The notes beneath the pieces are model-generated. The model was not told the origin of the DNA. It saw only the letters and a program-made list of their open reading frames with translations, and did no database searches. A DNA stretch of 64,000 bases from Bacilli bacterium (GTDB lineage Bacteria; Bacillota_I; Bacilli_A; RFN20; CAG-826). The DNA lies in assembly GCA_045114745.1 (NCBI GenBank), contig JBGULD010000060.1, positions 676-64,675 of the forward strand, in the 5' to 3' direction. Positions 1-64,000 of the stretch are shown here, piece by piece (within the stretch, counting starts at the first letter, position 1; the number at the start of each line of letters is the position of its first letter). The position numbers and the translations under genes were made by a program.

Positions 1-594
1 ATATATTTGTTGAAAGGCAATATCGGCTTCAACTCGTTGGTCCTTCAATATCAAATAGTGTTGAGTATTGTTATCGTCAGTAAAGTTATTCATCATTATT
101 TCCAGTTTAGTTTCCATAGAAGAAATTCTCTTATCTTGCTTGTTCAGTCTTTCATTTATTTGACTGATTGCAGAAACTTGTTTGATTTCATTTTCACTTT
201 GAACATAAAAATCTTTTAACATTTCCAAAATCCTGATTAATTCCACGCTTTGCTTGATAGCTAGTTCCCCCTTAAGAACCGTCATCAACATATAGATGCC
301 TTTTTCTGTAAATGCATTTGGCGCCTTTCTTTTTCCGCCCCAACTTGAAATCGATTTTTTCGATATCAAGATTTCATTAAATTCCTGAGAATTTAATTTA
401 AACATAAAATCTTCAGGAAATCTTTCAATGTTGTTTTTGACTTGCTCATTAAACCTAAAAGTTTCATAACCATAAATCTCCGCAAGATCATGGTCTAGCA
501 TCACTTTTTGTCCTCTGATAACATGTGTTTTTTGTTCCACCAATTCTTGAGTGATTTCAAGTAATGGTGTTATTTCGTTTTTGTTTTTAATCAT
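1..594 (-). CDS. ORF6N / KilA-N-like DNA-binding domain protein; C-terminus lies beyond the left window edge
   Basis: Absent from the supplied ORF track because it is open at the window edge. Own translation from ATG (594..592): MIKNKNEITPLLEITQELVEQKTHVIRGQKVMLDHDLAEIYGYETFRFNEQVKNNIERFPEDFMFKLNSQEF...WGGKRKAPNAFTEKGIYMLMTVLKGELAIKQS. The IRGQxVMLDxDLAxxYG / ERFPxDFMFxL / AFTExGxxML core is the ORF6N-domain signature common in phage and ICE genes. GAGAGGA Shine-Dalgarno 6 nt upstream. Confidence 0.75.
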   Translation of the reverse strand, partial: MIKNKNEITPLLEITQELVEQKTHVIRGQKVMLDHDLAEIYGYETFRFNEQVKNNIERFPEDFMFKLNSQEFNEILISKKSISSWGGKRKAPNAFTEKGIYMLMTVLKGELAIKQSVELIRILEMLKDFYVQSENEIKQVSAISQINERLNKQDKRISSMETKLEIMMNNFTDDNNTQHYLILKDQRVEADIAFQQIY

Positions 595-654
595 AAAAAG
601 TCCTCTCATAAATATAAGTACGAACTTTTTGGACTTTTTGTCTCAAAAAATTTG

Positions 655-688
655 AAAAAAATAAAAAATCTCGCTTTCATTTGCGAGA
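655..688 (-). terminator. Rho-independent terminator of the prs-tgt-queA-queH operon
   Basis: Hairpin TCTCGC (669-674) / GCGAGA (683-688) with 8-nt loop, followed on the minus strand by TTTTTTATTTTTT; about 20 nt downstream of the queH stop. Confidence 0.7.
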
Positions 689-708
689 AATTGTTTGTTT
701 GAAATTAA

Positions 709-1335
709 TTATTTTTTGTTTTTGTATGCCTTATACGAATAAATGCATCCACAGTATTCTTGGAAGTACATTTCGTGTTCTTTGATAATGAGCAAGGAAT
801 GTTCATATCCATCGTTCTTTTTAAAATCAGCATCCAACCACTTTACTGGTTCAAACTCTTTTTCTAATTCATGGCCGATTTTATTAATATCTTGAGCGTT
901 CTTGTATCTAGAAATCGTCATGACAGTGCCAAAATAATCAAAGTTATGTTCTTTTGCGTATTCAAAACCCTGTCTTAATCGCTTTCTAAAACAGATGCGA
1001 CATCTCTCATGCCCTTCTTTATCATCTGCGTGGCTTTCTAAATCTTTGTTGTAGGTTGCGTTATCATAGGGAAATTCAATAAATTCTAACTTCGCACCTA
1101 TCTCTTTGATGTATCTTTTAAATTCTTCTAAGCGGCGATCATGTTCTTCTTTTGGATAAATATTTGAATTGTTGTAGATGACAGTAATATCAAAATAATC
1201 CTTAATAATCTCATAAGGAATGGTAAAGCAAGGACCACAACAAGCATGTAAACAAAGACGCGGTTTTTCGCCGTTTTCCTTAATTTTGTCCAGTTTTTGC
1301 AATAAAATCTTCTGATAATTAATCTTCTTTTCCAT
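709..1335 (-). CDS. queH: Epoxyqueuosine reductase QueH (DUF208 family)
   Basis: LCLHACCGPC motif plus CRICF and CGC cysteines typical of the Fe-S QueH family; directly downstream of queA-tgt. Start trimmed from 1380 to MEKKINYQ (1335) because the extra 15 codons lie inside queA. Confidence 0.8.
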   Translation of the reverse strand: MEKKINYQKILLQKLDKIKENGEKPRLCLHACCGPCFTIPYEIIKDYFDITVIYNNSNIYPKEEHDRRLEEFKRYIKEIGAKLEFIEFPYDNATYNKDLESHADDKEGHERCRICFRKRLRQGFEYAKEHNFDYFGTVMTISRYKNAQDINKIGHELEKEFEPVKWLDADFKKNDGYEHSLLIIKEHEMYFQEYCGCIYSYKAYKNKK

Positions 1336-2355
1336 ATAAGAACATTGAATCTCCAAATGAGAAGAAGCGGTATTTTTCATCTACTGCATGTTTATATAAA
1401 TCTAAGGTAAATTCTCTTCCAGCGAATGCAGAAACGAGCATGATTAATGTTGATTTTGGAAGGTGGAAATTAGTGATAATTGCCTTCACTGCAAGGAACT
1501 TATATCCAGGTTGAATGAATATATTTGTGGATTCTCTTGTTGATTTAAATGTATGGTATTTAGTGTAGTTAGCTTCTAACGTTCTAACTGATGTTGTTCC
1601 AATAGCGATAATGCGTCTATTTTCCGCTTTTGCTTTATTCAATTTTTCTGCTGCTTCTTTAGTGATTTCATAGACTTCACTATGCATAACATGATCTTTA
1701 GTATCAGTTACCTTAACTGGTCTAAATGTACCTAAGCCGATATGTAAAGTGATATCAATAACTTCAATCCCTTTAGCCTTTATCTTTTCAAATAACTCTT
1801 CAGTAAAGTGGAAGCCCGCTGTTGGAGCGGCAGCACTGCCTTCATATTTTGCATAGACAGTTTGATATCTATCATTACCACATAGTTGTTCTCTAATATA
1901 TGGAGGTAAGGGCATCTTGCCTAATTGGTCTAATACTTCTAAAAAGATACCTTCATAAATGAATTTAAAAACACGAAGCCCTTCTTCTCTTTCTTCAATA
2001 CATTCCGCGATGAGTTTTCCATCACCAAAATCGACCCTAGCGCCGACTTTTAAACTCTTCGCAGGTCTTGTTAAGCATTCCCAGTTATCGCCTTCTATTT
2101 GCTTTAAAAGCAACAATTCACAGTTCGCTCCGGTCTTTTCTTTCACACCTAATAATCTTGCAGGAATAACTTTAGTGTTATTTCTCACTAAAACATCACC
2201 TGGTTGAAGGTATTCTAAAATATCAAAGAAATGTCTATCTTCGTATGTTTGCTTTTTTATATTAACCGCTAATAAGCGGGATTCATCTCTTTTAGCGACA
2301 GGCTTTTGAGCAATTAGCTCTTCCGGGAGATAAAAATCAAATAGATTAATATCCA

Positions 2356-2356
<1 letters not shown>
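1319..2356 (-). CDS. queA: S-adenosylmethionine:tRNA ribosyltransferase-isomerase
   Basis: 345 aa; N-terminus MDINLFDFYLPEELIAQKP..RDESRLL, PLPPYI and IAIGTTSVRTLE motifs characteristic of QueA. Confidence 0.93.
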
Positions 2357-4394
<2,038 letters not shown>

Positions 4395-4396
4395 AA

Positions 4397-4981
4397 TTAC
4401 ATGTGATATTTTACAACCGTTAAAGCGATTTGTTTATTGACTGCGTATTCATTACCAATACGAGAGTCTTCATATTTAAGACCCTTACTTCTCATATAAG
4501 CCGCTAATTCTTTTGTGGGGAACCATAAGCGAATATCTTTCATATTGAAGTTATAATCGTTCTCAAAATTAGAAATCTTATACGGTAGATAAATCAATTT
4601 CTTACCATTAAAAATGAAATTTTCGGGAGAGAAATCTAATCTGATTTTTTCTCTTCTACCATACCATTCATCAAGTAATAGGAAGCGATAGATATCTTCA
4701 TTAGTAATAACTTCTTTACATAGTAAAGACAACATTGTTTCACCTTCAATAAATTCCGTAACAGAAATCATTTGGTCTTTATCAAACATATAGACCTTAG
4801 GAATATCAATCGCTGTTATCTTTAAACGATGAGAGTTTTTGATAAATTCATTGAACTTATCTTTATTATCATATTTCTTAAGAAAAAAGATCTTGCCATG
4901 TCTTTCCACTTTATAAGAATGTTCTCCTATATGGGCAAGCACTTCAAAATCTTTTCTTTTTATACTAATGATCTCTTTCAT
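4397..4981 (-). CDS. Small protein-kinase-like fold protein (RIO/Kdo/aminoglycoside-phosphotransferase-like), function unknown
   Basis: 194 aa; FFLKKY (possible ATP lysine), hinge-like TEFIEG, catalytic-loop-like LDFSPENFIF (D....N) but no DFG. Weak motif-level call only. Confidence 0.35.
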   Translation of the reverse strand: MKEIISIKRKDFEVLAHIGEHSYKVERHGKIFFLKKYDNKDKFNEFIKNSHRLKITAIDIPKVYMFDKDQMISVTEFIEGETMLSLLCKEVITNEDIYRFLLLDEWYGRREKIRLDFSPENFIFNGKKLIYLPYKISNFENDYNFNMKDIRLWFPTKELAAYMRSKGLKYEDSRIGNEYAVNKQIALTVVKYHM

Positions 4982-4988
4982 TGAGATT

Positions 4989-4994
4989 ATTATA
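4989..4994 (-). promoter_or_regulatory. Perfect -10 box (TATAAT) 7 nt upstream of the kinase-like ORF start; probable leaderless transcript
   Basis: Minus-strand sequence AATCCTTATAATAATCTCA-ATG; no purine-rich SD between the -10 box and the ATG at 4981. Confidence 0.45.
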
Positions 4995-5026
4995 AGGATT
5001 TTTTATAAAATAAACTATAAGTTATA

Positions 5027-5554
5027 TCATAGAACCCATTTAATGCCTTCATTGTTAGGCATAATCGCTGGGTTAAGACGAGGAATGACTAATTCCGATA
5101 AATCGACAGGGTTATAGTCGGTATCAAAATACTGATGGCATCTGTCGCATTCATAATGTTCTTTTAAACCATCCTCACTAGAAGTTGCCGGAACTTCATT
5201 ATAATGATGGTAACTATGTCCAAGTGGCGCCACATAACGTATATCTTTCGCGCCAAACATGTGAATGACAGCACCCTTATCAATAATGTTATCGGTATCT
5301 GGTTTTGTTAAAGTGACTTCTTCACATATATAACATATCCAATATTCCTTGGAACCTGGTCTCGTACATCCAGGTTCAATCGCGTCATAATGGTAATAAC
5401 GATGGTTGATGTGTGGGTCTTCAGTGATTAAAGAATCATTGTTATCACCACCATCATTAGAGCCATTATTGGTATTATTTTTGTTACATCCAGTTAGAGG
5501 CATAGATAGAGCAAGAAGAGAAGCAATTAATAGGCTTTTTACGTTAAATTTCAT
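5027..5554 (-). CDS. Lipoprotein with two Cys/His-rich (zinc-ribbon-like) modules
   Basis: Signal peptide plus lipobox LTGC; HINHRYYHYDAIEPGCTRPGSKEYWICYICEE and LGHSYHHYNEVPATSSEDGLKEHYECDRCHQYF. Ends in TGA. Confidence 0.6.
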   Translation of the reverse strand: MKFNVKSLLIASLLALSMPLTGCNKNNTNNGSNDGGDNNDSLITEDPHINHRYYHYDAIEPGCTRPGSKEYWICYICEEVTLTKPDTDNIIDKGAVIHMFGAKDIRYVAPLGHSYHHYNEVPATSSEDGLKEHYECDRCHQYFDTDYNPVDLSELVIPRLNPAIMPNNEGIKWVL

Positions 5555-5571
5555 AGCAAATCTCCCTTCTT

Positions 5572-7248
5572 TTATAATCCAATCGTAGTATTAACAGCAT
5601 CACCAAAATAGAAATCATATTGGTTTTGGATATTAAATACCGCGTCATAATGTGGTGAATAATAATAGACAGAAATAATCTTTTTTGCTTCATTGACTTT
5701 GAAAATACCAATAGCATCTTGGCCGATACCTTCATCTTCATACATCGTTCCTTGATTATCGACGAGGAAGGAATGAATCTTGTTTCCATTAATGCCAGTA
5801 GAAGGAACATACATAATGTCATCACAGCTATAATGTCCACCGACAGCCATAAAGAGATTCTTGTTTCTCTTCACTAATTGATTATAGAAATCTGCTGGAA
5901 TGGTATAAGAAATCTTATCCGCCCATTTGTAATTCTCCGCACCTCTATCATTTGTGTATTGTCCTGTTGGATCCATATAAGCATGGGTTTGAACAATAAC
6001 GCGATGGTCACTGAATTGTTCACAAATTCTATTTGCCCATCTCAACACTTCCATACGAGGACCAAACTCAAGGTTGATGACACAATACTTAATGCCATCG
6101 ACATTGTGGATATAATAGGTGTTTTCCATTTTTCCATTTTCATAGCAGCCACCGAAACCAGGAAGCTTACTATGAATGCTATATGGGAAATATTTATTTA
6201 GGAAGTTCGTGGAGCGACTTTCTTTACAGTTATCGTCATAGTCATGATTGCCAGGAATAAACGACCATGGAATCTTGCCATTTAATTTATTTAAGACTAA
6301 TGAGCAATCACGATAAAATTGTTCTTCTGTGCCAACGTCTGATAAATCACCAACCGCCATTAAGAATTTGATCTTTTGTTGGTCCTTATTGTTAACTAAC
6401 CAGTCAACCATTTTTGAGAATCTATCGTGTTTATATCTATTCATACATTGCACATCAGGTAAGATGACAAATGAATAATCAAAGTCACGATTATCATCTA
6501 AACCAACATATTTCTCATGCGTCTCTAAATGACAATCATTCTTGAAAGAAGATGTATCAGGAACATATCTTTGTGTCCATGTTTCGCCAAAGAACCAGTT
6601 AGCCATCAAGATTGCATTTGTGTCATCATTAGAAATCTTTTCATCTTCCATATCTTGTTGAATTCTTTCTTGAGATATTGGACCACTATAAATAGTGACT
6701 TGCTTAATAGAACCTTCTAATGGATATTTAGTTGAACGGTTCCAGAAACAAGGATTAACACCGATATAAAGCTTTTGTTGTGGGTAAGTATCTTGCAATA
6801 AAACACTATGGGATTCATTCAAAATACCATCAATGTAAAGAGATAACGTATTAGCAGAAGCATCTCTCACTAATGCTACGTGATGCCATCTTCCATCCAT
6901 AACATCGGAACCCGCAAACGTATAGTTATATGCATTAGCGTTATAAACATATTTAATACGTCCCAATGCATCAACTTCTAAATTGAATCCTTGATATTGA
7001 GTATCATACCCACTCCATGTGCCCATGATAACTCCACCTAATGAATTGGTTGGTAGTTTTACCCAGGCTTCCATAGAGTCAACAGTCATTTCAAATTTTG
7101 CCTTTGCGCGATAATTGTATTTATTGGCAATGGTGAATTCTGTTGGTGTATAACCGGTAGCGTTAACATCGGTATAACCATGAGTGATGGAGAACACCGC
7201 TCCTAAAAGGAGAGTGGTACTTAAAGCAATAAATTTAATTGACTTCAT
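5572..7248 (-). CDS. Secreted LamG-like (concanavalin-type) domain + calcineurin-like metallophosphoesterase
   Basis: Signal peptide; LamG-type GRWHHVALVRDASANTLSLYIDG; phosphoesterase motifs ILPDVQ, AVGDLSD, GNHDYD, VQTHAY, GGHY. Start moved to the second ATG (7248), which has better spacing to GGAGGA. Confidence 0.7.
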   Translation of the reverse strand: MKSIKFIALSTTLLLGAVFSITHGYTDVNATGYTPTEFTIANKYNYRAKAKFEMTVDSMEAWVKLPTNSLGGVIMGTWSGYDTQYQGFNLEVDALGRIKYVYNANAYNYTFAGSDVMDGRWHHVALVRDASANTLSLYIDGILNESHSVLLQDTYPQQKLYIGVNPCFWNRSTKYPLEGSIKQVTIYSGPISQERIQQDMEDEKISNDDTNAILMANWFFGETWTQRYVPDTSSFKNDCHLETHEKYVGLDDNRDFDYSFVILPDVQCMNRYKHDRFSKMVDWLVNNKDQQKIKFLMAVGDLSDVGTEEQFYRDCSLVLNKLNGKIPWSFIPGNHDYDDNCKESRSTNFLNKYFPYSIHSKLPGFGGCYENGKMENTYYIHNVDGIKYCVINLEFGPRMEVLRWANRICEQFSDHRVIVQTHAYMDPTGQYTNDRGAENYKWADKISYTIPADFYNQLVKRNKNLFMAVGGHYSCDDIMYVPSTGINGNKIHSFLVDNQGTMYEDEGIGQDAIGIFKVNEAKKIISVYYYSPHYDAVFNIQNQYDFYFGDAVNTTIGL

Positions 7249-7261
7249 ATTCATTTCCTCC

Positions 7262-7987
7262 TTAATGGTTATAAACCGCTATTAAGATAGTCGGTGTCTT
7301 GCTAAGACTTATCTCAGCGGGTGCATCTTGTCCACTTTGCAAAACCCATTTCACAAACGGATAAGAAACATTATTAACAACATAAGGCGCGGGTGTTGGA
7401 AGCGCACTTATTAAAACTGTCGAACGAGGTTCATATTCTAAACGAATCACATCACAGCATTCATTTAGATATAAATATAAATAATGGACATCAGAGAAGG
7501 ATGGATAGAATGTCAAATTTGATTGAACGGTAAATTCGCCATCATAAACTTCACTGCCTTCTTTATCCACTAGCCTCCAACCATTAAAATGAGAACCATA
7601 TTTTTCGACTTTCGGAAGAGTGATAACATTGTTATCAACTCTGACAAGCATATCGGCCACGCCTTCATATTCGAAGTGGACGCGATATGTTTTCACAATC
7701 TCTGCCCATTTGGCATAAAAAGTCACATCACTGCTTGGCTTATAAACACCAGAAAATGATTTGCCCTGGAAATCAACATTGTCGTACCAGCCTAAGAAGT
7801 TATTGTTATCTTTTGTGGGCTCAGGAAGTTTAACAGCTTCACCTGATTTAACCACTACTTCTTTATATTGAGTACCACCATTAGATTCAAAGGAAACAAG
7901 ATGATCTTTTCCATCACCTTTGGTGTTACATCCACTAATAAGAAGTAGAAACGGAATCGCTAGAAGAAATTTCAAACCTTTTTTCAT
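7262..7987 (-). CDS. Lipoprotein made of Listeria-Bacteroides (Flg_new-type) repeats
   Basis: Lipobox ISGC; repeats VSFESNGGT..LPEPTKDNNNFLGWYDN..DVTFYAKW and YRVHFEYEG..LPKVEKYGSHFNGWRL..NLTFYPSF. Start set to the second ATG (7987), 7 nt from AGGAGG. Confidence 0.7.
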   Translation of the reverse strand: MKKGLKFLLAIPFLLLISGCNTKGDGKDHLVSFESNGGTQYKEVVVKSGEAVKLPEPTKDNNNFLGWYDNVDFQGKSFSGVYKPSSDVTFYAKWAEIVKTYRVHFEYEGVADMLVRVDNNVITLPKVEKYGSHFNGWRLVDKEGSEVYDGEFTVQSNLTFYPSFSDVHYLYLYLNECCDVIRLEYEPRSTVLISALPTPAPYVVNNVSYPFVKWVLQSGQDAPAEISLSKTPTILIAVYNH

Positions 7988-7998
7988 AATCATTCCTC

Positions 7999-8727
7999 CT
8001 AGATAACTCTGTTACTTGAAGCAAAGATGTTAGTTACACTAACACTGCTTTTAGCAAGTCTAAAACCAAAACCGGAACCAGTTAAATAGTTGCGGTCTCT
8101 AACAGCAATAACAATATTATTGTTAACAAAACAAATAATCTTATCGCCATAGAATAATACTTTAAGATTTGTGGGTGTGGATTTACCAATAATACTTTTG
8201 TATCCTTCGACAGTTTTTAATGCTGTCCAAGCACCATTATTGGTTTTGCCTAAATAAGCAATTCCATCGCTATTTATAAAGAAGAAATAATAAGCAATAC
8301 TTCCGCCTTCCCAGAATGTTTCTTGATTACGATAACTTAAACCAAAAACAATTCCAGAGTCTCCAGCAGTAGGAATGGTAATATCTACAGAATAAGTTCC
8401 ATGGGTAAATGGAGAAGTAGAATTAGTATTGATTGCCATGCTGTCATTTGATGAAGCGGTATAAGTTGTAGATGTGCTAGAAAAAGCACCGTGAACTGTT
8501 TTAAATGACATTGATGAATAATCATAAACTGTCTTGTCATATGGAACTTCATCAATCGAAGTTGGATCATCTAAATCAAGGATCTCACCAACCCAGGGTT
8601 CGTAGTCTCCACCAGCTCCACCATTATCAATAACTTCTGGCTCAATAACCTTTGTATTTGTCGCGCAAGAAGTCAATAATAAAGGACAAAAAGCCAGCAA
8701 AACCAGCATTTTTAGTGGAATTTTCAT
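7999..8727 (-). CDS. Lipoprotein with a single jelly-roll (LamG/DUF1080-like) module of the YYFFFI type
   Basis: Lipobox LTSC; GIVFGLSYRNQETFWEGGSIAYYFFFINSDGIAYLGKTNNGAWTAL...GFGFRLAKSSVSVTNIFA. Same module appears 3x in the 22758 gene. Confidence 0.6.
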   Translation of the reverse strand: MKIPLKMLVLLAFCPLLLTSCATNTKVIEPEVIDNGGAGGDYEPWVGEILDLDDPTSIDEVPYDKTVYDYSSMSFKTVHGAFSSTSTTYTASSNDSMAINTNSTSPFTHGTYSVDITIPTAGDSGIVFGLSYRNQETFWEGGSIAYYFFFINSDGIAYLGKTNNGAWTALKTVEGYKSIIGKSTPTNLKVLFYGDKIICFVNNNIVIAVRDRNYLTGSGFGFRLAKSSVSVTNIFASSNRVI

Positions 8728-8773
8728 ATTTCTTTCCTCCTTTATAAAATGAGATTAATAGGAAATACTATAC

Positions 8774-11086
8774 TTACAAAATTGTCTTTTCGGTAATTGA
8801 ATCAAAGAGATGAATCTTTGTCTCATCAAGAAGTAATTTGAGCTTATCGTGGAGGGAAACTCTTAATTCATTAGGCATTTGACAAAGCAAATCGTCTTCT
8901 CCTAAATTGAGATGGAGAATGTATTCTTTGCCTAATAATTCCACGATACCAACTTCTAATTCGATACCGAGTGTATGAGGATATTTTTCTTTATTCCATT
9001 TGCTATCGAGATGAATATCTTCTGGTCTAATACCAAATAACAAATCATGCGGATTATCCATTCTCTTTTTGAATTCATTAATGAGTTCTTCAATTAACAC
9101 TTCAATGAGATATTCATTTCTTAATCTATTTTCATAACGTTTAGATTTAATCGATTGATCCACTAAAGAGAGAATCCAATCAATTCTTTCATTTTGACCA
9201 CGTGTTCTTAAAGCGGTGAAATAAAGAATTCTAATATCAGAATCACTTAAGCATAACACTTTGTGTAATTTCTTATCGAAACTTTGGACACATTGATTAA
9301 CATCTTCTTTGATTACATCAAAATGGACTTCCTCAAGGAGTTTATCGACTTCAGCGAGTAAATCTTCTTTATTGACCTTTTTAAGCTCTAAGAGTAGCTC
9401 TTTAAGGGTTTCAATCATATGCAATGCATATAACAAACCTGTGGATTGCAATTGAGAAGCTTTCTTCACTACAAAATCCACTAATGAGAGAATGGCTTTA
9501 AACTTCTCTTCATCGTGTTTTAATATTTGCTTCACTAGTTCAGATTCGGAATCAGCTTTGAAGTATTGAAGTCTATCTAATAATGATTCACTTAAATTAA
9601 GTTCTTCAATTTGTCCTTCTCCAGAAACTAGAGATGCAAAATTGGAGTTGATATTATTAGTAACATTTAAAGTTGCTGTCTTATATAAAGAATTAAATCT
9701 TTTAATATCTTTTTCAATTAGACCTCTCAGCATAGTTTTCTCTTCCTCTAAGAGACCTTCTTGATTTAATGAAATCTTTAAACCATCCTGAATCTTTTTT
9801 AAAGATTCCATTAATGGATTAGATAATTTGTTAATGATGGATAAAGCACATTTCTTATGATCTTTACATCCACCTAAAAGGAATGGTTTTAATGATTCAA
9901 ATAGAGAGATACTCACTTCTTCAATATCAGTATTTAATAAATTAAGAAGTCGATTATAGTCTTCTATTTGTTCGTTATAGAACTTTTTAAATGATTCTTT
10001 TTGTTCCTTACTTAGTTTGATGGCAAAACCATTTTCTAAAGAAACATTATTCAAATCATATTTGGCTTTCACAATATTCATCGCAGGAGCACCAATAAAG
10101 TTAGCCACGAATATGTTATGTGGATTGTCGTATATTTCTGATGGGGTTCCTATTTGTTGAATGTAACCATCTTTCATGACGACAATACGATCCGCCATCG
10201 TCATGGCTTCGGTTTGGTCATGGGTAACATAAATAATTGTGGCATTAATCTTTTCGTGAAGTTTGATAATTTCACTACGCATCGTCACTCTGAGTTTGGC
10301 GTCGAGATTAGATAAAGGTTCATCCATCAAGAAGACTCTCGCATCTCTAATAATCGCTCTACCCAAGGCGACACGTTGTCTTTGACCACCGGATAATTCT
10401 GCTGGTTTACGGGACAAATAATCATTGAGTTCAAGAATCTTTGCGACACTATTTACTCTTTCTTCAATCTCTTGTTTTTTGAGGTGACGATAAATGACTT
10501 TTGGACGTGGATTATTTGTTAAATCATCCACTTTTGCGGTGTTTTCTTGAATTTTTGCTTCTAAAAGAGACTTTCTTTCATTAAGTGATTCAAGTTTCTT
10601 TTTTAGGAATTCATTTGGCTCATTTTCCTGAGATAGCAAATCAATCGAAGCATTAATCTCTTCTAACTCCTTATTAAGAGAATTAATTAGTTTTTGGCAC
10701 TTCTTAATTTCTTTTTGATCAACGCTTAAAACTTCTTTTCCCTCTTTATCCATTAGCGGGAAAGGATATTTTCTCATCTTTAAACCAAAGGCAATATTAT
10801 CAAATACCGTCATATGTGGATATAAAGAATAGGATTGGAAAACCATCGCGATATTTCTATCTCTAGGTGTCTTCTCGTTTGAATAATCACCGGCAATTAA
10901 AAGTTTGCCATCAGTGATATCTTCTAAACCGGCCACCATTCTTAAAGTTGTGGATTTACCACATCCAGAAGGGCCAACGATGACAATGAATTCGTGTTCT
11001 GCAATATCAAGATTAAAATCGTGAACGGCTTCGACACCATTGGGATAAACTTTATAAATATGTTTCAAAGAAACAAAATCATTCAT
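8774..11086 (-). CDS. MalK/MsmK-type sugar ABC transporter ATPase, 770 aa, with two large helical insertions
   Basis: Walker [11 protein letters not shown]-loop [14 protein letters not shown], signature [14 protein letters not shown], Walker [15 protein letters not shown]-loop YVTHDQ, C-terminal TOBE-like end GIRPEDIHL...IHLFD. Insertions at about aa 107-200 and aa 361-680. Confidence 0.9.
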
Positions 11087-11097
11087 AACTCATCCCC

Positions 11098-13533
11098 CTA
11101 TTTCATGACTTTGATTGTTAAGTTCTTATATGTGGCGGCAGCACCATCTGTATATAAACCAACTGAACCGTGTACTGGACCTGTTTCAGTGACATAGGTA
11201 AGCATCAATTTACCATCTAAATAACATTTAATTGTGTTACCGATAACTTCCGCTTTTAAGACATAATCACGACCAGATTCAAATTCTTGGGCATCAGCCA
11301 CACCAGTTTTTGTCAAATTGTAATTACATTCAGTAATGAAAATTTTGGAATTATTCATGCCGACATAGAATCCTTGAATGGAGTTGGTATTTTCACCATT
11401 GGAGAAGGAAGCATTATCCGCTCTTAAGACCACACCAGCGGTATTGGATAATGTATCACCATCGAGATTGAGTGTGACTTCCACAGATGAATTAACAATG
11501 CCTTTATGACCGAATAATAATAATTGGCGGTTACCACTTAATGCGTAGTGGCCATCATTTCTGAGTTTCCATGTATTAACATAGTTAACACCTTGGGAAA
11601 CAAAATCATTTAAAGCATGGGTAAATGTTTCTTCTTTGTTAGAAGAGAGATAGAATTCTAAATCTCTAAACATAAATCCGAGTTCACCACTGACGGTGAG
11701 ATAATGGACACCTTTAGAGATGGCTAAACCACCAACATGTGTGGAGAATTCATCATCGTTTTGTTCAAACTTAATAAGCTTGAAGTTTTGATATGGTTCA
11801 TTATCAATTCTTAATTGACATGTTTTACCTTGCATCGATTGTGGTAATCTCATGTCTACACCATAATATCCACTTTCCTTGACATATATTTTATATGTCG
11901 CGGTATTCTTATTAAATTTCACATAATTAGAGCCGAGAAGGCCGTTTGTGTGTCTTTCTTGTAATCTCACCAAACTACTTTCGTTGATTGTGGAATACTT
12001 TCTATCGTATGTGTTAGCGAGAACTCTATTTTGTTTATAGTCATCTTGTTGACTAGAATCATGCGCAGCATTAGAGAAAGCTGTGTAATAAACGTTCGCC
12101 GTGGCAATATTTGTATAGCCAACTTTACCACCCGCGAAAGAGGTTTGAACTTTCTTAATGATGTTCATGTTATCGAAATATCCATCTAAGATGCCATCGC
12201 TATAGCTAACTCTTAAAGTATGTAGTTTCGAATAATCATATTTTTTCTTTAATTCATAAGAAGCGACTTCTGATTCATTACCGTTTTGAACCATTTTGAT
12301 TTCGACGATGTTTTTATGGTCAGCACCCTCTTCTTTAACGCTGATATATCCATAGTTAGATTCATCAACATAAGAGAATAAGCATTTTGCTGCCGCGCCG
12401 ACAAAGTTAAATTCAGCAGTAAAGATTTCTCCACTGGCTTTATCGGATAAAAGCATGGAATTAGCTTCTGTTAATGAAGAGCCATCTCTAACGGAGAATT
12501 CAGGCATTTGTGGAGTGATATTATCTTCTAATCCATATTGTGGAACGATCATTTCGCTACCATTAAACATCAATCTATTGATATTGAATCTTCTCTTTGG
12601 ACCAGCGGAAGATTCTAAGGAGTGATAAGCGATGTAATAGCTATCCATGTTTGGACCCATGACTGTACTGGAGTGGCCTAAGCCATTGAACTCAGAATCG
12701 GTTGATAATAACAAATTATCACCATATAAGAAGCCATCACGGTCAAACATTTCACCTTCAATCAAATCGTTATGGTAAGCATAGCCAACACGATAACCAG
12801 TAGAAAGAACACTATTACCGGTGAAGGCTAAATAATAAGTACCATCTTTTTTGATTAATGATGGACCTTCAGTCCAACCACCGATATCTGCGGTGGCAAT
12901 TCTTTTTGCGACATTAGAAACTGTCATGTTGTCATTCATCTTAATCATACGAATGCCAGTGCTGGACGCTCTTAAAAAGTAAACTGTTTCATCATCATCG
13001 ATAAAGAAACTACCATCAATTGATTCACCAAAATTATCTTGTGTTTTAACAAATGGACCTTCTGGAGAATCACTTTCTAACATGTAGTGACCATTGCCGG
13101 ATTGAGATTCACACATATAGAATTTGCCGTTCAAATATGTGACTTCAGGGGCATAAGCAGTTAAAGTGCAATCTTCTTTAGAAACATAACTAGCTTCAAA
13201 AGAAGAATTTTGGCATGGTGCCCAATGAATTAAATCGCTGCTCTTATAAGCACGAACACCAACTTGGCCATTCTTTGTGCTGCAATATAGATAATACATA
13301 CCATTGAAGCGATAAACGAATGGGTCACCAATTCCATATTCGCTCCATTGTTCTTCGATGCGTGTATCACCAAAAATATTTTTATAGAATTCACGATCGA
13401 TATTTTCTTTAATATCTTCAGCATCGATTAAGAAATCGACTTTAGAATTATCTCTCAAACCTTTAGGACCACCTTTACATGAGATTAATAAGCAGGCAGA
13501 TAACGCTACCATCAATAATGTTTTCTTTTTCAT
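11098..13533 (-). CDS. GH43-family lipoprotein with CBM-like and C-terminal jelly-roll domains
   Basis: Lipobox LISC; GH43 motifs GIGDPFVYRFNGMYYLY, YAPEVTYLNGKFYM, SIDGSFFIDDDETVYF, WTEGPSLIKKDGTYYLAFTG; CBM6-like YKIYVKESGYYGVDMRL; C-terminal GVVLRAD...GFYVGM...VGLYTDGAAATYKNLTI. Confidence 0.8.
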   Translation of the reverse strand: MKKKTLLMVALSACLLISCKGGPKGLRDNSKVDFLIDAEDIKENIDREFYKNIFGDTRIEEQWSEYGIGDPFVYRFNGMYYLYCSTKNGQVGVRAYKSSDLIHWAPCQNSSFEASYVSKEDCTLTAYAPEVTYLNGKFYMCESQSGNGHYMLESDSPEGPFVKTQDNFGESIDGSFFIDDDETVYFLRASSTGIRMIKMNDNMTVSNVAKRIATADIGGWTEGPSLIKKDGTYYLAFTGNSVLSTGYRVGYAYHNDLIEGEMFDRDGFLYGDNLLLSTDSEFNGLGHSSTVMGPNMDSYYIAYHSLESSAGPKRRFNINRLMFNGSEMIVPQYGLEDNITPQMPEFSVRDGSSLTEANSMLLSDKASGEIFTAEFNFVGAAAKCLFSYVDESNYGYISVKEEGADHKNIVEIKMVQNGNESEVASYELKKKYDYSKLHTLRVSYSDGILDGYFDNMNIIKKVQTSFAGGKVGYTNIATANVYYTAFSNAAHDSSQQDDYKQNRVLANTYDRKYSTINESSLVRLQERHTNGLLGSNYVKFNKNTATYKIYVKESGYYGVDMRLPQSMQGKTCQLRIDNEPYQNFKLIKFEQNDDEFSTHVGGLAISKGVHYLTVSGELGFMFRDLEFYLSSNKEETFTHALNDFVSQGVNYVNTWKLRNDGHYALSGNRQLLLFGHKGIVNSSVEVTLNLDGDTLSNTAGVVLRADNASFSNGENTNSIQGFYVGMNNSKIFITECNYNLTKTGVADAQEFESGRDYVLKAEVIGNTIKCYLDGKLMLTYVTETGPVHGSVGLYTDGAAATYKNLTIKVMK

Positions 13534-13547
13534 ACTTTTCTACCTCC

Positions 13548-15653
13548 TTATTCTTGAATTGTATTCGTTGAGTCGACACGGACATATTGGTTTGGTCTCT
13601 CCGGATCGACATATTTATTCTTGTAGGCATATCCATCCCAGTCATTGGCGTAGATATTGAATACACCAAAGGAGAAACCTAGGATTGTAGATTGTGTTAA
13701 TGAAGAATTAAGTGTGGTATATGGAATCTTTACTAACATGTGTGTGTCATCCATATAAATATTCACTTGTTCTTTATTTAATTGAGTTTCTGGCGTGGAA
13801 TAGGAATGGAAATCCTTAATCTTTCCACGACCAGTAGAAATAACCATGATATAGGTATTTCCATCTCTTGTTGTTCTTGAAGTAGCACCGCTATCGATAA
13901 ATAGTTCGATAGTTTCTTCACCTCTCCATTTCGCCTTGTTTGTGGTGAATTGCACATAAACAGAAGAGGCATCGGTGTGATCAATCTTTGCAGTAACCTT
14001 AGAGAATGTTACATAAGAAGCGGCCTTACCAGCAAATGTTCCTAAATTAACATAACCTCTGGTATCAGCAGCGTAATTATAATAATCGGCAACGCCAGTA
14101 TTATCTTCGATAACTGTGCCATCTGGATTTTGTCTCACATATAAAGATGGGTTTTCAACAAGAGAATATTCGCCTTCTCTATTCATTGGTTCCCAGTCTC
14201 TAATGACGTTATCCCAAATACCAAATGAGTAACCAATAACAGCGTCTTTATTAGTATTTAATAAGGCATATGGAATATAGATATCGTAAACATTACCAAC
14301 TGCGGTAAATTCCATAAACATCTTGGAATGTCTTGTGACCGCACCTTTTGGATCACTGGCAATGAAATAAACTTTGTCTTCAAAGAAGGCAATACACCAT
14401 GACTCATCATCAGTGACGGTTCTTGTATCACTACCAGTATCAATATAAAGCTCGTATTGTTGATAATTATCAAACTTCGTATTATCAATTGATAATTTCA
14501 AAGAAAGACCATATTTATCATGACGAGAAGCCTCTAATGTTAAAACATAGATTAACTTTTTAGATGTTTCACCAATATAGACATAATTTGGTACTGCTTC
14601 ATCATCACCACTGCCGGGTAATAATTGGACATCATAAGTAAAGTCACCACCCGCTAAAATCATGTCAGCAGAATGGATTGTATATTTATGAGATTTATAA
14701 CCAGTATAAGAAACGGTTAACGCTAAAGGATTTAATGGACTATAATCAGGAATCTCATATCTTCCTTGAGCGTCTGTATGATAGATTTCACCATTCGCTT
14801 CAATGGTGGCGTTATTGATTGGTTGACTATTTTCATCGACAACCACACCTTTAACAGAAATATCATCCACAGAAATACCACGAGCGGAGAAATTGTTACC
14901 GCTATAAGTAATGTAGTTATTTGGTGTTTGTGGTTCCACTAAAACACCATCAAAGATAAGTCCATCCCAAGTGACTTCCTCTAAAGGTTCAGTGGTTGTT
15001 TTGTTAACATTACCAAACGCCACACCGAAAGCGGAATTTTTATCACAACCGATTTGGTTCCAAGGAATCATACCTTCAACTGCATAACCAGTATCAACAT
15101 CACTGTTATCGTTAAGCGTGCCAGAAATCTTGGTTTCGTATTGACACAAACCGTTCCAGTTACTCCAATGTGTACCACTACCAACTAAGATACGTGTCTT
15201 ATCATGAACACCTAAGTTAATTTGGTAGTCATCAGTTCTAGGAGCGACACCACCATCATTTAAGGAGTCGATATAAATCTCCACCGAATCACTTTGAGAG
15301 ACATCATCGCCATTGTCATTTCCTTTGGCGTTAATATACTTATCACTTACTCTAAAGAAGAAGAATAATGAATTGTTTCCTCTTAACAATTTCACGCTAA
15401 TTTGATTAGTATTATTGGAGAATTGCAGGGTTTGACTAACATTTGGGCCAGTCCAAGCCTCATCATTATCATCGCCATCGATATTGATTTCTGGTTTCAC
15501 AAAATTACCATCGAAATCAAAATTTCCAGGCTCAGTATTAATGCCATTCTTATTAAACGGATCATATCCTGAAGCAATTTTATTGGAACTACAACCACCT
15601 AGCAGTAAAGCCAATAAAGAGATCGGAAATAGTACCTTTTTTACAAATCTCAT
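13548..15653 (-). CDS. Lipoprotein with three CBM9/DOMON-like modules and a carboxypeptidase-regulatory-like beta-sandwich
   Basis: Lipobox LGGC; INIDGDDNDEAWTG..SDSVEIYIDS..GYAVEGMIPW (CBM9-like); VKGVVVDENSQPINNATIEANGEIYHTDAQGRYEI; two further repeats with YELYIDTGSD and IELFIDSGAT. No catalytic motif recognised. Confidence 0.6.
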   Translation of the reverse strand: MRFVKKVLFPISLLALLLGGCSSNKIASGYDPFNKNGINTEPGNFDFDGNFVKPEINIDGDDNDEAWTGPNVSQTLQFSNNTNQISVKLLRGNNSLFFFFRVSDKYINAKGNDNGDDVSQSDSVEIYIDSLNDGGVAPRTDDYQINLGVHDKTRILVGSGTHWSNWNGLCQYETKISGTLNDNSDVDTGYAVEGMIPWNQIGCDKNSAFGVAFGNVNKTTTEPLEEVTWDGLIFDGVLVEPQTPNNYITYSGNNFSARGISVDDISVKGVVVDENSQPINNATIEANGEIYHTDAQGRYEIPDYSPLNPLALTVSYTGYKSHKYTIHSADMILAGGDFTYDVQLLPGSGDDEAVPNYVYIGETSKKLIYVLTLEASRHDKYGLSLKLSIDNTKFDNYQQYELYIDTGSDTRTVTDDESWCIAFFEDKVYFIASDPKGAVTRHSKMFMEFTAVGNVYDIYIPYALLNTNKDAVIGYSFGIWDNVIRDWEPMNREGEYSLVENPSLYVRQNPDGTVIEDNTGVADYYNYAADTRGYVNLGTFAGKAASYVTFSKVTAKIDHTDASSVYVQFTTNKAKWRGEETIELFIDSGATSRTTRDGNTYIMVISTGRGKIKDFHSYSTPETQLNKEQVNIYMDDTHMLVKIPYTTLNSSLTQSTILGFSFGVFNIYANDWDGYAYKNKYVDPERPNQYVRVDSTNTIQE

Positions 15654-15820
15654 AATCTTTTACCTCCGAAGAATAATTGATATATCGAGAAAGCGGCATT
15701 TGCAGCCTCTTTATGTAAAGCAATGTTTTGTTGAACGATAATATGAACAATCATAAAGACCACCAAGCCAACGCAAAGTGTTACCCAGCATATAAATAGA
15801 ATCATCGACTTTTTGTTCAT
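15650..15820 (-). CDS. Unannotated 56-aa small membrane protein
   Basis: Below the ORF-track size cutoff. Own translation MNKKSMILFICWVTLCVGLVVFMIVHIIVQQNIALHKEAANAAFSIYQLFFGGKRL; one clear TM helix. ATG lies 1 nt after the permease stop and its TGA overlaps the ATG of the 13548-15653 gene (ATGA). Confidence 0.5.
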   Translation of the reverse strand: MNKKSMILFICWVTLCVGLVVFMIVHIIVQQNIALHKEAANAAFSIYQLFFGGKRL

Positions 15821-15821
15821 A

Positions 15822-16742
15822 TTAGCCTTTCACCCCACTAGTCACCGCGGTCTTAACAAACATATTTCTAAATAACAAGAAGATAGCAATCATTGGTAAT
15901 GACGCAATAAATGCACTAGCCATCATTTCTGAGAAACCTAAATTAGTGCCATAAGAATCAATCATAGATGTAATAACAACTTGAACTGTTTTGGTGTCAC
16001 CAGTTAAATACATACTTGGTGCGAAATAGTCATTCCAAATACCGACAAACCAGAAAATCATCTGTGCCGCAATCGCATTCTTTGATAATGGCAAAGCAAG
16101 TTGCCACCACATTCTAAAATATGAACAACCATCCACTTTCGCAGATTCAATGACACTATCATGGATAGAATTCTTCATTGATGTTACCAAGAAGAATGTC
16201 ATACCAATATTGCCAAATAGTCCTGGAACGATTAATGGGAGTAATCTCACAAATCCAATTGGAGATGTTGTCACATTTAATGATTGCCAAACACGATATT
16301 GTGGAAGCATAACTGCGGCATATGGAATCATCATTGTAGTCATTAAACAAATGAATATTATTTTCTTGAATCTAAATCTCAGTTTAGCAAAAGCAAATGC
16401 ACACATTGTGGAGACCAAAGTTCCAACGACGATAACCGGTACTTCAATGAGCATGGTGTTACCCATGGCTTTCCATAAATTATATTTATCGTCTTGCATA
16501 ACAATAGAGAAAATACTCCAGTTAGGATTTGCGGGCCATATGATGAGCTTGGTGGACATGTTTTCACCATAAGACTTAATTGATGACACAAACATCCAGA
16601 AATATGGGAAGACCATGCTAAAAGCACCGATAATAACGAATATGGTAGCAATAATCCATACCGTTTTTTCACCCGTGGTCATCTTATTAAATTCGATACC
16701 ACTTTTCTTATTCACTTTTCGACCAACTAAAATATCTTCCAT
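15822..16742 (-). CDS. Carbohydrate ABC transporter permease (MalG-like)
   Basis: 306 aa, 6 predicted TM segments, EAA-type loop ESAKVDGCSYFRMWWQLALPL. Confidence 0.9.
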   Translation of the reverse strand: MEDILVGRKVNKKSGIEFNKMTTGEKTVWIIATIFVIIGAFSMVFPYFWMFVSSIKSYGENMSTKLIIWPANPNWSIFSIVMQDDKYNLWKAMGNTMLIEVPVIVVGTLVSTMCAFAFAKLRFRFKKIIFICLMTTMMIPYAAVMLPQYRVWQSLNVTTSPIGFVRLLPLIVPGLFGNIGMTFFLVTSMKNSIHDSVIESAKVDGCSYFRMWWQLALPLSKNAIAAQMIFWFVGIWNDYFAPSMYLTGDTKTVQVVITSMIDSYGTNLGFSEMMASAFIASLPMIAIFLLFRNMFVKTAVTSGVKG

Positions 16743-16743
16743 A

Positions 16744-17640
16744 TTAAATGTCTAATACCTTTGTGCGTTTAAATTGAATAATTGTAATAATGCAAATAGA
16801 AATTGCTAAAACTACGGAAGCCGCTGAAGCTAATCCATAATTCTTCGAACCAATACCATAGGTCCAAATATAATAGACAATTGTCTGTGCATTTTTATTC
16901 CCAGCCGCAAAAATCTTCGCGTCTGCATAACTTTGTAACCCGCCAATAATTGACGTCACCACTAGATAGAATGTTGTTGGTGACACCAATGGGATTGTAA
17001 TGTGCACTAATTGCTGGAACTTATTCGCTCCATCAATCATGCTCGATTCATAATAATCGTTTGGAATATTATTTAAGCCAGCAAGATATAAAATCATTGT
17101 GCCACCAATGCCACCCCAAACTCCTCGGATCATAATAGCAATCTTTATGGTCCAGAAATTCGAGACATCAAACCAGTCAATCTTAAAACCAAAAACATTA
17201 TTTAAAATGCCATATTCATAATTGAAGATAAATCTCCAAACAAGATTAACAGCGACAGCGCTAGTAATTGCTGGTAAATAATAAAGCAAGGATAAAACTT
17301 TTGATCCTCTAGCGAGTTTCTTTAAATAAACCGCTAACAAAAGACCAATAGTGATACCTAAAGGTATCGATAATAATAAAATCACCGTATTCAAAGCGGC
17401 ATTACCAAATTCTGACGATTGAAATAAGGTGATATAGTTATCAAAGCCAATAAACTTCATCGTTTCACGATGAATGTTGTATTTATTGAATGATAAATAA
17501 AAAGAATAAGATGTTGCTAGAACTGTGAAGAGAAGAAAACCGATAATCGGAATTAAGACAAATAAATAAGCCGCACGCTCTTCCTTGCGTGATTGTTCAT
17601 TTAATCTAGTCTTTTTTCTTTTTTCAACAGTTCTTAGCAT
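16744..17640 (-). CDS. Carbohydrate ABC transporter permease (MalF-like)
   Basis: 298 aa, multi-TM, EAA-type loop ESSMIDGANKFQQLVHITIPL. Confidence 0.9.
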   Translation of the reverse strand: MLRTVEKRKKTRLNEQSRKEERAAYLFVLIPIIGFLLFTVLATSYSFYLSFNKYNIHRETMKFIGFDNYITLFQSSEFGNAALNTVILLLSIPLGITIGLLLAVYLKKLARGSKVLSLLYYLPAITSAVAVNLVWRFIFNYEYGILNNVFGFKIDWFDVSNFWTIKIAIMIRGVWGGIGGTMILYLAGLNNIPNDYYESSMIDGANKFQQLVHITIPLVSPTTFYLVVTSIIGGLQSYADAKIFAAGNKNAQTIVYYIWTYGIGSKNYGLASAASVVLAISICIITIIQFKRTKVLDI

Positions 17641-17643
17641 AGA

Positions 17644-19032
17644 CTATTCGAGATTAGCAGCGCTATCATCAAGTCCTTTTTGGAATCTGGCATTATAAGA
17701 TGCACACCATGACTCAGCAGTTTGTTCACCACTCCACACAGGAGATAAGTCAGCTAATAAATCATCGTAGCATGTGCCATCATATAAATAGTATTTTGCT
17801 CTTCTCTTAGAGGTGACTTTATCAGTGGTTTCCACCATATCAAGCCACACTTGTTTATGAGCAGGGAGTAATTTACGATCACTAAGACCAACGTTATTTA
17901 AGAAATCGGTCTTAGCCATTTGTTTATTATTTGGCATAGCTTGGCCAATCTTATAGTTTTCACGATTAGCGGTTTCCGAGAATGTTAACCATTTGGCCAA
18001 TTTCACAGAAGCTTCTTTTTTGGCTTTTTCTTTCGCTGAAGAACCAAAGCTATTGCGGCACACAAAGGCAACGGAACCAACCCAAGAAGTTGACTTACTA
18101 CCTGAAGCAGTACCAACTGGTGTTGGGATGATATCAAAATTGAAACGGATGTTTTCCCAATACGCTTTTAAGTCCCATGGACCCATAAATGTAAATAAGC
18201 AACCTTCGTTAAGGAATCTAGTATAACCATTTTGTGCACGTTGTTCCGCATCTGTAGGCATAACGTGATGGACCAAAGATAAATCTGCAATCCATTGAAG
18301 AGCATCAGTGAAGTTCTTTTCGCTAATGCGAGATGTTCTGGCATCTTCGGTAAAGAAATCAGCATTATTGCTCCAAACAGCGTCCATTAGTTCATATGAG
18401 GAAACGCCATAACCTTTTTGATTCTTTTCAGAAACCAAATATGGTTTTAATTGAACTAAATAATCAACAAATTCATCAAATGTCATTGGTTCAGTAAATG
18501 ATGGATAAGAAATTGTCACACTATCAGCAGCGGCTTTTGCAATCGCGGCATCAAGCATATCGGTATTAAAGCATAAGGAATATGGACCCAAGTCTTTCGG
18601 AAGACCATATAATTTGCCTTTCCCTAAAGTAAATGTGGAACGTTCATAACGATACATAGAAATGGATTGTTCCCACACCTGATTGATTTCTTCTTGAGTC
18701 ACATAGTCATCTAATGGAAGAAGTTTTCCGCCATCAGCCCAACCAAAGAATTCATAATCAGGAATATAGAAAACATCTGGTAATGATTTACCTTTGTTCT
18801 CTAATGTATTCATATAAGAACCAGAATCTGTGGCTTCATAAACCACTTTGATATCTTGGTTTTCTTCCATAAATTTATTGATAAGATGTTGGAAGTTGGC
18901 TTGTTCTTCTGCAGCGCCCCAGCCAAAGAAATTAACAACCGTTTTTCCTTCTGGGTCTTTGTTTTGTCCCTTACATTCAACCAAAATAAAAGGGACAACA
19001 AATAAAGTAAGGATTGATTTAATTCTTTTCAT
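17644..19032 (-). CDS. Sugar ABC transporter substrate-binding protein (family 1), probable lipoprotein
   Basis: 462 aa; signal peptide with atypical lipobox LVEC; VVNFFGWGAAEE..DVFYIPDYEF..GLPKDLGP pattern typical of family-1 sugar binding proteins; AGGTGGA SD. Confidence 0.85.
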   Translation of the reverse strand: MKRIKSILTLFVVPFILVECKGQNKDPEGKTVVNFFGWGAAEEQANFQHLINKFMEENQDIKVVYEATDSGSYMNTLENKGKSLPDVFYIPDYEFFGWADGGKLLPLDDYVTQEEINQVWEQSISMYRYERSTFTLGKGKLYGLPKDLGPYSLCFNTDMLDAAIAKAAADSVTISYPSFTEPMTFDEFVDYLVQLKPYLVSEKNQKGYGVSSYELMDAVWSNNADFFTEDARTSRISEKNFTDALQWIADLSLVHHVMPTDAEQRAQNGYTRFLNEGCLFTFMGPWDLKAYWENIRFNFDIIPTPVGTASGSKSTSWVGSVAFVCRNSFGSSAKEKAKKEASVKLAKWLTFSETANRENYKIGQAMPNNKQMAKTDFLNNVGLSDRKLLPAHKQVWLDMVETTDKVTSKRRAKYYLYDGTCYDDLLADLSPVWSGEQTAESWCASYNARFQKGLDDSAANLE

Positions 19033-19234
19033 AAAATATCCACCTGAATAATTGTATTCTATATAATTATTGGCTTATAGTTAATGACTTTTTATATTAT
19101 ATGAATATATTTTTTTAGTTTTGAAAATATGAATGAAAACAAATAGATAGCGGATAAAATTTTATTAATAAAATTAATGTTTTTAATATATTTACTATCT
19201 TTTTCTGTTTTTTAATTTTTAAAGATGTTATATT

Positions 19235-19240
19235 TATAAT
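19235..19240 (+). promoter_or_regulatory. -10 box TATAAT 6 nt upstream of the AraC start; probable leaderless transcript
   Basis: TATTTATAATACTAAT-ATG; no SD. Confidence 0.45.
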
Positions 19241-19246
19241 ACTAAT

Positions 19247-20035
19247 ATGAACTTTAATGTCTTATTTCCTAACTCCGCAATTATTGAACCACCAAACTTT
19301 GTCATGAATCGTGAAAAGGGTGGGGTGCGTTATATGTTCTTCCATTTTGTGAATCCAGTAGAGATTACCCTTGATGGTCAAACATTTGTCACAAACCCAG
19401 GTGCGGTAATTTTATATGCGCCTAACTATCCACAAATATTCCGGCCTTATAACGGAAGACTTAATCACGACTATGTTGATTTTGAGGTCATTAATGAAAA
19501 GTTCTTTGATGATATTCACTTCCAATTAAATACGGTTATATATCCAAGAATGAGTAAATTTATAACTGCTTCAATAAAAGAGATAAATGAAGAAAAAAAG
19601 ACAGAACATGCGGGTTTTGCATATGAAATTGATGCAAAATTCACTTTATTACTATTATCAATTGCCCGTTCTTTAATCACAAAAAAGAACCACAAAGATG
19701 TCGGTTTAGAAACTCAACAACAAAATGAATTTGAACAATTAAGATTATCTTTATATACCGATCCAAGTCATGCGACAGTATCTAGTCTTGCGGCATCAAT
19801 GGGTTTCTCTTCATCCTATTTTAATAAGAAATATAAAGAACTATTTCACGTGCGACCAATAGATGACATCAATCATGCTAGGATTGAATATGTCAAAGCA
19901 CTTCTCTTACAAAATCAAAACATCACCACTATTGTGGATGCCTTAGGTTTTTCTAATACAGAATACTTCTATCGTTGGTTTAAGAAAATGACAGGAGTTA
20001 CTCCTAAAGAATTTGTGGAGACAAATAATAATTAG
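19247..20035 (+). CDS. AraC family transcriptional regulator
   Basis: 262 aa; C-terminal double HTH VSSLAASMGFSSSYFNKKYKELFHVRP...ALGFSNTEYFYRWFKKMTGVTPKEF; divergent from ABC operon A. Confidence 0.9.
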   Translation: MNFNVLFPNSAIIEPPNFVMNREKGGVRYMFFHFVNPVEITLDGQTFVTNPGAVILYAPNYPQIFRPYNGRLNHDYVDFEVINEKFFDDIHFQLNTVIYPRMSKFITASIKEINEEKKTEHAGFAYEIDAKFTLLLLSIARSLITKKNHKDVGLETQQQNEFEQLRLSLYTDPSHATVSSLAASMGFSSSYFNKKYKELFHVRPIDDINHARIEYVKALLLQNQNITTIVDALGFSNTEYFYRWFKKMTGVTPKEFVETNNN

Positions 20036-21583
20036 TTATTTAGGGAGATAGATAGCAAATATCTCTCCAGAAATAATATCAGATATTTCTTGCTCGGTTA
20101 GTTGAGCCGAATCATTTCTCGATATGTTAAAAGCACGATATGAATAATCGGATCTCCAGGTTGCATTAACTACAGTAAAAGTTGTTTGTGTAATTCCTGG
20201 ACGAGCATCAATTGGGGTATTTAAATTTCTCCAGGCTTCTGGGCGATATCTATAACCCGCCTTAATGTAGATAATTGTTCCATCAACAAATAAATTTGTT
20301 GGAATTATATCTGTGCAGGCAAATTGTTTATCAAAACCACTATCCTCAGAATAAAATATTTGATTTGGTGTGCTGGAGTCAGAGGCATTGTAATAACCAC
20401 GTTGAATAGGAGTGTTTCTTAGTTGGTGTGTCTTTTTTATCTCATCAAGCGACATTGGATTGTCTTGATAAGAAGAAAAAGTCACCGAAAATTTATTAAG
20501 TTGAGAATCATCAACGCTTTCTTTGGCAATCAATGTTTGCGTCGCGTTCACTGTTGTGAAATTACATTCATCTACATCGACGCCCGTAAGTGTTTTTAAG
20601 GCGTTCATGCCGGCTATATATCTTCCAAAATCTTCCGTAAGATGATATCCATCTCTTGTAAGGTGGTCACCGACATATGATGTTCTAGCATTTTGAATGG
20701 CGGTTCCATTAGGAATAACTGTGGCAATCTTATCGATTGTTAGAACCTTAGATTGGACAGCATTACATATAGCTTTATACATGATAGTCTGATTATTGCT
20801 ATATTTTGCAAAATCACTATGGGTGGAATCACTTTGATAAGCCCATGTCATATTCCATACAAACTGTGTGTGATTTGAATCTTGAAGAAGTAATTCGGAT
20901 TGTTGCAATAATTTATTTAAATTACCATAGGAGCTTTCTATACCAGAAGTACCGCTCGCTTGTTGGAAGGAGACAAAATCCCAATCTTGACTCTGCAAGG
21001 CAATAGAAAGGCGGTAATTTGAAGTTCTTATCCATGATGTTCCGGAGCGATGTACCCATTGATAATTTGCTCGATCATACAGGAGGTTGGAATAATGTGT
21101 ATCGATTGAACAACCGCCAATATACATATTTTCCACTAATAAATCGACTCCTAAATCATCAGCTATTTCATACATCCATTGAATCGTATCATCACTAAAT
21201 GAATTGCCGACAAATAATAGTTTTAAAGTTTTTCTAACTTTTGGATTTAATGTAACTGTTGCCTTAATCGCCGGATCTTCTTTTAAAGAAAGGGTGGCTT
21301 CAATGTTTTTGGTTGTGAAAGTGCCATTGGTCGATAAAGAAACATCAAAATCTTCCGGTTCTACTTCGACAGTCTTTTTTTCATATTGAATAGAAAAATG
21401 GAAATTATTTTTATTAAGTTTTTCGCCATAAATAATAGAATTATCTTCACCATAAGAAGCGTTAGCAGAAACAAAGCCATCACTCTCTTCTATTGATGAT
21501 GAACTACTGCTGTTTGTATTTTTGTTGCACGATGAAAGAAGTAGGGTCGGAACCATCATTAACAACAACACATATCTCTTCAT
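20036..21583 (-). CDS. DUF4886-like (SGNH-fold) esterase lipoprotein with N-terminal Ig-like and C-terminal beta domains
   Basis: Lipobox LSSC; LKLLFVGNSFSDDTIQWMYEIADDLGVDLLVENMYIGGCSIDTHY and DGYHLT (Ser and His blocks). Paralog of the 50543 gene. Confidence 0.7.
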   Translation of the reverse strand: MKRYVLLLMMVPTLLLSSCNKNTNSSSSSSIEESDGFVSANASYGEDNSIIYGEKLNKNNFHFSIQYEKKTVEVEPEDFDVSLSTNGTFTTKNIEATLSLKEDPAIKATVTLNPKVRKTLKLLFVGNSFSDDTIQWMYEIADDLGVDLLVENMYIGGCSIDTHYSNLLYDRANYQWVHRSGTSWIRTSNYRLSIALQSQDWDFVSFQQASGTSGIESSYGNLNKLLQQSELLLQDSNHTQFVWNMTWAYQSDSTHSDFAKYSNNQTIMYKAICNAVQSKVLTIDKIATVIPNGTAIQNARTSYVGDHLTRDGYHLTEDFGRYIAGMNALKTLTGVDVDECNFTTVNATQTLIAKESVDDSQLNKFSVTFSSYQDNPMSLDEIKKTHQLRNTPIQRGYYNASDSSTPNQIFYSEDSGFDKQFACTDIIPTNLFVDGTIIYIKAGYRYRPEAWRNLNTPIDARPGITQTTFTVVNATWRSDYSYRAFNISRNDSAQLTEQEISDIISGEIFAIYLPK

Positions 21584-21798
21584 ATTTGTTTTAAAGAATC
21601 TCCTTTTTCCGCAAAAACAGCGTTAAAACCCTATTATTTTTAGGAGTTATATACATTTATTATGATAGTGATTACTACCGTATTAAACCCTGAAAAATGC
21701 GCCAAAAATATAAAAGAAGAGATGAAAAATCTCATTCTTTTGTTTTGAAAAAATATTTCAATTATGGTGTCTTTAATTCACCGAGAACAATGCAAAAA

Positions 21799-22680
21799 TC
21801 AATTAGGATTATTCGAACGGTTTATGATTCTATATTGTTTTGGAGTAATATTTGCTTTTGTTTTAAATAGACGTATTAAAGCTTGTGAGTCAGTTAAACC
21901 AACTGCGACCGCAACATCTGAAATACTCATATTTGTGGTAAGCAATAAATCAGATGCTTTTTGGAAGCGATAATGTTGAATGTATTTATTAATAGGTGTT
22001 TTTAAATGCTTTTGAAATAAAAATTCTAAATAGTTGGGGGCAAAACTAACATAGTCAGCAATCTGCTTGATTGTGAGTTTGTCTTTATAATTATTGACGA
22101 TGAAATATAAAGCGTCTTTGATGACATTTGGCATTTGGTTTTCGGCAGATATTTTTTTGCTTTCTTCATATAGTTCTAATAAGAAAGAATAAACCATAGA
22201 AGAAGCCTCCGCTTCGTTATAAGTGCCATTATTGTATTTTTCAATTAATGTTTTAACCATTTCCATAAAGCCTAGATCTTTGTTTAAGCTGATAATGTTG
22301 CCATGCTGAGTTATGGAGGAATAGAGATTTCTTAAGGCATCAGTGGGATATAAATGAATATAAAAATGCTCACAACTAGCGTCAGTGGGATCTTTAGGTT
22401 CATCAACCCAAGATATGTGTGGAAGTTCACAATCCAAAAATATAAATGTCCCAGCAGAAGCTAAATTGAATGTGCCATCCACCATGACATTTGTGTGACC
22501 TCTTAACGTATAAGTAATCATAAAAGATTCCCAGTTTGAGCGTTCAAGATAATAATTTTTTCCCAATATCTCATGCCCCATAAGGTGTATTTGAAAATAT
22601 AATCCCATGGAATCGCGTTTCGGTGATAATTCACATATTTGGGTATCTTCTTTAAAATCTTTGGTCAGTTTTGCTTTCAT
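21799..22680 (-). CDS. AraC family transcriptional regulator
   Basis: 293 aa; cupin-like N-terminus, C-terminal HTH LTIKQIADYVSFAPNYLEFLFQKHLKTP...AVGLTDSQALIRLFKTKANITPKQYR. Confidence 0.9.
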   Translation of the reverse strand: MKAKLTKDFKEDTQICELSPKRDSMGLYFQIHLMGHEILGKNYYLERSNWESFMITYTLRGHTNVMVDGTFNLASAGTFIFLDCELPHISWVDEPKDPTDASCEHFYIHLYPTDALRNLYSSITQHGNIISLNKDLGFMEMVKTLIEKYNNGTYNEAEASSMVYSFLLELYEESKKISAENQMPNVIKDALYFIVNNYKDKLTIKQIADYVSFAPNYLEFLFQKHLKTPINKYIQHYRFQKASDLLLTTNMSISDVAVAVGLTDSQALIRLFKTKANITPKQYRIINRSNNPN

Positions 22681-22720
22681 AAATCTTAAGAATTGATAAT
22701 TTTTATATTAAGTTTTGACA

Positions 22721-22749
22721 TTGTTTAATTTATACATAGATTTTAAGAT
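22721..22749 (+). promoter_or_regulatory. Candidate promoter (-35 TTGTTT, 17-nt spacer, -10 TAAGAT) ending 8 nt before the ATG of the 22758 gene
   Basis: Seen in sequence; no SD upstream of 22758. An alternative TTGACA at 22715-22720 pairs less well with a -10 box. Tentative. Confidence 0.3.
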
Positions 22750-22757
22750 ATGATTGT

Positions 22758-25031
22758 ATGAAAAGCATCACCAAAATTAAAAAATGCAAATTTTTGATTT
22801 TTTTGTGTAGTTGTTTGTTGTGTTTGGGAGGGTGCAATACCAAACCTTCAAATATCGATTCATCATCCTACACCTCTTCAGAAGATTCAGGAAGTCAAAA
22901 TGATTCTTCGTCAAGTGAAGAACCAATAGTTATTGATGAACAAATTAATCTCACAGAGCTTTCAGTTGGCTGCGGAGGATTTAATTCCGAACCAAATAAA
23001 CTTGTAACATCAGTCAATGGTACAATTGCCTATACACTATCTCATAATCTCGGTGATGGCACTATTACTGTAGATATGAAAAATAGCTACCCCACAAATG
23101 ACAATGGATTCATTTTTGGTTTAACTACATCTCTTAATATGTTTTGGGAAAGCAATGTCTCTTATTATTTTTATTTTATTTCCAAAAACTACACGTCTTA
23201 CTTAGGCAAAGTTGATCAAGGTCTATGGTCATGTTTGAGTGATGTTCCACTGGCCCCAGAACAAATAGTTACTGATTATCGACTTAAAGTCATTGAATAC
23301 CAACTAACAGACTATAAAGTCATCGAGTGTTACGTTAATGGAGTGTTGATGAATAAATGCCGCGATTATTACCCACTTACAGGTAGAGGCATTGGCCTAA
23401 GAGCCGGCTCATCAAGAACAGAATACAAAAACTTTATTATCAAAAGCGAAACAGGAATAAAAGAAACAGAAATGGAAAATTATTATTTAGCGAATGGTGA
23501 ATTTGTTATAGAGAATAACCACTACGTGGCGAAACTTAACAATTCAATTATTGTCCATAGAAGAGAAACTTTAGAGTATGGAAGCATTTCAACATCCCTA
23601 AAAATTAGTGAAGTTGGTGATAACGGCATTATTTTTGCTTTAGATGATGGCGGTAATAAATCTTTCTGGGAACAAGGAGTATCATATTATTTCTTCTTTA
23701 TTTCCATCTCTGGAACGGCATATTTAGGAAAAGTCAATAACAATTCTTGGAGTTCACTAGGAGTTGTGCGTATTCCGTTATATAACACAATGAAAGAATA
23801 TACATTAAAAGTAACTCGGGATGAAACTTCAATCCTTTGCTACATAGATGACGAACTCTTATTATATTGCGTCGATGAAGCACCTTTATCTGGAAATAAA
23901 ATTGGTCTTAGAGCGGGCAGCAAAGAATCAAGTTTTACTGATTTGGTGGTTGAGCAATCCGGTTCGTTCGATTATCACGACCCAGTGGGTTTTGATAAAG
24001 CATCTGGAGATATGGTTGAATTTCAAAATACCATCAAATCTCTAGAACCAAATTCTTTAATAGTTTCAAAAGAAGGAAAACGCGAAGGCACATTTAAAAC
24101 AAAAATGTACCCAGGCAGCATGACAAATAACGGAATAATCTTCAATCTAACAGCGCCAAGCGGTTCAAAACAATATTACGAAAGAGAAGAAGGCCTATCA
24201 TATTACTTCTTCCACATCTCCACAAATGCATCCGCAAGGTTGCTTAAATTCGATGGAGAAAGCGCTCAAGTTCTTTCTGAATTTGGTCTTTCCGCTGGTT
24301 GGAGTGGTTCTAGAGAATCATTACTAACAGTCATCGTCAATGGTAGCAATATTAAATGCTATGTTGATGACGCTTGTTATGTGAATTACACCGATTTATC
24401 ATTCCTTCCTGGTTCTTTATATGGACTTAGAGCCTCCGCCAAAGGAGTATTATTCACTGATTTTACAGCATCCGATAGTCATGATGCTAAGCAAGCAGAT
24501 ATAGTTTTGTTTGGCCACAGTCATTGTCAATTCTATGAAACATTCCATAGTGATTTATCTAGTTTAGGTAGCCTCGCTAATATGGGTGTTGGTGGTTCAA
24601 TTATTGCCAATTGGGAAAACCGTATTAACCATATCGCTAGTTATAACGCTAAATATATTATGGTGTGGCTTGGAAGTAACGATTTAGCTACTGGTATGAC
24701 TGCTAGCCAAGTGGTCGAAAAACTAGAAGCATTAGTAGAAGCTATTCATCTAGCCACTCCAAGTTCAAAAATCATTGTCTTTACGGAATTCTATCAACCC
24801 GAATCTTATCGAGCGACAGAAACATATCGCACTCACATTCGTAATTTAAACGAGTCAATCCTCAATCGTTTCCCAGATTATACTGTCGGTTTAGATTTGT
24901 TTGATGTTCCTTTAAAAGATGGAGTCTTGGATCTCGATATGTTCCGCGATGTTTACCACCTTAAACCTGAAGCATATCAAGAAATAACTAATAGAATAAT
25001 CGCTTTGATTAATTCTTTGGAAAACCATTAA
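22758..25031 (+). CDS. Lipoprotein: three YYFFFI-type jelly-roll modules + C-terminal SGNH/GDSL esterase
   Basis: Lipobox LGGC. Three module copies: GFIFGL..FWESNVSYYFYFISKNYTSYLGKVDQGLWSCL, then GIIFAL..FWEQGVSYYFFFISISGTAYLGKVNNNSWSSL, then GIIFNL..GLSYYFFHISTNASARLLKF. SGNH blocks LFGHSH, GVGGS, WLGSNDL, DVYHL. Confidence 0.75.
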   Translation: MKSITKIKKCKFLIFLCSCLLCLGGCNTKPSNIDSSSYTSSEDSGSQNDSSSSEEPIVIDEQINLTELSVGCGGFNSEPNKLVTSVNGTIAYTLSHNLGDGTITVDMKNSYPTNDNGFIFGLTTSLNMFWESNVSYYFYFISKNYTSYLGKVDQGLWSCLSDVPLAPEQIVTDYRLKVIEYQLTDYKVIECYVNGVLMNKCRDYYPLTGRGIGLRAGSSRTEYKNFIIKSETGIKETEMENYYLANGEFVIENNHYVAKLNNSIIVHRRETLEYGSISTSLKISEVGDNGIIFALDDGGNKSFWEQGVSYYFFFISISGTAYLGKVNNNSWSSLGVVRIPLYNTMKEYTLKVTRDETSILCYIDDELLLYCVDEAPLSGNKIGLRAGSKESSFTDLVVEQSGSFDYHDPVGFDKASGDMVEFQNTIKSLEPNSLIVSKEGKREGTFKTKMYPGSMTNNGIIFNLTAPSGSKQYYEREEGLSYYFFHISTNASARLLKFDGESAQVLSEFGLSAGWSGSRESLLTVIVNGSNIKCYVDDACYVNYTDLSFLPGSLYGLRASAKGVLFTDFTASDSHDAKQADIVLFGHSHCQFYETFHSDLSSLGSLANMGVGGSIIANWENRINHIASYNAKYIMVWLGSNDLATGMTASQVVEKLEALVEAIHLATPSSKIIVFTEFYQPESYRATETYRTHIRNLNESILNRFPDYTVGLDLFDVPLKDGVLDLDMFRDVYHLKPEAYQEITNRIIALINSLENH

Positions 25032-25051
25032 GTACAAAGAAGGAGATTAAA

Positions 25052-26647
25052 ATGAAAAAGTTTATTATATTACTGGCATCTCTTCTATTAATAACGGCCT
25101 GTTCTAAGAATGTGGCAACTTCGAGTTCTTTAGATGAAACTACATCATCTAGTTCCTCGGAATCCCCTATCACTAATACAGTCACTGCTAACTTTTATAA
25201 TGATGACGGAGTCACCCTTCTTTATTCAACAGAAATAAATAAGGGAGAAACTCCTTCCTATGGTGGCACCACTCCAAGTAAAGAAGCAACAGCGCAATAT
25301 ACTTATGCTTTCAAAAATTGGGTTCCAGAAATTGGTCCTATCTTTGAAAATACCAATTATCTCGCTTCTTACGAAACAACAACTAATAGTTATGAAATAA
25401 AATTTGTTAATTCAGATGGAAGCGAACTACAAGTATCAAATATTGAGTATGGAATTCTTCCGGTATATAACGGAGCAGAACCAACAAAAGCAGATACTAA
25501 TTATTACCACTACTCCTTTAATGGATGGGACAGTCCAATTGTTCCAGTAACTGGTCCAAAAACATACACCGCAACATTTACAAAAAACAGTTTATACAAT
25601 TACACGGTTGGTGATGAATACTGTTGGAATGTTACTACTAATGTTCAAGGAAACAAGAAGTTTGTTGCTACTTCAACCGAATCACAAATGTTCATGTTTA
25701 ATTATGAGACATTCTCAGGTGGAACTATTGAATGGGATATGACTTATGTTGCCACTGTTGCCAAGTATTATTGTGCTTCCGGCATCGTCTTTGGTGCTTC
25801 CACCTTAGCAGCAGAGCATAACACTGGCTCATGGGCTTGTGCGGGTATGGATCCATGGTACGATTTCGTGGCTTTCTCAAAAGATTCTGGTAATTTCAGA
25901 TGGGAAGATAAAAACAAAGTTGCGGGTATCTTTACAGATGTGACCAAATCCTATCACATTGCTTTTTCTTGGGATCCAGTTGCTAAACTCATCCATTATT
26001 TCATCGATGATGTCTATATCTGCACATCACCTATTACTCGTCCGTTAAGTGGACAATATCTCGGTATTTATAGCGATACTGCAGGAACAATATTTGAAAA
26101 CATCGAAATCAGTAATGAAGTTTATCATCCGGAATTCATCGCTTCTCAAGGAACTATGAGTAACTGGGATATCTCCAATGACAAGACCACCTTTGTGGCT
26201 AAAGCTACTGGCAAAACATTAATGATGCCACAATATGACATCAGTGAATCTTGCTATATAGAATTCGATATAAAAGCTCACGATGATTCGACATTAGGTT
26301 ATGCTGCAAGCGGCATTCTCTTATGTGGAGACCAAACCGCACCTAGTGTCACCTTCGGATCATACATTGTCGTCGGTCGTGACTGGTGGGGTGGATTTGA
26401 TGCTTTCCAAATGATCAATGGATCTTTCTCTTGGAAAGATGGAAACAAGATTGCAAACGCAATGCCTACCTACAATACGGTATATCACATCAAAGTATTT
26501 TTGAATTTAGAAACAAAGAACATTCAATATTTCTGGAATGAAGACACAACACATGGCGCAATCTATGACTTCGAAATGCCAGTTGCTCATTTCGGAATAT
26601 ATGACGATGGATTATTAACTATTTCAAATATTAATATCCATAAATAG
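25052..26647 (+). CDS. Lipoprotein: Listeria-Bacteroides-like repeats + two jelly-roll modules
   Basis: Lipobox ITAC; YTYAFKNWVPE and YHYSFNGWDSP repeats; C-terminal 352 aa about 90 percent identical to the following gene. Confidence 0.7.
   Translation: MKKFIILLASLLLITACSKNVATSSSLDETTSSSSSESPITNTVTANFYNDDGVTLLYSTEINKGETPSYGGTTPSKEATAQYTYAFKNWVPEIGPIFENTNYLASYETTTNSYEIKFVNSDGSELQVSNIEYGILPVYNGAEPTKADTNYYHYSFNGWDSPIVPVTGPKTYTATFTKNSLYNYTVGDEYCWNVTTNVQGNKKFVATSTESQMFMFNYETFSGGTIEWDMTYVATVAKYYCASGIVFGASTLAAEHNTGSWACAGMDPWYDFVAFSKDSGNFRWEDKNKVAGIFTDVTKSYHIAFSWDPVAKLIHYFIDDVYICTSPITRPLSGQYLGIYSDTAGTIFENIEISNEVYHPEFIASQGTMSNWDISNDKTTFVAKATGKTLMMPQYDISESCYIEFDIKAHDDSTLGYAASGILLCGDQTAPSVTFGSYIVVGRDWWGGFDAFQMINGSFSWKDGNKIANAMPTYNTVYHIKVFLNLETKNIQYFWNEDTTHGAIYDFEMPVAHFGIYDDGLLTISNINIHK
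25592..26647 (+). repeat. Copy 1 of a 1056-bp tandem gene-segment duplication
   Basis: Starts at LYNYTVGD and runs to the stop; gap-free alignment with 27013-28068, with long identical runs such as GASTLAAEHNTGSWACAGMDPWYDFV and YFWNEDTTHGAIYDFEMPVAHFGIYDDGLLTISNIN. Confidence 0.85.
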
Positions 26648-26712
26648 AAAATAAATGAATTAGGTTTATTCGGTTAATACCGTTATCCGATAAATAAAAA
26701 GGAGGAAAAAAG

Positions 26713-28068
26713 ATGAATTTAAAAAAGAAAACTCTCATCATTACCTGTCTAGCGTTTAGTTCACTTATTCTGGGAACATCTATGTTTGCTTTTAGTGGAA
26801 AAATAGGAATCGTTAAAGCAAACGAACACAACCATGTAGGCAATCACTACACGGAACTAGAACCAACCGCAACATCTAGTGGAACAAAAGAGTATTGGGT
26901 TTGTTGTGAATGTCATGAGCACTTCCTAACTCAACCTGGTACTGGAACATGGACAGATGCTGGTGTGGCGCCAGTGATTAATGATCCAACCGATGATCGT
27001 TATCAAAAACAACTATACAACTATACTGTTGGTGATGCTTCTAGATGGACCATTGGTAAAAACGCCAAAGGAAATGATAAGTTCGTTGCCAATTCAACAG
27101 AATCACAAATGCTCATGTTCAATTATGAGACATTCTCAGGCGGAACTATTGAATGGGATATGACTTACACAACCACCACGGCTACCTACAATGTTGCTTC
27201 CGGTATTGTCTTTGGTGCTTCCACATTAGCCGCAGAACATAACACCGGCTCATGGGCTTGTGCGGGTATGGATCCATGGTATGATTTCGTGACTTTCTCA
27301 AAAGATTCCGGTAATTTCAGATGGGAAGACAAGAACAAAGTCGCAGGTATCTTCACAGATGTGACTAAATCCTATCACATTGCATTCTCTTGGGATCCGG
27401 TTGGCAAAGTCATCCATTATTTCATCGATGATGCATATGTTTGTACAGCACCTATTACTCGTCCGTTAAGTGGACAATACCTCGGCATTTATAGTGATAC
27501 TGCAGGAACAATCTTCGAAAATATCGAGATTAGTGATGTGATTATTTATCCAGAGTTCGTCGCTTCTCAAGGAACTATGAGTAACTGGGAAATTAATAAT
27601 AGCAAGACCACCTTTGTGGCTAAAGCTACAGGTAAAGCATTAATGATGCCTCAATATGACATCAGCGAATCTTGTTATATAGAATTCGATATGAGCGTCC
27701 CAGATAATTCAACATACGGCTATGCCGCAAGTGGTATTCTCTTATGTGGTGATCAAGTTGCACCTTGTAGTACTTTAGGTTCATACATCGTTGTCGGTCG
27801 TGACTGGTGGGGTGGATTCGATGCTTTCCAAATGATCAATGGATCTTTCTCTTGGAAAGATGGAAACAAGATTGCGAATGCAATGCCAGATTACAATACA
27901 ACTTATCACATTAAGGTCTATTTGAATCTTGAGACAAAGAACATCCAATATTTCTGGAATGAAGACACAACTCATGGCGCAATCTATGACTTCGAAATGC
28001 CAGTTGCTCATTTTGGAATATATGACGATGGATTATTAACTATTTCAAATATTAATGTTCATAAATAA
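26713..28068 (+). CDS. Signal-anchored paralog: Cys/His module + the same two jelly-roll modules
   Basis: N-terminal hydrophobic segment without lipobox Cys; HNHVGNHYTELEPTATSSGTKEYWVCCECHEHF; remainder collinear with 25592-26647. Confidence 0.7.
   Translation: MNLKKKTLIITCLAFSSLILGTSMFAFSGKIGIVKANEHNHVGNHYTELEPTATSSGTKEYWVCCECHEHFLTQPGTGTWTDAGVAPVINDPTDDRYQKQLYNYTVGDASRWTIGKNAKGNDKFVANSTESQMLMFNYETFSGGTIEWDMTYTTTTATYNVASGIVFGASTLAAEHNTGSWACAGMDPWYDFVTFSKDSGNFRWEDKNKVAGIFTDVTKSYHIAFSWDPVGKVIHYFIDDAYVCTAPITRPLSGQYLGIYSDTAGTIFENIEISDVIIYPEFVASQGTMSNWEINNSKTTFVAKATGKALMMPQYDISESCYIEFDMSVPDNSTYGYAASGILLCGDQVAPCSTLGSYIVVGRDWWGGFDAFQMINGSFSWKDGNKIANAMPDYNTTYHIKVYLNLETKNIQYFWNEDTTHGAIYDFEMPVAHFGIYDDGLLTISNINVHK
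27013..28068 (+). repeat. Copy 2 of the 1056-bp tandem gene-segment duplication
   Basis: Same length and frame as 25592-26647. Confidence 0.85.
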
Positions 28069-28089
28069 TTAATATATTAAATAGGATTA

Positions 28090-28122
28090 AAGGTGCGTGT
28101 GTATTACATAGCACCTTTTTTA
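28090..28122 (+). terminator. Rho-independent terminator of the 22758-28068 operon
   Basis: AAGGTGC (28090-28096) / GCACCTT (28111-28117) hairpin followed by TTTTTATT. Confidence 0.7.
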
Positions 28123-28184
28123 TTGTCCTTTGATATTAGTGGACTTGACAATAAAAGTCCAAAACTTGGGTCAATCAAATTGCG

Positions 28185-28207
28185 AAAAAAGAGGGACATA
28201 GTCCCTC
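28185..28207 (-). terminator. Rho-independent terminator downstream of the 28229 gene
   Basis: GAGGGAC-ATA-GTCCCTC hairpin (28191-28207) followed on the minus strand by TTTTTT (28185-28190). Confidence 0.7.
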
Positions 28208-28228
28208 TTTATCATATTAATATGATAA

Positions 28229-29860
28229 CTATAATAATGTCGCTGTTCCAATAACAGTTTGATAAGAAGTAATGCTTGCGGAACCTAAGTTGTAACCAAC
28301 ACCAATATCGATGTTTGCTAATGAGCTAACATCTTTGAATCTCATAGACATGTAATATGTTTGTCCAACATGACCTTCATAAGTTGAGACCCCTTTGACC
28401 ATTAAATCAATGACGGTACCTCTAAATGAATAGATAACAGTGACATCCATTGCGTTACTGGCTTCTTGGAATGCGGCGCAAGCACCATCATCCCATGCGG
28501 CAGTTGATATTTCATCGATATCAAATTTGTTTGGATTTGTAGCGGTATCTGGGGCAAAACCATTCCAACCATTCCAGTCTTTTCTAAATGAACAACCGCC
28601 TTCATCCCAACCATTAGAAGAGACAAATTCACCGACAAAACCTGCGCCTAAATCATTTAAATGAGTGGAAGAATTCTCGAAATGACCTTGAATCTTAAAC
28701 ATAAAGTTGGATGATGTAGAAACTCTTACTTGAGCAGTTCTATAATTCCAACCCTCAGGAGCGGAACCAGATTTTGTTTCAGTGATGAGTTCGTTACCAC
28801 TTAAATAATCTAATGACCAATCTCTAATACCATCACCGGTGATAATGTGGTAGCGGTGACTACGTTCAGAGTGGAATGTGATATTTGAAACACTCCAAGT
28901 GAAACCGCCTTGATAATTTGAACCGCCCACCATGATTTGGATATCTTGATATTGAAGTCCAAGTTTAGCCCAAGTGACAAATGCTTCATATCTAATATCG
29001 TAAAGGTTTGTGTTTGGATTAAGAACAGGTGTGGAGTGTGCGGCTTGGCTAAATGAATGTTCACCATTCATGCTCACATAATATTGTGTAGTGTGTTCCA
29101 TGGTATCGTTACGATAGGCTGTACCACTTTCAATATGTAATTCGATGTTATCTTTTTGCCACCAACCAGCGCCTTGATCTTTTACTTGAGCAACGTGTTG
29201 TTCGGCATAAACATAAATACCATCACTATTTTTATAGGCATATACTTCTGTCTTATATGAATCATTAAGGAAAATACTTTCATGACGTGACATGACCTTG
29301 GATGACCAAATGTAATCATTGGCGACACCATCAATGATAATATCGCTAGATTGGCATTTATAGTTCGCTACGAAAGCGGATACTTTAAATCCATCAGCTT
29401 TAATAACGAAATTGAAGCTATTATCATTAACAACAAAGTTGTGGGTGTTTCCGCTTGTTAAATTAACGGTTTCATTATTTCCGTTTAATACGATATCACC
29501 GCTATAATTCGCAGCCATAATCGCATCTAATGTTGTATATCCAGCGCCTGTTAAATCGCCACCCTTTACCGATCCGGAATCTTCCACTGTTTTAAAGAAG
29601 CCGTTTGGAGAGAAAGAAACATTATTTCCTTCCACGGTTACTCCTTCATAAGCAAACTGTGTTCCTTCAAGAGTAAATGTTCCACTTCCGTTTTGGAAAT
29701 TAGAAGCGCTGATAGTTAAGGAACGAATATATGGATTTCTGTCTTGTTGTGTCGCAAAAACGCCATATTTAAGCATGCTATTTGTCGCTGCCGCAACTGC
29801 AAGTGCTACTAGTGATGCACATGAAATGGAGGCGAACAAAATAAACCCTTTGTTTTTCAT
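28229..29860 (-). CDS. Signal-anchored surface protein: shared N-terminal module + CBM9-like domain + C-terminal beta domain
   Basis: 543 aa; N-terminal hydrophobic anchor without lipobox; LTISASNFQNGSGTFTLEGTQFAYEGVTVEGNNVSF..ANYKCQ (module shared with the 45096 and 51706 genes); IIIDGVANDYIW..DNIELHIE (CBM9-like). Confidence 0.6.
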   Translation of the reverse strand: MKNKGFILFASISCASLVALAVAAATNSMLKYGVFATQQDRNPYIRSLTISASNFQNGSGTFTLEGTQFAYEGVTVEGNNVSFSPNGFFKTVEDSGSVKGGDLTGAGYTTLDAIMAANYSGDIVLNGNNETVNLTSGNTHNFVVNDNSFNFVIKADGFKVSAFVANYKCQSSDIIIDGVANDYIWSSKVMSRHESIFLNDSYKTEVYAYKNSDGIYVYAEQHVAQVKDQGAGWWQKDNIELHIESGTAYRNDTMEHTTQYYVSMNGEHSFSQAAHSTPVLNPNTNLYDIRYEAFVTWAKLGLQYQDIQIMVGGSNYQGGFTWSVSNITFHSERSHRYHIITGDGIRDWSLDYLSGNELITETKSGSAPEGWNYRTAQVRVSTSSNFMFKIQGHFENSSTHLNDLGAGFVGEFVSSNGWDEGGCSFRKDWNGWNGFAPDTATNPNKFDIDEISTAAWDDGACAAFQEASNAMDVTVIYSFRGTVIDLMVKGVSTYEGHVGQTYYMSMRFKDVSSLANIDIGVGYNLGSASITSYQTVIGTATLL

Positions 29861-29909
29861 ATCAATAATCTCCTCGTTTTTATTGTATCACAAAGATACT
29901 CTATTACTA

Positions 29910-31979
29910 CTAATGTGTAAATGTGATGTTCTTCGCTTCAAATGCGGTATTAAATGACATAATACCTGGATATGATGGAAGAGCGCTATCTAAAGCACCA
30001 TTCGCGGAGAACACTAATTCATCATTAACATATAATGTTACATTACCATCAGTGTTAACTAATTTAAGTTTCGCACTATTAGTGCCTGTATAACTTAGTC
30101 CTTCGATTTGTGATGATAAATGTTCAGTTCCCCAGTGATAATTCCAACCGGTATTTGGTGAGTAGTTTTCACCGAAGACATAACCAACTTGGCGATTGGA
30201 TAATTGAGCATACATTTCTATATAATAGAACAATACTTTTTCACCGTTTTTCACAACGATACCCATCTTTGGATAGGAGTCACCATGTTTAATCGCTTGT
30301 GCGGTAAATGATAATTCGAATGTGAAATTGGAGAAACCATCTGTGGTTTTCACGAATGCATATTGGTCACTATCACCGTTTGTGCTCACAGTGCCTTCAT
30401 CATCATGAGATAAATCATAACCACGTGATGTTTCTAAAACACCAGCTTGACCAAATAATGTGCCATCGGTGTAAGAATAACCAAGGGCTTGAGAAATGAG
30501 TTTGGTGAAGATGTTATATCCCATTTCGTTAAGGTGTAAACCATCGGTAATAAACATACTTCTATCGTGGTTAATCTTAGCGTTCAAATCGATGACATTT
30601 AAATAATCTAATGTCGCCGCATATGTCTTTAAATTTTCATTAACATAGTTATATGCTGTTGCATATTCATTAACTCCGTTTTTCATAGCGGCGGAGAAAT
30701 AGTTATTACAAATTGTGGTCCAATAAATTTCCACACTTGGTAATTCGGTGCGCAATTTACTTATTAATGCTTGGATAGAATGGAATGTTGTTTCACCAGA
30801 CTTATCACCAGCATGAATATCATTAACACCAAGATTAATGACTAGTTTTTGTGGATGGCGCAAGCTGATTCTATCGAAATAACCCAAGTAGTTGTTATAC
30901 CATTCACTGACTTTGGATCCGCTGATACCAGAACCATAAAATTCATTTCCAACAAAGTTGCTATTTAAAGTTCTATAGAACTGACTATCAGTATAACTAT
31001 CGCCTAAAAGAATTGTATTGACATCTCTGACATGCATTGAACCATCTTCATTAACTAACCAATGGGTCCAAGCATTTCTTCTTTGAGCATATAAATAATC
31101 GGATTCAGCGTAATTAGTGATTGATGCTGTATCAGTATTTCTCATCGCTAAATATAAAGATAAATTGTTAATCGCTGATGCTTTATTCATGGAGAATAAA
31201 TCATATGGCACATTAATTGTGGCGGTATATCCTCTATATTCATCAACTTCAATTGTTCTAATTGTATTAGTTGCGGTAATACCAGTTGTGGTAATTGCAT
31301 CAGAATAAACGAAACTGCCTTTATATCCGTCTTGTGAATAATCAAAGGTTCTTACTTCGTAATTCACTCCTGGAACCACCATCACTTTATAGGTTTCATT
31401 TTGTAGTAAACCCACGGTTTGATGGCTAATTGGTGAAACGAATAGTTCCACATTATCATTCATACCATTTAAAGATCCATCGCCGTTGGTAAAGGAATTA
31501 TAGATGGTCTTATCTTTCACATTTAATGTGACGGATAAAACAGTGTCCTTATATTCCACAGCGATATAGGCTTTTGCGCTGGATAAACCGTTATTGGATT
31601 CCAAAACAAATAAACCTTCTGGGGTAATTTCTGTTTGTTCCCATTTCGCGTATAATGTCATATCTTTTGTGACATTCATTGGGAAACTAGCTTTGGTTAA
31701 GAATGATGCATTTCTATACCAAGCCACAAAATCATAACCCTCTCTTGTTGTTACTGGTGCGGTTTCAATACGAGTGACACCCACCATGTCCGCAACAGGC
31801 GTGCCACCATTGGTTTCAAACCTCACTGTATAACCCTCGGTTTCACTGCTAGTGGGTGTGGATGAACCTTCCTCTGAAGTTTCCTCACTAGATGTGGGGT
31901 TAGAATTCGGCTTTTTATTACAAGCCGAGATGCCTAACGCTAATAAAGCGCTAAGAAGTAAAATGGTCGTTTTTTTCAT
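29910..31979 (-). CDS. Lipoprotein: Listeria-Bacteroides repeat + CBM9-like + SGNH/GDSL esterase + YPKxGI jelly-roll
   Basis: Lipobox ISAC; YTVRFETNGGT..EGYDFVAWYRN..MTLYAKW; SGNH blocks LLGDSYTD, GISGSK, NLGVNDI, DGLHLN; C-terminal SYPKMGIVVKNGEKVLFYYIE. Confidence 0.75.
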   Translation of the reverse strand: MKKTTILLLSALLALGISACNKKPNSNPTSSEETSEEGSSTPTSSETEGYTVRFETNGGTPVADMVGVTRIETAPVTTREGYDFVAWYRNASFLTKASFPMNVTKDMTLYAKWEQTEITPEGLFVLESNNGLSSAKAYIAVEYKDTVLSVTLNVKDKTIYNSFTNGDGSLNGMNDNVELFVSPISHQTVGLLQNETYKVMVVPGVNYEVRTFDYSQDGYKGSFVYSDAITTTGITATNTIRTIEVDEYRGYTATINVPYDLFSMNKASAINNLSLYLAMRNTDTASITNYAESDYLYAQRRNAWTHWLVNEDGSMHVRDVNTILLGDSYTDSQFYRTLNSNFVGNEFYGSGISGSKVSEWYNNYLGYFDRISLRHPQKLVINLGVNDIHAGDKSGETTFHSIQALISKLRTELPSVEIYWTTICNNYFSAAMKNGVNEYATAYNYVNENLKTYAATLDYLNVIDLNAKINHDRSMFITDGLHLNEMGYNIFTKLISQALGYSYTDGTLFGQAGVLETSRGYDLSHDDEGTVSTNGDSDQYAFVKTTDGFSNFTFELSFTAQAIKHGDSYPKMGIVVKNGEKVLFYYIEMYAQLSNRQVGYVFGENYSPNTGWNYHWGTEHLSSQIEGLSYTGTNSAKLKLVNTDGNVTLYVNDELVFSANGALDSALPSYPGIMSFNTAFEAKNITFTH

Positions 31980-31986
31980 AAAGTAA

Positions 31987-32895
31987 TCACCTCTTTACAA
32001 CCTTTATTCTTTCTTTATCTAAAGATATTTCACAAATTCTTGCGGTCCTTTGGTCACCTTCTCTTTGATTTGGACCATAATCTCTTCCGTGATAGATGAC
32101 ATATAATTTGCCATTCACTTCTAATACGGAATGATGACCAGTTCCCTCTTCAAATTCATTCTTACAAATGAGGGGGTAATATGTATTTTCATCAGGATAT
32201 TTTTGGAATTTAATTTTGGTTAAATCATCTTCTTTGCTATATGCATAAGCATAACCAATATAATATTTTTCATTTTGGTAGCAGTTTCCGGAATACATAA
32301 GATAGTGATAATCACCTTTTCTTAAATAGAAAGCTCCTTCTATAGTGTGCCAGTGTTGACCCATTTTAAAACGATCTTTCATAAATATCTCTTCATCTAA
32401 TGTCGCTCTCACCATAACCTTTGGTTGCCCCACCATCTCTGTGGGTGAAACCATCTTATCGACAACAATGAGAGTGCCCGCTCTGACTGCTTCATAATCA
32501 TTCGTACTATAAAACATGAATAAATTTTTTCCACTTCTCACGACATGTGGGTCGATAGAAAATGGAGGGGTTAAGAATGTAATAAACTCAAACGGTCCTC
32601 TTGGAGAGTTGCTCTTTGCCACTTGGATCTTTTGTAGGTGGCAATCATCTTCATTTTCCGGCATCGAAGAAACATATAAGTAATATGTTCCATCAATTTC
32701 TATCGCACATGGTGCCCAATATTCTTTTTCGCCCTTCTTGCTATAACAAATGCCCAAATATTCCCAGTCAAAGAAATTTTCACTATAAAAGACTTTCGCG
32801 CCTTCTTTATCAGTCGCGTACATGTAATAGCCATCTTTGCCTTTAATGACATAAGGATCGGCTTCAGAATACTGTTTTGGGATATTTAATTTCAT
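31987..32895 (-). CDS. Cytoplasmic GH43-family glycoside hydrolase
   Basis: 302 aa, no signal peptide; ADPYVIKGKDGYYMYAT, YWAPCAIEIDGTYYLY, SIDPHVV, TIEGAFYLRKGDYHYLMYSG. Ends in TGA. Confidence 0.8.
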   Translation of the reverse strand: MKLNIPKQYSEADPYVIKGKDGYYMYATDKEGAKVFYSENFFDWEYLGICYSKKGEKEYWAPCAIEIDGTYYLYVSSMPENEDDCHLQKIQVAKSNSPRGPFEFITFLTPPFSIDPHVVRSGKNLFMFYSTNDYEAVRAGTLIVVDKMVSPTEMVGQPKVMVRATLDEEIFMKDRFKMGQHWHTIEGAFYLRKGDYHYLMYSGNCYQNEKYYIGYAYAYSKEDDLTKIKFQKYPDENTYYPLICKNEFEEGTGHHSVLEVNGKLYVIYHGRDYGPNQREGDQRTARICEISLDKERIKVVKR

Positions 32896-34277
32896 TAGAT
32901 AATCGCCTCTTCAGTTATCGCATCAAAGAGATGAATCTTCTTCTCTTCAATATATAAATCCATTGGTTTTTTGCTATCGATTAATTCATCGGAAATAATC
33001 TTGCTCACCACTTCAGTATCACCATAGGTGAAGTGAATATAATATGAATCACCTAACAATTCAGAGAATTTAATCTTTGGTTTAAAGGAAGATTCATTCT
33101 TACCTTGTTTGATATTCTCTGGTCTAATACCGAGGATGATATCAAATTCATAACCACTATCTTCGTTAATCTTCTTGGCTTCTTCTAAAGCTCTTTGATA
33201 TCTCAATAATTCATCATCATTATCGATATCGATAAGTTTTGGTTTTCTAAAGATATGTTTCTTCTTTAAAATCTTTTGATTTTCTTCTTCTAAACGATTT
33301 CTCAAAGAATCGATACGGCTTTCGAGTTTAGAAATACTATTTTTGTAGTATTCTTCAACTTCTTTTTGTATTTGCTTATCGAGTTTAATCTTTTCTTTAT
33401 CTTTTAAGATAATCTCTCCTTTGACGTATCTACCAGAAATAAAGTTCATCGCTGGAGAACCAATAAAGGAAGCCACAAATTTATTAATCGGATGACGATA
33501 GATTTCTATCGGTGTTCCAATTTGTTGAATATATCCATCTTTCATGACGACAATACGGTCCGCCATGGTCATAGCTTCGACTTGGTCATGCGTGACATAT
33601 ATAGTTGTGGTCTTTAATCTATTATGTAAACTAATAATCTCACTTCTCATTTGGACACGTAATTTTGCGTCTAAATTAGATAATGGTTCATCCATCAAGA
33701 AGACTTGTGCGTCTCTCACTATCGCTCTTCCTAGCGCAACACGTTGTCTTTGACCGCCAGAGAGGGCTTTTGGCTTACGGTTGAGTAAATCCATGATGCC
33801 CAAGATTTCAGCGGTCCTTTTGACTCTTTGGTCAATTTCTTCCTTTGGAACATGATGAACTTTTAAAGAAAATCCAATATTGTCATAGACAGTCATATTT
33901 GGATATAAGGAATAGTTTTGGAAAACCATCGCGATATTTCTATCTTTCGCGGTGATGTCATTGGAATATAAACCATTGATATATAGTTCACCAGATGTGA
34001 TATCTTCAATACCCGCGATCATTCTTAAAGTTGTGGACTTACCACATCCAGATGGACCGACAAAGACGACGAATTCACCTTCTTTAATTTCTAAATTGAA
34101 ATCATAAACCGCGTGAACTCCACCTTCATAGATTTTATTCACATCAATAAGAGCGACATAATTTTCAATTATATCTTCGTCATTTATCTCTTCTTTTTCT
34201 TGGATTTTGCTTTCATCGAGCACTTCTTTCATCTCTTCTTGCACGACTTCCGCTTCTTTTTTCTTTTTGAAAAGCAT
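32895..34277 (-). CDS. MalK/MsmK-type sugar ABC transporter ATPase, 460 aa, with acidic N-terminal extension and C-domain insertion
   Basis: [42 protein letters not shown]; about 40 extra N-terminal residues ([12 protein letters not shown]..); about 85-aa coiled-coil insertion between [10 protein letters not shown] and ILGIRPENI. Confidence 0.9.
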
Positions 34278-34291
34278 AAAGTAACCTCCTA

Positions 34292-36121
34292 TTAACTCAC
34301 TATAATAGAAACATTAGAGAATGTTCCTGAATGGTTCATCGTTAAGAACATCGGGTAGGAATCTTCACTACCAAATGCATTATCGTCTTGGGTATAGACT
34401 AATTCATTATCGACATAGAACTTGGTGACATCGTTGATTCTTTCAATCTTGAAGTTGAAGACACGGTCATAAGTTTCACTACCTTGCCACATCGTATCAC
34501 CCCAAACCCAGTTATTCTCACCCATTGGGCCTGCATCACCAGTTAAATGAACGATTTCATAATTATTTTTCTGTGGCTTTGGATCTAATAAGAAAGCGTT
34601 AACTTTGGTACTAGAAATCTCACCAATACCAATTTTTGGATGTAAATCACCTTCTAAATTATTTCCGATATTAATATCAACACTCATTGTGTAATTCTTA
34701 CCACCTTGAGAGAAGATACCATATTGATCTTTGGTGCCGTTTTGTGAATAAACACCCGCGGAATAAATAAAGCCATATGTTGATTTATCGTGGTCTAAAT
34801 ATGGATCATCAATATCGATACGATTAAGAATTGTGGTTTCATCTGTGGTGACCATACATTCTTCAAATATCGCCGAATGGTTCATGGTCATTAAGATTGG
34901 ATAAGATTCATCTCCACCTAACACTAAGGCGTTAGAAGTAAATAGAAGTCCACCATTCATGAAGAAATAGATATCTAAATGATTTCTCACAATTTCTAAA
35001 GTAATTGGCTGAGAATATGTTGTATCACCATACCAACTAATTGGAGCAACATCCCAGCCCCATTCTCCATAACCAATACGATCCACAAGCAAGGCTTCAA
35101 AACAATCCTTATTCGGTCTTGGGTCTAATAACATGACTTTTGTACCTTGATCATTAATTGTGCCAATACCCACTTTTGGATATTGGTCATTCTTTAAGTT
35201 GCTATATAAAGTCACTTTCGCTTTGGCGTAAAACATATCGCCTAAAGTGTTGAAATATGCATATTGGTCTAATAGACCATAGTTAACGATATATGGATGA
35301 GTAGCATCTAATTGATGGTCTAAAATAAATCCTGGTGTTGTTAAGTCAGTATTAAAGACATTATTACCTTGATCTTTAAAGACACGATGGCCCACTTTGA
35401 TGTAGTTTGGTAAGTCGGTAATATCGACTTTGTTATAACTTGACCAGGTGTGGTCATCCGCTTCTAATGAGTTTGTGGTGACCATCGCTGGTAAAATAGC
35501 TAATCCTTTTGGATTATAATCTAAACCTAATGAGGTATACGGGATATAGAATTCATATTCCACACCATCGGAATTAATGTATTCATCATTGAAATATTGA
35601 TCATCACTAGTGATGACTTTGCCATTAATCTTTGTCGCGTATCTAAACGGCACATAATAGAAAGTCCAAGGATATGTTCCTTCTGGAGTTTTCATACCAA
35701 TCCAGGTTTCTCTTCTTAGAAGAGGAGAGACTCTAAATTGCACGCAGTTAGAATAAAGCTGATATTCTTGCACATTCGGATTGATATATAATTCAAAGCT
35801 ATCTTGTTCATACATAGAGACATTGAAGTTCTCATAAATTGTTTTTTCATGAACATAAGCATGGGCTAATAAACCTTTATTGCCAAAGCCAAATCGCACT
35901 TCAGAATATTGTGATTCACCATTCGCATGGTCAATGCGGTAGACATTGTTATTGTCATAAAATGATTCGTTGGCTATGCCATCTAAAACAACATTTGCTT
36001 CCACTTCCGGACCATAGTCATATTCATTTTCTTCGGGATTTGTATAAGAATAGGAACCGCCACTAGAACATGATGGAAGTAGTAACAATAAGGGGAGGAT
36101 TAAAAATAATTTTTTATTCAT
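34292..36121 (-). CDS. Lipoprotein: CBM9-like domain + two YPKxGI jelly-roll modules
   Basis: Lipobox LPSC; [21 protein letters not shown] (CBM9-like); [24 protein letters not shown] and [24 protein letters not shown]. Confidence 0.6.
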
Positions 36122-37716
36122 TATTTAGTCCCCTTTCCTAAAACCACTACTTCGCTTAAAGCGAAATCAGTTTTACTAGAAACAGTAATGGTAATTTTCT
36201 TAGTTTCTTTTTCTTCAAATTCGACGATAAATGGACATCCAGGTCTTAGATATTCATCGTCGTATTCTTCTTTGTAATAATCCATATAATTTGGATTCAT
36301 TTTGACATTCTTAGCTTCACCAACACCTTGAATATTGACCGAGTCAATCTTCTTTAAACCGGTGTCATAATCCAAGGAATTATAAATAGCGACCGCAGTG
36401 GCTTTTACTGGTTGTGGAAATTCAATAGTAATCTTATGTTTACCCGCACTATATTTGGCTTGCAAATCAACGTGTTCTTGACGGAATTTATGCATTGGAA
36501 TCTTTCCATCGATTAATAAGGAACCTTCATTCACACTATCGGTTGTTAGTGTTGTGTATCTTGCGACATCATCATAACCACTGACGGAATATGGGAGATG
36601 TTGTAAGGAATATGTTGGACCATTCACAAAGATGGAACCGTCTTCATCAACGATCACTCTATCAAGAGCAAATGCACGAGTGGATGCACCATAAACACGG
36701 TCCAAGTGAGCGTGATAACCAATCATCAATTCATCACCAGCATAGAAGAAACAGTGATGTCCAGTTCCAGACATAAAGTCCCAGTCGGTGGTTTGTTCTT
36801 TGGTATCAACACCTAATAATAGGTTTTCGCATTCATAAGTATATGGTTTGGTGAATTTTCCTAATGGAGAATCACCAACCGCGTAACCAACACCATAAGC
36901 AACATCGGTAAAGATGTTCGCGCTATAAGTGAGGTAATATTTATCTTTAATCTTTAACATAAATGGGGCTTCATTCCAGCTACCACCACTGGTTTTTCTT
37001 TCCCATTTAACATCGTAACCACTCGCATCTGTTGTGACTTTGCCTGGTTCGCTTAACAAAGTTAAAGAAGACATAAGTGGAGTGACAGGGTCAAGCATCT
37101 TCACACCATAGACAGTGGAAGTACGATTGACTTGGTCTTTGGTGAAATATAAATATAATGTTCCATCATCATCTAAGAATGGATCAGCGTCGATAACTGG
37201 GAAACCAAATTCAAAGATTTCATCGTTTCTAGTTAATAAATCACCATAATAATTTGTTCCTTCATATTCATGGAAAGGACCATATGGTTTTTCACTAACA
37301 GCGACAGAAATACCTTTTCTACCGTTTTTTGTGGACCAGTTTTGGCCAGTGTAATACATGTAGTATTTATCACCGATTTTAATGACATTTGGTGCCCATA
37401 ATCCTAAAATCGCCCAAGCGTTTGGATCAGGAACAAAACAAGGACCTAAATTTTCCCAATGATTTAATTGTTTACTACGATAAACATGATAACCACGACA
37501 TCCCATTTTATCTGTGGTCATATACATGTAATAATATCCATCGCTTTCATCATAGACGATAGATGGGTCTGCACATAATGATTCTAAATCGTTTTTGTAC
37601 CAGAGATTTTTGTTATAACCTTTTTCAAAATCAAGTTCATATCCGAAAGAAGCACTACCGGAACATGAAGTTAATAGAAGAGGGAGGGCTAGTAATAACG
37701 AGAGTTTCTTTTTCAT
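36121..37716 (-). CDS. GH43-family lipoprotein with C-terminal beta-sandwich (CBM-like) domain
   Basis: Lipobox LTSC; CADPSIVYDESDGYYYMYMTTD, LWAPNVIKIGDKYYMYYTG, VIDADPFLDDDGTLYLYF, WNEAPFMLKIKDKYYLTYSA. Confidence 0.85.
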   Translation of the reverse strand: MKKKLSLLLALPLLLTSCSGSASFGYELDFEKGYNKNLWYKNDLESLCADPSIVYDESDGYYYMYMTTDKMGCRGYHVYRSKQLNHWENLGPCFVPDPNAWAILGLWAPNVIKIGDKYYMYYTGQNWSTKNGRKGISVAVSEKPYGPFHEYEGTNYYGDLLTRNDEIFEFGFPVIDADPFLDDDGTLYLYFTKDQVNRTSTVYGVKMLDPVTPLMSSLTLLSEPGKVTTDASGYDVKWERKTSGGSWNEAPFMLKIKDKYYLTYSANIFTDVAYGVGYAVGDSPLGKFTKPYTYECENLLLGVDTKEQTTDWDFMSGTGHHCFFYAGDELMIGYHAHLDRVYGASTRAFALDRVIVDEDGSIFVNGPTYSLQHLPYSVSGYDDVARYTTLTTDSVNEGSLLIDGKIPMHKFRQEHVDLQAKYSAGKHKITIEFPQPVKATAVAIYNSLDYDTGLKKIDSVNIQGVGEAKNVKMNPNYMDYYKEEYDDEYLRPGCPFIVEFEEKETKKITITVSSKTDFALSEVVVLGKGTK

Positions 37717-37727
37717 ATGGGATTCTC

Positions 37728-38630
37728 CTATTTAAGTCCACTATTGGTGAGACCTTTAACGAAGTATTTTTGGGCGAACAAGAAGATCAATATTGTCGGC
37801 AATAATGAAACAACCGTCGCGGCCAAAAACATTTGGTTATCACCACTATTGGTTTGTTGTGTATAGATGAGATGTAAAGCAGTTTGTAATGTATATAAGT
37901 TCGAATCTTGTAAGTAGAGTAAAGGACCTAAGTAGTCGTTATATCCACCGACAAATCCTAATAACCCTTGAGAAATAAGCGCAGGTCCACTAAGTGGAAC
38001 GATAATCTTCCAGAAGATTCTAAAATGACCAATCCCATCGAGTTTCGCGGCTTCAATATAGTCATCAGGAATGGCCATGAATGATTGTCTTAAGAAGAAG
38101 ACGCACATCGCCGCACCAAAGGAACCCGGAACGATTAATGGGAAGAAGGTATTGATAAGTCCTAAACGATTATAGATGATGAAACTTGGAACGAATAATA
38201 AGGCTCCAGGAACCATCATGGTCATTAATAAGATGAAGAATAAGACATTTCTACCTTTGAATTTAATCTTCGCAAATGCATAAGCGGAAAATGCGGAAAC
38301 AAATAAACCCATCAATGTGGAAGGAATAGTAATGATTAAGGTATTCATTAAACCGGTTAATAGATATGGAACACCGGAATTTGGATCAACCGCAACCACA
38401 GAGGTGAATAATCCAGCATAGCCTTGGAAAGAGAATCCTTCAAAGCCGATGGAATAGGAACCACCTTTTGTGATAGAGGCAATGACCATGATGACAAATG
38501 GATAGATAACCACAACGCTTAAAAGCAATAAGACGGCATAGGAAATAATACGTGTCCAAATGAGCTCCGTCTTATTTGTCTTCGCTGTACGCGAATTGAG
38601 ATTTTGTCTTTTTACATATTCAACACGCAT
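37728..38630 (-). CDS. Carbohydrate ABC transporter permease (MalG-like)
   Basis: 300 aa, multi-TM, EAA loop EAAKLDGIGHFRIFWKIIVPL. Confidence 0.9.
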   Translation of the reverse strand: MRVEYVKRQNLNSRTAKTNKTELIWTRIISYAVLLLLSVVVIYPFVIMVIASITKGGSYSIGFEGFSFQGYAGLFTSVVAVDPNSGVPYLLTGLMNTLIITIPSTLMGLFVSAFSAYAFAKIKFKGRNVLFFILLMTMMVPGALLFVPSFIIYNRLGLINTFFPLIVPGSFGAAMCVFFLRQSFMAIPDDYIEAAKLDGIGHFRIFWKIIVPLSGPALISQGLLGFVGGYNDYLGPLLYLQDSNLYTLQTALHLIYTQQTNSGDNQMFLAATVVSLLPTILIFLFAQKYFVKGLTNSGLK

Positions 38631-38631
38631 A

Positions 38632-39573
38632 CTACTTTGTGGTATCTCCTTGTTTACGATTAATCACAAATTGAGTGATAGTCACCACTAAAACGATAAT
38701 TGTTAAGATCCATGATGCCGCACAAGCTAAACCTAAATCTAAATAGTCACTATCCATGTAGTGATATAAATAGAACGCAATTGTGGCATAGGAGTTATTT
38801 GCAGCGTCAAAACTACCCACCAAAGAGAATCTGGTGAAGTCTTGTAAGTTACCGATAATTCCAGTAATCAATAGGAAGAATGTCACTGGCATAATTGATG
38901 GGAAAGTAACATGCCAGAATCTTTGCCAGGCATTGGCCCCGTCAATTTTACTAGCTTCAATAATTCCGGAATCAGAATTAGTTAATGCCGCACAATACAT
39001 GATGACGGAAAAACCAGTTCCACTCCAAACGCCTAAGAAGATCATCAAAGGCATGACAATTCGACTATTGTTTAAAACAATATTATGAATACCGATAGAG
39101 TTTAAGAATAAATTAAGTGGTCCACCATCTTCTAATAAACATACCCACACAAGGCATGAGGCAACGATGGAACACACATAAGGAATAAAGAATAATGCTT
39201 TAAAGAAATTACGACCAAATAACTTGGTGTTAGAAACAATTAAAGCAATGATTAAGCCAAATAGCATGCATAAAGGTGTCACTAAACAGTTTAAGAAAGT
39301 GTTACCCACTGCTTTCCAGAAGATTGGATCTTTTAAAACTGTTTCGAATTTCTTAAATCCGACAAACACAGTATTGGCTAAATCATAAGGAGAACCAATT
39401 CCCCCATAAGTTCTAAATGAGTTAATTGAGGAAATAATAATCGGAAGTATAGAGAAAATCATGAACCCGATTAATGGAATAATCGCAGTTAATAATCCAT
39501 AGATGTTCTCGTATCGACGAGTCGCTCTATTGGATTTATTCTGTTTTTCGTCTTTTACTAACGATAACCTCAT
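38632..39573 (-). CDS. Carbohydrate ABC transporter permease (MalF-like)
   Basis: 313 aa, multi-TM, EAA loop EASKIDGANAWQRFWHVTFP. Confidence 0.9.
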   Translation of the reverse strand: MRLSLVKDEKQNKSNRATRRYENIYGLLTAIIPLIGFMIFSILPIIISSINSFRTYGGIGSPYDLANTVFVGFKKFETVLKDPIFWKAVGNTFLNCLVTPLCMLFGLIIALIVSNTKLFGRNFFKALFFIPYVCSIVASCLVWVCLLEDGGPLNLFLNSIGIHNIVLNNSRIVMPLMIFLGVWSGTGFSVIMYCAALTNSDSGIIEASKIDGANAWQRFWHVTFPSIMPVTFFLLITGIIGNLQDFTRFSLVGSFDAANNSYATIAFYLYHYMDSDYLDLGLACAASWILTIIVLVVTITQFVINRKQGDTTK

Positions 39574-39579
39574 AAATAA

Positions 39580-41013
39580 TTAGTAGTTATTTTTCAAATA
39601 TTCATCCGTGGCAGCTTGGAATTTAGCGAAGAATTCATCAATGGTCATTTTGCCATCTAAGACATCACCATTTAATGTACCAGACCAAATGTCAATCCAT
39701 TTGTTGTCCACTAAATAGGCCCAGTCGCCTTCGGTTTGATACTCAGCGGCTTCGACAAAGATAATGGAGTTCTTTGGTTTTTGATCGGTTTGCAAGAAAG
39801 CTTCGGTCTTGGAAACACTGATTTGGTTTGGAAGGTTGAAACCACTTTCAGCGGTTTTGGTTTGTCCTTCTGGACCCGCTAAGTATTCCATGAATTTGAA
39901 AGAAGCATCTTTCTTATCTTGGCTAATCTTTTTGGAAATACCGAATCCCATAGAACCACTATGACCGGCCAAATGTCCGTTTTCGGCATGTGATAATGGA
40001 GCGACATCCCAGTTGAAGTTACAACCTTTTCTAAATGCTGGGACATGGGCTCTTAAACCGACTAACATCGCGACGTTTTGGTTACGGAAATATGTCGCTT
40101 TTCTAGCGGAGGAAACTGTGGATGGGTTTGGCATCACTTTTTCCACGACTGATAAGTTAACAAAGTGTTCGAATAATTCTCTATTGCTTGGTAATGGGAC
40201 TTCGACATCATTGATAACGGTCTTATGAGGTGTGGTATCGCCTAATGTCCAAATATAATCACCATTTTCATTTTTGCCTAAGCAATCACCACCGACGGAC
40301 CAAACATAGTTGAACCACCACTCGGTGTAATAACCATATTTAGTTGGAGAACTTGGATTGATTGATTTTGTTAATAATTTGGCTAATTCAAGTTCTTCTT
40401 CCACGGTCATGGAAATACGATTGTTGAATGTCATTAAAGCTTTATTAAAGCCATGTTTTTGTTCAGGTGTACAATCCTTTTCAGGAATGGAGATGATATT
40501 GATTCCCGCTTTGGTAAAGGCGTCAACGTTATAGTAAATAACTGTTGGACCGATATCTTTTGGTAAGCAGAAAATCTTTCCCGCTTCTAAACCACTCTTC
40601 TTGGTTTGCGGATCATAACGATATCTATTGAGACCTTCTTCCCAAATATCATCTAAATCGATAATCTTGCTTTGTTCGATATATGGAGTCAAGTCTTCAA
40701 GATAGTCATAGGTCGCCCATCTCTTGATGTCACCATCACCAACATAGAAGATGTCTGGTGTTTTGTTTTGTGACAAAATCTTGTCCATTGTGGAAACATA
40801 GGAATCGGATGGTTTGACTGTGTATTCAACGTAGATGTTTTCTTGGTTTTCGTCGTTATACTTTTTGACCAAGTCTTTGAATACTTCGATTTCTGTTTCA
40901 TCGCCCCAGCCCCAGAACTTAATCTTGTTCTTACCAGCGGCCGGATCCTTCTTACAAGAAGTAATGAGCATCATCGATGCCATAAGAGGAATTAAAAATA
41001 GTTTTGCTTTCAT
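39580..41013 (-). CDS. Sugar ABC transporter substrate-binding lipoprotein
   Basis: Lipobox ITSC; KIKFWGWGDETE..DIFYVGDGD..CLPKDIGP pattern of family-1 binding proteins. Confidence 0.85.
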   Translation of the reverse strand: MKAKLFLIPLMASMMLITSCKKDPAAGKNKIKFWGWGDETEIEVFKDLVKKYNDENQENIYVEYTVKPSDSYVSTMDKILSQNKTPDIFYVGDGDIKRWATYDYLEDLTPYIEQSKIIDLDDIWEEGLNRYRYDPQTKKSGLEAGKIFCLPKDIGPTVIYYNVDAFTKAGINIISIPEKDCTPEQKHGFNKALMTFNNRISMTVEEELELAKLLTKSINPSSPTKYGYYTEWWFNYVWSVGGDCLGKNENGDYIWTLGDTTPHKTVINDVEVPLPSNRELFEHFVNLSVVEKVMPNPSTVSSARKATYFRNQNVAMLVGLRAHVPAFRKGCNFNWDVAPLSHAENGHLAGHSGSMGFGISKKISQDKKDASFKFMEYLAGPEGQTKTAESGFNLPNQISVSKTEAFLQTDQKPKNSIIFVEAAEYQTEGDWAYLVDNKWIDIWSGTLNGDVLDGKMTIDEFFAKFQAATDEYLKNNY

Positions 41014-41014
41014 A

Positions 41015-41968
41015 TCAAGCTTCTCCTTTTATATATAAAGACACAGGTACTTCAATTTTCCTGACATCAGTATTTTTCTCTTTGATTATATCAAATAATA
41101 TATCAACTGCATTCTTTGCAACATCATTAAAGTTATAACGAATAGAAGTCATGGATTCAAAGAATGGTAATTCGCTATGGATACTATCGAATCCGACGAT
41201 TTCCATTTTTAAACTATTTTCTTCAACGTGTCTCTTTAAGATTGTGGCAACCACATCGTTAAAGCAGAATACCGCTTCAACACCTTCGTTAGCGACATCA
41301 TTTAAAATGTCACCAACTTCAAATTCATCACTATAAGTTTTGCTAATCACATTCTTTTGATTGAATTCTGAGATTAAACCATTGTAACGACGAGATGAGT
41401 TCTCAATCATTTCCGGATATAAATATAAAATCTTTTGGTAATTCTTTTCTTTGAAGTATTTGCCCACAAGAGCGCCACCACCAAAGTCATCGGTATATGA
41501 AGAAGAAATGTTGTGTTTCGATAAACGTCCCACTAGTACAGTAGGCACACGATTATATTTAATATTTGATAAGACTTGTTCATCAACATCTAAGAATGAT
41601 AAAACCCCATCGACATCAAGTTTTAATAACTCTGCATAGTTCTTTGCGTCAATGGAATATTTGTTGCATGGGAAAATGACAGTATCATATCCCTTTCCTT
41701 TAATAAGGGAGAATAATTTCTCCACCATGATGGTGAAATAAGGATTGATGAGATTGTCATAAACAAGAGCGATCGTCTTTGTTTTGCCAGTCTTCAATTT
41801 CACCGCTAAGGAGTTGGGAACATAACCAAGTTCTACGGCTTTGTTTCTAATTCTCTCTTTGAGAGGTTCGGAAATATCATCCATATCTCTTAGAGCATGA
41901 GAAACCGTATTGACGGACACATTTAAAGAATCCGCAATGTCTTTTTGACGAACTATGTTGTTCTTCAT
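41015..41968 (-). CDS. LacI family transcriptional regulator
   Basis: 317 aa; N-terminal HTH KDIADSLNVSVNTVSHALRD..RNKAVELGYVPN followed by a sugar-binding-protein-like core; first gene of ABC operon B. Confidence 0.9.
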   Translation of the reverse strand: MKNNIVRQKDIADSLNVSVNTVSHALRDMDDISEPLKERIRNKAVELGYVPNSLAVKLKTGKTKTIALVYDNLINPYFTIMVEKLFSLIKGKGYDTVIFPCNKYSIDAKNYAELLKLDVDGVLSFLDVDEQVLSNIKYNRVPTVLVGRLSKHNISSSYTDDFGGGALVGKYFKEKNYQKILYLYPEMIENSSRRYNGLISEFNQKNVISKTYSDEFEVGDILNDVANEGVEAVFCFNDVVATILKRHVEENSLKMEIVGFDSIHSELPFFESMTSIRYNFNDVAKNAVDILFDIIKEKNTDVRKIEVPVSLYIKGEA

Positions 41969-41976
41969 ACAACTAT

Positions 41977-42004
41977 ATTCTATCTACATTATCGTTAATG
42001 TAAA
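41977..42004 (-). promoter_or_regulatory. Candidate lacI-operon promoter with overlapping LacI-type palindromic operator
   Basis: Minus strand TTTACA-N16-TAGAAT, -10 box ends 8 nt before the ATG, no SD. Palindrome ACATTAACGATAATGT (41986-42001; 7 of 8 arm pairs, central CG) overlaps the -35 box and spacer. Confidence 0.5.
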
Positions 42005-42072
42005 ACTATTTTTTGCTATCCATGTTTTTAAAAGAAACATATTTTACATTTATTGAATAATTTTGAAGCAGC

Positions 42073-42100
42073 AAAAAACGCGATGGAATTTCACCGCGTT
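42073..42100 (-). terminator. Rho-independent terminator downstream of the zinc-ribbon gene pair
   Basis: ACGCGATG / CACCGCGT hairpin (one mismatch) flanked by an A-run on the plus strand (T-run on the minus strand). Confidence 0.6.
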
Positions 42101-42118
42101 TTTGTTCATTGAAGTAGA

Positions 42119-42859
42119 TTATTTTGCTTCTTCTTTGGGTTCTTTTGGTTCCTTTTCCTCTTCTTCTTTTTTCTCTTTCTCTTTCTTTTCTTTTTCCGCT
42201 TTGAGTTTTTTGTTCTTCTCAAATTCAATTTGAGCATTCTTTAAGCTCTTGGAGAAAGTGACAAAGAGAATATTCATTGGAATAGAGGCAAATAAAAGCA
42301 AGAATGATAAGAATACAAAACCATTATATGGTTGAGCATGGAAGAAGCTTGAAGCTATGATAAATATTCCGGATCCTAAGGAGCAAACCATTGCCGCAAC
42401 GGCTTTCTTGCGAAGTAAAAGGAATAATCCAAATAACAATAATCCGACACCCGCTAAAGCGATTGAGACTATATAATTTGGATTGATTTCTCCGAATTCA
42501 TAATATTGAGCATCGAGGAAGATCGCGGATATCACAATATAAAAGACTGCGACAAGAGAGTTGACGATGCCAAAAATCATCGCAAGTGTGAAAAATCTTT
42601 TAACGGTTCTTTTGCGACCTTCAATATATTTTTCATCAATCACCACTGGTTTTGGTGCTGGTGCTGGTTTGGGTTGTTGAGGGGCAGGTTGCGCCTGAAC
42701 TGGTTTCACCTCTTGAGAGGCATTATTGGCTGGTTGAGGAGAGACTTGTTGTGGGGCTACTTGTTGAGGGGTTGCTACAACAACTCTTTCACCACATTTG
42801 GTACAAAACTTGGCACCTGGTCTTAAAGGTGCACCACATTTACTACAAACTTGTGCCAT
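42119..42859 (-). CDS. Zinc-ribbon membrane protein with Pro/Gln-rich linker, 4 TM segments and Lys/Glu-rich tail
   Basis: MAQVCSKCGAPLRPGAKFCTKCGERV; PQQVAPQQVSPQP..PAPQQPKPAPAPKP; four hydrophobic helices; C-terminal KKLKAEKEKKEKEKKEEEEKEPKEPKEEAK. Confidence 0.6.
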   Translation of the reverse strand: MAQVCSKCGAPLRPGAKFCTKCGERVVVATPQQVAPQQVSPQPANNASQEVKPVQAQPAPQQPKPAPAPKPVVIDEKYIEGRKRTVKRFFTLAMIFGIVNSLVAVFYIVISAIFLDAQYYEFGEINPNYIVSIALAGVGLLLFGLFLLLRKKAVAAMVCSLGSGIFIIASSFFHAQPYNGFVFLSFLLLFASIPMNILFVTFSKSLKNAQIEFEKNKKLKAEKEKKEKEKKEEEEKEPKEPKEEAK

Positions 42860-42862
42860 AAC

Positions 42863-43231
42863 TTATTTCAACTTTGCTCCGCATTCACCGCAGAAATCCA
42901 TATCATCATCGATTGGAGCGCCGCAAGATGGGCATTGTTTTGCTGGTGCTGATGCCACCATGGCAACTCTTCCACCACCTTTAACTGCTAAAGCGGAAAC
43001 TGTGACTGTTAAACCGCCTTGCCAGGTCACTCTCATATCGCTTAATTCATAACCCGCACCTAAAGCAGCGAGTTCTTCATTCAATCGATCTTTGGCTTGA
43101 TTCAAGACTTTGTTTTGTTTCTTGAGATAGTTTTTGGACTCAATACCTAAAATCATCGTAAAGCCACGACAAATCATGGTGAAAAGACCGATTCCACTAT
43201 TCGCGGACGCAATTAAAACTTTTTGTTCCAT
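42863..43231 (-). CDS. Small YbjQ/UPF0145-like domain protein with C-terminal zinc ribbon
   Basis: 122 aa; ..AKDRLNEELAALGAGYELSDMRVTWQGGLTVTVSALAVKGGG resembles the YbjQ-family core (weak); C-terminal CPSCGAPIDDDMDFCGECGAKL. AGGAG SD. Confidence 0.4.
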   Translation of the reverse strand: MEQKVLIASANSGIGLFTMICRGFTMILGIESKNYLKKQNKVLNQAKDRLNEELAALGAGYELSDMRVTWQGGLTVTVSALAVKGGGRVAMVASAPAKQCPSCGAPIDDDMDFCGECGAKLK

Positions 43232-43324
43232 ATATAACTCCTTGTTAAAAGTATAACTAATATTATTTTATTCATTTTCAAAATATGAGGAAAAATATTT
43301 TCGCTATTTTTGATTATTAAAAAG

Positions 43325-43352
43325 AAAAACGCGATGGTCTTTTCATCGCGTT
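43325..43352 (-). terminator. Rho-independent terminator downstream of the 43377 gene
   Basis: AACGCGATG-GTCTTTT-CATCGCGTT hairpin, followed on the minus strand by TTTTTCTTTTT. Confidence 0.7.
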
Positions 43353-43376
43353 TATTAGTAATTAATAGATGTTTAA

Positions 43377-45071
43377 TTATGCTGAAGGAAGGCAATATTT
43401 TGCCGCAGCAGTTTTAATAATTGCGGCCTTAGCATCAGTTAAATCATTTTGCCATGTGCATGTATTCGGAATAGCTTCTTCAAACATTCTATTATAGAAA
43501 CAACAAGCATAAAGATAACTGGTGGCTGGTTTGTTTGCGTCGGTAGTAATTTTACCATAACCAGCATCGACAAATGCATCAAACACTTCAACCCATGCAG
43601 AAGCGAAATCCATACTTTTAACACCCATATTGGTCGCCATTGTTTCTGCAGTTTCGGTATAGAATGCGCTCATTTCGGTATAGTTTTTACCAACACCCGT
43701 ACCGGTTGATGTGTAATTGATACCACCTAATTCATAATCTTTTTGAGTACTTGAACCTCTTGGAGCAAAAACATAAACATTTTCAGTTTCTGCCTTTAAG
43801 AGTGGCGCTATCGCAGCGGCTGCTGCCATTTCACTAGTATTAACAGCGGTGGAATTCGGTGTCATCCTTCGACTAACTTGAATGATAATAGCATCAAATT
43901 CGTATTGCTCTAATTTACTTCTAAGTTCAGCCCCTTTAGCGTATTCGGCTGATGTCATTTCATTCATTGTATAATCGCCGTCAAGAACACTATCAACATA
44001 AACATTCAAACCAATGTTTTCCATCAAAGTTGAATAATGGACGGCCGGACTATAAGAATCACGTAAAATATTTGGAGCACCAATTAATAAAACTCTTTGG
44101 TCGACATTATCAACTGGAGGAGTTGGCGCTGGATCATCTTTTGATGGAATTGGATCTAATGTAGGAACTACATGATCTATCATTGTTTGATCTGCAATTT
44201 CTTGTAAAGTAGATGCATAACTTAAGTTATAAGTATAACGAGCACCAGAGATTCTTTCGTTGAACATGGTGTCAAAAATTGTACAAGCAATCAAATAAGA
44301 ACCAGCGGGAGATGGGTGTTGCTCATCAGTGTGATAAAGATTAATTTCGCTTAGTGGGTGTTCCGCAATACAGTTTTCGTATGCATAACCCGCTCTGATG
44401 ATTTTTCTACCACCCAATCTTTGTGAAACGGCTTCACCGAAGTAGTTCATAAAGTTGCAGTGAGCAGATCTACCAATTGCATGTGTTCCATCTTTAGGAG
44501 CATTGATACCTTCTTGATGATAAACACCGGTTTCACCAGTATTTAATCCCCAAACTGAATAGATGAGAGTTTCCGCACCAGCGGCAACCGCTAATTCATC
44601 CAAGACTTCTGCGGCATCAAGTTCTGCATTAAAGACTGTATCTTCAAATGGAGTCGCTCTTCTTGATGGCTCGATAATGACATAGTCCCATGTTTCGGTT
44701 GTTAATTTGTAGTGGGCTTGGTAGCCAATATCCACTGAAGTGGATGCAAATAATGACATGGTACATGATCCTTGTGTTAACGCTTCTGCATGAACAGGAA
44801 TACCTTGAGCATTAGCTAAGGTTTGGAAAATTGTTGGCATATCATTAAAGAACACTAAACTGTTACCCAAGAATAAAACTCTATATGGGTTGTTAGGATC
44901 CCTATCATGAGGATTCTCAGTAGATGTACCTGGATTTCCACTATCTTCGGAAGATGTTGGTGTGGTATCTGTAGTTGAACCAGGATTCGATGGATTGGTT
45001 TTTGTATTACATGCGGTCAATAAGCCAAATGCACAAAGACCAACGAATATTGATTTCCAAATTTGTTTCAT
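43377..45071 (-). CDS. Lipoprotein with tandem DUF4886/SGNH-like domains (first canonical, second lacking catalytic Ser and His)
   Basis: Lipobox LTAC; domain 1 YRVLFLGNSLVFFNDMPTIF..HTDEQHPSPAGSYL; domain 2 QRVLLIGAPNILRD..TTDANKPATSYL. Start set to MKQIW (45071), 9 nt from AAGGAG. Confidence 0.7.
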   Translation of the reverse strand: MKQIWKSIFVGLCAFGLLTACNTKTNPSNPGSTTDTTPTSSEDSGNPGTSTENPHDRDPNNPYRVLFLGNSLVFFNDMPTIFQTLANAQGIPVHAEALTQGSCTMSLFASTSVDIGYQAHYKLTTETWDYVIIEPSRRATPFEDTVFNAELDAAEVLDELAVAAGAETLIYSVWGLNTGETGVYHQEGINAPKDGTHAIGRSAHCNFMNYFGEAVSQRLGGRKIIRAGYAYENCIAEHPLSEINLYHTDEQHPSPAGSYLIACTIFDTMFNERISGARYTYNLSYASTLQEIADQTMIDHVVPTLDPIPSKDDPAPTPPVDNVDQRVLLIGAPNILRDSYSPAVHYSTLMENIGLNVYVDSVLDGDYTMNEMTSAEYAKGAELRSKLEQYEFDAIIIQVSRRMTPNSTAVNTSEMAAAAAIAPLLKAETENVYVFAPRGSSTQKDYELGGINYTSTGTGVGKNYTEMSAFYTETAETMATNMGVKSMDFASAWVEVFDAFVDAGYGKITTDANKPATSYLYACCFYNRMFEEAIPNTCTWQNDLTDAKAAIIKTAAAKYCLPSA

Positions 45072-45095
45072 AGAAATCATCTCCTTTAAAAATAT

Positions 45096-46346
45096 TTATA
45101 AAATTTCTGGATGGACACAATATGCTAGAACTTCTTCTCTAATAAAACCGAGAGCACCGGCAGAAGCACCGGCTCTGTAGGTAACATAGCTAGGAACCAA
45201 GCGATTAAAGAAGGTTGAATATAAAACGTATCCAAACAATAGATGCTTACTAGCATTAACGAAAGAATGTTTGTTGGCATATGATGCGAATGGAGTAGAT
45301 AAATACATTGGCTTTCCATCAACAACCGTTGCCATTTGATCTGCTAAATCAGCATAATATTCAGCCATTTCTTGAAGTGTTTTTTCTTCGCTATTTGCTG
45401 TTTTGGAATATGAACTTCCACCACTATCAGTAAATATTGATGGGTTTTCAGTGCACCAAGGTGCCAACATATAAATATCATCTGTTTCAGCATGAAGAAG
45501 ATCTTTAATTGCGGCCAGTGAAGTGAGTTCCTTAGACTCAACGTCGGTTGCACTAGGCGTAATACGACGTGGAATTTGGAGAACAATAGTGTCATATTCA
45601 CCATTATTCAAAGCATTTCTAAATCTTTTGCCGCCTGTTGTAGACGCGTTGGCTAGAATTTGGAATTCGTGTGTGGGAATAGATTGGAAGGTATAGGTAG
45701 CAGTATTTCCTAATTCATTCATAATTTCAATATATGAATCCGCAACCCAAACAGGAGCATCAGAATGGTCTGAATCAACAACATTGCAGACATCAGTTGA
45801 ACCAATAATTAAAACATTATGTGAAGTAACTGGTGCTACACAATCATATTTGATTCTTAATTCAGGAGTTGTAAATGAACCAGCTGTAACTTGAATATCA
45901 AAATATGGGGTGTTGATTGCTTGTTCAATGGTTTCGCCATCATCGGCTTGTGTAACTAGACCTTCAACACTATTGAAAGTGTAGGTGAAGTCGGCTGTTC
46001 CAACGGAAGTAAAACCGATAGATTTGAAGCTACCACCAATCATACCTTCAGCAGAGATGGAATCACCAGATTCGGCTGAAAATACTAATTTACTTCCAAC
46101 CCCAAAAACTAAGTTTGCACCACTAACGGTGATGTTTGTGTAATTGAATGTATTTCCGTTAACAATAACACTACCGCTACCTGAAGTTATGTTTGAAGCA
46201 TTAAAAGCAAGTGTTTGTCTATAATCGGTTGGCGTTGTCGCATTAACTAAGCTCTTTTGCTTCGATGTGAATGCAATTGCGGTAGCTGTAACGCTCAAAG
46301 CTAAAGCACCAATACTGAGACACAAAAACAATTTCTTTTGTTTCAT
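45096..46346 (-). CDS. Signal-anchored protein: shared N-terminal module + SGNH-like domain related to domain 2 of the 43377 gene
   Basis: 416 aa; LAFNASNITSGSGSVIVNGNTFNYTNITVSGANLVF..IKYDCV; then HNVLIIGSTD..YDTIVLQIPRRITPSATDVESKELTSLAAIKDLLHAETDDIYMLAPW (compare FDAIIIQVSRRMTPNSTAVNTSEMAAAAAIAPLLKAETENVYVFAPRG). GGAGGA SD. Confidence 0.65.
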   Translation of the reverse strand: MKQKKLFLCLSIGALALSVTATAIAFTSKQKSLVNATTPTDYRQTLAFNASNITSGSGSVIVNGNTFNYTNITVSGANLVFGVGSKLVFSAESGDSISAEGMIGGSFKSIGFTSVGTADFTYTFNSVEGLVTQADDGETIEQAINTPYFDIQVTAGSFTTPELRIKYDCVAPVTSHNVLIIGSTDVCNVVDSDHSDAPVWVADSYIEIMNELGNTATYTFQSIPTHEFQILANASTTGGKRFRNALNNGEYDTIVLQIPRRITPSATDVESKELTSLAAIKDLLHAETDDIYMLAPWCTENPSIFTDSGGSSYSKTANSEEKTLQEMAEYYADLADQMATVVDGKPMYLSTPFASYANKHSFVNASKHLLFGYVLYSTFFNRLVPSYVTYRAGASAGALGFIREEVLAYCVHPEIL

Positions 46347-46379
46347 AGGATTTCCTCCAAAATATATTAAATCATTTTA

Positions 46380-46443
46380 ATTTTAATAAGCGTGTATGAA
46401 TTAAACAATTGACTTTATTGCTAAAAAAGTACAGTATTTTGCT
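46380..46443. promoter_or_regulatory. Back-to-back divergent promoters with conserved TTGCTA direct repeats (cassette 1)
   Basis: Plus strand TTGACT (46409-46414)-N17-CAGTAT (46432-46437)-6 nt-ATG. Minus strand TTGTTT (rc of 46403-46408)-N17-TAAAAT (rc of 46380-46385). TATTGCTA at 46416-46423 and TTTTGCTA at 46437-46444. Aligns gap-free with 52875-52938. Confidence 0.6.
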
Positions 46444-48207
46444 ATGGAGAAGACAAAACCTAATACTTCCTATAGCTGGTTGGGCAATACCAAAAACATC
46501 TATGCTCAAGAAGATATTGTCTATTCACCTTTTTTATATGGCGCAAAAAGAATAGGTATTTTTGAAATTAAACCAAAAGAAGAAATCCGATTAATCTCTT
46601 ATCCATCACAGTACTTCTTCATCATTGTTAATAATGGGACTCTTAGATTTAAACAAAATGATTTAGAAATAGATATCAAAGAAGGAGAGGCATTATTTCG
46701 TGATGCTTCTATAAATTCTGTTTGGGTATCCGCAGATAATGAAAAAGTTGATTGCATGTATTTTTTATTAACAGGAAGCAACATTTCCTTTTTCTATTCT
46801 GAATACGAAAGACGTTCAAATTTGATAATCAAAATTACCGAATCCATTGATAAAATCATTAAACAAATAATAAATGAAGCTAAAGAGGAAACTCTCAATA
46901 AACGAGCATTTTCAATTCTTCTATATTCTTTGTTTTTAGAAATAATTAATCCTTTCGAAGTTCAAACCGTTAATATTACACAAAAAGCTATTGATTATAT
47001 TGAAAGAGAATATCAAAACGATAATTTATCAGTTCAAGATTTAGCGAATTATCTTCACATCTCTTATCACTACTTCTGTCATTTATTCAAACAAGAAAAC
47101 CATATATCACCACAAAAATATATTGCTAAATATCGTTTGAATAGGGCCTTACAATTATTAAAAACAAGCAATCTTGCAATTGAAGATATATTCATCAATG
47201 TCGGATTTAAGAACAAGCAATCTTTTATTAAGGAATGCAAAGAAGAAACCGGTTTGCTCCCATCTGATTATCGAAAGAAGAATAGGCCAATATCCTTAAA
47301 AGCCAAACAAACTAAAAAGATCACATTTACTAATGTCAGTAATATTGGCGATCCATGTATTATTGTGGAAGATAATAAATATTATATGTTCACCACCGCT
47401 AGGAATGGTGGCAATTTAAACTGTTATGTTAGTGATGATATGAAGTATTACAACTTTGTGGGTGAAACAATAGATAAGAATAAATCTTTTGGAAAGATAG
47501 ATTTCTGGGCTCCAGAAGTCATTAAATATAATAATGAATTTTACCTGTTTTATTCCGCAAGAGATAAAGAAGGAACTATTCATATTAATGTCGCCAAATC
47601 ATCAATTATTACTGGGCCATATATTGATTTAAATCAAAATAGACCTTTATTAAATTTAGATAAGGACACAACTGATGGATATCCATTTATCGATAAAGAT
47701 GGAAGAACGTATTTATTCTTCGTTTTAAATTGCACAACTAATGTTATTGAAAACAAACACATTTCCCAAATCTGCGTTGTAGAAATAGAAAAGGATTTCT
47801 CATCCACAAAAGGAGATATCCATATATTGCTCACACCATCGGAAAAATGGGAACTAAAATCTCCAAATAATTATTTTAGAAATGAATCGCCAGGAGTGGT
47901 TTATAAAGACGGAACCTATTTCCTTACCTATTCCGCGAACAACCATCGTGATATCAATTATTGCAGTGGTCTAGCAAAGAGTAAAAACATATTAGGACCA
48001 TATATTAAGAACAAGGAACCAATCGCAAAGAGAATTGAAGGAGTGATATCTTCTCCCGGACACATTTCATATTTTTATGATTTAAAAGGTAACTTTAAAT
48101 GTGCCTATCACATTCTTTCCAACATTAAACAAAACACGTCTGATAGGCGAGCTTGCATATCTTCTGTTTACATAGAAAATAATGAATTGATAATTGATTA
48201 TAAATAA
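46444..48207 (+). CDS. Three-domain regulator: cupin-like sensor + AraC-type HTH + C-terminal GH43 domain
   Basis: 587 aa, no signal peptide; HTH LSVQDLANYLHISYHYFCHLFKQENHISPQKYIAKYRLNRALQLL..GFKNKQSFIKECKEETGLLPSDYR; GH43 motifs NIGDPCIIVEDNKYYMF, FWAPEVIKYNNEFYLFYSA, TTDGYPFIDKDGRTYLFF, RNESPGVVYKDGTYFLTYSA. Confidence 0.85.
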   Translation: MEKTKPNTSYSWLGNTKNIYAQEDIVYSPFLYGAKRIGIFEIKPKEEIRLISYPSQYFFIIVNNGTLRFKQNDLEIDIKEGEALFRDASINSVWVSADNEKVDCMYFLLTGSNISFFYSEYERRSNLIIKITESIDKIIKQIINEAKEETLNKRAFSILLYSLFLEIINPFEVQTVNITQKAIDYIEREYQNDNLSVQDLANYLHISYHYFCHLFKQENHISPQKYIAKYRLNRALQLLKTSNLAIEDIFINVGFKNKQSFIKECKEETGLLPSDYRKKNRPISLKAKQTKKITFTNVSNIGDPCIIVEDNKYYMFTTARNGGNLNCYVSDDMKYYNFVGETIDKNKSFGKIDFWAPEVIKYNNEFYLFYSARDKEGTIHINVAKSSIITGPYIDLNQNRPLLNLDKDTTDGYPFIDKDGRTYLFFVLNCTTNVIENKHISQICVVEIEKDFSSTKGDIHILLTPSEKWELKSPNNYFRNESPGVVYKDGTYFLTYSANNHRDINYCSGLAKSKNILGPYIKNKEPIAKRIEGVISSPGHISYFYDLKGNFKCAYHILSNIKQNTSDRRACISSVYIENNELIIDYK

Positions 48208-48210
48208 TAA

Positions 48211-50538
48211 TTACGTTGATGGTTTTGTTCCTTTATAGAACTCAATCATTGAGAAGGAAACTTTTCTACCACATAAAGCAATACCTAAGTTGTTTGTTTT
48301 TAGACCAGTCAATGTTTGTGTCATGGTGAATACATTTGTGTATCCTTCTGCTTTTCCAATATATTTGTAGGAAATGGTAATTCCGCTACCCTGTTTTGTG
48401 ATAGTTAATGTGACGTCGACATCAGAGAAGTAGGCTTTCATAAATGTCTTCCAATCACTAGATACACTGGTAATGTAATTGCTGCCACTTGTTTTGCTTG
48501 TATAAATTGAGTCAGATGTTGAGGAATTGCCACTGGCATCATAACTATCAATGCACCAATCACTTCTTGATTGGATAAATGCCGCTGCAACTTTGTTATT
48601 AGAGATGCTGTAACTTTCTCCACTATAAGCTGTAGTTGCATCATAGATATATAGTCTTACATGACTGAGGTAAGAATCTGAAGCGGTATCATGGGCGCTT
48701 CCACCTTTTTGATTGAATACTACAGTATAAGAGAAGTTACCAGTAGCGCTATGGACGAGCTTGGTCCAGTTAGTTGGATTCATCGCTGCAGTTCCAGTAG
48801 ATAGGCTTGTTGCATCTTTAACCACCACTGTGCTTGTTAAATCTTCATAATCGGATTCTGCTTCCTCATCATAGATCCAATTTTCACCATCATAATGAGC
48901 AAAGCCATCTTTTGTGATTGCGATTGCTACATTAATGTCTTGTTTTGCTCTAGCAGGAGAAGCAGCCCAACCAGCTGCCGGATTAAATCCAGGACCAAAC
49001 GTCAACAAATCATCGTAATCAAATGTTAATGTTTGGAAAGAAATAAAGACTTCAAATTTAATATTGTAGAGATTTGTGACACTATCGAATGTCGCATTAG
49101 TAATGTAATACTGATCGAAGTTACAACCATTTTTAGAAATATAGAATTGTCTGATGACTTGGATTTGTTCAGTGTGTCCAAAATAGCATTCCCAGTTATC
49201 GACATACCACCAACTGGTGCCATCAACATTCTTCAATGTATCGACATAATAATCCGCAAAAATATAGGCGCCTTCATAAGTCCTTGAACAATAGAAATTT
49301 ATGTAATTCGTGGCGTTTTTGCTGAGTTTATAAGGATGTTTCTTTACATTTTCGGTATAAATCGAATCATTCATAACACCATCGATTTCCACTGTAGATG
49401 CAGGCTCTAAAACAACAAATGTCATCACAAAACTGAGGTCGGTATTGTAACTAACATTAACGGTGCTAACACCTTCGGATTTAGCTAAAACTCTGCCACT
49501 TGAAGATACCTCAATAACATTTTCATCTTGAGCGACATACCCTATTTTGCTCCTATCGAAATTAAGCGGACTAGCCTTTGCCACTATGTCATATGTCTCA
49601 TCCACTAATAAGGTTTTGTTGAGTTCATCTGAATATAATCTTGTTGGTGTGACAAACGTTGATTTAATATCGTCACCTAATAAGTAAGAAATGTTTTTCA
49701 CATATAGGTCAGCGTTTTGACTAAAGATGCCCACTTTGACATTTTGATCACCAAAAGAACTACAAGAGAATCTCTCATAACACATTAAACAATCATCGCC
49801 TTCACCATAAATGCATAACTCATCATCAACTTTACTAATCGCTAATGTGTAATAAGTATCTTCTTGGATAACGTGATTGTAAGGAAGAACGACTTCTTCT
49901 TTTTCAGAACCATAAGAATGATAGAGATATGGGTATCCGGTGTATTTAAAGACCTCTTTAGCGTCGACATATAATAGTTCGCTATTAGAGTCCATTTCTT
50001 CGCCACTAGTTAAATAGAAACCACATTTGCCATCATCAGCTTTGATTTTAAATTTGGCTTCGCAATAGAAATTCTTGGTTTTGAAATTTAAAGCCACTTG
50101 CATACCTTCTTCAGTGAAGTGAATGCCATCTTTATTTATTTTTGAAAAGTCCACTATATCATCACTGTGATAATAATCAATGACATTTGGATGAACGATA
50201 AAGGTTATTTCATCGTAGCAACTTTCGTTGTTAGCATAAGCCGCTCTAATATTGACGGTTTTTATTTCATCAACATCTTTAAAAGTAACGGTGGAGTTTT
50301 CTACGGTAGCAACATTTTCATCGTTACTAGTCCATTTAATGGATTTTCCAATCGGATTAGTGGATACGAAAAGTTCATAGGTGGATTTGCCATAAACATT
50401 GATGTTGTTTTGATCTTCAATGTTGACTTTGACATTTTCTGTTTCTTCATCACCACTAACATCACTAATGTTTTTGTTTGTGGAACAAGCACCTAAGATT
50501 AAACAAATAATTGGGAGTAATAATAATTTGACTTTCAT
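48211..50538 (-). CDS. Large lipoprotein: Big_2-like Ig domains + LamG-like + CBM9-like + C-terminal beta domain
   Basis: Lipobox LGAC; STYELFVSTNPIGKSIKWTSNDENVATVENSTVTF (Big_2-like, a second copy near VAQDENVIEVSSSGRVLAKSEG); VEIDGVMNDSIY..DNWECYF (CBM9-like); C-terminal region resembles the C-terminus of the 51706 gene. Confidence 0.6.
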   Translation of the reverse strand: MKVKLLLLPIICLILGACSTNKNISDVSGDEETENVKVNIEDQNNINVYGKSTYELFVSTNPIGKSIKWTSNDENVATVENSTVTFKDVDEIKTVNIRAAYANNESCYDEITFIVHPNVIDYYHSDDIVDFSKINKDGIHFTEEGMQVALNFKTKNFYCEAKFKIKADDGKCGFYLTSGEEMDSNSELLYVDAKEVFKYTGYPYLYHSYGSEKEEVVLPYNHVIQEDTYYTLAISKVDDELCIYGEGDDCLMCYERFSCSSFGDQNVKVGIFSQNADLYVKNISYLLGDDIKSTFVTPTRLYSDELNKTLLVDETYDIVAKASPLNFDRSKIGYVAQDENVIEVSSSGRVLAKSEGVSTVNVSYNTDLSFVMTFVVLEPASTVEIDGVMNDSIYTENVKKHPYKLSKNATNYINFYCSRTYEGAYIFADYYVDTLKNVDGTSWWYVDNWECYFGHTEQIQVIRQFYISKNGCNFDQYYITNATFDSVTNLYNIKFEVFISFQTLTFDYDDLLTFGPGFNPAAGWAASPARAKQDINVAIAITKDGFAHYDGENWIYDEEAESDYEDLTSTVVVKDATSLSTGTAAMNPTNWTKLVHSATGNFSYTVVFNQKGGSAHDTASDSYLSHVRLYIYDATTAYSGESYSISNNKVAAAFIQSRSDWCIDSYDASGNSSTSDSIYTSKTSGSNYITSVSSDWKTFMKAYFSDVDVTLTITKQGSGITISYKYIGKAEGYTNVFTMTQTLTGLKTNNLGIALCGRKVSFSMIEFYKGTKPST

Positions 50539-50542
50539 ATTC

Positions 50543-51703
50543 TTACTCCTTATAAACAGATTCTGTTACTGAGAATTTATTCATTTGTGAATTCATGACA
50601 GACTCAATAGCAATCATCTTTTGTTTTTGAGTTACTCCGTCTGGACGATAAATAATATCCGATGGATTCTTTCCGGATAAAGTAACGACGAAACTCATCG
50701 CCGCAATATATCTTCCCAAATCATATGTTAAGTGAGATAAATCACGACTTAATCCATCCCCCAAATATGATGAACGAGCATTTTGAATCGCAGTTCCTGT
50801 AGGGATTAATTTATATATCTTTTCATTCGGTTCAATAATGGTTTTATAAACATTTTGTTGTTCGCTATACATTCTGATTTGTGAACCACCAAAATTCGTG
50901 TCCATTAAATCACCTGGTTCACAATAAAATTGACTATAGGCCCATGTACCCATATAAACAATTTTGGTGTAACTTGGAAGATTATCTCTAAGCAAATCCA
51001 AATATGGATTTAGGATAGTAAATGTCGATGGTATACCAGAATTAGAACCTTGTTGGTGAATAACTGCAAAGTCCCATCTAGTATTGTTATAATTAATCGC
51101 TTCTTGAATCGAATAATTAGAGGTAGTTTGCCAAACACCATTACTATACGTTCTAAAATCATAAGCTTTGTTATTGTTGAGCAAGTTGTTGTAGTGAGTA
51201 TCTAAGGTGCAACCACCAATATATAAATTGGCCACCATAAAATCCAAACCTAAATCTTTTGCCACTTCATGAGACCATTTAACGGAATCATCGCCATGAG
51301 AATTGCCTATCCACAAAACATTAAATTTTTTAAGTGGTTTGACATTAACGGTGTAGTTAACTGAACCATTTACTTCTGGAACAGATAAAGTTATTTGATA
51401 TTGTCCTTCATGATACTGATCATATGAAGAATAGTTAACGTCATATTTATCATCGTCAATAAGAAACTTGCTTCCATCTGAATAATGGGCAAGCACTTTC
51501 ATATCTTCGCTAAGAGAAAATGGTTCGTCTAATTCATATGTTGTTTTTGGGTCAACAACTTCAAGATGATCAAAAACGGGCTGTGTAACGTCTTCGCTTT
51601 CACCACTAGATGACGATGAATTAGAAGATGAAGTGTTTTTCGTTGTGCACGCAAATAATAAAGGTATAAGGAAAAGAGAATATACTATCTTAAAGCATTT
51701 CAT
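50543..51703 (-). CDS. DUF4886-like (SGNH-fold) esterase lipoprotein
   Basis: Lipobox LFAC; FNVLWIGNSHGDDSVKWSHEVAKDLGLDFMVANLYIGGCTLDTHY and DLSHLT. Paralog of the 20036 gene. Confidence 0.7.
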   Translation of the reverse strand: MKCFKIVYSLFLIPLLFACTTKNTSSSNSSSSSGESEDVTQPVFDHLEVVDPKTTYELDEPFSLSEDMKVLAHYSDGSKFLIDDDKYDVNYSSYDQYHEGQYQITLSVPEVNGSVNYTVNVKPLKKFNVLWIGNSHGDDSVKWSHEVAKDLGLDFMVANLYIGGCTLDTHYNNLLNNNKAYDFRTYSNGVWQTTSNYSIQEAINYNNTRWDFAVIHQQGSNSGIPSTFTILNPYLDLLRDNLPSYTKIVYMGTWAYSQFYCEPGDLMDTNFGGSQIRMYSEQQNVYKTIIEPNEKIYKLIPTGTAIQNARSSYLGDGLSRDLSHLTYDLGRYIAAMSFVVTLSGKNPSDIIYRPDGVTQKQKMIAIESVMNSQMNKFSVTESVYKE

Positions 51704-51705
51704 GC

Positions 51706-52836
51706 TTATCTAACTCCCGAAGAAGATGTTGATAATAAATCAAATGTGGTTAGCGCGGACCAGTTTCCAATGCCAATTGCCATACCGATATTTGTTGCAT
51801 CAAATATAATTCCGACATCTCTAGTAATGGTATAAGTGATTGTAATATCGTTTTTGCCTTCAACATTTGTGTCAATAAAGAGAACACAAGTAAATTTTTG
51901 TCCACCGCCTTCAGTATTGACGAGAGACATTGTATAAGTCGCAACTGCATCTTTAGTTGCGTTGTTGAAATTCGTATTATCCCCATAGTTAACAGCATTC
52001 TTCGCACCGGTTGATGCCGATAACCAGCTATCAGCGTTGCCAATGGCTTTTTCGGTATTTGTTCCACCTACCATGGTTGTATGATAGGAATCTGCTCTAA
52101 TTTGATAGAAGGAGTTTTTGCAATATCCGGATGTTGTTTGAATGGCAAAATTTTCATCATATAAATCATCGGCATTATAAATAAAGAAACGAGGTCTTTG
52201 AACACGATCGCTACCCGTATAAATCCAGCGCATTGAAAATTCGAACTCGAATTCATTATGTGGATCTAAGTCATGAACCAAAACATTCCAACTCGCAGCT
52301 TGATTCCAGTTGCTGCCCTTGACTAATGTCGGATAGGAAATTTCGGTACAAGAATAATCGCCAGTAATACTTGTAATAACGGAATTGGTTACTGCTTCAA
52401 GTTTAAAATAGGCGGTGTTGGTGAGATCAAACACTTTACTGCTAGAACTAATCTCAAAAGCTTCAATATGAGAATATCCTTCAAAACCGGTATGTAATTT
52501 GAATGAACCGGTTCCCACAACAGTGAGAGTAGTTAAATCCAATAATTCTTCAACATTTTGAATATATCCACCAGCGGTTAAAGCCATATGGTTATTTGTG
52601 GAAGCACTGGCTCCAACATAATTAAATTTCAAAGCATTGCCTTTCTTTGTGGAAACTACTGAAACATTCTCTCCATAAGAAGCGGGTGCATTATCACCAT
52701 CTAAAACAAATTGATATTCAGTATCCGCTTTAACTGTTCCTAATAATCCTTTTTTGTTATTTGCTAATAGACATGTTACGCCGACGGCTAAAGATATAGT
52801 CATCAAACTAGCAAAAATAATTTTCTTTGTTTTCAT
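51706..52836 (-). CDS. Signal-anchored protein: shared N-terminal module + C-terminal beta domain
   Basis: Start set to MKTKKIIF (52836), 7 nt from GGGGGAG; ..GNALKFNYVGASASTNNHMAL..ITGDYSCT; C-terminus ends ..NIGMAIGIGNWSALTTFDLL. Confidence 0.6.
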   Translation of the reverse strand: MKTKKIIFASLMTISLAVGVTCLLANNKKGLLGTVKADTEYQFVLDGDNAPASYGENVSVVSTKKGNALKFNYVGASASTNNHMALTAGGYIQNVEELLDLTTLTVVGTGSFKLHTGFEGYSHIEAFEISSSSKVFDLTNTAYFKLEAVTNSVITSITGDYSCTEISYPTLVKGSNWNQAASWNVLVHDLDPHNEFEFEFSMRWIYTGSDRVQRPRFFIYNADDLYDENFAIQTTSGYCKNSFYQIRADSYHTTMVGGTNTEKAIGNADSWLSASTGAKNAVNYGDNTNFNNATKDAVATYTMSLVNTEGGGQKFTCVLFIDTNVEGKNDITITYTITRDVGIIFDATNIGMAIGIGNWSALTTFDLLSTSSSGVR

Positions 52837-52874
52837 GAAATTCTCCCCCACGAAAAGTTATTTGATACAAGTTC

Positions 52875-52938
52875 ATTTTAAATAGTTCAAAAACGGCATA
52901 CAATTGACATTATTGCTAAAAAAGGGCAATATTTTGCT
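52875..52938. promoter_or_regulatory. Back-to-back divergent promoters with conserved TTGCTA direct repeats (cassette 2)
   Basis: Plus strand TTGACA (52904-52909)-N17-CAATAT (52927-52932)-6 nt-ATG. Minus strand TTGTAT (rc of 52898-52903)-N17-TAAAAT (rc of 52875-52880). TATTGCTA at 52911-52918 and TTTTGCTA at 52932-52939. Confidence 0.6.
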
Positions 52939-54699
52939 ATGAGTGAAAACAAAATTTACGCATTATTTAGCAACATAAAATATATCTATCACCAAGAAGA
53001 TATTGTCTACTCTCCGTTTTTATATGACATTAGACGAATATTGATTGGGGAAATGAAACCAAATGAGGTTGTCTATTTTGAAAAGAATTTTTCTCAATAT
53101 ATTTTTGTAAATGTGAGAAAAGGCGCTATTGAGATAAAAGAAAAAAATTGCAAAACAATCGTTAGAGCAAATAATGGTTATTTTTATCAGCAATATGGTG
53201 ATACTGAATGGAGATGCATTTCTGAAGAAAATGCTGAATGTTGCTATGTAGCCATAAAGGGGAATAATGTTTCTCTTATTTATAGCGAATATAGAAAAAA
53301 AGAAAATGGAGTTATGGAAGTAAATTCCAGACTAGCCGAAACTCTAGAAAATATTTTATTAGAAACCAAACAAACACAAGTTAATAAACAACAAATATCT
53401 GTCTATATTTATTCTCTTCTATTACAGCTTGTGAAAACCGAAGGTTCAAAAAAAGAAAGAATCACCGCAAAGTCAATTGAATATATCGAAAAGAATTATC
53501 AAAACGACGAACTATCAATTGAAGATTTAGCAAGGAATTTAAATATCTCTTATTACTACTTCTGCCACTTATTTAAGCAAGAAAATCTCATATCACCACA
53601 AAAATACCTTTTGAAATATCGCTTAAACAAAGCATTAGAACTATTAAAAGAAAGTGATTTATCAATTGAAGATGTTTCAATTAATGCGGGTTTTAAAAAC
53701 AAAAAAGCTTTAGTGAAAGCGTGTAAGGAAGAGACGGGGTTATTGCCTTTTAAATATCGTAAAGTCAATAAAACAACACCGTTAAAAGCAAAACAAACCA
53801 AGAAGATATTATTCACAAATGTCAGCAATATAGGCGATCCATTTATTATTGTTGAAAATAAGAAATACTATATGTTCACCACGACTAGGAATGGTGCCAA
53901 CTTCAATTGCTATGTCAGTGAAGATATGAAATATTATGATTTTGTTGGCGAAGTACTAAATAAGAATAAAACTTTTGGAAAAACAGATTTCTGGGCCCCA
54001 GAAGTTATTAAATATAACGGGGAATTCTATTTGTTCTATTCCGCAAGAACTGAAAGTGGCATCTTCCACATCAATGTCGCCAAATCAAAAACTTTAGAAG
54101 AACCATTTGAGGATTGGTGTACTGATAGGCTACTACTCAATCTTGATAAGTCCACGATTGATGCACATCCTTTTATAGATGATGACGGTAGAATTTATCT
54201 ATTCTTTTCCATGGATTGTTCAACAAACATCATAGATGGAAAACATGTCTCTGAAATATATGTTGTTGAATTAAACAAAGAACTAAATGGGACAATTGGT
54301 GAAATTATAAAAGTGTCATCGCCGACGGAAGAATGGGAAAAACTATCATCTAATGACTACTACTGGAATGAAGGCCCAAGCATTGTTCATCTAAATGGAA
54401 TATATTATTTGACTTATTCAGCGAATTATTTCGGTGATAGAAATTATTGTGTTGGTGTGGCCACAAGCAAATCAGTCCTTGGACCATATGAAAAGAAAAA
54501 AGATGGACCGATACTTAAAAAGATTAATAATGTCATTTCAGGACCTGGTCATTGTTCATTTTTCTATGACAATAAGAATAATTTCAAATGCGTATATCAC
54601 ATTCATTCCAATCAAGTACAAAATAGCGCGGATCGTCGTGCATGTATATCGTCCGCATTTATTGATTCAAATAATGAATTAGTAATAGATTATAAATAA
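52939..54699 (+). CDS. Three-domain regulator: cupin-like sensor + AraC-type HTH + C-terminal GH43 domain (paralog of the 46444 gene)
   Basis: 586 aa; LSIEDLARNLNISYYYFCHLFKQENLISPQKYLLKYRLNKALELL; identical junction LKAKQTKKI.FTNVSNIGDP; GH43 motifs IGDPFIIVENKKYYMF, FWAPEVIKYNGEFYLFYSA, TIDAHPFIDDDGRIYLFF, WNEGPSIVHLNGIYYLTYSA. Confidence 0.85.
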   Translation: MSENKIYALFSNIKYIYHQEDIVYSPFLYDIRRILIGEMKPNEVVYFEKNFSQYIFVNVRKGAIEIKEKNCKTIVRANNGYFYQQYGDTEWRCISEENAECCYVAIKGNNVSLIYSEYRKKENGVMEVNSRLAETLENILLETKQTQVNKQQISVYIYSLLLQLVKTEGSKKERITAKSIEYIEKNYQNDELSIEDLARNLNISYYYFCHLFKQENLISPQKYLLKYRLNKALELLKESDLSIEDVSINAGFKNKKALVKACKEETGLLPFKYRKVNKTTPLKAKQTKKILFTNVSNIGDPFIIVENKKYYMFTTTRNGANFNCYVSEDMKYYDFVGEVLNKNKTFGKTDFWAPEVIKYNGEFYLFYSARTESGIFHINVAKSKTLEEPFEDWCTDRLLLNLDKSTIDAHPFIDDDGRIYLFFSMDCSTNIIDGKHVSEIYVVELNKELNGTIGEIIKVSSPTEEWEKLSSNDYYWNEGPSIVHLNGIYYLTYSANYFGDRNYCVGVATSKSVLGPYEKKKDGPILKKINNVISGPGHCSFFYDNKNNFKCVYHIHSNQVQNSADRRACISSAFIDSNNELVIDYK

Positions 54700-54784
54700 T
54701 CTTTTTTAATTAGGAAAAATATTTGAAAAATAGTTATTTTACATAAACAATTTAAATGTATTTATTTTATACAAGGATTTTATT

Positions 54785-56515
54785 ATGGAAGACAAAAAAT
54801 ACCTCAATTGTCCTAGAAGTCAACTAGTCAGAGACAATTATTTAGTCTTGAATGGTGTTTGGGATTTTGCCTTTGATAAAGAGAATAAAGGTGAATCATT
54901 AAAATATCAAAATGGTTTCAAAAAAGAATATGACATCTTAGTGCCTTTCACCTATCAAACAAAAATGTCTGGTATTGGTATTACTGAAAGATGCGATTAT
55001 GTCTGGTATCAAAGAAAGTTTTCCATCAAAAAAGAACAAGACAAAAAATACCTATTACATCTTGAAGGCGCTGACTATATCCATAAAGTCTTCCTTAATG
55101 AACAATTTGTTGGTTCAGATAGAGGTGCCTATCATCGTCACACTTATGATTTAACTTCTCAATTAAAGGATGGGGATAATTTACTAGTCATTAAATGTGA
55201 AGATGACTACTCAGTTGAGAAGCCAAGAGGCAAACAAAGAAGTAGAGATCAAAACTATGAATGCTGGTATGTTGACACAACAGGTCTATATAAATCTATA
55301 TGGTTAGAAATAGTTAATGAAACATATCTCGAACATGTCAAAATGACTCCTTTCCTCAATGAGAAAAAGATATGTTTTGATTTGGTGATACTAGGTAGTA
55401 ATGCATCAGCGTTTGAAGTGAATTTAATGGAAAATAGCCAATTTTTAGAGGTTTTTTCGCAAAAAATTGACAAAAATGAACAATCTTGTTGTTTTGAAAT
55501 CAAACACCAAATTGAACCCTGGTCAGTGGAGAATCCCAAACTATACGAATTGGAACTTTTACTTAAAAATAAGCAAGGTGAAATCATTGATAAAGTTTAT
55601 TCATATGTCGGGTTTAGACACATTGAAGCAAAAGATGGTTTTATCTATCTCAACGGTCAAAAGTTATATCAGAAACTAGTACTTGACCAAGGTTATTGGA
55701 AGGATTCTTCTTTAACTCCTCCCACTATTGAAGCACTAAAAGAAGATATCGTTCTCATGAAAGAATTCGGATTTAATGGATGCCGCAAACACGAAAAGAC
55801 GGAAGATGAAAGATTCTTATTCTATTGTGATTACTTAGGATATCTATTATGGGAAGAATTACCATCCTTCTATAAGTTCTCCGAAGAATCAAAGAAGAAC
55901 TATTTCTATGAATTACCATTTGTCTTACGAGATAACTATAACCACCCATGTATCATTACTTGGACTTTATTTAATGAGTCTTGGGGTGTTAATCAAATAT
56001 TAAATGACAAAGAACAGCAAGACTTTGTTAATGAGATGTATCACTTTGTGAAGAAATATGATCCATATCGATTCGCTATCACAAATGACGGCTGGGTTCA
56101 TACATTATCAGACATCATTACTATCCATCACTACTGCCAAGATGGAGAAAAGTTGTATTCATTCTATAAGGATAAAGAATTAACAATGACTCAAGAAATC
56201 TGGACAGAGCACCACAACGGCGCATTTGCTAAAGGATATAAATATAATGGGCAACCAGTAATTATCTCTGAATTTGGTGGTACGGCATTTATTAAGAATA
56301 CACACGATGGAAATTGGGGCTATGGCGTCGGTGTTAAAGATGATAAAGAATATGTTGAGAGATTAACTTCTTTATTTAAAGGTATTCAAAGAATCGATTA
56401 TGTTTCAGGCTATTGCTACACTCAAGTCAGCGACGTCGAACAAGAAGTCAACGGCTTATTGAATCATGATCATAAACCAAAAATAGACCCTCAATTGTTA
56501 AAGAAGGTCCAATAG
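54785..56515 (+). CDS. Cytoplasmic GH2-family glycoside hydrolase (beta-galactosidase/beta-glucuronidase-like)
   Basis: 576 aa, no signal peptide; LNGVWDFAFD, LHLEGADYIHKVFLNEQFVG, PWSVENPKLYELEL, NHPCIITWTLFNESWG (acid/base Glu), VIISEFGG (nucleophile Glu). Confidence 0.8.
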   Translation: MEDKKYLNCPRSQLVRDNYLVLNGVWDFAFDKENKGESLKYQNGFKKEYDILVPFTYQTKMSGIGITERCDYVWYQRKFSIKKEQDKKYLLHLEGADYIHKVFLNEQFVGSDRGAYHRHTYDLTSQLKDGDNLLVIKCEDDYSVEKPRGKQRSRDQNYECWYVDTTGLYKSIWLEIVNETYLEHVKMTPFLNEKKICFDLVILGSNASAFEVNLMENSQFLEVFSQKIDKNEQSCCFEIKHQIEPWSVENPKLYELELLLKNKQGEIIDKVYSYVGFRHIEAKDGFIYLNGQKLYQKLVLDQGYWKDSSLTPPTIEALKEDIVLMKEFGFNGCRKHEKTEDERFLFYCDYLGYLLWEELPSFYKFSEESKKNYFYELPFVLRDNYNHPCIITWTLFNESWGVNQILNDKEQQDFVNEMYHFVKKYDPYRFAITNDGWVHTLSDIITIHHYCQDGEKLYSFYKDKELTMTQEIWTEHHNGAFAKGYKYNGQPVIISEFGGTAFIKNTHDGNWGYGVGVKDDKEYVERLTSLFKGIQRIDYVSGYCYTQVSDVEQEVNGLLNHDHKPKIDPQLLKKVQ

Positions 56516-56531
56516 TTGTTTATTAATAAAC

Positions 56532-56560
56532 AAAAAACGAATCAGAGTGATTCGTTTTTT
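56532..56560. terminator. Bidirectional rho-independent terminator between the convergent GH2 and GLUG genes
   Basis: AAACGAATC-AGAGT-GATTCGTTT hairpin flanked by an A-run (left) and a T-run (right); the T-run abuts the stop of the minus-strand gene. Confidence 0.75.
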
Positions 56561-58149
56561 TATGCATTGTTGACGTTCTTATAAACCTTGGTATCACCCG
56601 CTAAATCGTAGCCGATGATATAACCATACATCTCAATTGAGATATCATCTTCGATAATATAATGACCACTATTGGTGCAGCCTATTACTGCTGCTTGGTT
56701 ATATCCAACAATACCGCCTAATGAAATAGTTCCAAACTTGGCGATTGATTTAAAGTCGCCTTCGTTAACACAACTCAGTACATATCCAGTTGTGGTTTGT
56801 GAATATCCTAAGACACCACCGACACGATATAATCCTTGGACAAGACCTTGATTAGTACACTGAGAAATTGTGGATGCATAATTACTTCCGACAATGCCAC
56901 CGACACCTCCACTTGAAGAACCAAGTCCATGGACGAATCCTTTGTTAACGCATTGACTAACAGTGAGGTTTGATCCAAGCATCCCAGCGATACCACCAAT
57001 CCAGTAGGAGTTCCTGTGGATATCAGCTTCTATCTCGCCTTGATTTTCGCATCCCTCAATATTTGTGCGGTTATATCCAGATATGCCTGCAACCGCAATA
57101 TCTCCGCAAATATGGCCTTTATTAATGCAATTTGAGATTAAAGCAGCATTTCTTGCATGTCCAACAATACCTGCGACTTTTTCACTTCCAACGACTAAAC
57201 CTTCGTTAGTTGAACTGGTAATGCTGGTGTTGAAATTGTTTCCAATAATACCGCCAGTTCCACCGACAGCGCGGCCACTACCAATGACATCGCCATAGTT
57301 AACGCAATTATTGACACTTGCGCCACTACCACATGTACCTATGATACCGCCTAAACCAGAATAGTTCTGATCTGGATAATCTTTCGCGGTAATGGTTCCG
57401 TAATTCTTACATGTATATAAAGAACCAATCTTATTGCTGGAAACCATGTTGTAACCAATGATTCCACCGACACAGTTCGTGCCAAATGTGGTTCCGCCTA
57501 AATAACTACAATTTGTTAGATTGCCACCAGCATTACACCCGATGAATCCAGCAACATAGTTACCAATAACATCGACATCCCCTTTACTTGAACAGTTAGT
57601 AATATTGCCATAATTGATTCCGGCAAGTAGTCCATAGCATACAATTCCGTCATTTCCGCCTGATAATGAGCCTTCTACGCTAAGATTAGAGATGGTACCT
57701 GAATTAGAATTAAAGAATCCTTTTCTCTCGCCAGTTACGCTCATATTGATGTTTTTAATAATATGATTATTACCATCGAGGTTACCCTTAAAAGAGTTGC
57801 CACTAGTTCCACCACCAATACCTAGCCAGCTTAGATTGTTGAGGTCGACATTAACTTGTAGAACAAAATACTTATTTTGATAATAACTTTTTGATGCTAG
57901 AGAACTTCTAAAATATGCAAGTTCTTTCGCACTATTGATAACGTATGGAGAACCGCTACTTCCGTCTCCACTTGAGAAAGAAGAAGCGGTTGTTCCATCC
58001 CAGACATCGAACACTAATGGTTCTGGGTCGTTATTAAATGTTTCAATAGACTCTTTGTTCGACTCTTTAATTTCGATGGCACCATTAAAAGTTGAGCACC
58101 CAGATGCCAAGAATAAAAATGCTAAAGAGAAGAACAAATATTTTTTCAT
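56560..58149 (-). CDS. GLUG-repeat beta-helix lipoprotein
   Basis: Lipobox ASGC; GSPYVINSAKELAYF..FKGNLDGNNHIIKNI; more than 10 repeats of the type VAGFIGCNAGGNLTNCSY, VGGIIGYN, GGIIGNNFNTSITSSTNEG, VAGIVGHARNAALISNCINKG, IGGIAGMLGSNLTVSQCVNKG. Confidence 0.75.
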   Translation of the reverse strand: MKKYLFFSLAFLFLASGCSTFNGAIEIKESNKESIETFNNDPEPLVFDVWDGTTASSFSSGDGSSGSPYVINSAKELAYFRSSLASKSYYQNKYFVLQVNVDLNNLSWLGIGGGTSGNSFKGNLDGNNHIIKNINMSVTGERKGFFNSNSGTISNLSVEGSLSGGNDGIVCYGLLAGINYGNITNCSSKGDVDVIGNYVAGFIGCNAGGNLTNCSYLGGTTFGTNCVGGIIGYNMVSSNKIGSLYTCKNYGTITAKDYPDQNYSGLGGIIGTCGSGASVNNCVNYGDVIGSGRAVGGTGGIIGNNFNTSITSSTNEGLVVGSEKVAGIVGHARNAALISNCINKGHICGDIAVAGISGYNRTNIEGCENQGEIEADIHRNSYWIGGIAGMLGSNLTVSQCVNKGFVHGLGSSSGGVGGIVGSNYASTISQCTNQGLVQGLYRVGGVLGYSQTTTGYVLSCVNEGDFKSIAKFGTISLGGIVGYNQAAVIGCTNSGHYIIEDDISIEMYGYIIGYDLAGDTKVYKNVNNA

Positions 58150-59772
58150 CTATTTCTCCATTTTTCTTTTTCTAATGAAGATAATTCCGACTAGTGATAA
58201 AGCACCCGCTAAAACAATAGCGACTGGAATAATAATTTCGATGTTGTTGTTATTGAATAAATTAGTAATACCTCTCGCGCCACTGTTGTGTGTTGATAAA
58301 TAATTTTTAATATATAAAGCGGAAGTATAGTAATCGTTTTGATAACTACTAGCACCATAGTGAATTGTTGAACTTAAAACTGTGATTTCATCAGCGGTTA
58401 AAGCATCAACGCCATCAGACATAATGGTTTCGGCTGATGCACTATAAGTACAATCAAATTCTCTAATTGCTCTCAACATAGCAATTGTTGTGCTAGAGAA
58501 TTCGACGCCTTTATAACCATCATTCTTTTCTAAAGTTGACTCTTCGTTCGTTCCAATTGTTGTGGCAGCAATACCGATACCATTTGAAACATTGCTAGTG
58601 GCAGAACAGGAAACTGATGCCATTGATTGACACTTAATTAAGTTAAATGTTATTTTGTCAGAATTTTGGCCTGCCATGAAACCACCAAGGTTTCCGGTAG
58701 AATTAGTACAAACTAATCTTGCTGCTGATAAGACATTATTGAATGTCACGGTGCCTAGTGATTCACTTCCAGCGTAACCGAATAAGCCGCCCGCCCATCC
58801 AGCAGAAGTAGTCACTGTTCCTGAAGAATAACAATTAGTGAAAGAGAAGGTCGCGGAATCAATGTGTGAATTAATAAAACCAGCAATACCACCAGCACCA
58901 CCGCTCGCACTGGTTGTGATGTTGCCGTAGTTTGAACAATTAGTGCATGTTAGTTGTGGATAAACACCACCAGCAATACCAGCGACTTGTCCAGCACCAG
59001 AAATATTACCCTCGTTAATACAATCAGTAATAACGGCATTGAATGTCTCTGCTTTTTTTCCTATAAGACCAGCAATACCGGCCACAGAACTGGAAGAAGC
59101 GGTAACATTTCCTTTATTGATTGTGTTGCTAATTGTGCCAACTCTTAAATTACCAACGATACCGCCAACATATTTTGATCCAGAAATGGTTGCGTTATTA
59201 ACGCAATTTGTAATAACTGCTGAAGCATTAATTTCTGAACCCGCAATACCACCAACATAACTGTTTGATGCAGCAGAAGAGATAGAGCAGTTGTTAATAA
59301 TGTTTTCTATTCTTCCATAGTTGAATGCACAAATAGTAGAGGAACTTTCACCGACTCCAGATAAACTTCCAGCAAAGGTAATATTGGAAACCGATCCTGC
59401 TCCACCAACACAGTTGAACATCGCTACATAAGTACCTGTTGCAGAGGTTGATAATGTAAGTGTATGATTGCCACCATCCAAATGACCTCTAAATGTCTTA
59501 CTTTGTGAAGTAGCACTTAATTCAATAGATAGGTCAGCAGTAATGGATAAATATTTGCCGCTATAGTCGTTTGCGGCTGTATTGACATTTGACATTACTT
59601 CTTCCATATCAGATGCTGAAGCAACAAGATAAGGATCATCACTGGTCCCTGAACCACCCAAAGCGTTAGTTCTAATCAAACTGGGCGCGGTTTTGAAAAC
59701 TACTAATCCGACTGCGGCCAGAAAGACCGATGAGATTAAAGCAACTCCAAGTACATGTTTTTTGTTTTTCAC
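58150..59772 (-). CDS. GLUG-repeat beta-helix surface protein with N-terminal signal anchor and C-terminal TM anchor
   Basis: GTG start 8 nt from AGGAGG; DDPYLVASASDMEEV..FRGHLDGGNHTLTL; repeats YVGGIAGSEINASAVITNCVNNATISG, YVGGIVGNL, VAGIAGLIG, VAGIAGGV, AGGIAGFIN; C-terminal IIIPVAIVLAGALSLVGIIFIRKRKMEK, no LPXTG. Confidence 0.75.
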   Translation of the reverse strand: MKNKKHVLGVALISSVFLAAVGLVVFKTAPSLIRTNALGGSGTSDDPYLVASASDMEEVMSNVNTAANDYSGKYLSITADLSIELSATSQSKTFRGHLDGGNHTLTLSTSATGTYVAMFNCVGGAGSVSNITFAGSLSGVGESSSTICAFNYGRIENIINNCSISSAASNSYVGGIAGSEINASAVITNCVNNATISGSKYVGGIVGNLRVGTISNTINKGNVTASSSSVAGIAGLIGKKAETFNAVITDCINEGNISGAGQVAGIAGGVYPQLTCTNCSNYGNITTSASGGAGGIAGFINSHIDSATFSFTNCYSSGTVTTSAGWAGGLFGYAGSESLGTVTFNNVLSAARLVCTNSTGNLGGFMAGQNSDKITFNLIKCQSMASVSCSATSNVSNGIGIAATTIGTNEESTLEKNDGYKGVEFSSTTIAMLRAIREFDCTYSASAETIMSDGVDALTADEITVLSSTIHYGASSYQNDYYTSALYIKNYLSTHNSGARGITNLFNNNNIEIIIPVAIVLAGALSLVGIIFIRKRKMEK

Positions 59773-59791
59773 GAATCATACCTCCTTTTAA

Positions 59792-61798
59792 TTAGTTAAG
59801 TTCGTAATTTTTCACATTCACAGCAACATTGAATGTGTTTATTCCAAAATAGGCATTTCTTAAACCTATATTTGTAACGTTATTAATGGTTTGAATAACC
59901 ACTCCATTGAATAGGAATGAATATTCATCTTCCTGTCTATCAATGCCAAGGGAAATATAATTTCCATTTGTATAAACAGAGGAATCGGATCCGACATTAT
60001 AGCCAAGCGATACATAATCAGAAAATACACCGCCGGACACTTTACAATAGCCTAATGTAGTTCCGCTTAATGTATATCCACTTCCGTTTGAATCAACGTA
60101 ATAGAACACACCGTTATTTTCTTCATCAACAAGAATGATTCCAAATTTAGGATATAAATCATAGTTAATTACATTAAGTGCGGTAATAGAGGCGGTAAAA
60201 CGTAATGTATTATCTGATTTTTGGTGGGCATAAACTGTATTAAGTGCTTTGCCATTAGAGACAACAATGTATTCATCATCAACAGATAAATCCCACCCTT
60301 TGGTGACTTTTAAGTTAGAAGCGGAACCAAAGAAACTGCCATTCAAGACATTTCTATTAGTCATTAAATTTCTACCACTGATATAAGGATATGTTTCTGG
60401 ATCGTTATCTACGATAAATCCATCGCGATAATAATTCGTAGAACCATTTTGAATTGTGCCAAATGAAATGAATAAACATTCATCATCGGGGTTTGGAATA
60501 TTAGCGACAATACGATATCCGATGAGATTATCGTCATCGCCTTTAATTCCACTACTAGATTCTAAATAAGGTGTATCGTCAAATATCTTTTCAAAATCTT
60601 TTTTCTCAATAGAATAATCAAAACGCTCTGTCTTGCCATCAAGATAGATATTGAACTTTTTAAGGTTACTAGGGTTGATGAATTCTTCGGATTCAGCAAG
60701 GCAATATTTAATGCTGATGCCGTCTTTAACTAGAATGTTTTCATCAATGACATCAGCAATGACTTGATCATTATTAAATGAATAGTATGCTTTGGTGAGT
60801 TTGCCATCTCTAATTGAATCAACAACATAGTTGCTATCTAATGATGGCTTATTGATTTGTTCATTAGGTGAATAGTTTTCACTAGTTATTTCTTTATCTT
60901 GTAACGCCAAAAATGCTTTAGCGAATAAATTACCTAATTTGATTTCCCCTTTTGCGTCGTAATGAATACGATCCATGTTGTCTTGGTTTCTAGTAATGTT
61001 GGCACCTATTGTGTCGATATAGAAATTACGACTATCACTACTCATAACTGCTTTCTTCGCGGAGTTGATGTCACGGTAATTAAGCATGTAATAAGAAGAA
61101 ATGCCAGCATCGATAAAAGACATTCCATTCTTCGGTGCATATGAATAGTATCTAAGTTTGATATCATTCACAAAGTCCTCAAAATAACGTTTGTATTCTG
61201 GGTTTGCATTTTTGGCGTCTGTTTCACCTTGCACAAACATAAATGATGAAACATCAAAATCTACGCCACTAGCTTTTAACTTGTTTAGTTGATTATCAAA
61301 GAATTCAGTCATCTTGGTGAAATAAGTACCATGACTATTGTTCCACTGATAGACAAATGAGGATTCTCCACCACCAGCAAATTTGATGATGTAATAAGTG
61401 TCATTAGGTTTGACGTTTGATAAGTATTCAGCGATACCAACTTCTGGTCCTAAACAACCATATAGAATGCCTTCCTCAGCGGCCTTACCTTGACCAATTC
61501 TAGTATTCACAAAAGAAGTCTGTTCTTTATGAATTAAGCCGGAATTTAGCATGTTTTTGAAAGAAATTTTGACATTTTCGTATCCTTTTTTGTACTCATT
61601 AAACTTCTCATCACTGACGCCATCTAACTCTTCAAGATGATAGGAATAAGAATAGCCCAAACAGTTCTCTCCGCCCGCAAGCAAAATGACATGGCTAATC
61701 TTATCTTCTTGTTTTTCATCAACAATACTATTAGCCGATGGATTTTTGCTGCAACCCACTAGTAGGAGTGGTATGAAAAGAAGGGCAAACTTTTTCAT
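59792..61798 (-). CDS. SASA-like (sialate-O-acetylesterase-type, DUF303) carbohydrate esterase lipoprotein + YPKxGI jelly-roll
   Basis: Lipobox LVGC; HVILLAGGENCLGYS, YIIKFAGGGESSF, FMFVQGETDA, RIHYDAKGEIKLG resemble SASA-family blocks; C-terminal LYPKFGIILVDEENNGVFYYVDS. Confidence 0.6.
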   Translation of the reverse strand: MKKFALLFIPLLLVGCSKNPSANSIVDEKQEDKISHVILLAGGENCLGYSYSYHLEELDGVSDEKFNEYKKGYENVKISFKNMLNSGLIHKEQTSFVNTRIGQGKAAEEGILYGCLGPEVGIAEYLSNVKPNDTYYIIKFAGGGESSFVYQWNNSHGTYFTKMTEFFDNQLNKLKASGVDFDVSSFMFVQGETDAKNANPEYKRYFEDFVNDIKLRYYSYAPKNGMSFIDAGISSYYMLNYRDINSAKKAVMSSDSRNFYIDTIGANITRNQDNMDRIHYDAKGEIKLGNLFAKAFLALQDKEITSENYSPNEQINKPSLDSNYVVDSIRDGKLTKAYYSFNNDQVIADVIDENILVKDGISIKYCLAESEEFINPSNLKKFNIYLDGKTERFDYSIEKKDFEKIFDDTPYLESSSGIKGDDDNLIGYRIVANIPNPDDECLFISFGTIQNGSTNYYRDGFIVDNDPETYPYISGRNLMTNRNVLNGSFFGSASNLKVTKGWDLSVDDEYIVVSNGKALNTVYAHQKSDNTLRFTASITALNVINYDLYPKFGIILVDEENNGVFYYVDSNGSGYTLSGTTLGYCKVSGGVFSDYVSLGYNVGSDSSVYTNGNYISLGIDRQEDEYSFLFNGVVIQTINNVTNIGLRNAYFGINTFNVAVNVKNYELN

Positions 61799-62964
61799 TA
61801 ATGATTACCTGATAACTCCGGTGATTCTAAAATCGCAATCATGGTTTGTAGATCGATTTGAATATTTGTTTCACTATTTGTGTATTCATCAACACAGAAA
61901 GCGATATAACTTCCAAACATTGGACACATCAATCTTGATAATGTGGATTGTCCATGTACGGAGAATTTAATGCCTAATTCATTTTCTAGAATCATACATG
62001 ATTTAAGATGTTCAATGACCGTTTCTTTAGAAGAACCAGACAAAACTAGTTTTGCCACATCAGCGCCTACGGATTCGATGAACTTACCAGCCGCTACTGT
62101 TTGTTCAGCAGTCATTTCAACACCCACGTGTGCGGAATATAAAACTTCAGCACCCATATCATGGATTTCGTCAATAAAGGCTTTTTGTTGTGCGATAACA
62201 GTTTTATCCAAAGATAATTCCTTCGCATTTGCGTCAACAAATGACACATCAACACCTTCACTCACATATGTTGGTTTGAGTGATTTGTTCTGTGTTGGGA
62301 TATTACCACCGTCTGGGTTGAATAAATATCCAGGCATATCAACAGCACATGCACCTGCTTGTACGGATAACTTCAACAAGCTAGCGAAGTTTTCCCAACT
62401 TTGGTTAACAGTATTACCTGCAAAGGTGCCATTATATGCAATAGCCATCACAGGAAGATTGGTACAATACATAATTCTTTCTAAATCAGCTAGGTTCCAG
62501 TATTCCTGATTCAAAGCGGTGATATATATCATGATGCCTTTTGCACCATGAGCTTCTGATTTTCTAATTTTAATAATCGCATCGTTCGGGTTATTTTCTA
62601 AAATCATGGAAACAGGCATGACTTTATGGTCGGTGAAAACAGGTTTTTCTCTATCTAAATCAATATCAACATTCGTATCAAATGTCTCTTCCACAATATC
62701 GTATCCAAGATGCCCACAGACATCGCAAATATGATAAACAATACCATCATCACCACCGATGGTAATATCTTTATAATGGTGATCAGATTTAGGAACTATA
62801 TTGTCCCTATACACATAGCCATCATTTCTCTTGTGCTCGGTATATCCTTCGCTGATGCATGTCGGTTCAACAACCTTGACCTCAATATCATAAGGAGCCT
62901 TTTTAGCGCACGAAAAAAGTGAAATGGAAGCTATGAGTGTTAAAAAAAGATGTTTCTTACTCAT
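61798..62964 (-). CDS. Lipoprotein with N-terminal Cys/His modules and a type I 3-dehydroquinase-like (AroD-fold) domain
   Basis: Lipobox LFSC; VVEPTCISEGYTEH and HHYKDITIGGDDGIVYHICDVCGH; C-terminal half AEVLYSAHVGVEMTAEQ..SVGADVAKLVLSGSSKETVIEHL..GIKFSVHGQSTLSRLMCPMFGSYIAFC parallels AroD ..SNHDF..GADIPKIAVM..ISRL..FGSAATF. Confidence 0.55.
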   Translation of the reverse strand: MSKKHLFLTLIASISLFSCAKKAPYDIEVKVVEPTCISEGYTEHKRNDGYVYRDNIVPKSDHHYKDITIGGDDGIVYHICDVCGHLGYDIVEETFDTNVDIDLDREKPVFTDHKVMPVSMILENNPNDAIIKIRKSEAHGAKGIMIYITALNQEYWNLADLERIMYCTNLPVMAIAYNGTFAGNTVNQSWENFASLLKLSVQAGACAVDMPGYLFNPDGGNIPTQNKSLKPTYVSEGVDVSFVDANAKELSLDKTVIAQQKAFIDEIHDMGAEVLYSAHVGVEMTAEQTVAAGKFIESVGADVAKLVLSGSSKETVIEHLKSCMILENELGIKFSVHGQSTLSRLMCPMFGSYIAFCVDEYTNSETNIQIDLQTMIAILESPELSGNH

Positions 62965-63054
62965 AACATAACCTCGTAACGTATGCTCTTATTATAGGAA
63001 ATATATAATAACTAAGAAATTGCGTTTCCTATATTAAAATTAACATTTTGTATA

Positions 63055-63819
63055 CTATATGACACTGTTACTTTTGCGATAAGAAAGCGGTGTTACGCCA
63101 TCATGTTTCTTCACGAAAGCGCGGAAAAAAGTGATTTGATTAGAGAAACCGCAGTCATTAGAAATTTCATATATAGGTTTAGCGCTAGATATGAGAAGTT
63201 GTTCTGCTTTACGGAATCTCAAATTCATAATGTATTCTTTTATACCAACATTTAGGTATTTGGCGAATAGTTTTTGAAGATAAATAATCGACGCTGAACA
63301 ATGCTTGGCTATCTCTTCATTACTAATGCCGACATCTGAATAATGATTATTTATATAATCAATAGCCTCAGAAAGGATGAGTGGAAAGTGTGTTTTTTCG
63401 CCATTTGTCATCTTCAGAATTAAATCGAGGATTAATCTAGAAAGAATGACTTTATAATTCGTATCCGCTTCATAATCGTGAGCACGGAAATTATTTATAT
63501 ATTCAACAATAGGCTTTACATCTACTTCAAACGACTCAAAAGTGGGGGAATAGGCTGTGCATTTAAAGTTAATAACATACGAGATATCTTCTTTTACACA
63601 ATCAAGACAATATGAAATATTCGCTGGAACAAATAATACATGATCCTTATCGCAGCGGAACACTTCCCCTTTGTGTTTATAATATATTTCTCCAGATGTG
63701 CAAACTAGTATTCCAGAATATTTTCGATCCACTATTTCGCGGTGAACACCAAGCGGAGAATAGACTTGAAATATGCCACCAATTTCAGTCAAATAGAAGT
63801 TTTTAAAAATTTCATTCAT
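63055..63819 (-). CDS. AraC family transcriptional regulator
   Basis: 254 aa; cupin-like N-terminus, C-terminal HTH ISNEEIAKHCSASIIYLQKLFAKYLNVGIKEYIMNLRFRKAEQLL..CGFSNQITFFRAFVKKHDGVTPLSYR. Confidence 0.9.
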   Translation of the reverse strand: MNEIFKNFYLTEIGGIFQVYSPLGVHREIVDRKYSGILVCTSGEIYYKHKGEVFRCDKDHVLFVPANISYCLDCVKEDISYVINFKCTAYSPTFESFEVDVKPIVEYINNFRAHDYEADTNYKVILSRLILDLILKMTNGEKTHFPLILSEAIDYINNHYSDVGISNEEIAKHCSASIIYLQKLFAKYLNVGIKEYIMNLRFRKAEQLLISSAKPIYEISNDCGFSNQITFFRAFVKKHDGVTPLSYRKSNSVI

Positions 63820-63827
63820 GTTAACAT

Positions 63828-63833
63828 TTTATA
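63828..63833 (-). promoter_or_regulatory. -10-like box TATAAA 8 nt upstream of the AraC start; no SD
   Basis: Minus strand AGTATTATATAAAATGTTAAC-ATG. Confidence 0.35.
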
Positions 63834-63875
63834 TAATACTTTTTGTCTATTCAACAAACCTCTTTAAAGAGCAAG

Positions 63876-63903
63876 AAAAAAACCCGCTTCAACAACGAGC
63901 GGG
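63876..63903 (-). terminator. Rho-independent terminator downstream of the partial right-edge gene
   Basis: CCCGCT (63883-63888) / AGCGGG (63898-63903) hairpin followed on the minus strand by TTTTTTT (63876-63882). Confidence 0.75.
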
Positions 63904-63921
63904 ATTTCTCTTAATCAAAGA

Positions 63922-64000
63922 TTATTCAGCTTCTTTTTGTTCTTTTTTGCCTTGAAGTAATTTCCAGACAAGAGCGGCTAAAGCAGAACCGATGAATGGT
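63922..64000 (-). CDS. C-terminal fragment of a membrane protein, possibly MIP/aquaglyceroporin family
   Basis: Own translation of the last 25 codons: PFIGSALAALVWKLLQGKKEQKEAE-stop. It resembles the last TM helix and tail of GlpF/aquaporins. Only a fragment is visible. Confidence 0.3.
   Translation of the reverse strand, partial: PFIGSALAALVWKLLQGKKEQKEAE

Follow-up and report, generated by a model that had tools for sequence, protein, structure and literature searches.

A predicted leaderless promoter overlapped by a candidate AraC-type operator at two cupin-AraC-GH43 regulator genes of a Bacilli bacterium

The window analysed here is a stretch of 64,000 nt from contig JBGULD010000060.1 (assembly GCA_045114745.1, 993 kb). 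It carries two related cassettes, A and B, whose control regions lie 6.5 kb apart in the one genome. In each, a conserved block is located between a secreted-protein operon on the minus strand and a gene for a cupin-AraC-GH43 fusion protein on the plus strand. The divergent control region built around this block is compact (~97 bp). The genes and blocks were as follows.

45096–46346, minus strand: partner gene A, a signal-anchored protein of 416 aa, no Pfam match, with a GGAGG Shine-Dalgarno sequence
46403–46446, plus strand: conserved block, copy A (AAACAATTGACTTTATTGCTAAAAAAGTACAGTATTTTGCTATG), from the ungapped family alignment and a position weight matrix (PWM) of the block
46444–48207, plus strand: regulator A, a cupin-AraC(HTH_18)-GH43 fusion of 587 aa, from Pfam, structure models and Foldseek
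51706–52836, minus strand: partner gene B, a signal-anchored protein of 376 aa if the ATG at 52836 is taken as the start, with a GGGGGAG Shine-Dalgarno sequence
52898–52941, plus strand: conserved block, copy B (ATACAATTGACATTATTGCTAAAAAAGGGCAATATTTTGCTATG), sharing 37/42 bases with copy A (46403–46444)
52939–54699, plus strand: regulator B, a cupin-AraC-GH43 fusion of 586 aa, 55% identical to regulator A

Homologues of partner A hold the equivalent divergent position in eight other loci. Partner B had no similarity to partner A by BLAST. The divergent operon of secreted or signal-anchored proteins has a normal leader with a GGAGG Shine-Dalgarno sequence.

In both regulators, Pfam found HTH_18 (E = 1.8e-19 and 2.1e-17), HTH_AraC (E = 7.8e-11 and 4.4e-10) and GH43. 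The structure model has a beta-barrel at residues 17–111, followed by helices at 114–168 (pLDDT about 85–94). By Foldseek, the model of the first 288 aa matched full-length ToxT, Rns and CsvR (E about 1e-11), and the modelled DNA-binding domain matched AraC-type domains with a TM score of 0.8–0.9, normalised to the target. For the modelled cupin part, the TM score was 0.78 (normalised to the target) against the BgaR lactose sensor (6nwh) and ~0.6 against AraC (2arc/1xja; 0.61 for 2arc). The AraC-family assignment, made earlier from the letters of the sequence, can now be widened to a full architecture, with a pair of HTH motifs and a modelled cupin sensor and putative dimerisation domain. Recognition helix 3 was 85% identical across the family, compared with 58% for the proteins overall. 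The catalytic acid of GH43 has been lost in half of the family; regulators A and B carry Glu, others, such as P0004, Gln. AraC-GH43 fusions are rare: clustered at 50% identity, they make up just three clusters in a set of 1.84 billion representative proteins.

Positions 46380–46443 and 52875–52938 aligned without gaps, 46 of the 64 bases being identical, as expected from the gap-free 64-bp duplicate described in a previous, sequence-only reading of this DNA. Its spacer identities were also reproduced between the copies, 15/17 in the plus-strand and 4/17 in the minus-strand promoter. The left 25 bp matched at 11/25 positions and the right 42 bp (46403–46444) at 37/42. In a sliding 42-bp comparison of both paralogous loci (mean 0.63), the block scored 0.90, tied with the best-conserved coding stretches. 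We counted the two copies as a single evolutionary event and not as independent occurrences. One orthologue, L193, carries a block identical to copy B, with two changes further upstream.

Two promoters can be predicted in each copy, placed back to back:

46380–46385, minus strand: predicted −10 of divergent promoter A (TAAAAT on the minus strand), 17-nt spacer
46403–46408, minus strand: predicted −35 of divergent promoter A, TTGTTT as read on this strand and directly next to the plus-strand −35; [AT]A[AT]CAA at 0.90 in the family
46409–46414, plus strand: predicted −35 of the regulator-A promoter (TTGACT); in the family TTGAC[TA] in 10/12 and TTGAT[TA] in 2/12
46432–46437, plus strand: predicted −10 of the regulator-A promoter (CAGTAT), 17-nt spacer, ATG 6 nt on
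52875–52880, minus strand: predicted −10 of divergent promoter B (TAAAAT on the minus strand), from the family alignment
52898–52903, minus strand: predicted −35 of divergent promoter B (TTGTAT on the minus strand), from the family alignment
52904–52909, plus strand: predicted −35 of the regulator-B promoter (TTGACA), from the family alignment
52927–52932, plus strand: predicted −10 of the regulator-B promoter (CAATAT), 17-nt spacer, ATG 6 nt on

The plus-strand −35 hexamers matched the consensus at 5–6 of 6 positions, and the −10 hexamers (CAGTAT/CAATAT) at 3 of 6, which makes the latter weak. A simple consensus promoter scan gave no call in copy A, and in copy B a neighbouring register, TTGACA-18-AATATT. 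CAnTAT at 17 nt was the sole register in which A2 and T6 were invariant across the family. An alternative −10, TACAAT with a 15-nt spacer, was rejected, its position 2 being A, G or T among the family members.

The family alignment comprised 12 sequences, ~10 of them independent, with 41–69% amino acid identity; ten came in addition to the two of the window. The loci were drawn from contigs encoding related proteins. Collections of genome and metagenome contigs gave one extra fusion locus, L039 (= G002), and the remaining matches were plain GH43 genes. The 43-bp family block reads AAACAA-TTGACT-N17-CAATAT-TTTGCT-ATG, with a mean identity of 86%. Over the footprint from −41 to +2 (46403–46445), the mean pairwise identity of the 12 sequences was 0.86, compared with ~0.40 in the flanks. 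The back-to-back promoter pair proposed for the two copies is found throughout the family, the AAACAA and TTGACT hexamers abutting in all 12 close members. ATTTTA or ATTGTA (a minus-strand −10 of TAAAAT or TACAAT) followed ~17 nt away in 9/12.

The two promoters differed in how much of them is conserved. In the 12 sequences, the plus-strand spacer had a mean pairwise identity of 0.80 and the discriminator TTTGCT was invariant (1.00, 12/12), a degree of conservation beyond what promoter hexamers require. The minus-strand spacer reached 0.39 and the region further upstream of the block 0.40. Within the coding sequence, positions +4 to +30 were at 0.43 and third codon positions at 0.48. The difference in spacer conservation between plus and minus promoter, drawn earlier from the two copies, thus extends family-wide (0.80 vs 0.39). 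Set against 39–48% for the minus spacer, the remaining intergenic sequence and third codon positions, the 86% of the block shows that the plus promoter is constrained beyond its hexamers: spacer and discriminator are included, while in the minus promoter the constraint is limited to the hexamers. It is the conservation in other genomes that lifts the block above chance, since a short repeat by itself carries little information. We also considered, and rejected, the block as a coding extension of the regulator gene. Upstream of the start, 13 codons are free of stops, yet none of them is ATG, GTG or TTG, and P0010 and P0011 have TTTTGCTAT-ATG, a 2-nt frame shift that leaves the DNA block intact.

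The regulator ATG lacks a Shine-Dalgarno sequence in both copies, whereas neighbouring genes have GGAGG. With the −10 ending 6 nt upstream of the ATG, this indicates that the regulator mRNA probably begins on the A of the ATG, i.e., that it is leaderless. In Mesoplasma florum, where start sites have been mapped, transcription begins 6–7 nt past the −10, and some mRNAs are leaderless (PMC7745072). Of the 12 family members, 10 start with ATG and two with GTG; GTG starts are less usual for leaderless mRNAs, and count against the leaderless reading. The sequence-only reading had not drawn the leaderless implication of the −10/ATG spacing. The same −10/ATG layout was present in five other unit-leading genes of the window, with different discriminators (actaat, aatctca, atagttgt, gttaac and atgattgt) and unrelated spacers. 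Genome-wide, −10-like hexamers were enriched at start positions −15 to −12 from the ATG. Shine-Dalgarno sequences peaked at −14 to −11, and the genes with a −10 at −15 to −12 formed a separate class. About 100 of the 713 long ORFs were leaderless-like, compared with 32 in a displaced control. Judged by these predicted promoter positions, the leaderless layout is a common pattern in this genome and is not peculiar to the regulator gene.

Within the block, a direct repeat recurs at a distance of 21 bp:

46416–46423, plus strand: distal half-site, copy A (TATTGCTA), inside the −35/−10 spacer; wTTTGCGA or wTTTGCTA in orthologues
46437–46444, plus strand: proximal half-site, copy A (TTTTGCTA), spanning the final −10 base, the discriminator and the first base of the ATG
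52911–52918, plus strand: distal half-site, copy B (TATTGCTA), from the motif search
52932–52939, plus strand: proximal half-site, copy B (TTTTGCTA), from the motif search

Both copies have two direct half-sites ~21 bp apart, centre to centre. The pair of T[AT]TTGCTA motifs at 21-bp spacing was where it had been described before, at 46416–46444 and 52911–52939. The family comparison bore out the 21-bp direct repeat and narrowed its unit: T[AT]TTGCTA is not conserved as such, the core being TTTG[CT], and in most orthologues the distal site reads wTTTGCGA. Among offsets 5–31, offset 21 gave the best self-match of the family profile, with 13/21 consensus positions and a score of 13.0 over 23 compared columns (z = 2.6 in the close family, before correction for the 27 offsets tried). 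If the mRNA is leaderless, the proximal repeat would sit on the transcription start site. An inverted repeat, TATTGC-N9-GCAATA, was discarded, being perfect in copy B only and unconserved in the family.

Two distant relatives of the regulator retained the 21-bp-phased repeat at, or just upstream of, the start codon, so that this part of the earlier description reaches beyond the close family. P0022 is a fusion protein with 38% identity. Its upstream region contains AAATTTTGTTA twice, exactly 21 bp apart, ending 3 nt before the ATG, an exact 11-mer repeat in spite of promoter hexamers that differ from those of the family. Exact runs of at least 11 at offset 21 occur 8 times per Mb in the window's genome. 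P0112 is a stand-alone AraC module without GH43 (31% identity) and is not divergently arranged. The region upstream of it keeps 27/32 bases of the right part of the block (compared with copy B), including TATTGCT and TATTGTT 21 bp apart and a −10, TAAGAT, 6 nt upstream of the ATG; both −35 hexamers have been lost. The block was absent from the more distant stand-alone AraC relatives L206–L210 (about 30% identity). As a control we used ordinary AraC genes of the window, for which orthologues were few; those at 41–45% amino acid identity showed no upstream conservation. The upstream regions of these orthologues were Shine-Dalgarno-led and unalignable.

We searched for further sites that could define a regulon. 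T[AT]TTGCTA-N13-T[AT]TTGCTA had just two matches in the 64-kb window and in the 993-kb assembly, namely copies A and B. For a repeat pair with up to two mismatches, 0.4 occurrences are expected in the window. The genome-wide search that had been put forward together with the operator idea, with a random frequency of the motif to count against it, had an unfavourable outcome for the relaxed pair TTGCKA-N15-TTGCTR. This pair occurred at chance frequency in the genome itself and in 40 relatives (in the genome itself 3 matches, vs 4 for a reversed-pattern control). Scans with PWMs built from the whole block, from either half alone and from the half-sites merged into one recovered nothing else credible in the assembly or the related loci, and G346 had a single site only. 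In the three genomes scanned, there was one site per fusion or AraC-module gene and none beyond the regulator genes. The half-site holds ~9–10 bits, which is too weak for genome-wide regulon prediction. Since no extra sites define a regulon, the assignment of the binder derives solely from the site travelling together with the AraC module. The divergent operon shares the site of the regulator, so a target may still be served.

On balance, we lean towards a leaderless promoter overlapped by an AraC-type operator of two half-sites, probably bound by the product of the adjacent gene. The adjacent product, which would be the likeliest binder, combines an AraC/BgaR-like cupin dimerisation domain with nearly invariant DNA-recognition helices. 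The operator could instead belong to another trans-acting factor, e.g., a different AraC paralogue or a global regulator of carbon use, and the genome does encode several further AraC-family and LacI-family proteins. We regard this as unlikely. A global regulator would have many sites, yet the three genomes had one per fusion or AraC-module gene and none elsewhere; the site accompanies the AraC module across 31–69% identity, in varied genomes and gene contexts; and no second regulator gene is conserved in the family loci. By eye, the block is also unlike the cre, CodY, Rex and sigma-54 (−24/−12) consensus sequences, which further counts against such a factor.

Another explanation needs no dedicated regulator at all: RNA polymerase itself may require a special spacer and discriminator to fix the start on the A of the ATG. 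The coincidence of the block with −35, spacer, −10 and discriminator would suit this view, as would the precise start that leaderless genes require, a spacer A-tract that could work via DNA shape, and a site without other copies in the genomes scanned. We nevertheless consider it distinctly unlikely. The other leaderless-type genes of the window have unrelated spacers and discriminators, and the abutting minus promoter has retained its hexamers alone (spacer at 0.39). P0112 keeps the spacer and discriminator after loss of the −35, and P0022 keeps its exact 11-mer repeat at 21 bp despite different hexamers. The ordinary AraC gene, compared at 41–45% amino acid identity, is unconserved upstream.

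There is only a slim chance that the block acts as RNA, as a non-Shine-Dalgarno translation enhancer or a structured leader transcribed from a promoter further upstream. Such a role would account for initiation without a Shine-Dalgarno sequence, for which some non-canonical mode is needed anyway. The intergenic region, however, is only ~97 bp long, and what remains of it is the divergent promoter and unconserved. No Rfam match was found for the block, its predicted folds were no better than those of shuffled sequence (z = 0.9 and −1.1), and TTGAC[TA]-17-CAnTAT with the ATG at +1 has the geometry of a promoter, in a leaderless layout that recurs genome-wide. That the block is a functionless carry-over from duplication, or the result of recent gene conversion between cassettes only 6.5 kb apart in one genome, is extremely improbable, as the flanks (about 0.40) and third codon positions (0.48) are at background, the proteins are 55% identical and orthologues from at least nine other assemblies retain the block, a comparison that upholds the earlier argument against simple duplication carry-over.

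If the block is an AraC-type operator laid over a leaderless promoter, its parts would work together as follows. The minus-strand promoter would drive the operon of secreted or signal-anchored proteins, and the plus-strand promoter, back to back with it, the cupin-AraC-GH43 gene. The extra constraint on the plus promoter would reflect a protein-binding site of two TTTG[CT] direct half-sites, 21 bp centre to centre, one within the spacer and the other spanning −10 to +1. An AraC-type dimer, most probably of the adjacent gene's product, would occupy both half-sites. Since it would cover the promoter of its own gene from −41 to +2, RNA polymerase would be excluded and negative autoregulation would result. 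The same bound dimer would lie about −30 to −71 relative to the divergent promoter. AraC/XylS activators act from about −30 to −71. The dimer may accordingly be suited to activate the partner operon upon ligand sensing by the cupin domain, the GH43 domain or both. The activation half of this model would not be general, since P0112 has no divergent partner. With nearly identical sites and nearly identical recognition helices, cross-binding between the paralogues is plausible. Taken to its full extent, the model would be a ~43-bp composite two-way switch, in which the dimer represses its own leaderless promoter and activates the surface-glycan operon opposite, with the GH43 propeller as an additional ligand sensor and with the paralogues cross-regulated via a common operator. 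We put forward this fuller version tentatively, as less likely than not.

The proposed element resembles the araC-araBAD region of E. coli. There, regulator and target are divergent, the AraC sites araI1-araI2 and araO1 consist of 21-bp-phased half-sites, and one of them overlaps the regulator promoter and causes autorepression. Shared with E. coli AraC are a cupin sensor/dimerisation domain (modelled here) and a DNA-binding domain with two HTH motifs. Shared with its locus are the divergent arrangement, direct half-sites at 21 bp and a site over the regulator's own promoter, and the predicted site occupies about −30 to −71 relative to the divergent promoter, a position like that of araI at pBAD. 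Unlike araC-araBAD, a single composite site within ~97 bp would fulfil both roles, and there is neither a distant O2-type site nor a CRP site. Further differences are the predicted leaderless regulator mRNA, the extra C-terminal GH43 domain and a half-site sequence unrelated to araI. Finally, the operator is here a predicted one.

BgaR of the BgaR-PbgaL system (Clostridium perfringens), a lactose-sensing AraC regulator, was the closest structural match to the N-terminal sensor domain (6nwh). The gene for BgaR adjoins the gene under its control. BgaR differs in that it has no glycosidase domain and only 16–18% sequence identity, and the likeness drawn here concerns the protein. Leaderless regulator genes of this arrangement are also known from lambda cI (PRM) and Tn1721 tetR, where the regulator's own operator lies across the promoter and this promoter stands back to back with that of the target. 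PMC7745072 cites a 2002 review by Moll et al. Lambda cI and TetR belong to other protein families and have palindromic operators, and, unlike in their case, leaderless starts are a general habit of the present genome. For the AraC-type hybrid two-component systems of Bacteroides, pairs of conserved sites in direct repeat, on average 21 bp apart, were predicted by comparative genomics upstream of polysaccharide-utilisation genes, and closely related paralogues were predicted to have common sites (PMC3878776). Those regulators differ in being membrane sensor kinases with periplasmic sensing, and their sites lie upstream of targets and not on the regulator's own start site.

The element is of an ordinary kind, in an undescribed regulator family. 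A divergent, autoregulated control region of the AraC type follows a textbook principle, so its value would lie in annotation and testability and not in a new concept. If true, our reading would supply the cis-element for the rare, uncharacterised AraC-GH43 regulators of uncultured small-genome rumen Bacillota, and a 43-bp operator-promoter would make the family directly testable in vitro. It would also provide a compact, possibly sugar-responsive module for bidirectional expression and, for a Firmicute lineage that uses Shine-Dalgarno sequences, a clear comparative case of leaderless regulator genes.

The window holds two copies of a conserved block, each upstream of a gene for a cupin-AraC-GH43 fusion regulator and facing a divergent gene:

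46380-46443 (+): copy A, with the block at 46403-46446
46444-48207 (+): regulator A
45096-46346 (-): partner A, a signal-anchored protein
52875-52938 (+): copy B, with the block at 52898-52941
52939-54699 (+): regulator B
51706-52836 (-): partner B, a signal-anchored protein

The sequence-only reading had described both stretches exactly. They aligned without gaps, with 46/64 bases identical, divided into 11/25 for the left 25 bp and 37/42 for the right 42 bp (46403-46444 versus 52898-52939). Its contrast between the plus-strand spacer (15/17 identical) and the minus-strand spacer (4/17) was reproduced. When the paralogous loci were compared 42 bp at a time along their length, the block reached an identity of 0.90, the level of the best-conserved coding stretches, against a mean of 0.63. 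The intergenic region holding each copy is ~97 bp long.

The fusion family is small, with eleven clusters among 5.8 billion proteins at 90% identity and three among 1.84 billion at 50% identity. Upstream DNA was available for ten further members (41-69% amino acid identity), two family members having GTG as start codon. Anchored at the start codon, the upstream regions aligned without gaps as tAaACAA abutting TTGACt-tatTTGCkAAAAAAGta-CAaTAT-TTTGCT-ATG.

Mean pairwise identity across the family alignment
Block, -41 to +2: 0.86
Plus-strand spacer: 0.80
Discriminator TTTGCT: 1.00
AAACAA hexamer: 0.90
Minus-strand spacer: 0.39
Region further upstream: 0.40
Coding bases +4 to +30: 0.43
Third codon positions, whole gene: 0.48

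The low identity at neutral positions, compared with the block, indicates that these positions are saturated and that purifying selection acts on the block. The contrast between the two spacers extends to the whole family (0.80 for the plus-strand spacer versus 0.39 for the minus-strand spacer). A coding function was rejected, there being no canonical start in the 13 open codons upstream, and P0010 and P0011, two family members, carry TTTTGCTAT-ATG, a 2-nt shift relative to the reading frame.

The alignments show two abutting, divergent promoter-like elements, with the extra constraint confined to the predicted promoter of the regulator. By its sequence, the minus-strand promoter behaves like a plain promoter: the -35 (TTGTTT/TTGTAT) and the -10 (TAAAAT/TACAAT), ~17 nt apart, are kept and the spacer drifts. 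On the plus strand, a 17-nt spacer separates TTGAC[TA] from [CT]A[AGT][TA][AT]T, the sole register in which A2 and T6, the two critical -10 positions, are invariant; an alternative register with TACAAT as -10 failed this test. The plus-strand -10 is weak (3/6 consensus matches), and a simple promoter scan gave no call in copy A and chose an 18-nt register in copy B. Because this -10 ends 6 nt upstream of the ATG and a Shine-Dalgarno sequence is absent, the first transcribed base is expected to be the A of the ATG, so that the mRNA would be leaderless. A distance of 6-7 nt from the -10 to the mapped start is known from Mesoplasma florum, which also has documented leaderless cases (PMC7745072).

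This geometry is habitual in the genome. In the window it recurs at five other unit-leading genes, whose ATG lacks a Shine-Dalgarno sequence and follows a good -10 at a distance of 6-8 nt:

4981 (-): leaderless-type start
19247 (+): leaderless-type start, regulator
22758 (+): leaderless-type start
41968 (-): leaderless-type start, regulator
63819 (-): leaderless-type start, regulator

Two of the three regulators are AraC-type and one is LacI-type. Genome-wide, -10-like hexamers were enriched starting -15 to -12 from the ATG, the Shine-Dalgarno peak being at -14 to -11. In the whole assembly, ~100 of 713 long ORFs were leaderless-like, while a displaced control gave 32. Genes inside operons use GGAGG.

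On the minus-strand side, each copy faces the signal-anchored protein gene with a strong Shine-Dalgarno sequence (GGAGG or GGGGGAG). The divergent arrangement was found in every family locus obtained. Partners A and B had no detectable homology to each other; across the family, the partner proteins belong to two BLAST-unrelated types, with 27-78% identity within a type. The longest-ORF start of partner B (GTG 52851; 51706-52851, minus strand) is probably wrong; ATG 52836 has GGGGGAG upstream at the right distance, and the orthologues are 376 aa long. Called starts were likewise over-extended in the partner genes of two family loci (L194 and L195). An orthologue-bearing genome of the same genus is labelled as an uncultured rumen Erysipelotrichaceae MAG. 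Between regulator gene A (stop 48207) and the convergent gene that ends the copy-B minus-strand operon (48211-50538), only 3 nt remain.

RNA polymerase consensus elements leave about 19 near-invariant positions of the spacer and discriminator unexplained. The proposed AraC-type operator, T[AT]TTGCTA-N13-T[AT]TTGCTA, is present at 46416-46444 and 52911-52939. As a conserved unit T[AT]TTGCTA did not hold, most orthologues having wTTTGCGA at the distal site. The exact pair had only these two sites in the window and the 993-kb assembly (36% G+C, 77% complete). The expectation that the motif is not randomly distributed failed for the relaxed TTGCKA-N15-TTGCTR, found at chance frequency in 41 genomes. 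In the close-family profile, 21 bp was the top self-match among offsets 5-31 (13/21 consensus positions; score 13.0 over 23 compared columns; z = 2.6), the half-site reading approximately AAAnAnTnnAnTnnTTTGCnA. Taken alone, this self-similarity is only suggestive.

The main weight of the operator reading is carried by two distant relatives, P0022 and P0112, from an exhaustive profile search. P0022, also a fusion protein, shares 38% identity with regulator A and faces a divergent partner of the SGNH type. In its upstream sequence, ...ctattgcAAATTTTGTTAaattagtgttAAATTTTGTTAgagATG, an 11-mer is repeated exactly in direct orientation at offset 21, and the repeat ends 3 nt short of the ATG. Exact runs of at least 11 at this offset occur 8 times per Mb in the window's genome, and the chance of one within 60 nt of the P0022 start is ~5e-4. 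P0112 (L202 404-1237), the nearest non-fused relative, is a stand-alone cupin-AraC protein of 277 aa, without GH43. It shares 31% identity with the N-terminal part of regulator B, and the gene upstream of it is co-directional. Its upstream sequence, gcgcTTATTGCTTAAAAAGGGTAAGATATTGTTATG, matches the right part of copy B at 27/32 positions, with TATTGCT and TATTGTT 21 bp apart and a TAAGAT -10 located 6 nt before the ATG. Over the left 12 bp, which include the two -35 hexamers, conservation is lost (5/12). Judging from these upstream sequences, what persists is a TTTG[CT]-core half-site pair with 21-bp phasing on the regulator's own start, and its inheritance follows the AraC module rather than the GH43 domain or the divergent promoter. 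Direct repeats at a 21-bp spacing are the known site type of AraC (araI1-I2) and XylS. For the AraC-type DNA-binding domains of Bacteroides hybrid two-component systems, the predicted sites are direct repeats that lie 21 bp apart on average (PMC3878776), in support of the operator reading.

Two further upstream arrangements were seen. In P0011, the close member that has diverged most, the block's proximal half occurs a second time in inverted orientation (CAAAAGTGAAATATTTTGCTT; 17/21 identical, 17.6 bits) ~70 bp upstream (L195 913-933, minus strand, versus 1005-1025, plus strand), within what is predicted to be the divergent gene's 5' UTR. This additional copy was absent from the other family loci examined, and may represent a local duplication or an auxiliary operator. 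A stand-alone AraC subfamily (MKTTKRTV...; L206-L209 in genomes G339, G132, G096 and G026), with ~30% identity to P0112, is preceded by a strongly conserved sequence of its own, aaaATTGCAAActtaaacacaATTACAGGTAATAaag, unrelated to the AraC-GH43 block.

The paralogous regulators A and B (587 and 586 aa, 55% identical) carry HTH_18/HTH_AraC at residues ~180-280 and GH43 at ~300-585. The AlphaFold model of the whole protein (pLDDT 84.6) matched GH43 structures, e.g., 4qqs, and that of residues 1-288 (pLDDT 83) matched the full-length AraC-family proteins ToxT, Rns and CsvR (E ~1e-11). The modelled N-terminal beta-barrel and helices matched the BgaR lactose-sensor domain (TM 0.78, normalised to target) and the AraC arabinose-binding/dimerisation domain (TM ~0.6). 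The structure matches thus indicate that the first 285 residues are a complete AraC-type regulator, with the GH43 propeller as an addition. DNA-recognition helix 3 (ISYHYFCHLFKQEN) is 85% identical across the family, versus 58% overall, which also supports the operator reading.

The GH43 general-acid residue, placed by the known motif (E of N-E-[SG]-P) and not by structural superposition, is Glu only in regulators A and B and in P0009, Asp in P0002, P0010 and P0011, and Gln in P0003-P0008. In P0007 the catalytic-base Asp is also replaced by Glu (GEPF). About half of the fusion family is probably non-hydrolytic, which suggests that the GH43 domain is a ligand sensor. A stand-alone GH43 in another Erysipelotrichaceae MAG (L040 3001-3912) is 47% identical to the fusion C-terminal part. 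The family probably originated by joining of a GH43 domain to a P0112-type AraC lineage.

The comparisons show 21-bp direct repeats retained over deep divergence, next to a gene predicted to encode an AraC-type protein with a cupin dimerisation domain. On balance we favour, by a little over even chances, a composite reading with a leaderless promoter combined with a two-half-site operator for the adjacent AraC-type product. A dimer of this protein on both half-sites would occupy -41 to +2 of its own promoter and, across this span, exclude RNA polymerase from the leaderless unit, resulting in negative autoregulation. Relative to the predicted divergent start (~46373), the block spans ~-30 to -71, from where AraC/XylS activators act, which makes it plausible that the partner operon is activated in a ligand-dependent way. 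Such activation could not be general, since P0112 lacks a divergent partner. Cross-binding between the paralogues is plausible as well, given the 37/42 match of their sites and nearly identical recognition helices.

That the operator serves another factor is unlikely. PWM scans of the assembly and related loci gave no further block site, and the P0022 genome had its one site and none additional; these scans thus provide no regulon evidence, leaving co-inheritance of the site with the AraC module to point to the putative binder. Conservation of the block for RNA polymerase only, without a dedicated regulator, is distinctly improbable: spacers and discriminators of the other five leaderless-type genes in the window are unrelated to the block, so the invariant TTTGCT and conserved spacer are not a general need of leaderless promoters. 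An RNA element is very improbable, with no Rfam match and predicted folds not better than those of shuffled sequence. Duplication carry-over or gene conversion has practically no chance, being ruled out by the saturated neutral positions and the purifying selection on the block.

As proposed, the arrangement works like araC-araBAD and other divergent AraC-type sugar regulators and, like lambda cI/PRM and Tn1721 tetR, would combine a leaderless mRNA for the regulator with an operator placed on that gene's start. It differs from these in having a single composite site in a ~97 bp region, another half-site sequence, a GH43 fusion as regulator, and a genome in which leaderless-type starts are a general habit. 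The element and the protein family are undescribed, and the principle is textbook.

Follow-up and report, generated by a model that had tools for sequence, protein, structure and literature searches.

It is well established that the effector domain of a one-component regulator can be of enzymatic descent. In BzdR, as in trigger enzymes with DNA-binding domains, a linker joins the DNA-binding domain to an enzyme-descended domain, in this case a shikimate-kinase-like one whose enzyme activity was lost on its change into a regulatory domain (PMC3602430), while the anti-sigma factor RsgI6 of Clostridium thermocellum employs as its polysaccharide sensor a GH10 module of very low activity in which binding is retained (PMC4711584). 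On the side of the enzymes, the nearest characterised and solved relative of the domain discussed here, HoAraf43 (PDB 4QQS), has measurable but weak activity on pNP-alpha-L-Araf. The literature searched contains no description of a cytoplasmic AraC regulator bearing a glycoside-hydrolase propeller and yielded nothing relevant on AraC-GH43 fusions or inactive-GH cytoplasmic sensors, in agreement with a preliminary description of this locus that knew of no characterised example; the family is also unnamed in sequence sources.

Two neighbouring genes of precisely this kind lie in the 64,000 nucleotides of DNA from a ruminant-gut Erysipelotrichaceae genome that we have analysed (hereafter the window), and the best reading of the comparative data is that the GH43 domain of the fused family to which they belong is on its way from enzyme to sugar sensor. 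Their layout is as follows.

46444..48207, + strand: paralog 1, AraC-type regulator plus GH43, 587 aa (ORF, Pfam, AF2 model)
52939..54699, + strand: paralog 2, same architecture as paralog 1, 586 aa (ORF, Pfam, residue table)
46483..46953, + strand: paralog 1, N-terminal cupin-type sensor/dimerisation domain and helical region, aa 14-170 (models, Foldseek)
46969..47289, + strand: paralog 1, double helix-turn-helix (HTH) DNA-binding domain, aa 176-282 (PF12833, PDB profile matches)
47290..47328, + strand: paralog 1, Lys-rich linker/junction, aa 283-295, SLKAKQTKKITFT (pLDDT, family conservation)
47329..48204, + strand: paralog 1, GH43 five-bladed propeller, aa 296-587 (PF04616, 4QQS, residue table)

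Both ORFs, presented in the preliminary description as paralogous, were recovered at exact coordinates, contain no internal stops and encode proteins with a full-length identity of 55%. The Pfam comparison that had been proposed places both halves far above their gathering scores: HTH_18 (PF12833) covers aa 200-278 of paralog 1 (E 1.8e-19) and aa 197-275 of paralog 2 (E 2e-17), with 70 and 64 bits against a cut-off of 33.6 and with PF00165 likewise above its cut-off, and Glyco_hydro_43 (PF04616) covers aa 303-580 (E 2e-39) and aa 300-570 (E 4e-50), with 136 and 171 bits against 32.2. Signal peptides and transmembrane segments are absent from both proteins, which supports the cytoplasmic location originally assigned to them.

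Like AraC of E. coli and BgaR of Clostridium perfringens, the fused proteins display in residues 1-282 a cupin-type beta barrel and helical region (strands at aa 17-111 and helices at aa 114-168 in the models of paralog 1) followed by the double HTH. The claim of an AraC-type barrel is borne out by fold and not by Pfam: when aa 1-285 were modelled (pLDDT 82), Foldseek paired the result with 6NWH, the lactose-sensor domain of BgaR (TM 0.76), and with 2ARC, the arabinose-binding domain of AraC (TM 0.63), whereas the N-terminal domain, unlike those of AraC and BgaR, stays below the threshold of Pfam AraC_binding, which is reported for neither window protein and matches only P0019 and P0097, faintly. 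The double HTH of paralog 1 gives PDB profile matches to the DNA-binding domains of AraT, YesN, AraC, MarA and SoxS, and on the strength of their two HTH motifs both paralogs can be assigned to the AraC/XylS type. Where they part from AraC and BgaR is in the extra 300-aa GH43 propeller that follows the HTH, and the junction leading to it, L-K-A-K-Q-T-K-K-I-x-F-T-N-V-S-N-I-G-D-P, was found in both copies as had been described. The linker of paralog 1 falls below a pLDDT of 50 at aa 283-290 and is conserved across the fused family; the full-length AF2 model has a pLDDT of 84, with the arrangement of the domains relative to each other uncertain (pTM 0.52). By sequence membership and by their five-bladed beta-propeller fold both paralogs belong to CAZy GH43 (clan GH-F), and the propeller of paralog 1 matches 4QQS with an E value of 2e-48 (Foldseek TM 0.86, E 7e-28). 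Stand-alone counterparts exist for both halves, namely P0097 (cupin plus HTH, 277 aa) and P0021/P0022 (GH43, 301 aa, 45/43% identity).

Canonical AraC proteins were earlier said to end with the HTH; this is a generalisation, given that the NCBIfam entries Btr, Ada, AryK and Rsp have large C-terminal domains; the fused proteins resemble these in that their HTH region matches the corresponding models and a further domain comes after it. The equivalog models of AryK, Rsp and Btr reach 22-57 bits against cut-offs of 400-900, and since the HTH region alone aligns, the appended domains are without detectable homology, none of the NCBIfam model matches linking GH43 to the C-terminal parts of AryK, Rsp or Btr. 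With RsgI6 the fused proteins share a glycoside-hydrolase-family module as the proposed carbohydrate-sensing element of a transcription-control protein; RsgI6, however, acts as an anti-sigma factor in the membrane, where it senses polymer outside the cell and passes the signal to SigI6 through proteolysis, whereas the fused proteins are soluble and cytoplasmic and would bind DNA directly, their module is of a different GH family (GH43 rather than GH10), and the Pfam RsgI domain of such biosensors is absent from both, as are the membrane segment and signal peptide. BzdR, for its part, differs in HTH class and in enzyme fold.

Clustered at 90% identity, the fused family amounts to about 12 clusters among 5.8 billion, a small sample of 12 non-redundant sequences whose sources are ruminant-gut Erysipelotrichaceae and one other assembly. 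Among the best 150 of 1.84 billion representatives, a cut beneath which distant AraC-GH43 fusions built from other GH43 subfamilies would fall, HTH and GH43 are combined in only 3 clusters and the other two-stretch matches are without an AraC HTH; across 80 genome loci both domains are carried only by the family's own ORFs, and JGI metagenome contigs hold no full-length member. A widespread occurrence of the architecture among close GH43 relatives was thus considered and set aside, as it was seen in none of these three collections.

The catalytic base Asp, the pKa-modulating Asp and the general-acid Glu are present in both window proteins, as D303 (47350-47352), D411 (47674-47676) and E481 (47884-47886) in paralog 1 and as D300, D408 and E478 in paralog 2, and they align with Asp17/Asp126/Glu195 of 4QQS. 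The intact triad stressed in the preliminary description is, to judge from the aligned sequences, true of the window genome, yet it is not a conserved property of the fused family: at the position of the general acid 10 of the 15 fused sequences lack Glu, seven having Gln and three Asp, by way of codons (GAA/CAA/GAT) that are each one step from Glu. The tree places at least four independent changes at this position; P0002 (Asp) and P0003 (Gln) are the closest relatives of paralog 1, and P0019, the deepest fused branch, has the acid Glu. Some activity might persist in members with Asp. At the +1 subsite, Arg takes the place of Trp in every fused member but the lineage of paralog 2 (win2/P0009); paralog 1 accordingly reads RNESP (R479) instead of WNEGP and also has W355 and R568, whereas in paralog 2 the stand-alone-type WNEGP motif is complete and W352, W476 and R566 are present. 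In the closest stand-alone GH43 proteins, by contrast, W-N-E-G-P is kept in all nine examined, and neither the acid-Glu nor the +1-Trp change ever occurs. The fused proteins share with HoAraf43 and the other GH43s of CDD cd08991 the five-bladed propeller, the base Asp, the pKa-modulating Asp, the Trp platform and the Arg, and differ from them in being fused to a transcription factor, in an acid that is mostly Gln or Asp and in a +1 Trp that is mostly Arg. The -1 subsite residues D303, W355, D411 and R568 are retained almost invariant throughout. Triad-bearing and triad-losing members coexist within one small fused family.

Purifying selection acts on the GH43 domain (dN/dS 0.03-0.16, and 0.155 between two Gln-bearing members), although for distant members these ratios are only rough because dS, at more than 1.1, is close to saturation. 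Mean pairwise identity in the fused family is 65% for the HTH, 59% for GH43 and 40% for the cupin domain, the least conserved of the three. The series from Glu to Gln or Asp finds a parallel in the loss of activity in BzdR, and the comparative data favour sensing over hydrolysis-coupled regulation; of the two possibilities raised earlier, sensing is thereby strengthened and hydrolysis weakened, the acid being lost in 10/15 fused sequences as against its retention in 9/9 stand-alone ones.

The DNA and the genes around the two regulators, listed below, recur with comparable regularity.

46405..46446, + strand: conserved putative promoter/operator block adjoining the paralog 1 ATG, ACAATTGAC(-35)...TTGCTA-N15-TTGCTA (window search, conservation)
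52900..52941, + strand: the same conserved block adjoining the paralog 2 ATG (window search, conservation)
43377..46346, - strand: divergent operon 1, predicted target (signal/lipoprotein N-termini, weak DUF4886 match, conserved pairing)
45096-46346, - strand: operon 1, exported 416-aa protein (signal/lipoprotein N-terminus)
43377-45080, - strand: operon 1, 567-aa lipoprotein with two SGNH/DUF4886-like halves (weak DUF4886 match)
48211..52851, - strand: divergent operon 2, predicted target, with an exported 381-aa protein and 386-aa Big_3+DUF4886 and 775-aa Big_2 lipoproteins
54785..56515, + strand: GH2 gene, 85 nt downstream of paralog 2 (Pfam GH2 domains)

The block, of about 41 bp, directly adjoins the start codon of each regulator and occurs within the window only at these two starts (0.06 expected by chance), as does the exact TTGCTA-N15-TTGCTA repeat; further copies that would indicate a wider regulon are found nowhere else in the window. 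It is conserved in 7 loci, even where protein identity falls to 41%, and in P0019 the 21-bp repeat geometry is retained although the sequence differs; as a repeat in AT-rich DNA, the 21-bp repeat has no more than moderate significance. Just as the block is invariant, the HTH recognition helices hardly vary within the fused family. At the paralog 1 ATG the block contains no Shine-Dalgarno sequence. In the paralog 2 block, TTGACA-18-AATATT is the region's best promoter-like site and ends 5 nt before the ATG. The -10 element is weak, with 3/6 matches at 17-nt spacing. The TTGCTA-N15-TTGCTA repeats and ACAATTGA are predicted to be the operator sequences. The arrangement of the candidate half-sites as a direct repeat with 21-bp spacing is a feature in common with AraC and BgaR; unlike theirs, the conserved site extends across the promoter and start codon of the regulator itself. 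An RNA element was rejected, as there is no Rfam match and fold z-scores are +0.8, -1.1 and +0.9. The fragment 46380-46446, earlier proposed for EMSA, contains the block.

The gene araC is divergent from araBAD, and each fused regulator likewise stands divergent from its presumed target operon. An exported SGNH/DUF4886/GDSL-type operon lies divergent from the regulator in 8/8 other family loci examined, the remaining flanks being different, and the P0010 locus has the same pairing of regulator and operon as divergent operon 2. The first divergent genes (416 aa and 381 aa) have no detectable homology to each other, and among solved structures the target proteins match solely the uncharacterised structural-genomics entries 4I8I and 4S1P. 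The GH2 gene, whose product has as its closest PDB entries 7XYR and the beta-D-galactofuranosidase 9J6N, is possibly co-transcribed with paralog 2, the gap between them having no + strand terminator. The window also holds ABC sugar importers and other GH43s, which would supply cytoplasmic oligosaccharide.

We consider it somewhat better than an even chance that these proteins are cytoplasmic one-component regulators whose GH43-derived domain binds an imported oligosaccharide as an effector module and is not an enzyme family-wide. A propeller recruited from a stand-alone intracellular glycosidase would have been joined to the C-terminus of a complete AraC/BgaR-type regulator, its -1 sugar pocket kept and its +1 site remodelled; as the general acid is lost in most members, the oligosaccharide, probably with an arabinofuranosyl- or galactofuranosyl-type end, would be bound and not cleaved. 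Occupancy would be relayed to the HTH pair via the short conserved Lys-rich linker, and the regulator would bind the direct repeats 21 bp apart that overlap its own, probably leaderless, promoter and lie a short way upstream of the divergent promoter's weak -35 region. From this position we infer autoregulation and control, in whichever direction, of the divergent SGNH/DUF4886 esterase-like lipoprotein operon; paralog 2 may control the GH2 gene too. Given the full triad in both window copies and the full WNEGP of paralog 2, slow hydrolysis of the ligand may persist there, thereby making the signal self-limiting.

A different and rather unlikely account, although the residues of the window copies may permit it, is that of a bifunctional trigger enzyme, in which an active exo-glycosidase cleaves the imported oligosaccharide and hydrolysis is integral to signalling in the source organism, the DNA-binding state being set by the catalytic cycle or by the released monosaccharide captured in the N-terminal cupin domain, much as AraC takes up arabinose and BgaR lactose. 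The Asp/Asp/Glu triad, Trp355 and Arg568 equivalents in both window copies, the stand-alone WNEGP of paralog 2, the weak activity of HoAraf43, the resemblance of the N-terminal domain to sugar-binding AraC/BgaR domains and the acid Glu of P0019 all speak for it, and catalysis could be relevant in the source organism. Against it, paralog 1 already has the fusion-specific change from Trp to Arg at +1, and most fused orthologues, P0002 and P0003 included, have lost the acid with architecture, neighbourhood and operator unchanged, so that the conserved function cannot require hydrolysis; this argues against the trigger-enzyme mode as the conserved one of the family.

Less likely again is a catalytic timer, whereby the Glu-bearing members slowly hydrolyse the bound inducer and so reset the switch, making transcription report oligosaccharide flux and not concentration, while the Gln and Asp orthologues are locked in a binding-only state. 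Were this true, the family would be a natural series of enzyme-to-receptor conversion, with the two paralogs at different stages (WNEGP versus RNESP).

We give slightly less credence still to the notion that GH43 serves for structure or oligomerisation, or is a mere passenger, with sensing by the N-terminal cupin domain alone. Many GH43 enzymes are oligomeric, the N-terminal half by itself makes up a complete AraC-type regulator and has a stand-alone homologue (P0097), loss of catalytic residues is expected for a domain out of enzymatic use, and the cupin domain could be the real sensor, leaving GH43 with another role. A pure scaffold, however, would not be expected to keep the sugar-contacting pocket almost invariant, nor does such a role sit well with a GH43 domain more conserved than the cupin domain or with the repeated and specific replacement of Glu by Gln, a classic binding-preserving substitution. 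That adjacent AraC and GH43 genes were joined by sequencing or assembly error, a concern grounded solely in the rarity of the architecture, is scarcely credible and was rejected, since the junction is shared by the two window paralogs and conserved in the family, and since the fusion recurs with in-frame indels at 38-99% identity in at least six independent assemblies (GCA_045222705.1, the ENA metagenomes WILK20/STEW19/XIEF21, the RUG13091 MAG and GCA_002070905.1).

With a GH43-derived sugar sensor as the preferred reading, the fused family offers a compact test case for the change from enzyme to receptor, because full-triad, Asp and Gln members share architecture, neighbours and operator. The regulators could also yield a new oligosaccharide-responsive switch for synthetic biology. 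For the biology of ruminant-gut Erysipelotrichaceae, the fusion points to unannotated exported SGNH/DUF4886-like lipoproteins as parts of glycan utilisation.

The two reading frames, paralog 1 (46444-48207, forward strand, 587 aa) and paralog 2 (52939-54699, forward strand, 586 aa), contain no internal stop, lie exactly where the preliminary description had placed them and share 55% identity over their full length. Each combines an N-terminal half of the AraC/XylS family with a C-terminal half that is GH43 by sequence and fold; Pfam matches far over the curated cut-offs were obtained for HTH_18 (aa 200-278 in paralog 1, 197-275 in paralog 2) and Glyco_hydro_43 (aa 303-580 and 300-570), and the junction LKAKQTKKI-x-FTNVSNIGDP is the same in both, so that the AraC-GH43 architecture and the perfectly conserved junction first read from the sequence are both upheld. 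The N-terminal 170 residues gave no significant match in a Pfam search; aa 1-285, modelled separately (pLDDT 82), match the domains with which BgaR senses lactose (TM 0.76) and AraC binds arabinose (TM 0.63), which corroborates the AraC-type barrel assigned there, and the full-length aa 1-285 model resembles ToxT and Rns, so that aa 1-282 form a complete AraC-type regulator to which the GH43 propeller is an add-on. The linker between the HTH pair and the propeller is short and conserved, with low pLDDT at 283-290 in the AlphaFold model, and both proteins lack a signal peptide and any hydrophobic segment, in agreement with the cytoplasmic location originally given.

The nearest solved structure to the GH43 domain is HoAraf43 of Halothermothrix orenii (4QQS; E 2e-48), onto which the AlphaFold model (pLDDT 84) superposes with TM 0.86. 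The 4QQS residues Asp17 (base), Trp72 (sugar platform), Asp126 (pKa modulator) and Glu195 (acid) (PMC4356313) align with D303, W355, D411 and E481 of paralog 1 and with D300, W352, D408 and E478 of paralog 2; the three catalytic positions reported for both copies are thus present. When 15 fused sequences were aligned with the nine closest stand-alone GH43 proteins, however, the intact triad, true for this genome, proved not to be a conserved property of the family, as the acid is Gln or Asp in 10 of the 15. The catalytic and subsite positions read Asp, Trp, Asp, Trp-Asn-Glu and Arg in all nine stand-alone proteins, whereas among fused proteins the acid Glu occurs only in paralog 1 and a near-identical copy, in paralog 2 and P0009, and in P0019, the most divergent member; seven sequences, P0003-P0008 and L002, have Gln there, and another three, P0002, P0010 and P0011, have Asp. 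With GAA, CAA and GAT as the codons, each variant lies one step from Glu, and on the GH43-domain tree the changes fall on no fewer than four or five distinct branches. Two residues ahead of the acid, where 4QQS has Trp193 (proposed +1 subsite), a fusion-specific Arg replaces Trp in all fused members except paralog 2 and P0009; moreover, the base Asp is Glu in P0007 and the modulating Asp is Glu in P0002. Judged from these sequences, paralog 2 (WNEGP) is the most enzyme-like member and paralog 1 (RNESP) an intermediate. The domain itself is nevertheless not decaying: mean pairwise identity is 59% for GH43, 65% for the HTH and 40% for the cupin, hardly any variation is seen among the -1 subsite residues, and GH43-domain dN/dS ranges from 0.03 to 0.16 (ratios for distant pairs, with their high dS, being rough), with 0.155 between two Gln-bearing members. 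Repeated loss of a residue invariant in the free enzymes, with the pocket otherwise kept, would be expected for a hydrolase turned binding module.

We consider it somewhat probable that these proteins are cytoplasmic one-component regulators in which the GH43-derived domain would bind an imported oligosaccharide and its occupancy would be relayed by the short conserved linker to the HTH pair, the outputs being regulation of their own genes and of the divergent esterase-like operon. The preliminary description, whose observation is borne out, had left open whether the domain senses sugar or couples hydrolysis to regulation; that interpretation stands only in part, the acid changes in the family and the kept pocket pointing to a binding module. 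A trigger enzyme, with signalling that involves hydrolysis itself or detection of the released monosaccharide by the cupin domain, could apply to paralogs 1 and 2 but not to the Gln and Asp orthologues, and we regard it as unlikely. Still less probable is a scaffold or oligomerisation role for GH43 with the cupin domain as sole sensor, against which the preserved pocket argues. The chance that the fusion is an artefact, a concern raised at the outset, is negligible, since the same fusions recur, arranged as here, in the independent NCBI assembly GCA_045222705.1 and on an ENA metagenome scaffold, and remoter relatives (38-69% identity) in other ENA rumen and gut assemblies, the rumen Erysipelotrichaceae MAG RUG13091 and GCA_002070905.1.

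The features relevant to the proposed outputs are as follows.

46405-46446: conserved block of about 41 bp directly 5' of the paralog 1 ATG
52900-52941: the same block directly 5' of the paralog 2 ATG
45096-46346, reverse strand: 416-aa secreted protein, first gene of the operon divergent from paralog 1
43377-45080, reverse strand: 567-aa lipoprotein of the same operon, two tandem SGNH/DUF4886-like halves, with a block I-like LFLGNS motif
Operon divergent from paralog 2: 381-aa secreted protein, Big_3+DUF4886 lipoprotein and 775-aa Big_2 lipoprotein
54785-56515, forward strand: short GH2 gene (576 aa), 3' of paralog 2

The block, with consensus ACAATTGAC-w-TTATTGCTAAAAAAG-nnn-A-r-TATTTTGCT-ATG, is confined within the window to these two sites, against a chance expectation of 0.06, and is shared by seven independent loci whose proteins are as little as 41% identical, 28 of its columns being invariant. 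It includes TTGAC(A/T), a spacer of 17-18 nt and a weak -10 ending 5-6 nt ahead of the ATG, a promoter scan placing TTGACA-18-AATATT first among the promoter-like sites of the paralog 2 region. No Shine-Dalgarno precedes either regulator ATG, whereas the divergent gene has GGAGGA and neighbouring genes GGAGG; leaderless or nearly leaderless regulator mRNAs are therefore probable, and the arrangement of promoter near ATG without Shine-Dalgarno is kept in all family loci. Within the block, TTGCTA-N15-TTGCTA forms an exact direct repeat of 21-bp period; P0019 has a different sequence, yet a TTTTGTTA repeat of the same period at the equivalent place. We infer that the block would be the regulator's own promoter overlapped by a candidate operator, its upstream end adjoining the weak -35 of the divergent promoter, and the HTH recognition helices, nearly invariant in the family, would fit an invariant DNA site. 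As an RNA element the block was rejected, having no known-RNA match and folding no better than shuffled controls.

Both paralogs are divergent from an operon encoding exported proteins, and in each of the eight other family loci examined a divergent exported SGNH/DUF4886/GDSL-type gene, mostly unannotated, again accompanies the regulator, while the remaining flanks differ. The 567-aa lipoprotein falls under Pfam thresholds (DUF4886, E 0.005), has the uncharacterised entry 4S1P as its sole PDB match, and is 54% identical to the counterpart adjoining P0007. P0019 (GCA_002070905.1), which keeps the acid Glu, faces not DUF4886-type genes but a 1014-aa GDSL-type exported protein (L153 1900-4944, reverse strand), and the link between regulator and exported SGNH superfamily therefore reaches past the rumen clade. 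Several exported proteins without Pfam match (45096-46346 and 28229-29860, both reverse strand, whose likeness was judged by eye only, and L081 6613-7878) apparently have an N-terminal segment in common (for example FNASN[IL]xxGSGxVxxNGNxF), which may represent an undescribed domain family tied to SGNH/DUF4886-like proteins.

The window is a glycan-utilisation region with more GH43 genes, ABC sugar importers and SASA/GDSL/DUF4886 esterase-like genes, making oligosaccharide import into the cytoplasm plausible. No terminator-like site separates paralog 2 from the GH2 gene, whose closest PDB entries are 7XYR (labelled beta-glucuronidase) and the beta-D-galactofuranosidase 9J6N; taken with the Araf-type GH43 domain, this hints that the locus handles furanoside-containing glycans. 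Because the nearest characterised enzyme is weakly active on pNP-Araf and the GH2 neighbour is galactofuranosidase-like, the ligand is probably, at low confidence, a furanoside-terminated oligosaccharide. AraC regulators are unusually abundant in this region, and short conventional ones (254-293 aa) lie at 19247-20035 (forward), 21799-22680 (reverse) and 63055-63819 (reverse), the 293-aa protein matching aa 82-281 of a fused protein (E 2e-20). Two MalK-type ABC ATPases are unusually long (8774-11086, 770 aa, and 32895-34277, 460 aa, both reverse), the former with an ABC_tran match in two stretches and about 400 additional C-terminal residues without Pfam match. Adjacent zinc-ribbon proteins (122 and 246 aa; Zn_ribbon/DZR/DUF7575; 42119-43231, reverse) sit between a LacI-regulated ABC/GH43 cluster and the operon divergent from paralog 1, as they do in the loci L001 and L082, and a queuosine cluster (QueH, QueA, Tgt; 709-3480, reverse) at the left edge is unrelated to the glycan loci.

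The family is very small: at 90% identity it makes up 11 clusters among 5.8 billion, a profile query giving no more, with P0019 in addition, found only by exhaustive HMMER search; at 50% identity it makes up three among 1.84 billion representatives; a member is present in one of 185,579 species-representative genomes; and there was no full-length member in 241 million JGI metagenome records. Both halves exist as separate proteins, namely the cupin and HTH regulator P0097 (277 aa; 32% identity to aa 13-278) and the GH43 proteins P0021 and P0022 (301 aa; 45% and 43% identity to aa 291-587). No source searched names the fused proteins and no description of an AraC-GH43 fusion was found in the open-access literature, in keeping with the preliminary description; other GH43 subfamilies may have fusions of separate origin. 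The nearest functional precedents are RsgI6 of Clostridium thermocellum, a membrane anti-sigma factor that senses polysaccharide through a GH10 module of very low activity (PMC4711584), BzdR, whose effector domain derives from shikimate kinase through a recruitment that came with activity loss (PMC3602430), and Btr, Ada, AryK and Rsp, AraC proteins with other C-terminal domains that match the fused proteins in the HTH regions only. The fusion is a real, rare and uncharacterised case of a known type, the one-component regulator with an enzyme-derived effector domain, and its chief interest is that the natural Glu/Asp/Gln series makes the transition from enzyme to sensor directly testable.

Follow-up and report, generated by a model that had tools for sequence, protein, structure and literature searches.

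Enzymes that work through a covalent Schiff base are typical of central metabolism in the cytoplasm, and type I 3-dehydroquinate dehydratase (AroD) is a cytoplasmic enzyme of the shikimate pathway. At the surface of gut Firmicutes, sialidases combine a BNR propeller, a CBM32 and an SGNH/SASA sialate O-acetylesterase, and esterases of the NanS type stand alone. We know of no report of Schiff-base catalysis in a secreted glycan-degrading enzyme, nor of a described sialidase with a dehydroquinase-like barrel. In AroD, Lys170 and His143 take part in the Schiff-base mechanism and Arg213 forms a salt bridge with the carboxylate (PMC13247285, PMC4114755).

The window (the whole 64,000-nucleotide stretch of DNA analysed here) encodes a lipoprotein that ends in a (beta/alpha)8 barrel of 290 residues, nearer to AroD than to any other solved fold (Foldseek search of the PDB). 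The name DHQL is given here to the uncharacterised, type I dehydroquinase-derived family whose profile and signature this protein fits. The reading favoured here, with a probability of about 0.55, is that the protein acts at the cell surface as a Schiff-base lyase or dehydratase for a carboxylated keto-sugar derived from an O-acetylated acidic glycan. No description of a surface-anchored DHQL enzyme was found in the literature searched. The gene, its parts and its neighbours are listed in Table 1.

Table 1. Features of the DHQL gene and of the unit to which it belongs (positions are those of the window).
Feature	Position	Strand	Remarks
Terminator-like hairpin closing the preceding unit	63882-63900		before the promoter-like site; consensus scan only
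Promoter-like site TTGAAT-17-TAAAAT	63826..63854	(-)	just upstream of AraC gene; consensus scan only
AraC/XylS-type regulator, 254 aa	63055..63819	(-)	first gene of the unit; Pfam HTH_18 E 9.5e-16
DHQL lipoprotein ORF, 388 aa	61798-62964	(-)	ATG start, GAGG ribosome-binding site
Lipoprotein signal peptide, residues 1-19	62908..62964	(-)	KK n-region, hydrophobic core, lipobox LFSC
N-terminal beta-rich Cys/His module, residues ~25-95	62680..62892	(-)	
Type I dehydroquinase-like (beta/alpha)8 barrel, residues 100-388	61801..62667	(-)	
Barrel codons E123, M145, Y147, Y177	62596-62598, 62530-62532, 62524-62526, 62434-62436	(-)	
Barrel codons D209, S277, H279, K305	62338-62340, 62134-62136, 62128-62130, 62050-62052	(-)	
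Barrel codons H337, R344, Q369	61954-61956, 61933-61935, 61858-61860	(-)	
SASA-like lipoprotein, 668 aa	59792..61798	(-)	start overlaps barrel-gene stop (TAATG)
GLUG-type beta-helix protein A, 540 aa	58150..59772	(-)	homologous to GLUG domain of P0066
GLUG-repeat beta-helix lipoprotein B, 529 aa	56560..58149	(-)	Pfam Glug E 5.3e-11, 6 repeats
Terminator-like hairpin, 13-bp stem then T run	56532..56560	(-)	end of last GLUG gene

The protein begins with MSKKHLFLTLIASISLFSC, in which K3K4 and a hydrophobic core precede the lipobox already noted in the first-pass annotation (L16-F17-S18-C19), a pattern that agrees with that of bacterial lipoproteins (Lgt/Lsp substrates). In 29/29 aligned homologues Cys19 is conserved and preceded by G, S or A at position -1, and from this conserved signal the protein is predicted to be exported as a lipoprotein. 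The segment that follows had been described as two Cys/His modules; the Cys and His residues are present, but they look more like one site, as only C36, H62, C80 and C83 are invariant among the 29 homologues, and these four therefore likely form a zinc-type site. The same module is found alone in about 30 other Firmicute proteins. The barrel carries a helical insertion of about 55 residues after strand b4.

The AroD-like fold proposed for the barrel was borne out by profile and structure searches. Pfam PF01487 (DHquinase_I) matches with 31.7 bits (E 2.2e-7; gathering score 22.2), although over profile positions 68-229 only, and it is the only family with a meaningful score at E <= 1, where neither PF00701 (DHDPS) nor PF01081 (Aldolase) appears. 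With an AF2 model of the protein (mean pLDDT 88.9), Foldseek ranks 1-49 against the PDB are all type I dehydroquinases (best E 3.7e-13; TM on target 0.75-0.79), and hhalign against nine canonical Clostridia AroDs gives a probability of 93.9% (E 1.5e-7, 219 columns). Sequence identity to AroD is about 14%; the alignment is weak over the first third of the barrel, and hhalign and HMMER differ on b2 and b4.

All five sequence blocks that the first-pass annotation had matched to AroD were recovered by HMMER and/or hhalign. PVSMIL is strand b1, PVMAIAYNG aligns with PLLFTFRS (b3), SAHVG places His279 on His143 of SNHDF, VAKLV places Lys305 on Lys170 of IPKIA, and LSRLM..FGSY aligns with ISRLA..FGSA. 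The assignment of Lys305 (b6) to the Schiff-base lysine and of His279 (b5) to the catalytic histidine is the same in phmmer, hmmsearch and hhalign, so that the retention of both residues, as first proposed, holds. Ser277 on b5 corresponds to AroD Ser141, Arg344 after b7 to the carboxylate clamp Arg213, Gln369 in the b8-a8 loop to Gln236 by hhalign (two residues off in HMMER) and Asp209 on b4 to Asp114 in the HMMER alignment only. The 29 orthologues show no variation at H279, K305, R344, D209, S277, Y177 and Q369, the catalytic Lys/His/Ser/Asp/Arg set being kept in orthologues as low as 44% identity. Across the wider family, nearly all of 149 representatives retain Y177, D209, S277, H279, K305 and R344, with Lys305 and His279 counterparts in all of the approximately 145 that cover both positions. 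Conservation of this degree speaks for a catalytic role and against a mere relic.

The residues that hold the dehydroquinate hydroxyls in AroD are replaced: Glu46, Arg48 and Arg82 correspond to Met145, Tyr147 and Tyr177, the b2 pair (Met145/Tyr147) being placed by strand position in the model, where the alignment is not confident. The EWR (Glu46/Arg48) and TxR (Arg82) motifs, invariant in the nine canonical Clostridia AroDs, are absent, and AroD Glu86, a member of the proposed catalytic triad, falls on a variable non-acidic position (F/A in NGTFAG). M145 and Y147 are exclusive to the clade of the window's protein and other insertion-bearing members have D/H there; this clade may therefore use a different substrate. 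The NCBIfam equivalog model for aroD (TIGR01093) scores the protein at 27 bits, far below its cut-off of 139.3, and gives at most 50 bits to every DHQL family member tested. The lost ligands and the equivalog score bear out the earlier view of a repurposed enzyme.

A genuine biosynthetic or scavenging 3-dehydroquinate dehydratase, to which the PF01487 score and the presence of the catalytic Lys and His could point, is thus extremely improbable. Besides the equivalog score and the missing motifs, the lipoprotein signal, the long branch with 100% support between the family and AroD and the content of the host genome speak against it; AroD identity was rejected on the equivalog cut-off, the replaced ligands, the predicted export and the absence of chorismate and EPSP synthase matches. 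In this genome (77% complete), no chorismate synthase (PF01264) or EPSP synthase (PF00275) match and no full-length canonical aroD were found; type I aroD above cut-off occurs in 0/10 carrier genomes, and one relative encodes a type II dehydroquinase.

The host is an uncultured, probably wall-less bacterium of the ruminant gut. Neither MurA-family nor penicillin-binding protein (PBP) matches were found in its genome at 77% completeness, and therefore its lipoproteins would be directly exposed. GH43 and GH2 genes lie beside the unit in the window, and the habitat is one of plant biomass. In a second cassette elsewhere in the genome (C54), the DHQL protein is 737 aa long and is accompanied by three GLUG proteins, one GDSL esterase and an AraC regulator, and C24 carries a secreted GH88/105 adjoining a GDSL esterase.

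The first-pass annotation placed the DHQL gene at the head of an operon with SASA-like and GLUG partners. Strictly, the head is the AraC gene, which lies 90 nt upstream on the same strand, but the partners are present in every related locus: AraC, GLUG, DHQL and SASA-like/lectin genes occur together in 17/17 related loci as far as the contigs reach, the AraC gene, usually divergent there, flanking the cassette wherever the contig is long enough. In the SASA-like protein, an SGNH/SASA-type domain, whose block I is atypical (G-Y-S50-Y) and in which D276/H279 are invariant, precedes two beta-sandwich domains; the second of these is ConA/CBM66/galectin-like. GLUG protein A carries a signal anchor at its N-terminus and a transmembrane segment with an RKRK tail at its C-terminus, and the gene for GLUG lipoprotein B, a conserved cassette neighbour, abuts it with zero gap. 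The cassette is surrounded by unrelated housekeeping genes and is present in 2/61 genomes of the order. A BNR_2 gene lies directly 3' of the cassette in two related loci (L117/L118) and nearby in a third (L007).

The stop of the DHQL gene overlaps the start of the SASA-like gene in 13 of 15 loci, and the two genes are predicted to be translationally coupled. Such coupling suggests a complex, and together with the doubtful nucleophile of the SASA-like partner it would suit a non-catalytic barrel, either a pseudoenzyme that binds an acidic sugar or a membrane scaffold for the SASA-like and GLUG proteins. Mere binding, however, would not require the catalytic set that is invariant across orthologues and the whole family, and a role of this kind is very unlikely. 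The conserved beta-helix and esterase-like lectin partners suggest an undescribed step in the breakdown of acetylated acidic sugar polymers.

The DHQL family comprises about 390 clusters at 50% identity (uncurated; 390 representatives at E <= 1e-3 with the domain profile), forms a single clade with 100% support on a long branch away from AroD and occurs in about 14% of sampled Clostridia genomes. Its signature, Tyr(b3), Asp(b4), Ser-x-His(b5), Asp-x-x-Lys(b6) and Arg(after b7), is kept in 130-145 of 149 representatives. Most members are cytoplasmic and belong to oxidoreductase-rich operons, with GFO/IDH/MocA, SDR and PIG3-type enone reductase genes as neighbours. As these operons follow an oxidise, dehydrate, reduce logic, the chemistry of the family is probably a beta-elimination next to a carbonyl.

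Secreted forms have at least two separate origins, so that a biosynthetic enzyme fold was recruited to the cell exterior on at least two occasions, and gut and rumen bacteria have exported versions built into giant proteins of sialidase-like and esterase type. Among 25 long fusion proteins, BNR_2 is found in 24, GDSL in 15, and GH88 and GLUG in one each; CBM32, lectin-like sandwiches and Listeria-Bacteroides repeats are further partners. P0097 joins BNR_2, DHQL and SASA. P0066 joins two GDSL domains, DHQL, GH88 and GLUG, and also has repeats to which the C-terminus of the SASA-like protein is homologous. One fusion is named 'exo-alpha-sialidase' by NCBI, and in the BNR_2 domains the first Arg of the sialidase RIP motif is missing. 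An earlier guess of a keto-sugar substrate gains support from these fusions of the barrel to esterases, sialidase-like propellers and GH88/105.

From these comparisons we infer both the Schiff-base chemistry and the substrate of DHQL. Lys305 would form an iminium with the carbonyl of a sugar that also bears a carboxylate, which Arg344 would hold, and His279 would take the alpha-proton from the Lys305-bound sugar; proton loss would lead either to an AroD-type beta-elimination, in which water or an O-substituent leaves, or to retro-aldol cleavage. The substrate would most probably be a 2-keto-3-deoxy acid sugar, that is, a sialic or other ulosonic acid, or a 4-deoxy-5-keto-uronate, the sugar released by GH88/105 enzymes. 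The partner proteins would release it from an O-acetylated acidic glycan at the surface of the cell, and the cassette would thus be a self-contained, horizontally mobile, AraC-controlled surface module that harvests such a glycan decoration. Against a surface Schiff-base enzyme stand the incomplete RIP motif of the propellers and the atypical nucleophile block of the SASA-like domain; moreover, glycosidically bound ulosonic acids have no free carbonyl, and an extracellular enzyme acting on free keto-acid monomers would be unusual. No BNR_2 propeller, NanA, NanE or NanT was found in the host genome (77% complete), and the sialic-acid version therefore leans on the relatives and the fusions.

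The difficulty of naming a free extracellular carbonyl substrate also invites the view that the same barrel and residues work without a Schiff base, as a general acid/base lyase, hydrolase or esterase directly on the polymer. In one version the enzyme would be a uronate polysaccharide lyase in which Arg344 neutralises the carboxylate, His279, Lys305 or Tyr177 serve as base and acid, and GH88/105 removes the resulting unsaturated ends. The fusion of the barrel to GH88 and its clustering with esterases resemble the classic triad of esterase, lyase and GH88/105, no gene recognisable as a polysaccharide lyase was seen in the cassettes, and Tyr replaces Arg at two active-site positions. On the other hand, the Lys/His/Ser/Asp/Arg residues are the exact Schiff-base set of AroD and are shared with cytoplasmic relatives in small-molecule redox operons, the GLUG beta-helix partner is a more conventional lyase or glycosidase candidate, and we know of no polysaccharide lyase with an AroD-like fold. 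Direct action on the polymer is accordingly judged unlikely.

An exported enzyme for small plant cyclitol acids, such as quinate- or shikimate-derived keto-acids released from chlorogenate-type esters by the esterase-like partner, rather than for a glycan residue, appears quite improbable. Dehydroquinase descent, the retained clamp Arg344, the esterase-like partner and the plant-biomass habitat with GH43 and GH2 beside the unit are in line with it, and the oxidise-dehydrate-reduce operons of the cytoplasmic relatives would suit ring deoxygenation. But quinate has no carbonyl, no oxidoreductase is present outside the cell, the counterparts of Arg48, Arg82 and Glu46 are all replaced, and the fusions are glycan-directed (BNR_2, CBM32, GH88, lectin-like sandwiches, Listeria-Bacteroides repeats). 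The quinate-like substrate named as an alternative in the first-pass annotation thus suits the cytoplasmic relatives better than the exported forms.

Returning to the surface Schiff-base enzyme, it is tentatively suggested that DHQL could be the founding member of a new carbohydrate-active class, an extracellular, cofactor-free Schiff-base lyase with a mechanism of the class I aldolase/dehydroquinase type. Beside esterases and exo-glycosidases on the surface, it would cleave or dehydrate released 2-keto-3-deoxy acid sugars, or eliminate a substituent from them. If so, gut bacteria with small genomes could obtain pyruvate, or a product fit for transport, with no need of an uptake and catabolic pathway of its own for the sugar. 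If the exported versions do process acidic keto-sugars at the surface, models of how mucin, pectin or capsule is broken down would gain a reaction type that they now lack, carbohydrate-active-enzyme catalogues would gain a family, and the automated 'dehydroquinase' annotation of surface proteins in organisms without a shikimate pathway would be explained.

Among known systems, AroD (EC 4.2.1.10; Salmonella 3M7W and 1QFE; Clostridioides difficile 3JS3) has the same barrel and is the best structural match; the two share the Lys of b6, the His and the Ser of b5, the Arg that follows b7, the Gln of the b8-a8 loop and, probably, the Asp of b4. The DHQL protein differs in its predicted export, the extra N-terminal Cys/His module, the insertion after b4, the lack of a Glu86 counterpart and a glycan-locus context in a genome that, at 77% completeness, shows no shikimate pathway. 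The class I Schiff-base aldolases and dehydratases of 2-keto-3-deoxy sugar acids, namely N-acetylneuraminate lyase NanA, KDPG aldolase Eda and 5-keto-4-deoxyglucarate dehydratase KdgD, are likewise TIM barrels with the catalytic Lys on b6, but they are cytoplasmic; they would resemble DHQL in the proposed substrate class (carboxylated keto-deoxy sugars) and in iminium-driven C-C/C-O cleavage, a putative, mechanistic likeness. There is no detectable sequence relation (no Pfam match, E <= 1). Surface sialidases with an esterase module are just the architectures into which the DHQL barrel is inserted, although the fused propellers lack the first RIP Arg and the window's cassette has GLUG proteins in place of a propeller. 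The cytoplasmic DHQL relatives of Clostridia (stand-alone, 255-290 aa) have no signal peptide, have oxidoreductases instead of surface proteins as partners and retain D/H at the b2 positions that read M/Y in the window's clade; they nevertheless match the domain profile of the family with E values from 1e-60 to 1e-17, share the Y/D/S/H/K/R set and also adjoin an AraC regulator.

The 388-aa lipoprotein of the window, a member of the dehydroquinase-like barrel family (DHQL), is probably (about three chances in four) an exported catalytic enzyme of glycan processing and not a type I 3-dehydroquinase (AroD). Its ORF opens with ATG, preceded by a GAGG ribosome-binding site, and the N-terminus (MSKKHLFLTLIASISLFSC) shows two lysines followed by a hydrophobic core and then the lipobox L-F-S-C. 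Among 29 homologues (44–80% identity) Cys19 is invariant and the residue preceding it is always G, S or A. Residues ~25–95 form a beta-rich module in the AlphaFold2 model, where only C36, H62, C80 and C83 are invariant among the same homologues; this set is more in keeping with a single zinc-type site than with the two Cys/His modules described in the first-pass annotation. No Pfam family matched the module (PTCxxEGYxE...H...CxxCG), which also stands alone at the start of ~30 otherwise unrelated Clostridia/Acholeplasmatales (Firmicute) proteins (loci L014–L044).

The AroD-like fold proposed in that annotation is borne out by profile and structure comparisons. Pfam DHquinase_I (PF01487) scores 31.7 bits (gathering score 22.2; E 2.2e-7) over profile positions 68–229, type I dehydroquinases are the only phmmer matches in the PDB, and the five sequence blocks earlier matched to AroD were all reproduced in phmmer/HMMER and/or hhalign alignments. 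The profile-profile alignment of 11 orthologous barrels with nine canonical Clostridia AroDs gave 93.9% probability over 219 columns. With the AlphaFold2 model (built from 29 sequences; mean pLDDT 88.9) as Foldseek query, the top 49 PDB matches were without exception type I dehydroquinases (best E 3.7e-13; target TM 0.75–0.79), the next fold, TrpC, appearing first at rank 50. A helical insertion of ~55 residues follows b4 of the barrel in the model.

The catalytic machinery of AroD, a Schiff-base dehydratase, has been described (PMC4114755), and Arg213 forms a salt bridge to the substrate carboxylate (PMC13247285). Ser141 and His143 (b5), the Schiff-base Lys170 (b6) and Arg213 are kept in DHQL as Ser277, His279, Lys305 and Arg344; Gln236 of the b8-a8 lid corresponds to Gln369 in the hhalign alignment and Asp114 (b4) to Asp209 in the HMMER alignment, the strand being split in hhalign. 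The kept residues are invariant in orthologues; the dehydratase machinery is thus retained together with the carboxylate clamp. Among the elements lost are two that are invariant in canonical AroD, namely the EWR motif (Glu46/Arg48), which has no counterpart (the b2 strand is I-M145-I-Y147), and Arg82 of the TxR motif, which is Tyr177 in DHQL; Glu86, part of a proposed triad, falls at a variable, non-acidic position. The pocket region responsible for recognising the hydroxyls of dehydroquinate is thus predicted to be rebuilt. A pseudoenzyme, for which the invariant set would be superfluous, is very unlikely.

A profile search run exhaustively against 1.84 billion representatives retrieved 390 DHQL clusters (E <= 1e-3), including 64 with E below 1e-30. 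They comprise (a) lipoproteins of 380–410 aa (the window type); (b) secreted proteins of 600–1100 aa in which an N-terminal domain is combined with the barrel and with ConA-like domains, one of them (protein P0044) also carrying a dockerin; (c) surface giants of 2000–4800 aa; and cytoplasmic proteins that are either (d) stand-alone, of 270–290 aa with the insertion, or (e) of ~260 aa without it. Tyr177, Asp209, Ser277, His279, Asp302, Lys305 and Arg344 are kept in 130–145 of 149 representatives. In the maximum-likelihood tree DHQL is one clade (support 100) on a long branch away from canonical AroD, and the secreted forms have at least two origins within the cytoplasmic insertion-bearing forms. 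The window protein belongs to a five-member lipoprotein clade, sister to type (b), and only this clade has Met145/Tyr147, the others having Asp/His. The family is uncurated, and a full-text literature search turned up no account of PF01487 members that are exported or distinct from AroD. DHQL is found in 55 of the 399 Clostridia genomes that were sampled; of 61 genomes from the order to which the organism belongs, just 2 carry it, so its presence in this organism looks acquired.

That DHQL is a true AroD is, despite the fold, highly improbable. All architectures pass PF01487, and each falls far short of TIGR01093, the equivalog model for aroD, with which the window protein scores 27 bits (cut-off 139.3). 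The genome of the organism consists of 0.99 Mb in 63 contigs and is 77% complete, so that every absence from it is provisional; on the question, raised by the first-pass annotation, of a separate canonical aroD, no full-length gene was found there, PF01487 retrieving only the DHQL gene, a 737-aa paralogue and IspG (contig C49; E 0.032), the last rejected as a chance TIM-barrel match. Neither chorismate synthase (PF01264) nor the EPSP synthase/MurA family (PF00275) was matched in this genome, and the organism is probably an aromatic amino-acid auxotroph. None of 10 DHQL-carrying genomes has a type I aroD above cut-off, and in one relative the genes for a type II dehydroquinase and for shikimate kinase lie a few kb from the cassette described below. 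Canonical AroD was rejected as the identity of the protein on the TIGR01093 score, the lack of aroD and pathway-gene matches in these genomes, the separate clade and the missing EWR and TxR motifs. PBP transpeptidase (PF00905) was likewise not matched in the 77%-complete genome; with no MurA/EPSP-family or PBP match the organism is probably wall-less, in which case the lipoprotein would be directly exposed.

Coordinates of the DHQL cassette, related loci and neighbouring features
Feature	Sequence	Coordinates	Strand	Remark
Promoter-like site	window	63854-63826	(-)	first element of unit
AraC regulator	window	63819-63055	(-)	
DHQL	window	62964-61798	(-)	
Cys/His module of DHQL	window	62680-62892	(-)	
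SASA-like protein	window	61798-59792	(-)	
GLUG protein A	window	59772-58150	(-)	
GLUG protein B	window	58149-56560	(-)	
Terminator hairpin	window	56560-56532	(-)	end of unit
AraC regulator fused to GH43	window	46444-48207	(+)	
AraC regulator fused to GH43	window	52939-54699	(+)	
Second cassette	contig C54, same genome	4277-16733		locus L002 covers 13836-17171
GDSL esterase and GH88/105 homologue	contig C24, same genome	23301-27237		
Genes preceding cassette	locus L120, Clostridia relative	1-5955		

The DHQL stop and the start of the gene for the SASA-like protein (an SGNH/SASA-type esterase-like lectin protein) overlap as TAATG, and this junction is overlapping in 13 of 15 loci. Seventeen related loci (from rumen Erysipelotrichaceae MAGs, Christensenellaceae, other Clostridia and Firmicutes CAG:449) show, wherever the contig allows, AraC, then a GLUG-type protein (530–1360 aa), then DHQL, then the SASA-like protein. 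In two of them the cassette lies between unrelated housekeeping genes, as would be expected of a mobile module. The second cassette of the genome encodes the 737-aa lipoprotein (N-terminal domain, DHQL barrel and ConA-like domain), three proteins of GLUG type with lengths of 464, 517 and 935 aa, a 649-aa GDSL esterase, a 538-aa Listeria-Bacteroides-repeat lipoprotein and a divergent AraC regulator; such a set adjoins a window-type cassette in the relative L005. The two GH43-fused AraC genes of the window adjoin DUF4886/SGNH-like, Big_2 and GH2 genes, and these neighbours place the cassette on the margin of a larger glycan-utilisation island. In one Clostridia relative the cassette comes after genes for a GH127 + Laminin_G_3 protein and for a glycyl-radical enzyme and its activase.

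Block I, the nucleophile block, is atypical in the SASA-like domain (LLAGGENCLGYSYSY), with G-Y-S50-Y where G-Q-S-N is usual. S50 is Ala in one orthologue (locus L008), D276 and H279 being invariant, so esterase activity of this protein is not certain. Its C-terminal 340 aa form two beta-sandwiches, the last one ConA/CBM66/galectin-like; the fold search with this half returned only such generic sandwiches and no clue to a ligand, and PDB sequence searches with the SASA-like protein and GLUG protein B gave nothing useful.

Partners of the cassette recur fused to the barrel. P0066 (4795 aa) combines Listeria-Bacteroides repeats, two GDSL esterase domains, further repeats that are homologues of the C-terminal sandwich in the window SASA-like protein, a DHQL barrel, a GH88/105 domain and a GLUG beta-helix that shares homology with GLUG proteins A and B of the window; P0097 joins BNR_2, DHQL and SASA. 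Among 25 long proteins with a barrel of the P0097-type clade, a BNR_2 (sialidase-like) propeller is present in 24, a CBM32/NedA-like domain in 23, a GDSL esterase in 15, and GH88 and GLUG in one each; one is named exo-alpha-sialidase by NCBI. The fusion propellers have GCP in place of the sialidase RIP arginine and can therefore be called sialidase-like only. The fusion set (P0066, P0080, P0084, P0087, P0088, P0097 and P0188–P0208) comes from gut Oscillospiraceae and other Clostridia; these are surface proteins of 1700–4800 aa in which barrel, propeller and CBM32/NedA-like module are joined by a GDSL or SASA esterase and, less often, by GH88 or GLUG. In loci L117 and L118 the gene immediately after the cassette is a BNR_2 gene, and in L007 one lies beside it. 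In the window's own genome a 770-aa GDSL esterase lipoprotein, whose C-terminal sandwich resembles that of the SASA-like protein, is encoded directly upstream of a secreted 540-aa GH88/105 homologue, a pair which suggests that the organism handles unsaturated uronates, though no recognised polysaccharide lyase was noticed. Growth of this organism on sialic acid is unsupported: neither NanA, NanE, NanT or NanQ nor a BNR_2 propeller was found in the 77%-complete genome, and the ROK match was only weak. The companions that recur are O-acyl esterases, together with exo-acting enzymes of types that liberate carboxylated 2-keto-3-deoxy sugars; they point to sialic/ulosonic acids in one case and to 4-deoxy-5-keto-uronate from unsaturated uronates in the other.

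Since no NAD-dependent partner is available outside the cell, the substrate carbonyl must pre-exist, which together with the fusions suggests that the substrates are free 2-keto-3-deoxy acid sugars liberated in situ. A small plant cyclitol acid could also engage the carboxylate clamp; with the glycan-directed fusions pointing elsewhere, such a substrate is unlikely. The main competitor, a lyase or hydrolase that attacks the polymer directly by general acid/base catalysis and forms no Schiff base, would suit the glycan-active company of the barrel and leave the conserved Lys305 without its AroD role; it is rather unlikely. The full reading, which adds Schiff-base chemistry on an acidic keto-sugar to the role in glycan processing, is modestly favoured. 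Lys305 would form an iminium with the carbonyl of the carboxylated sugar, held by Arg344 through its carboxylate, and His279, oriented by Ser277 and Asp209, would take the alpha-proton; the enamine could then lose a beta-substituent (water or an O-linked group) or undergo retro-aldol cleavage. Tyr147 and Tyr177, in place of the arginines that bind the dehydroquinate hydroxyls in AroD, would redefine the specificity.

The cytoplasmic relatives (loci L082, L083 and L086–L091; Clostridia genomes G229, G304, G118, G151, G460, G168 and G258, the first with two such operons 7 kb apart) are accompanied by a divergent AraC regulator, a GFO/IDH/MocA dehydrogenase, an SDR and a PIG3-type enone reductase (TIGR02824 above its cut-off), and occasionally by GDSL esterase, EamA transporter, GH106-like and GH94-like genes. 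These operons look like an undescribed oxidise-dehydrate-reduce pathway, with the implied order being to oxidise, dehydrate, reduce the enone and reduce the ketone. By this logic the chemistry shared by the family would most simply be beta-elimination next to a carbonyl, as in AroD.
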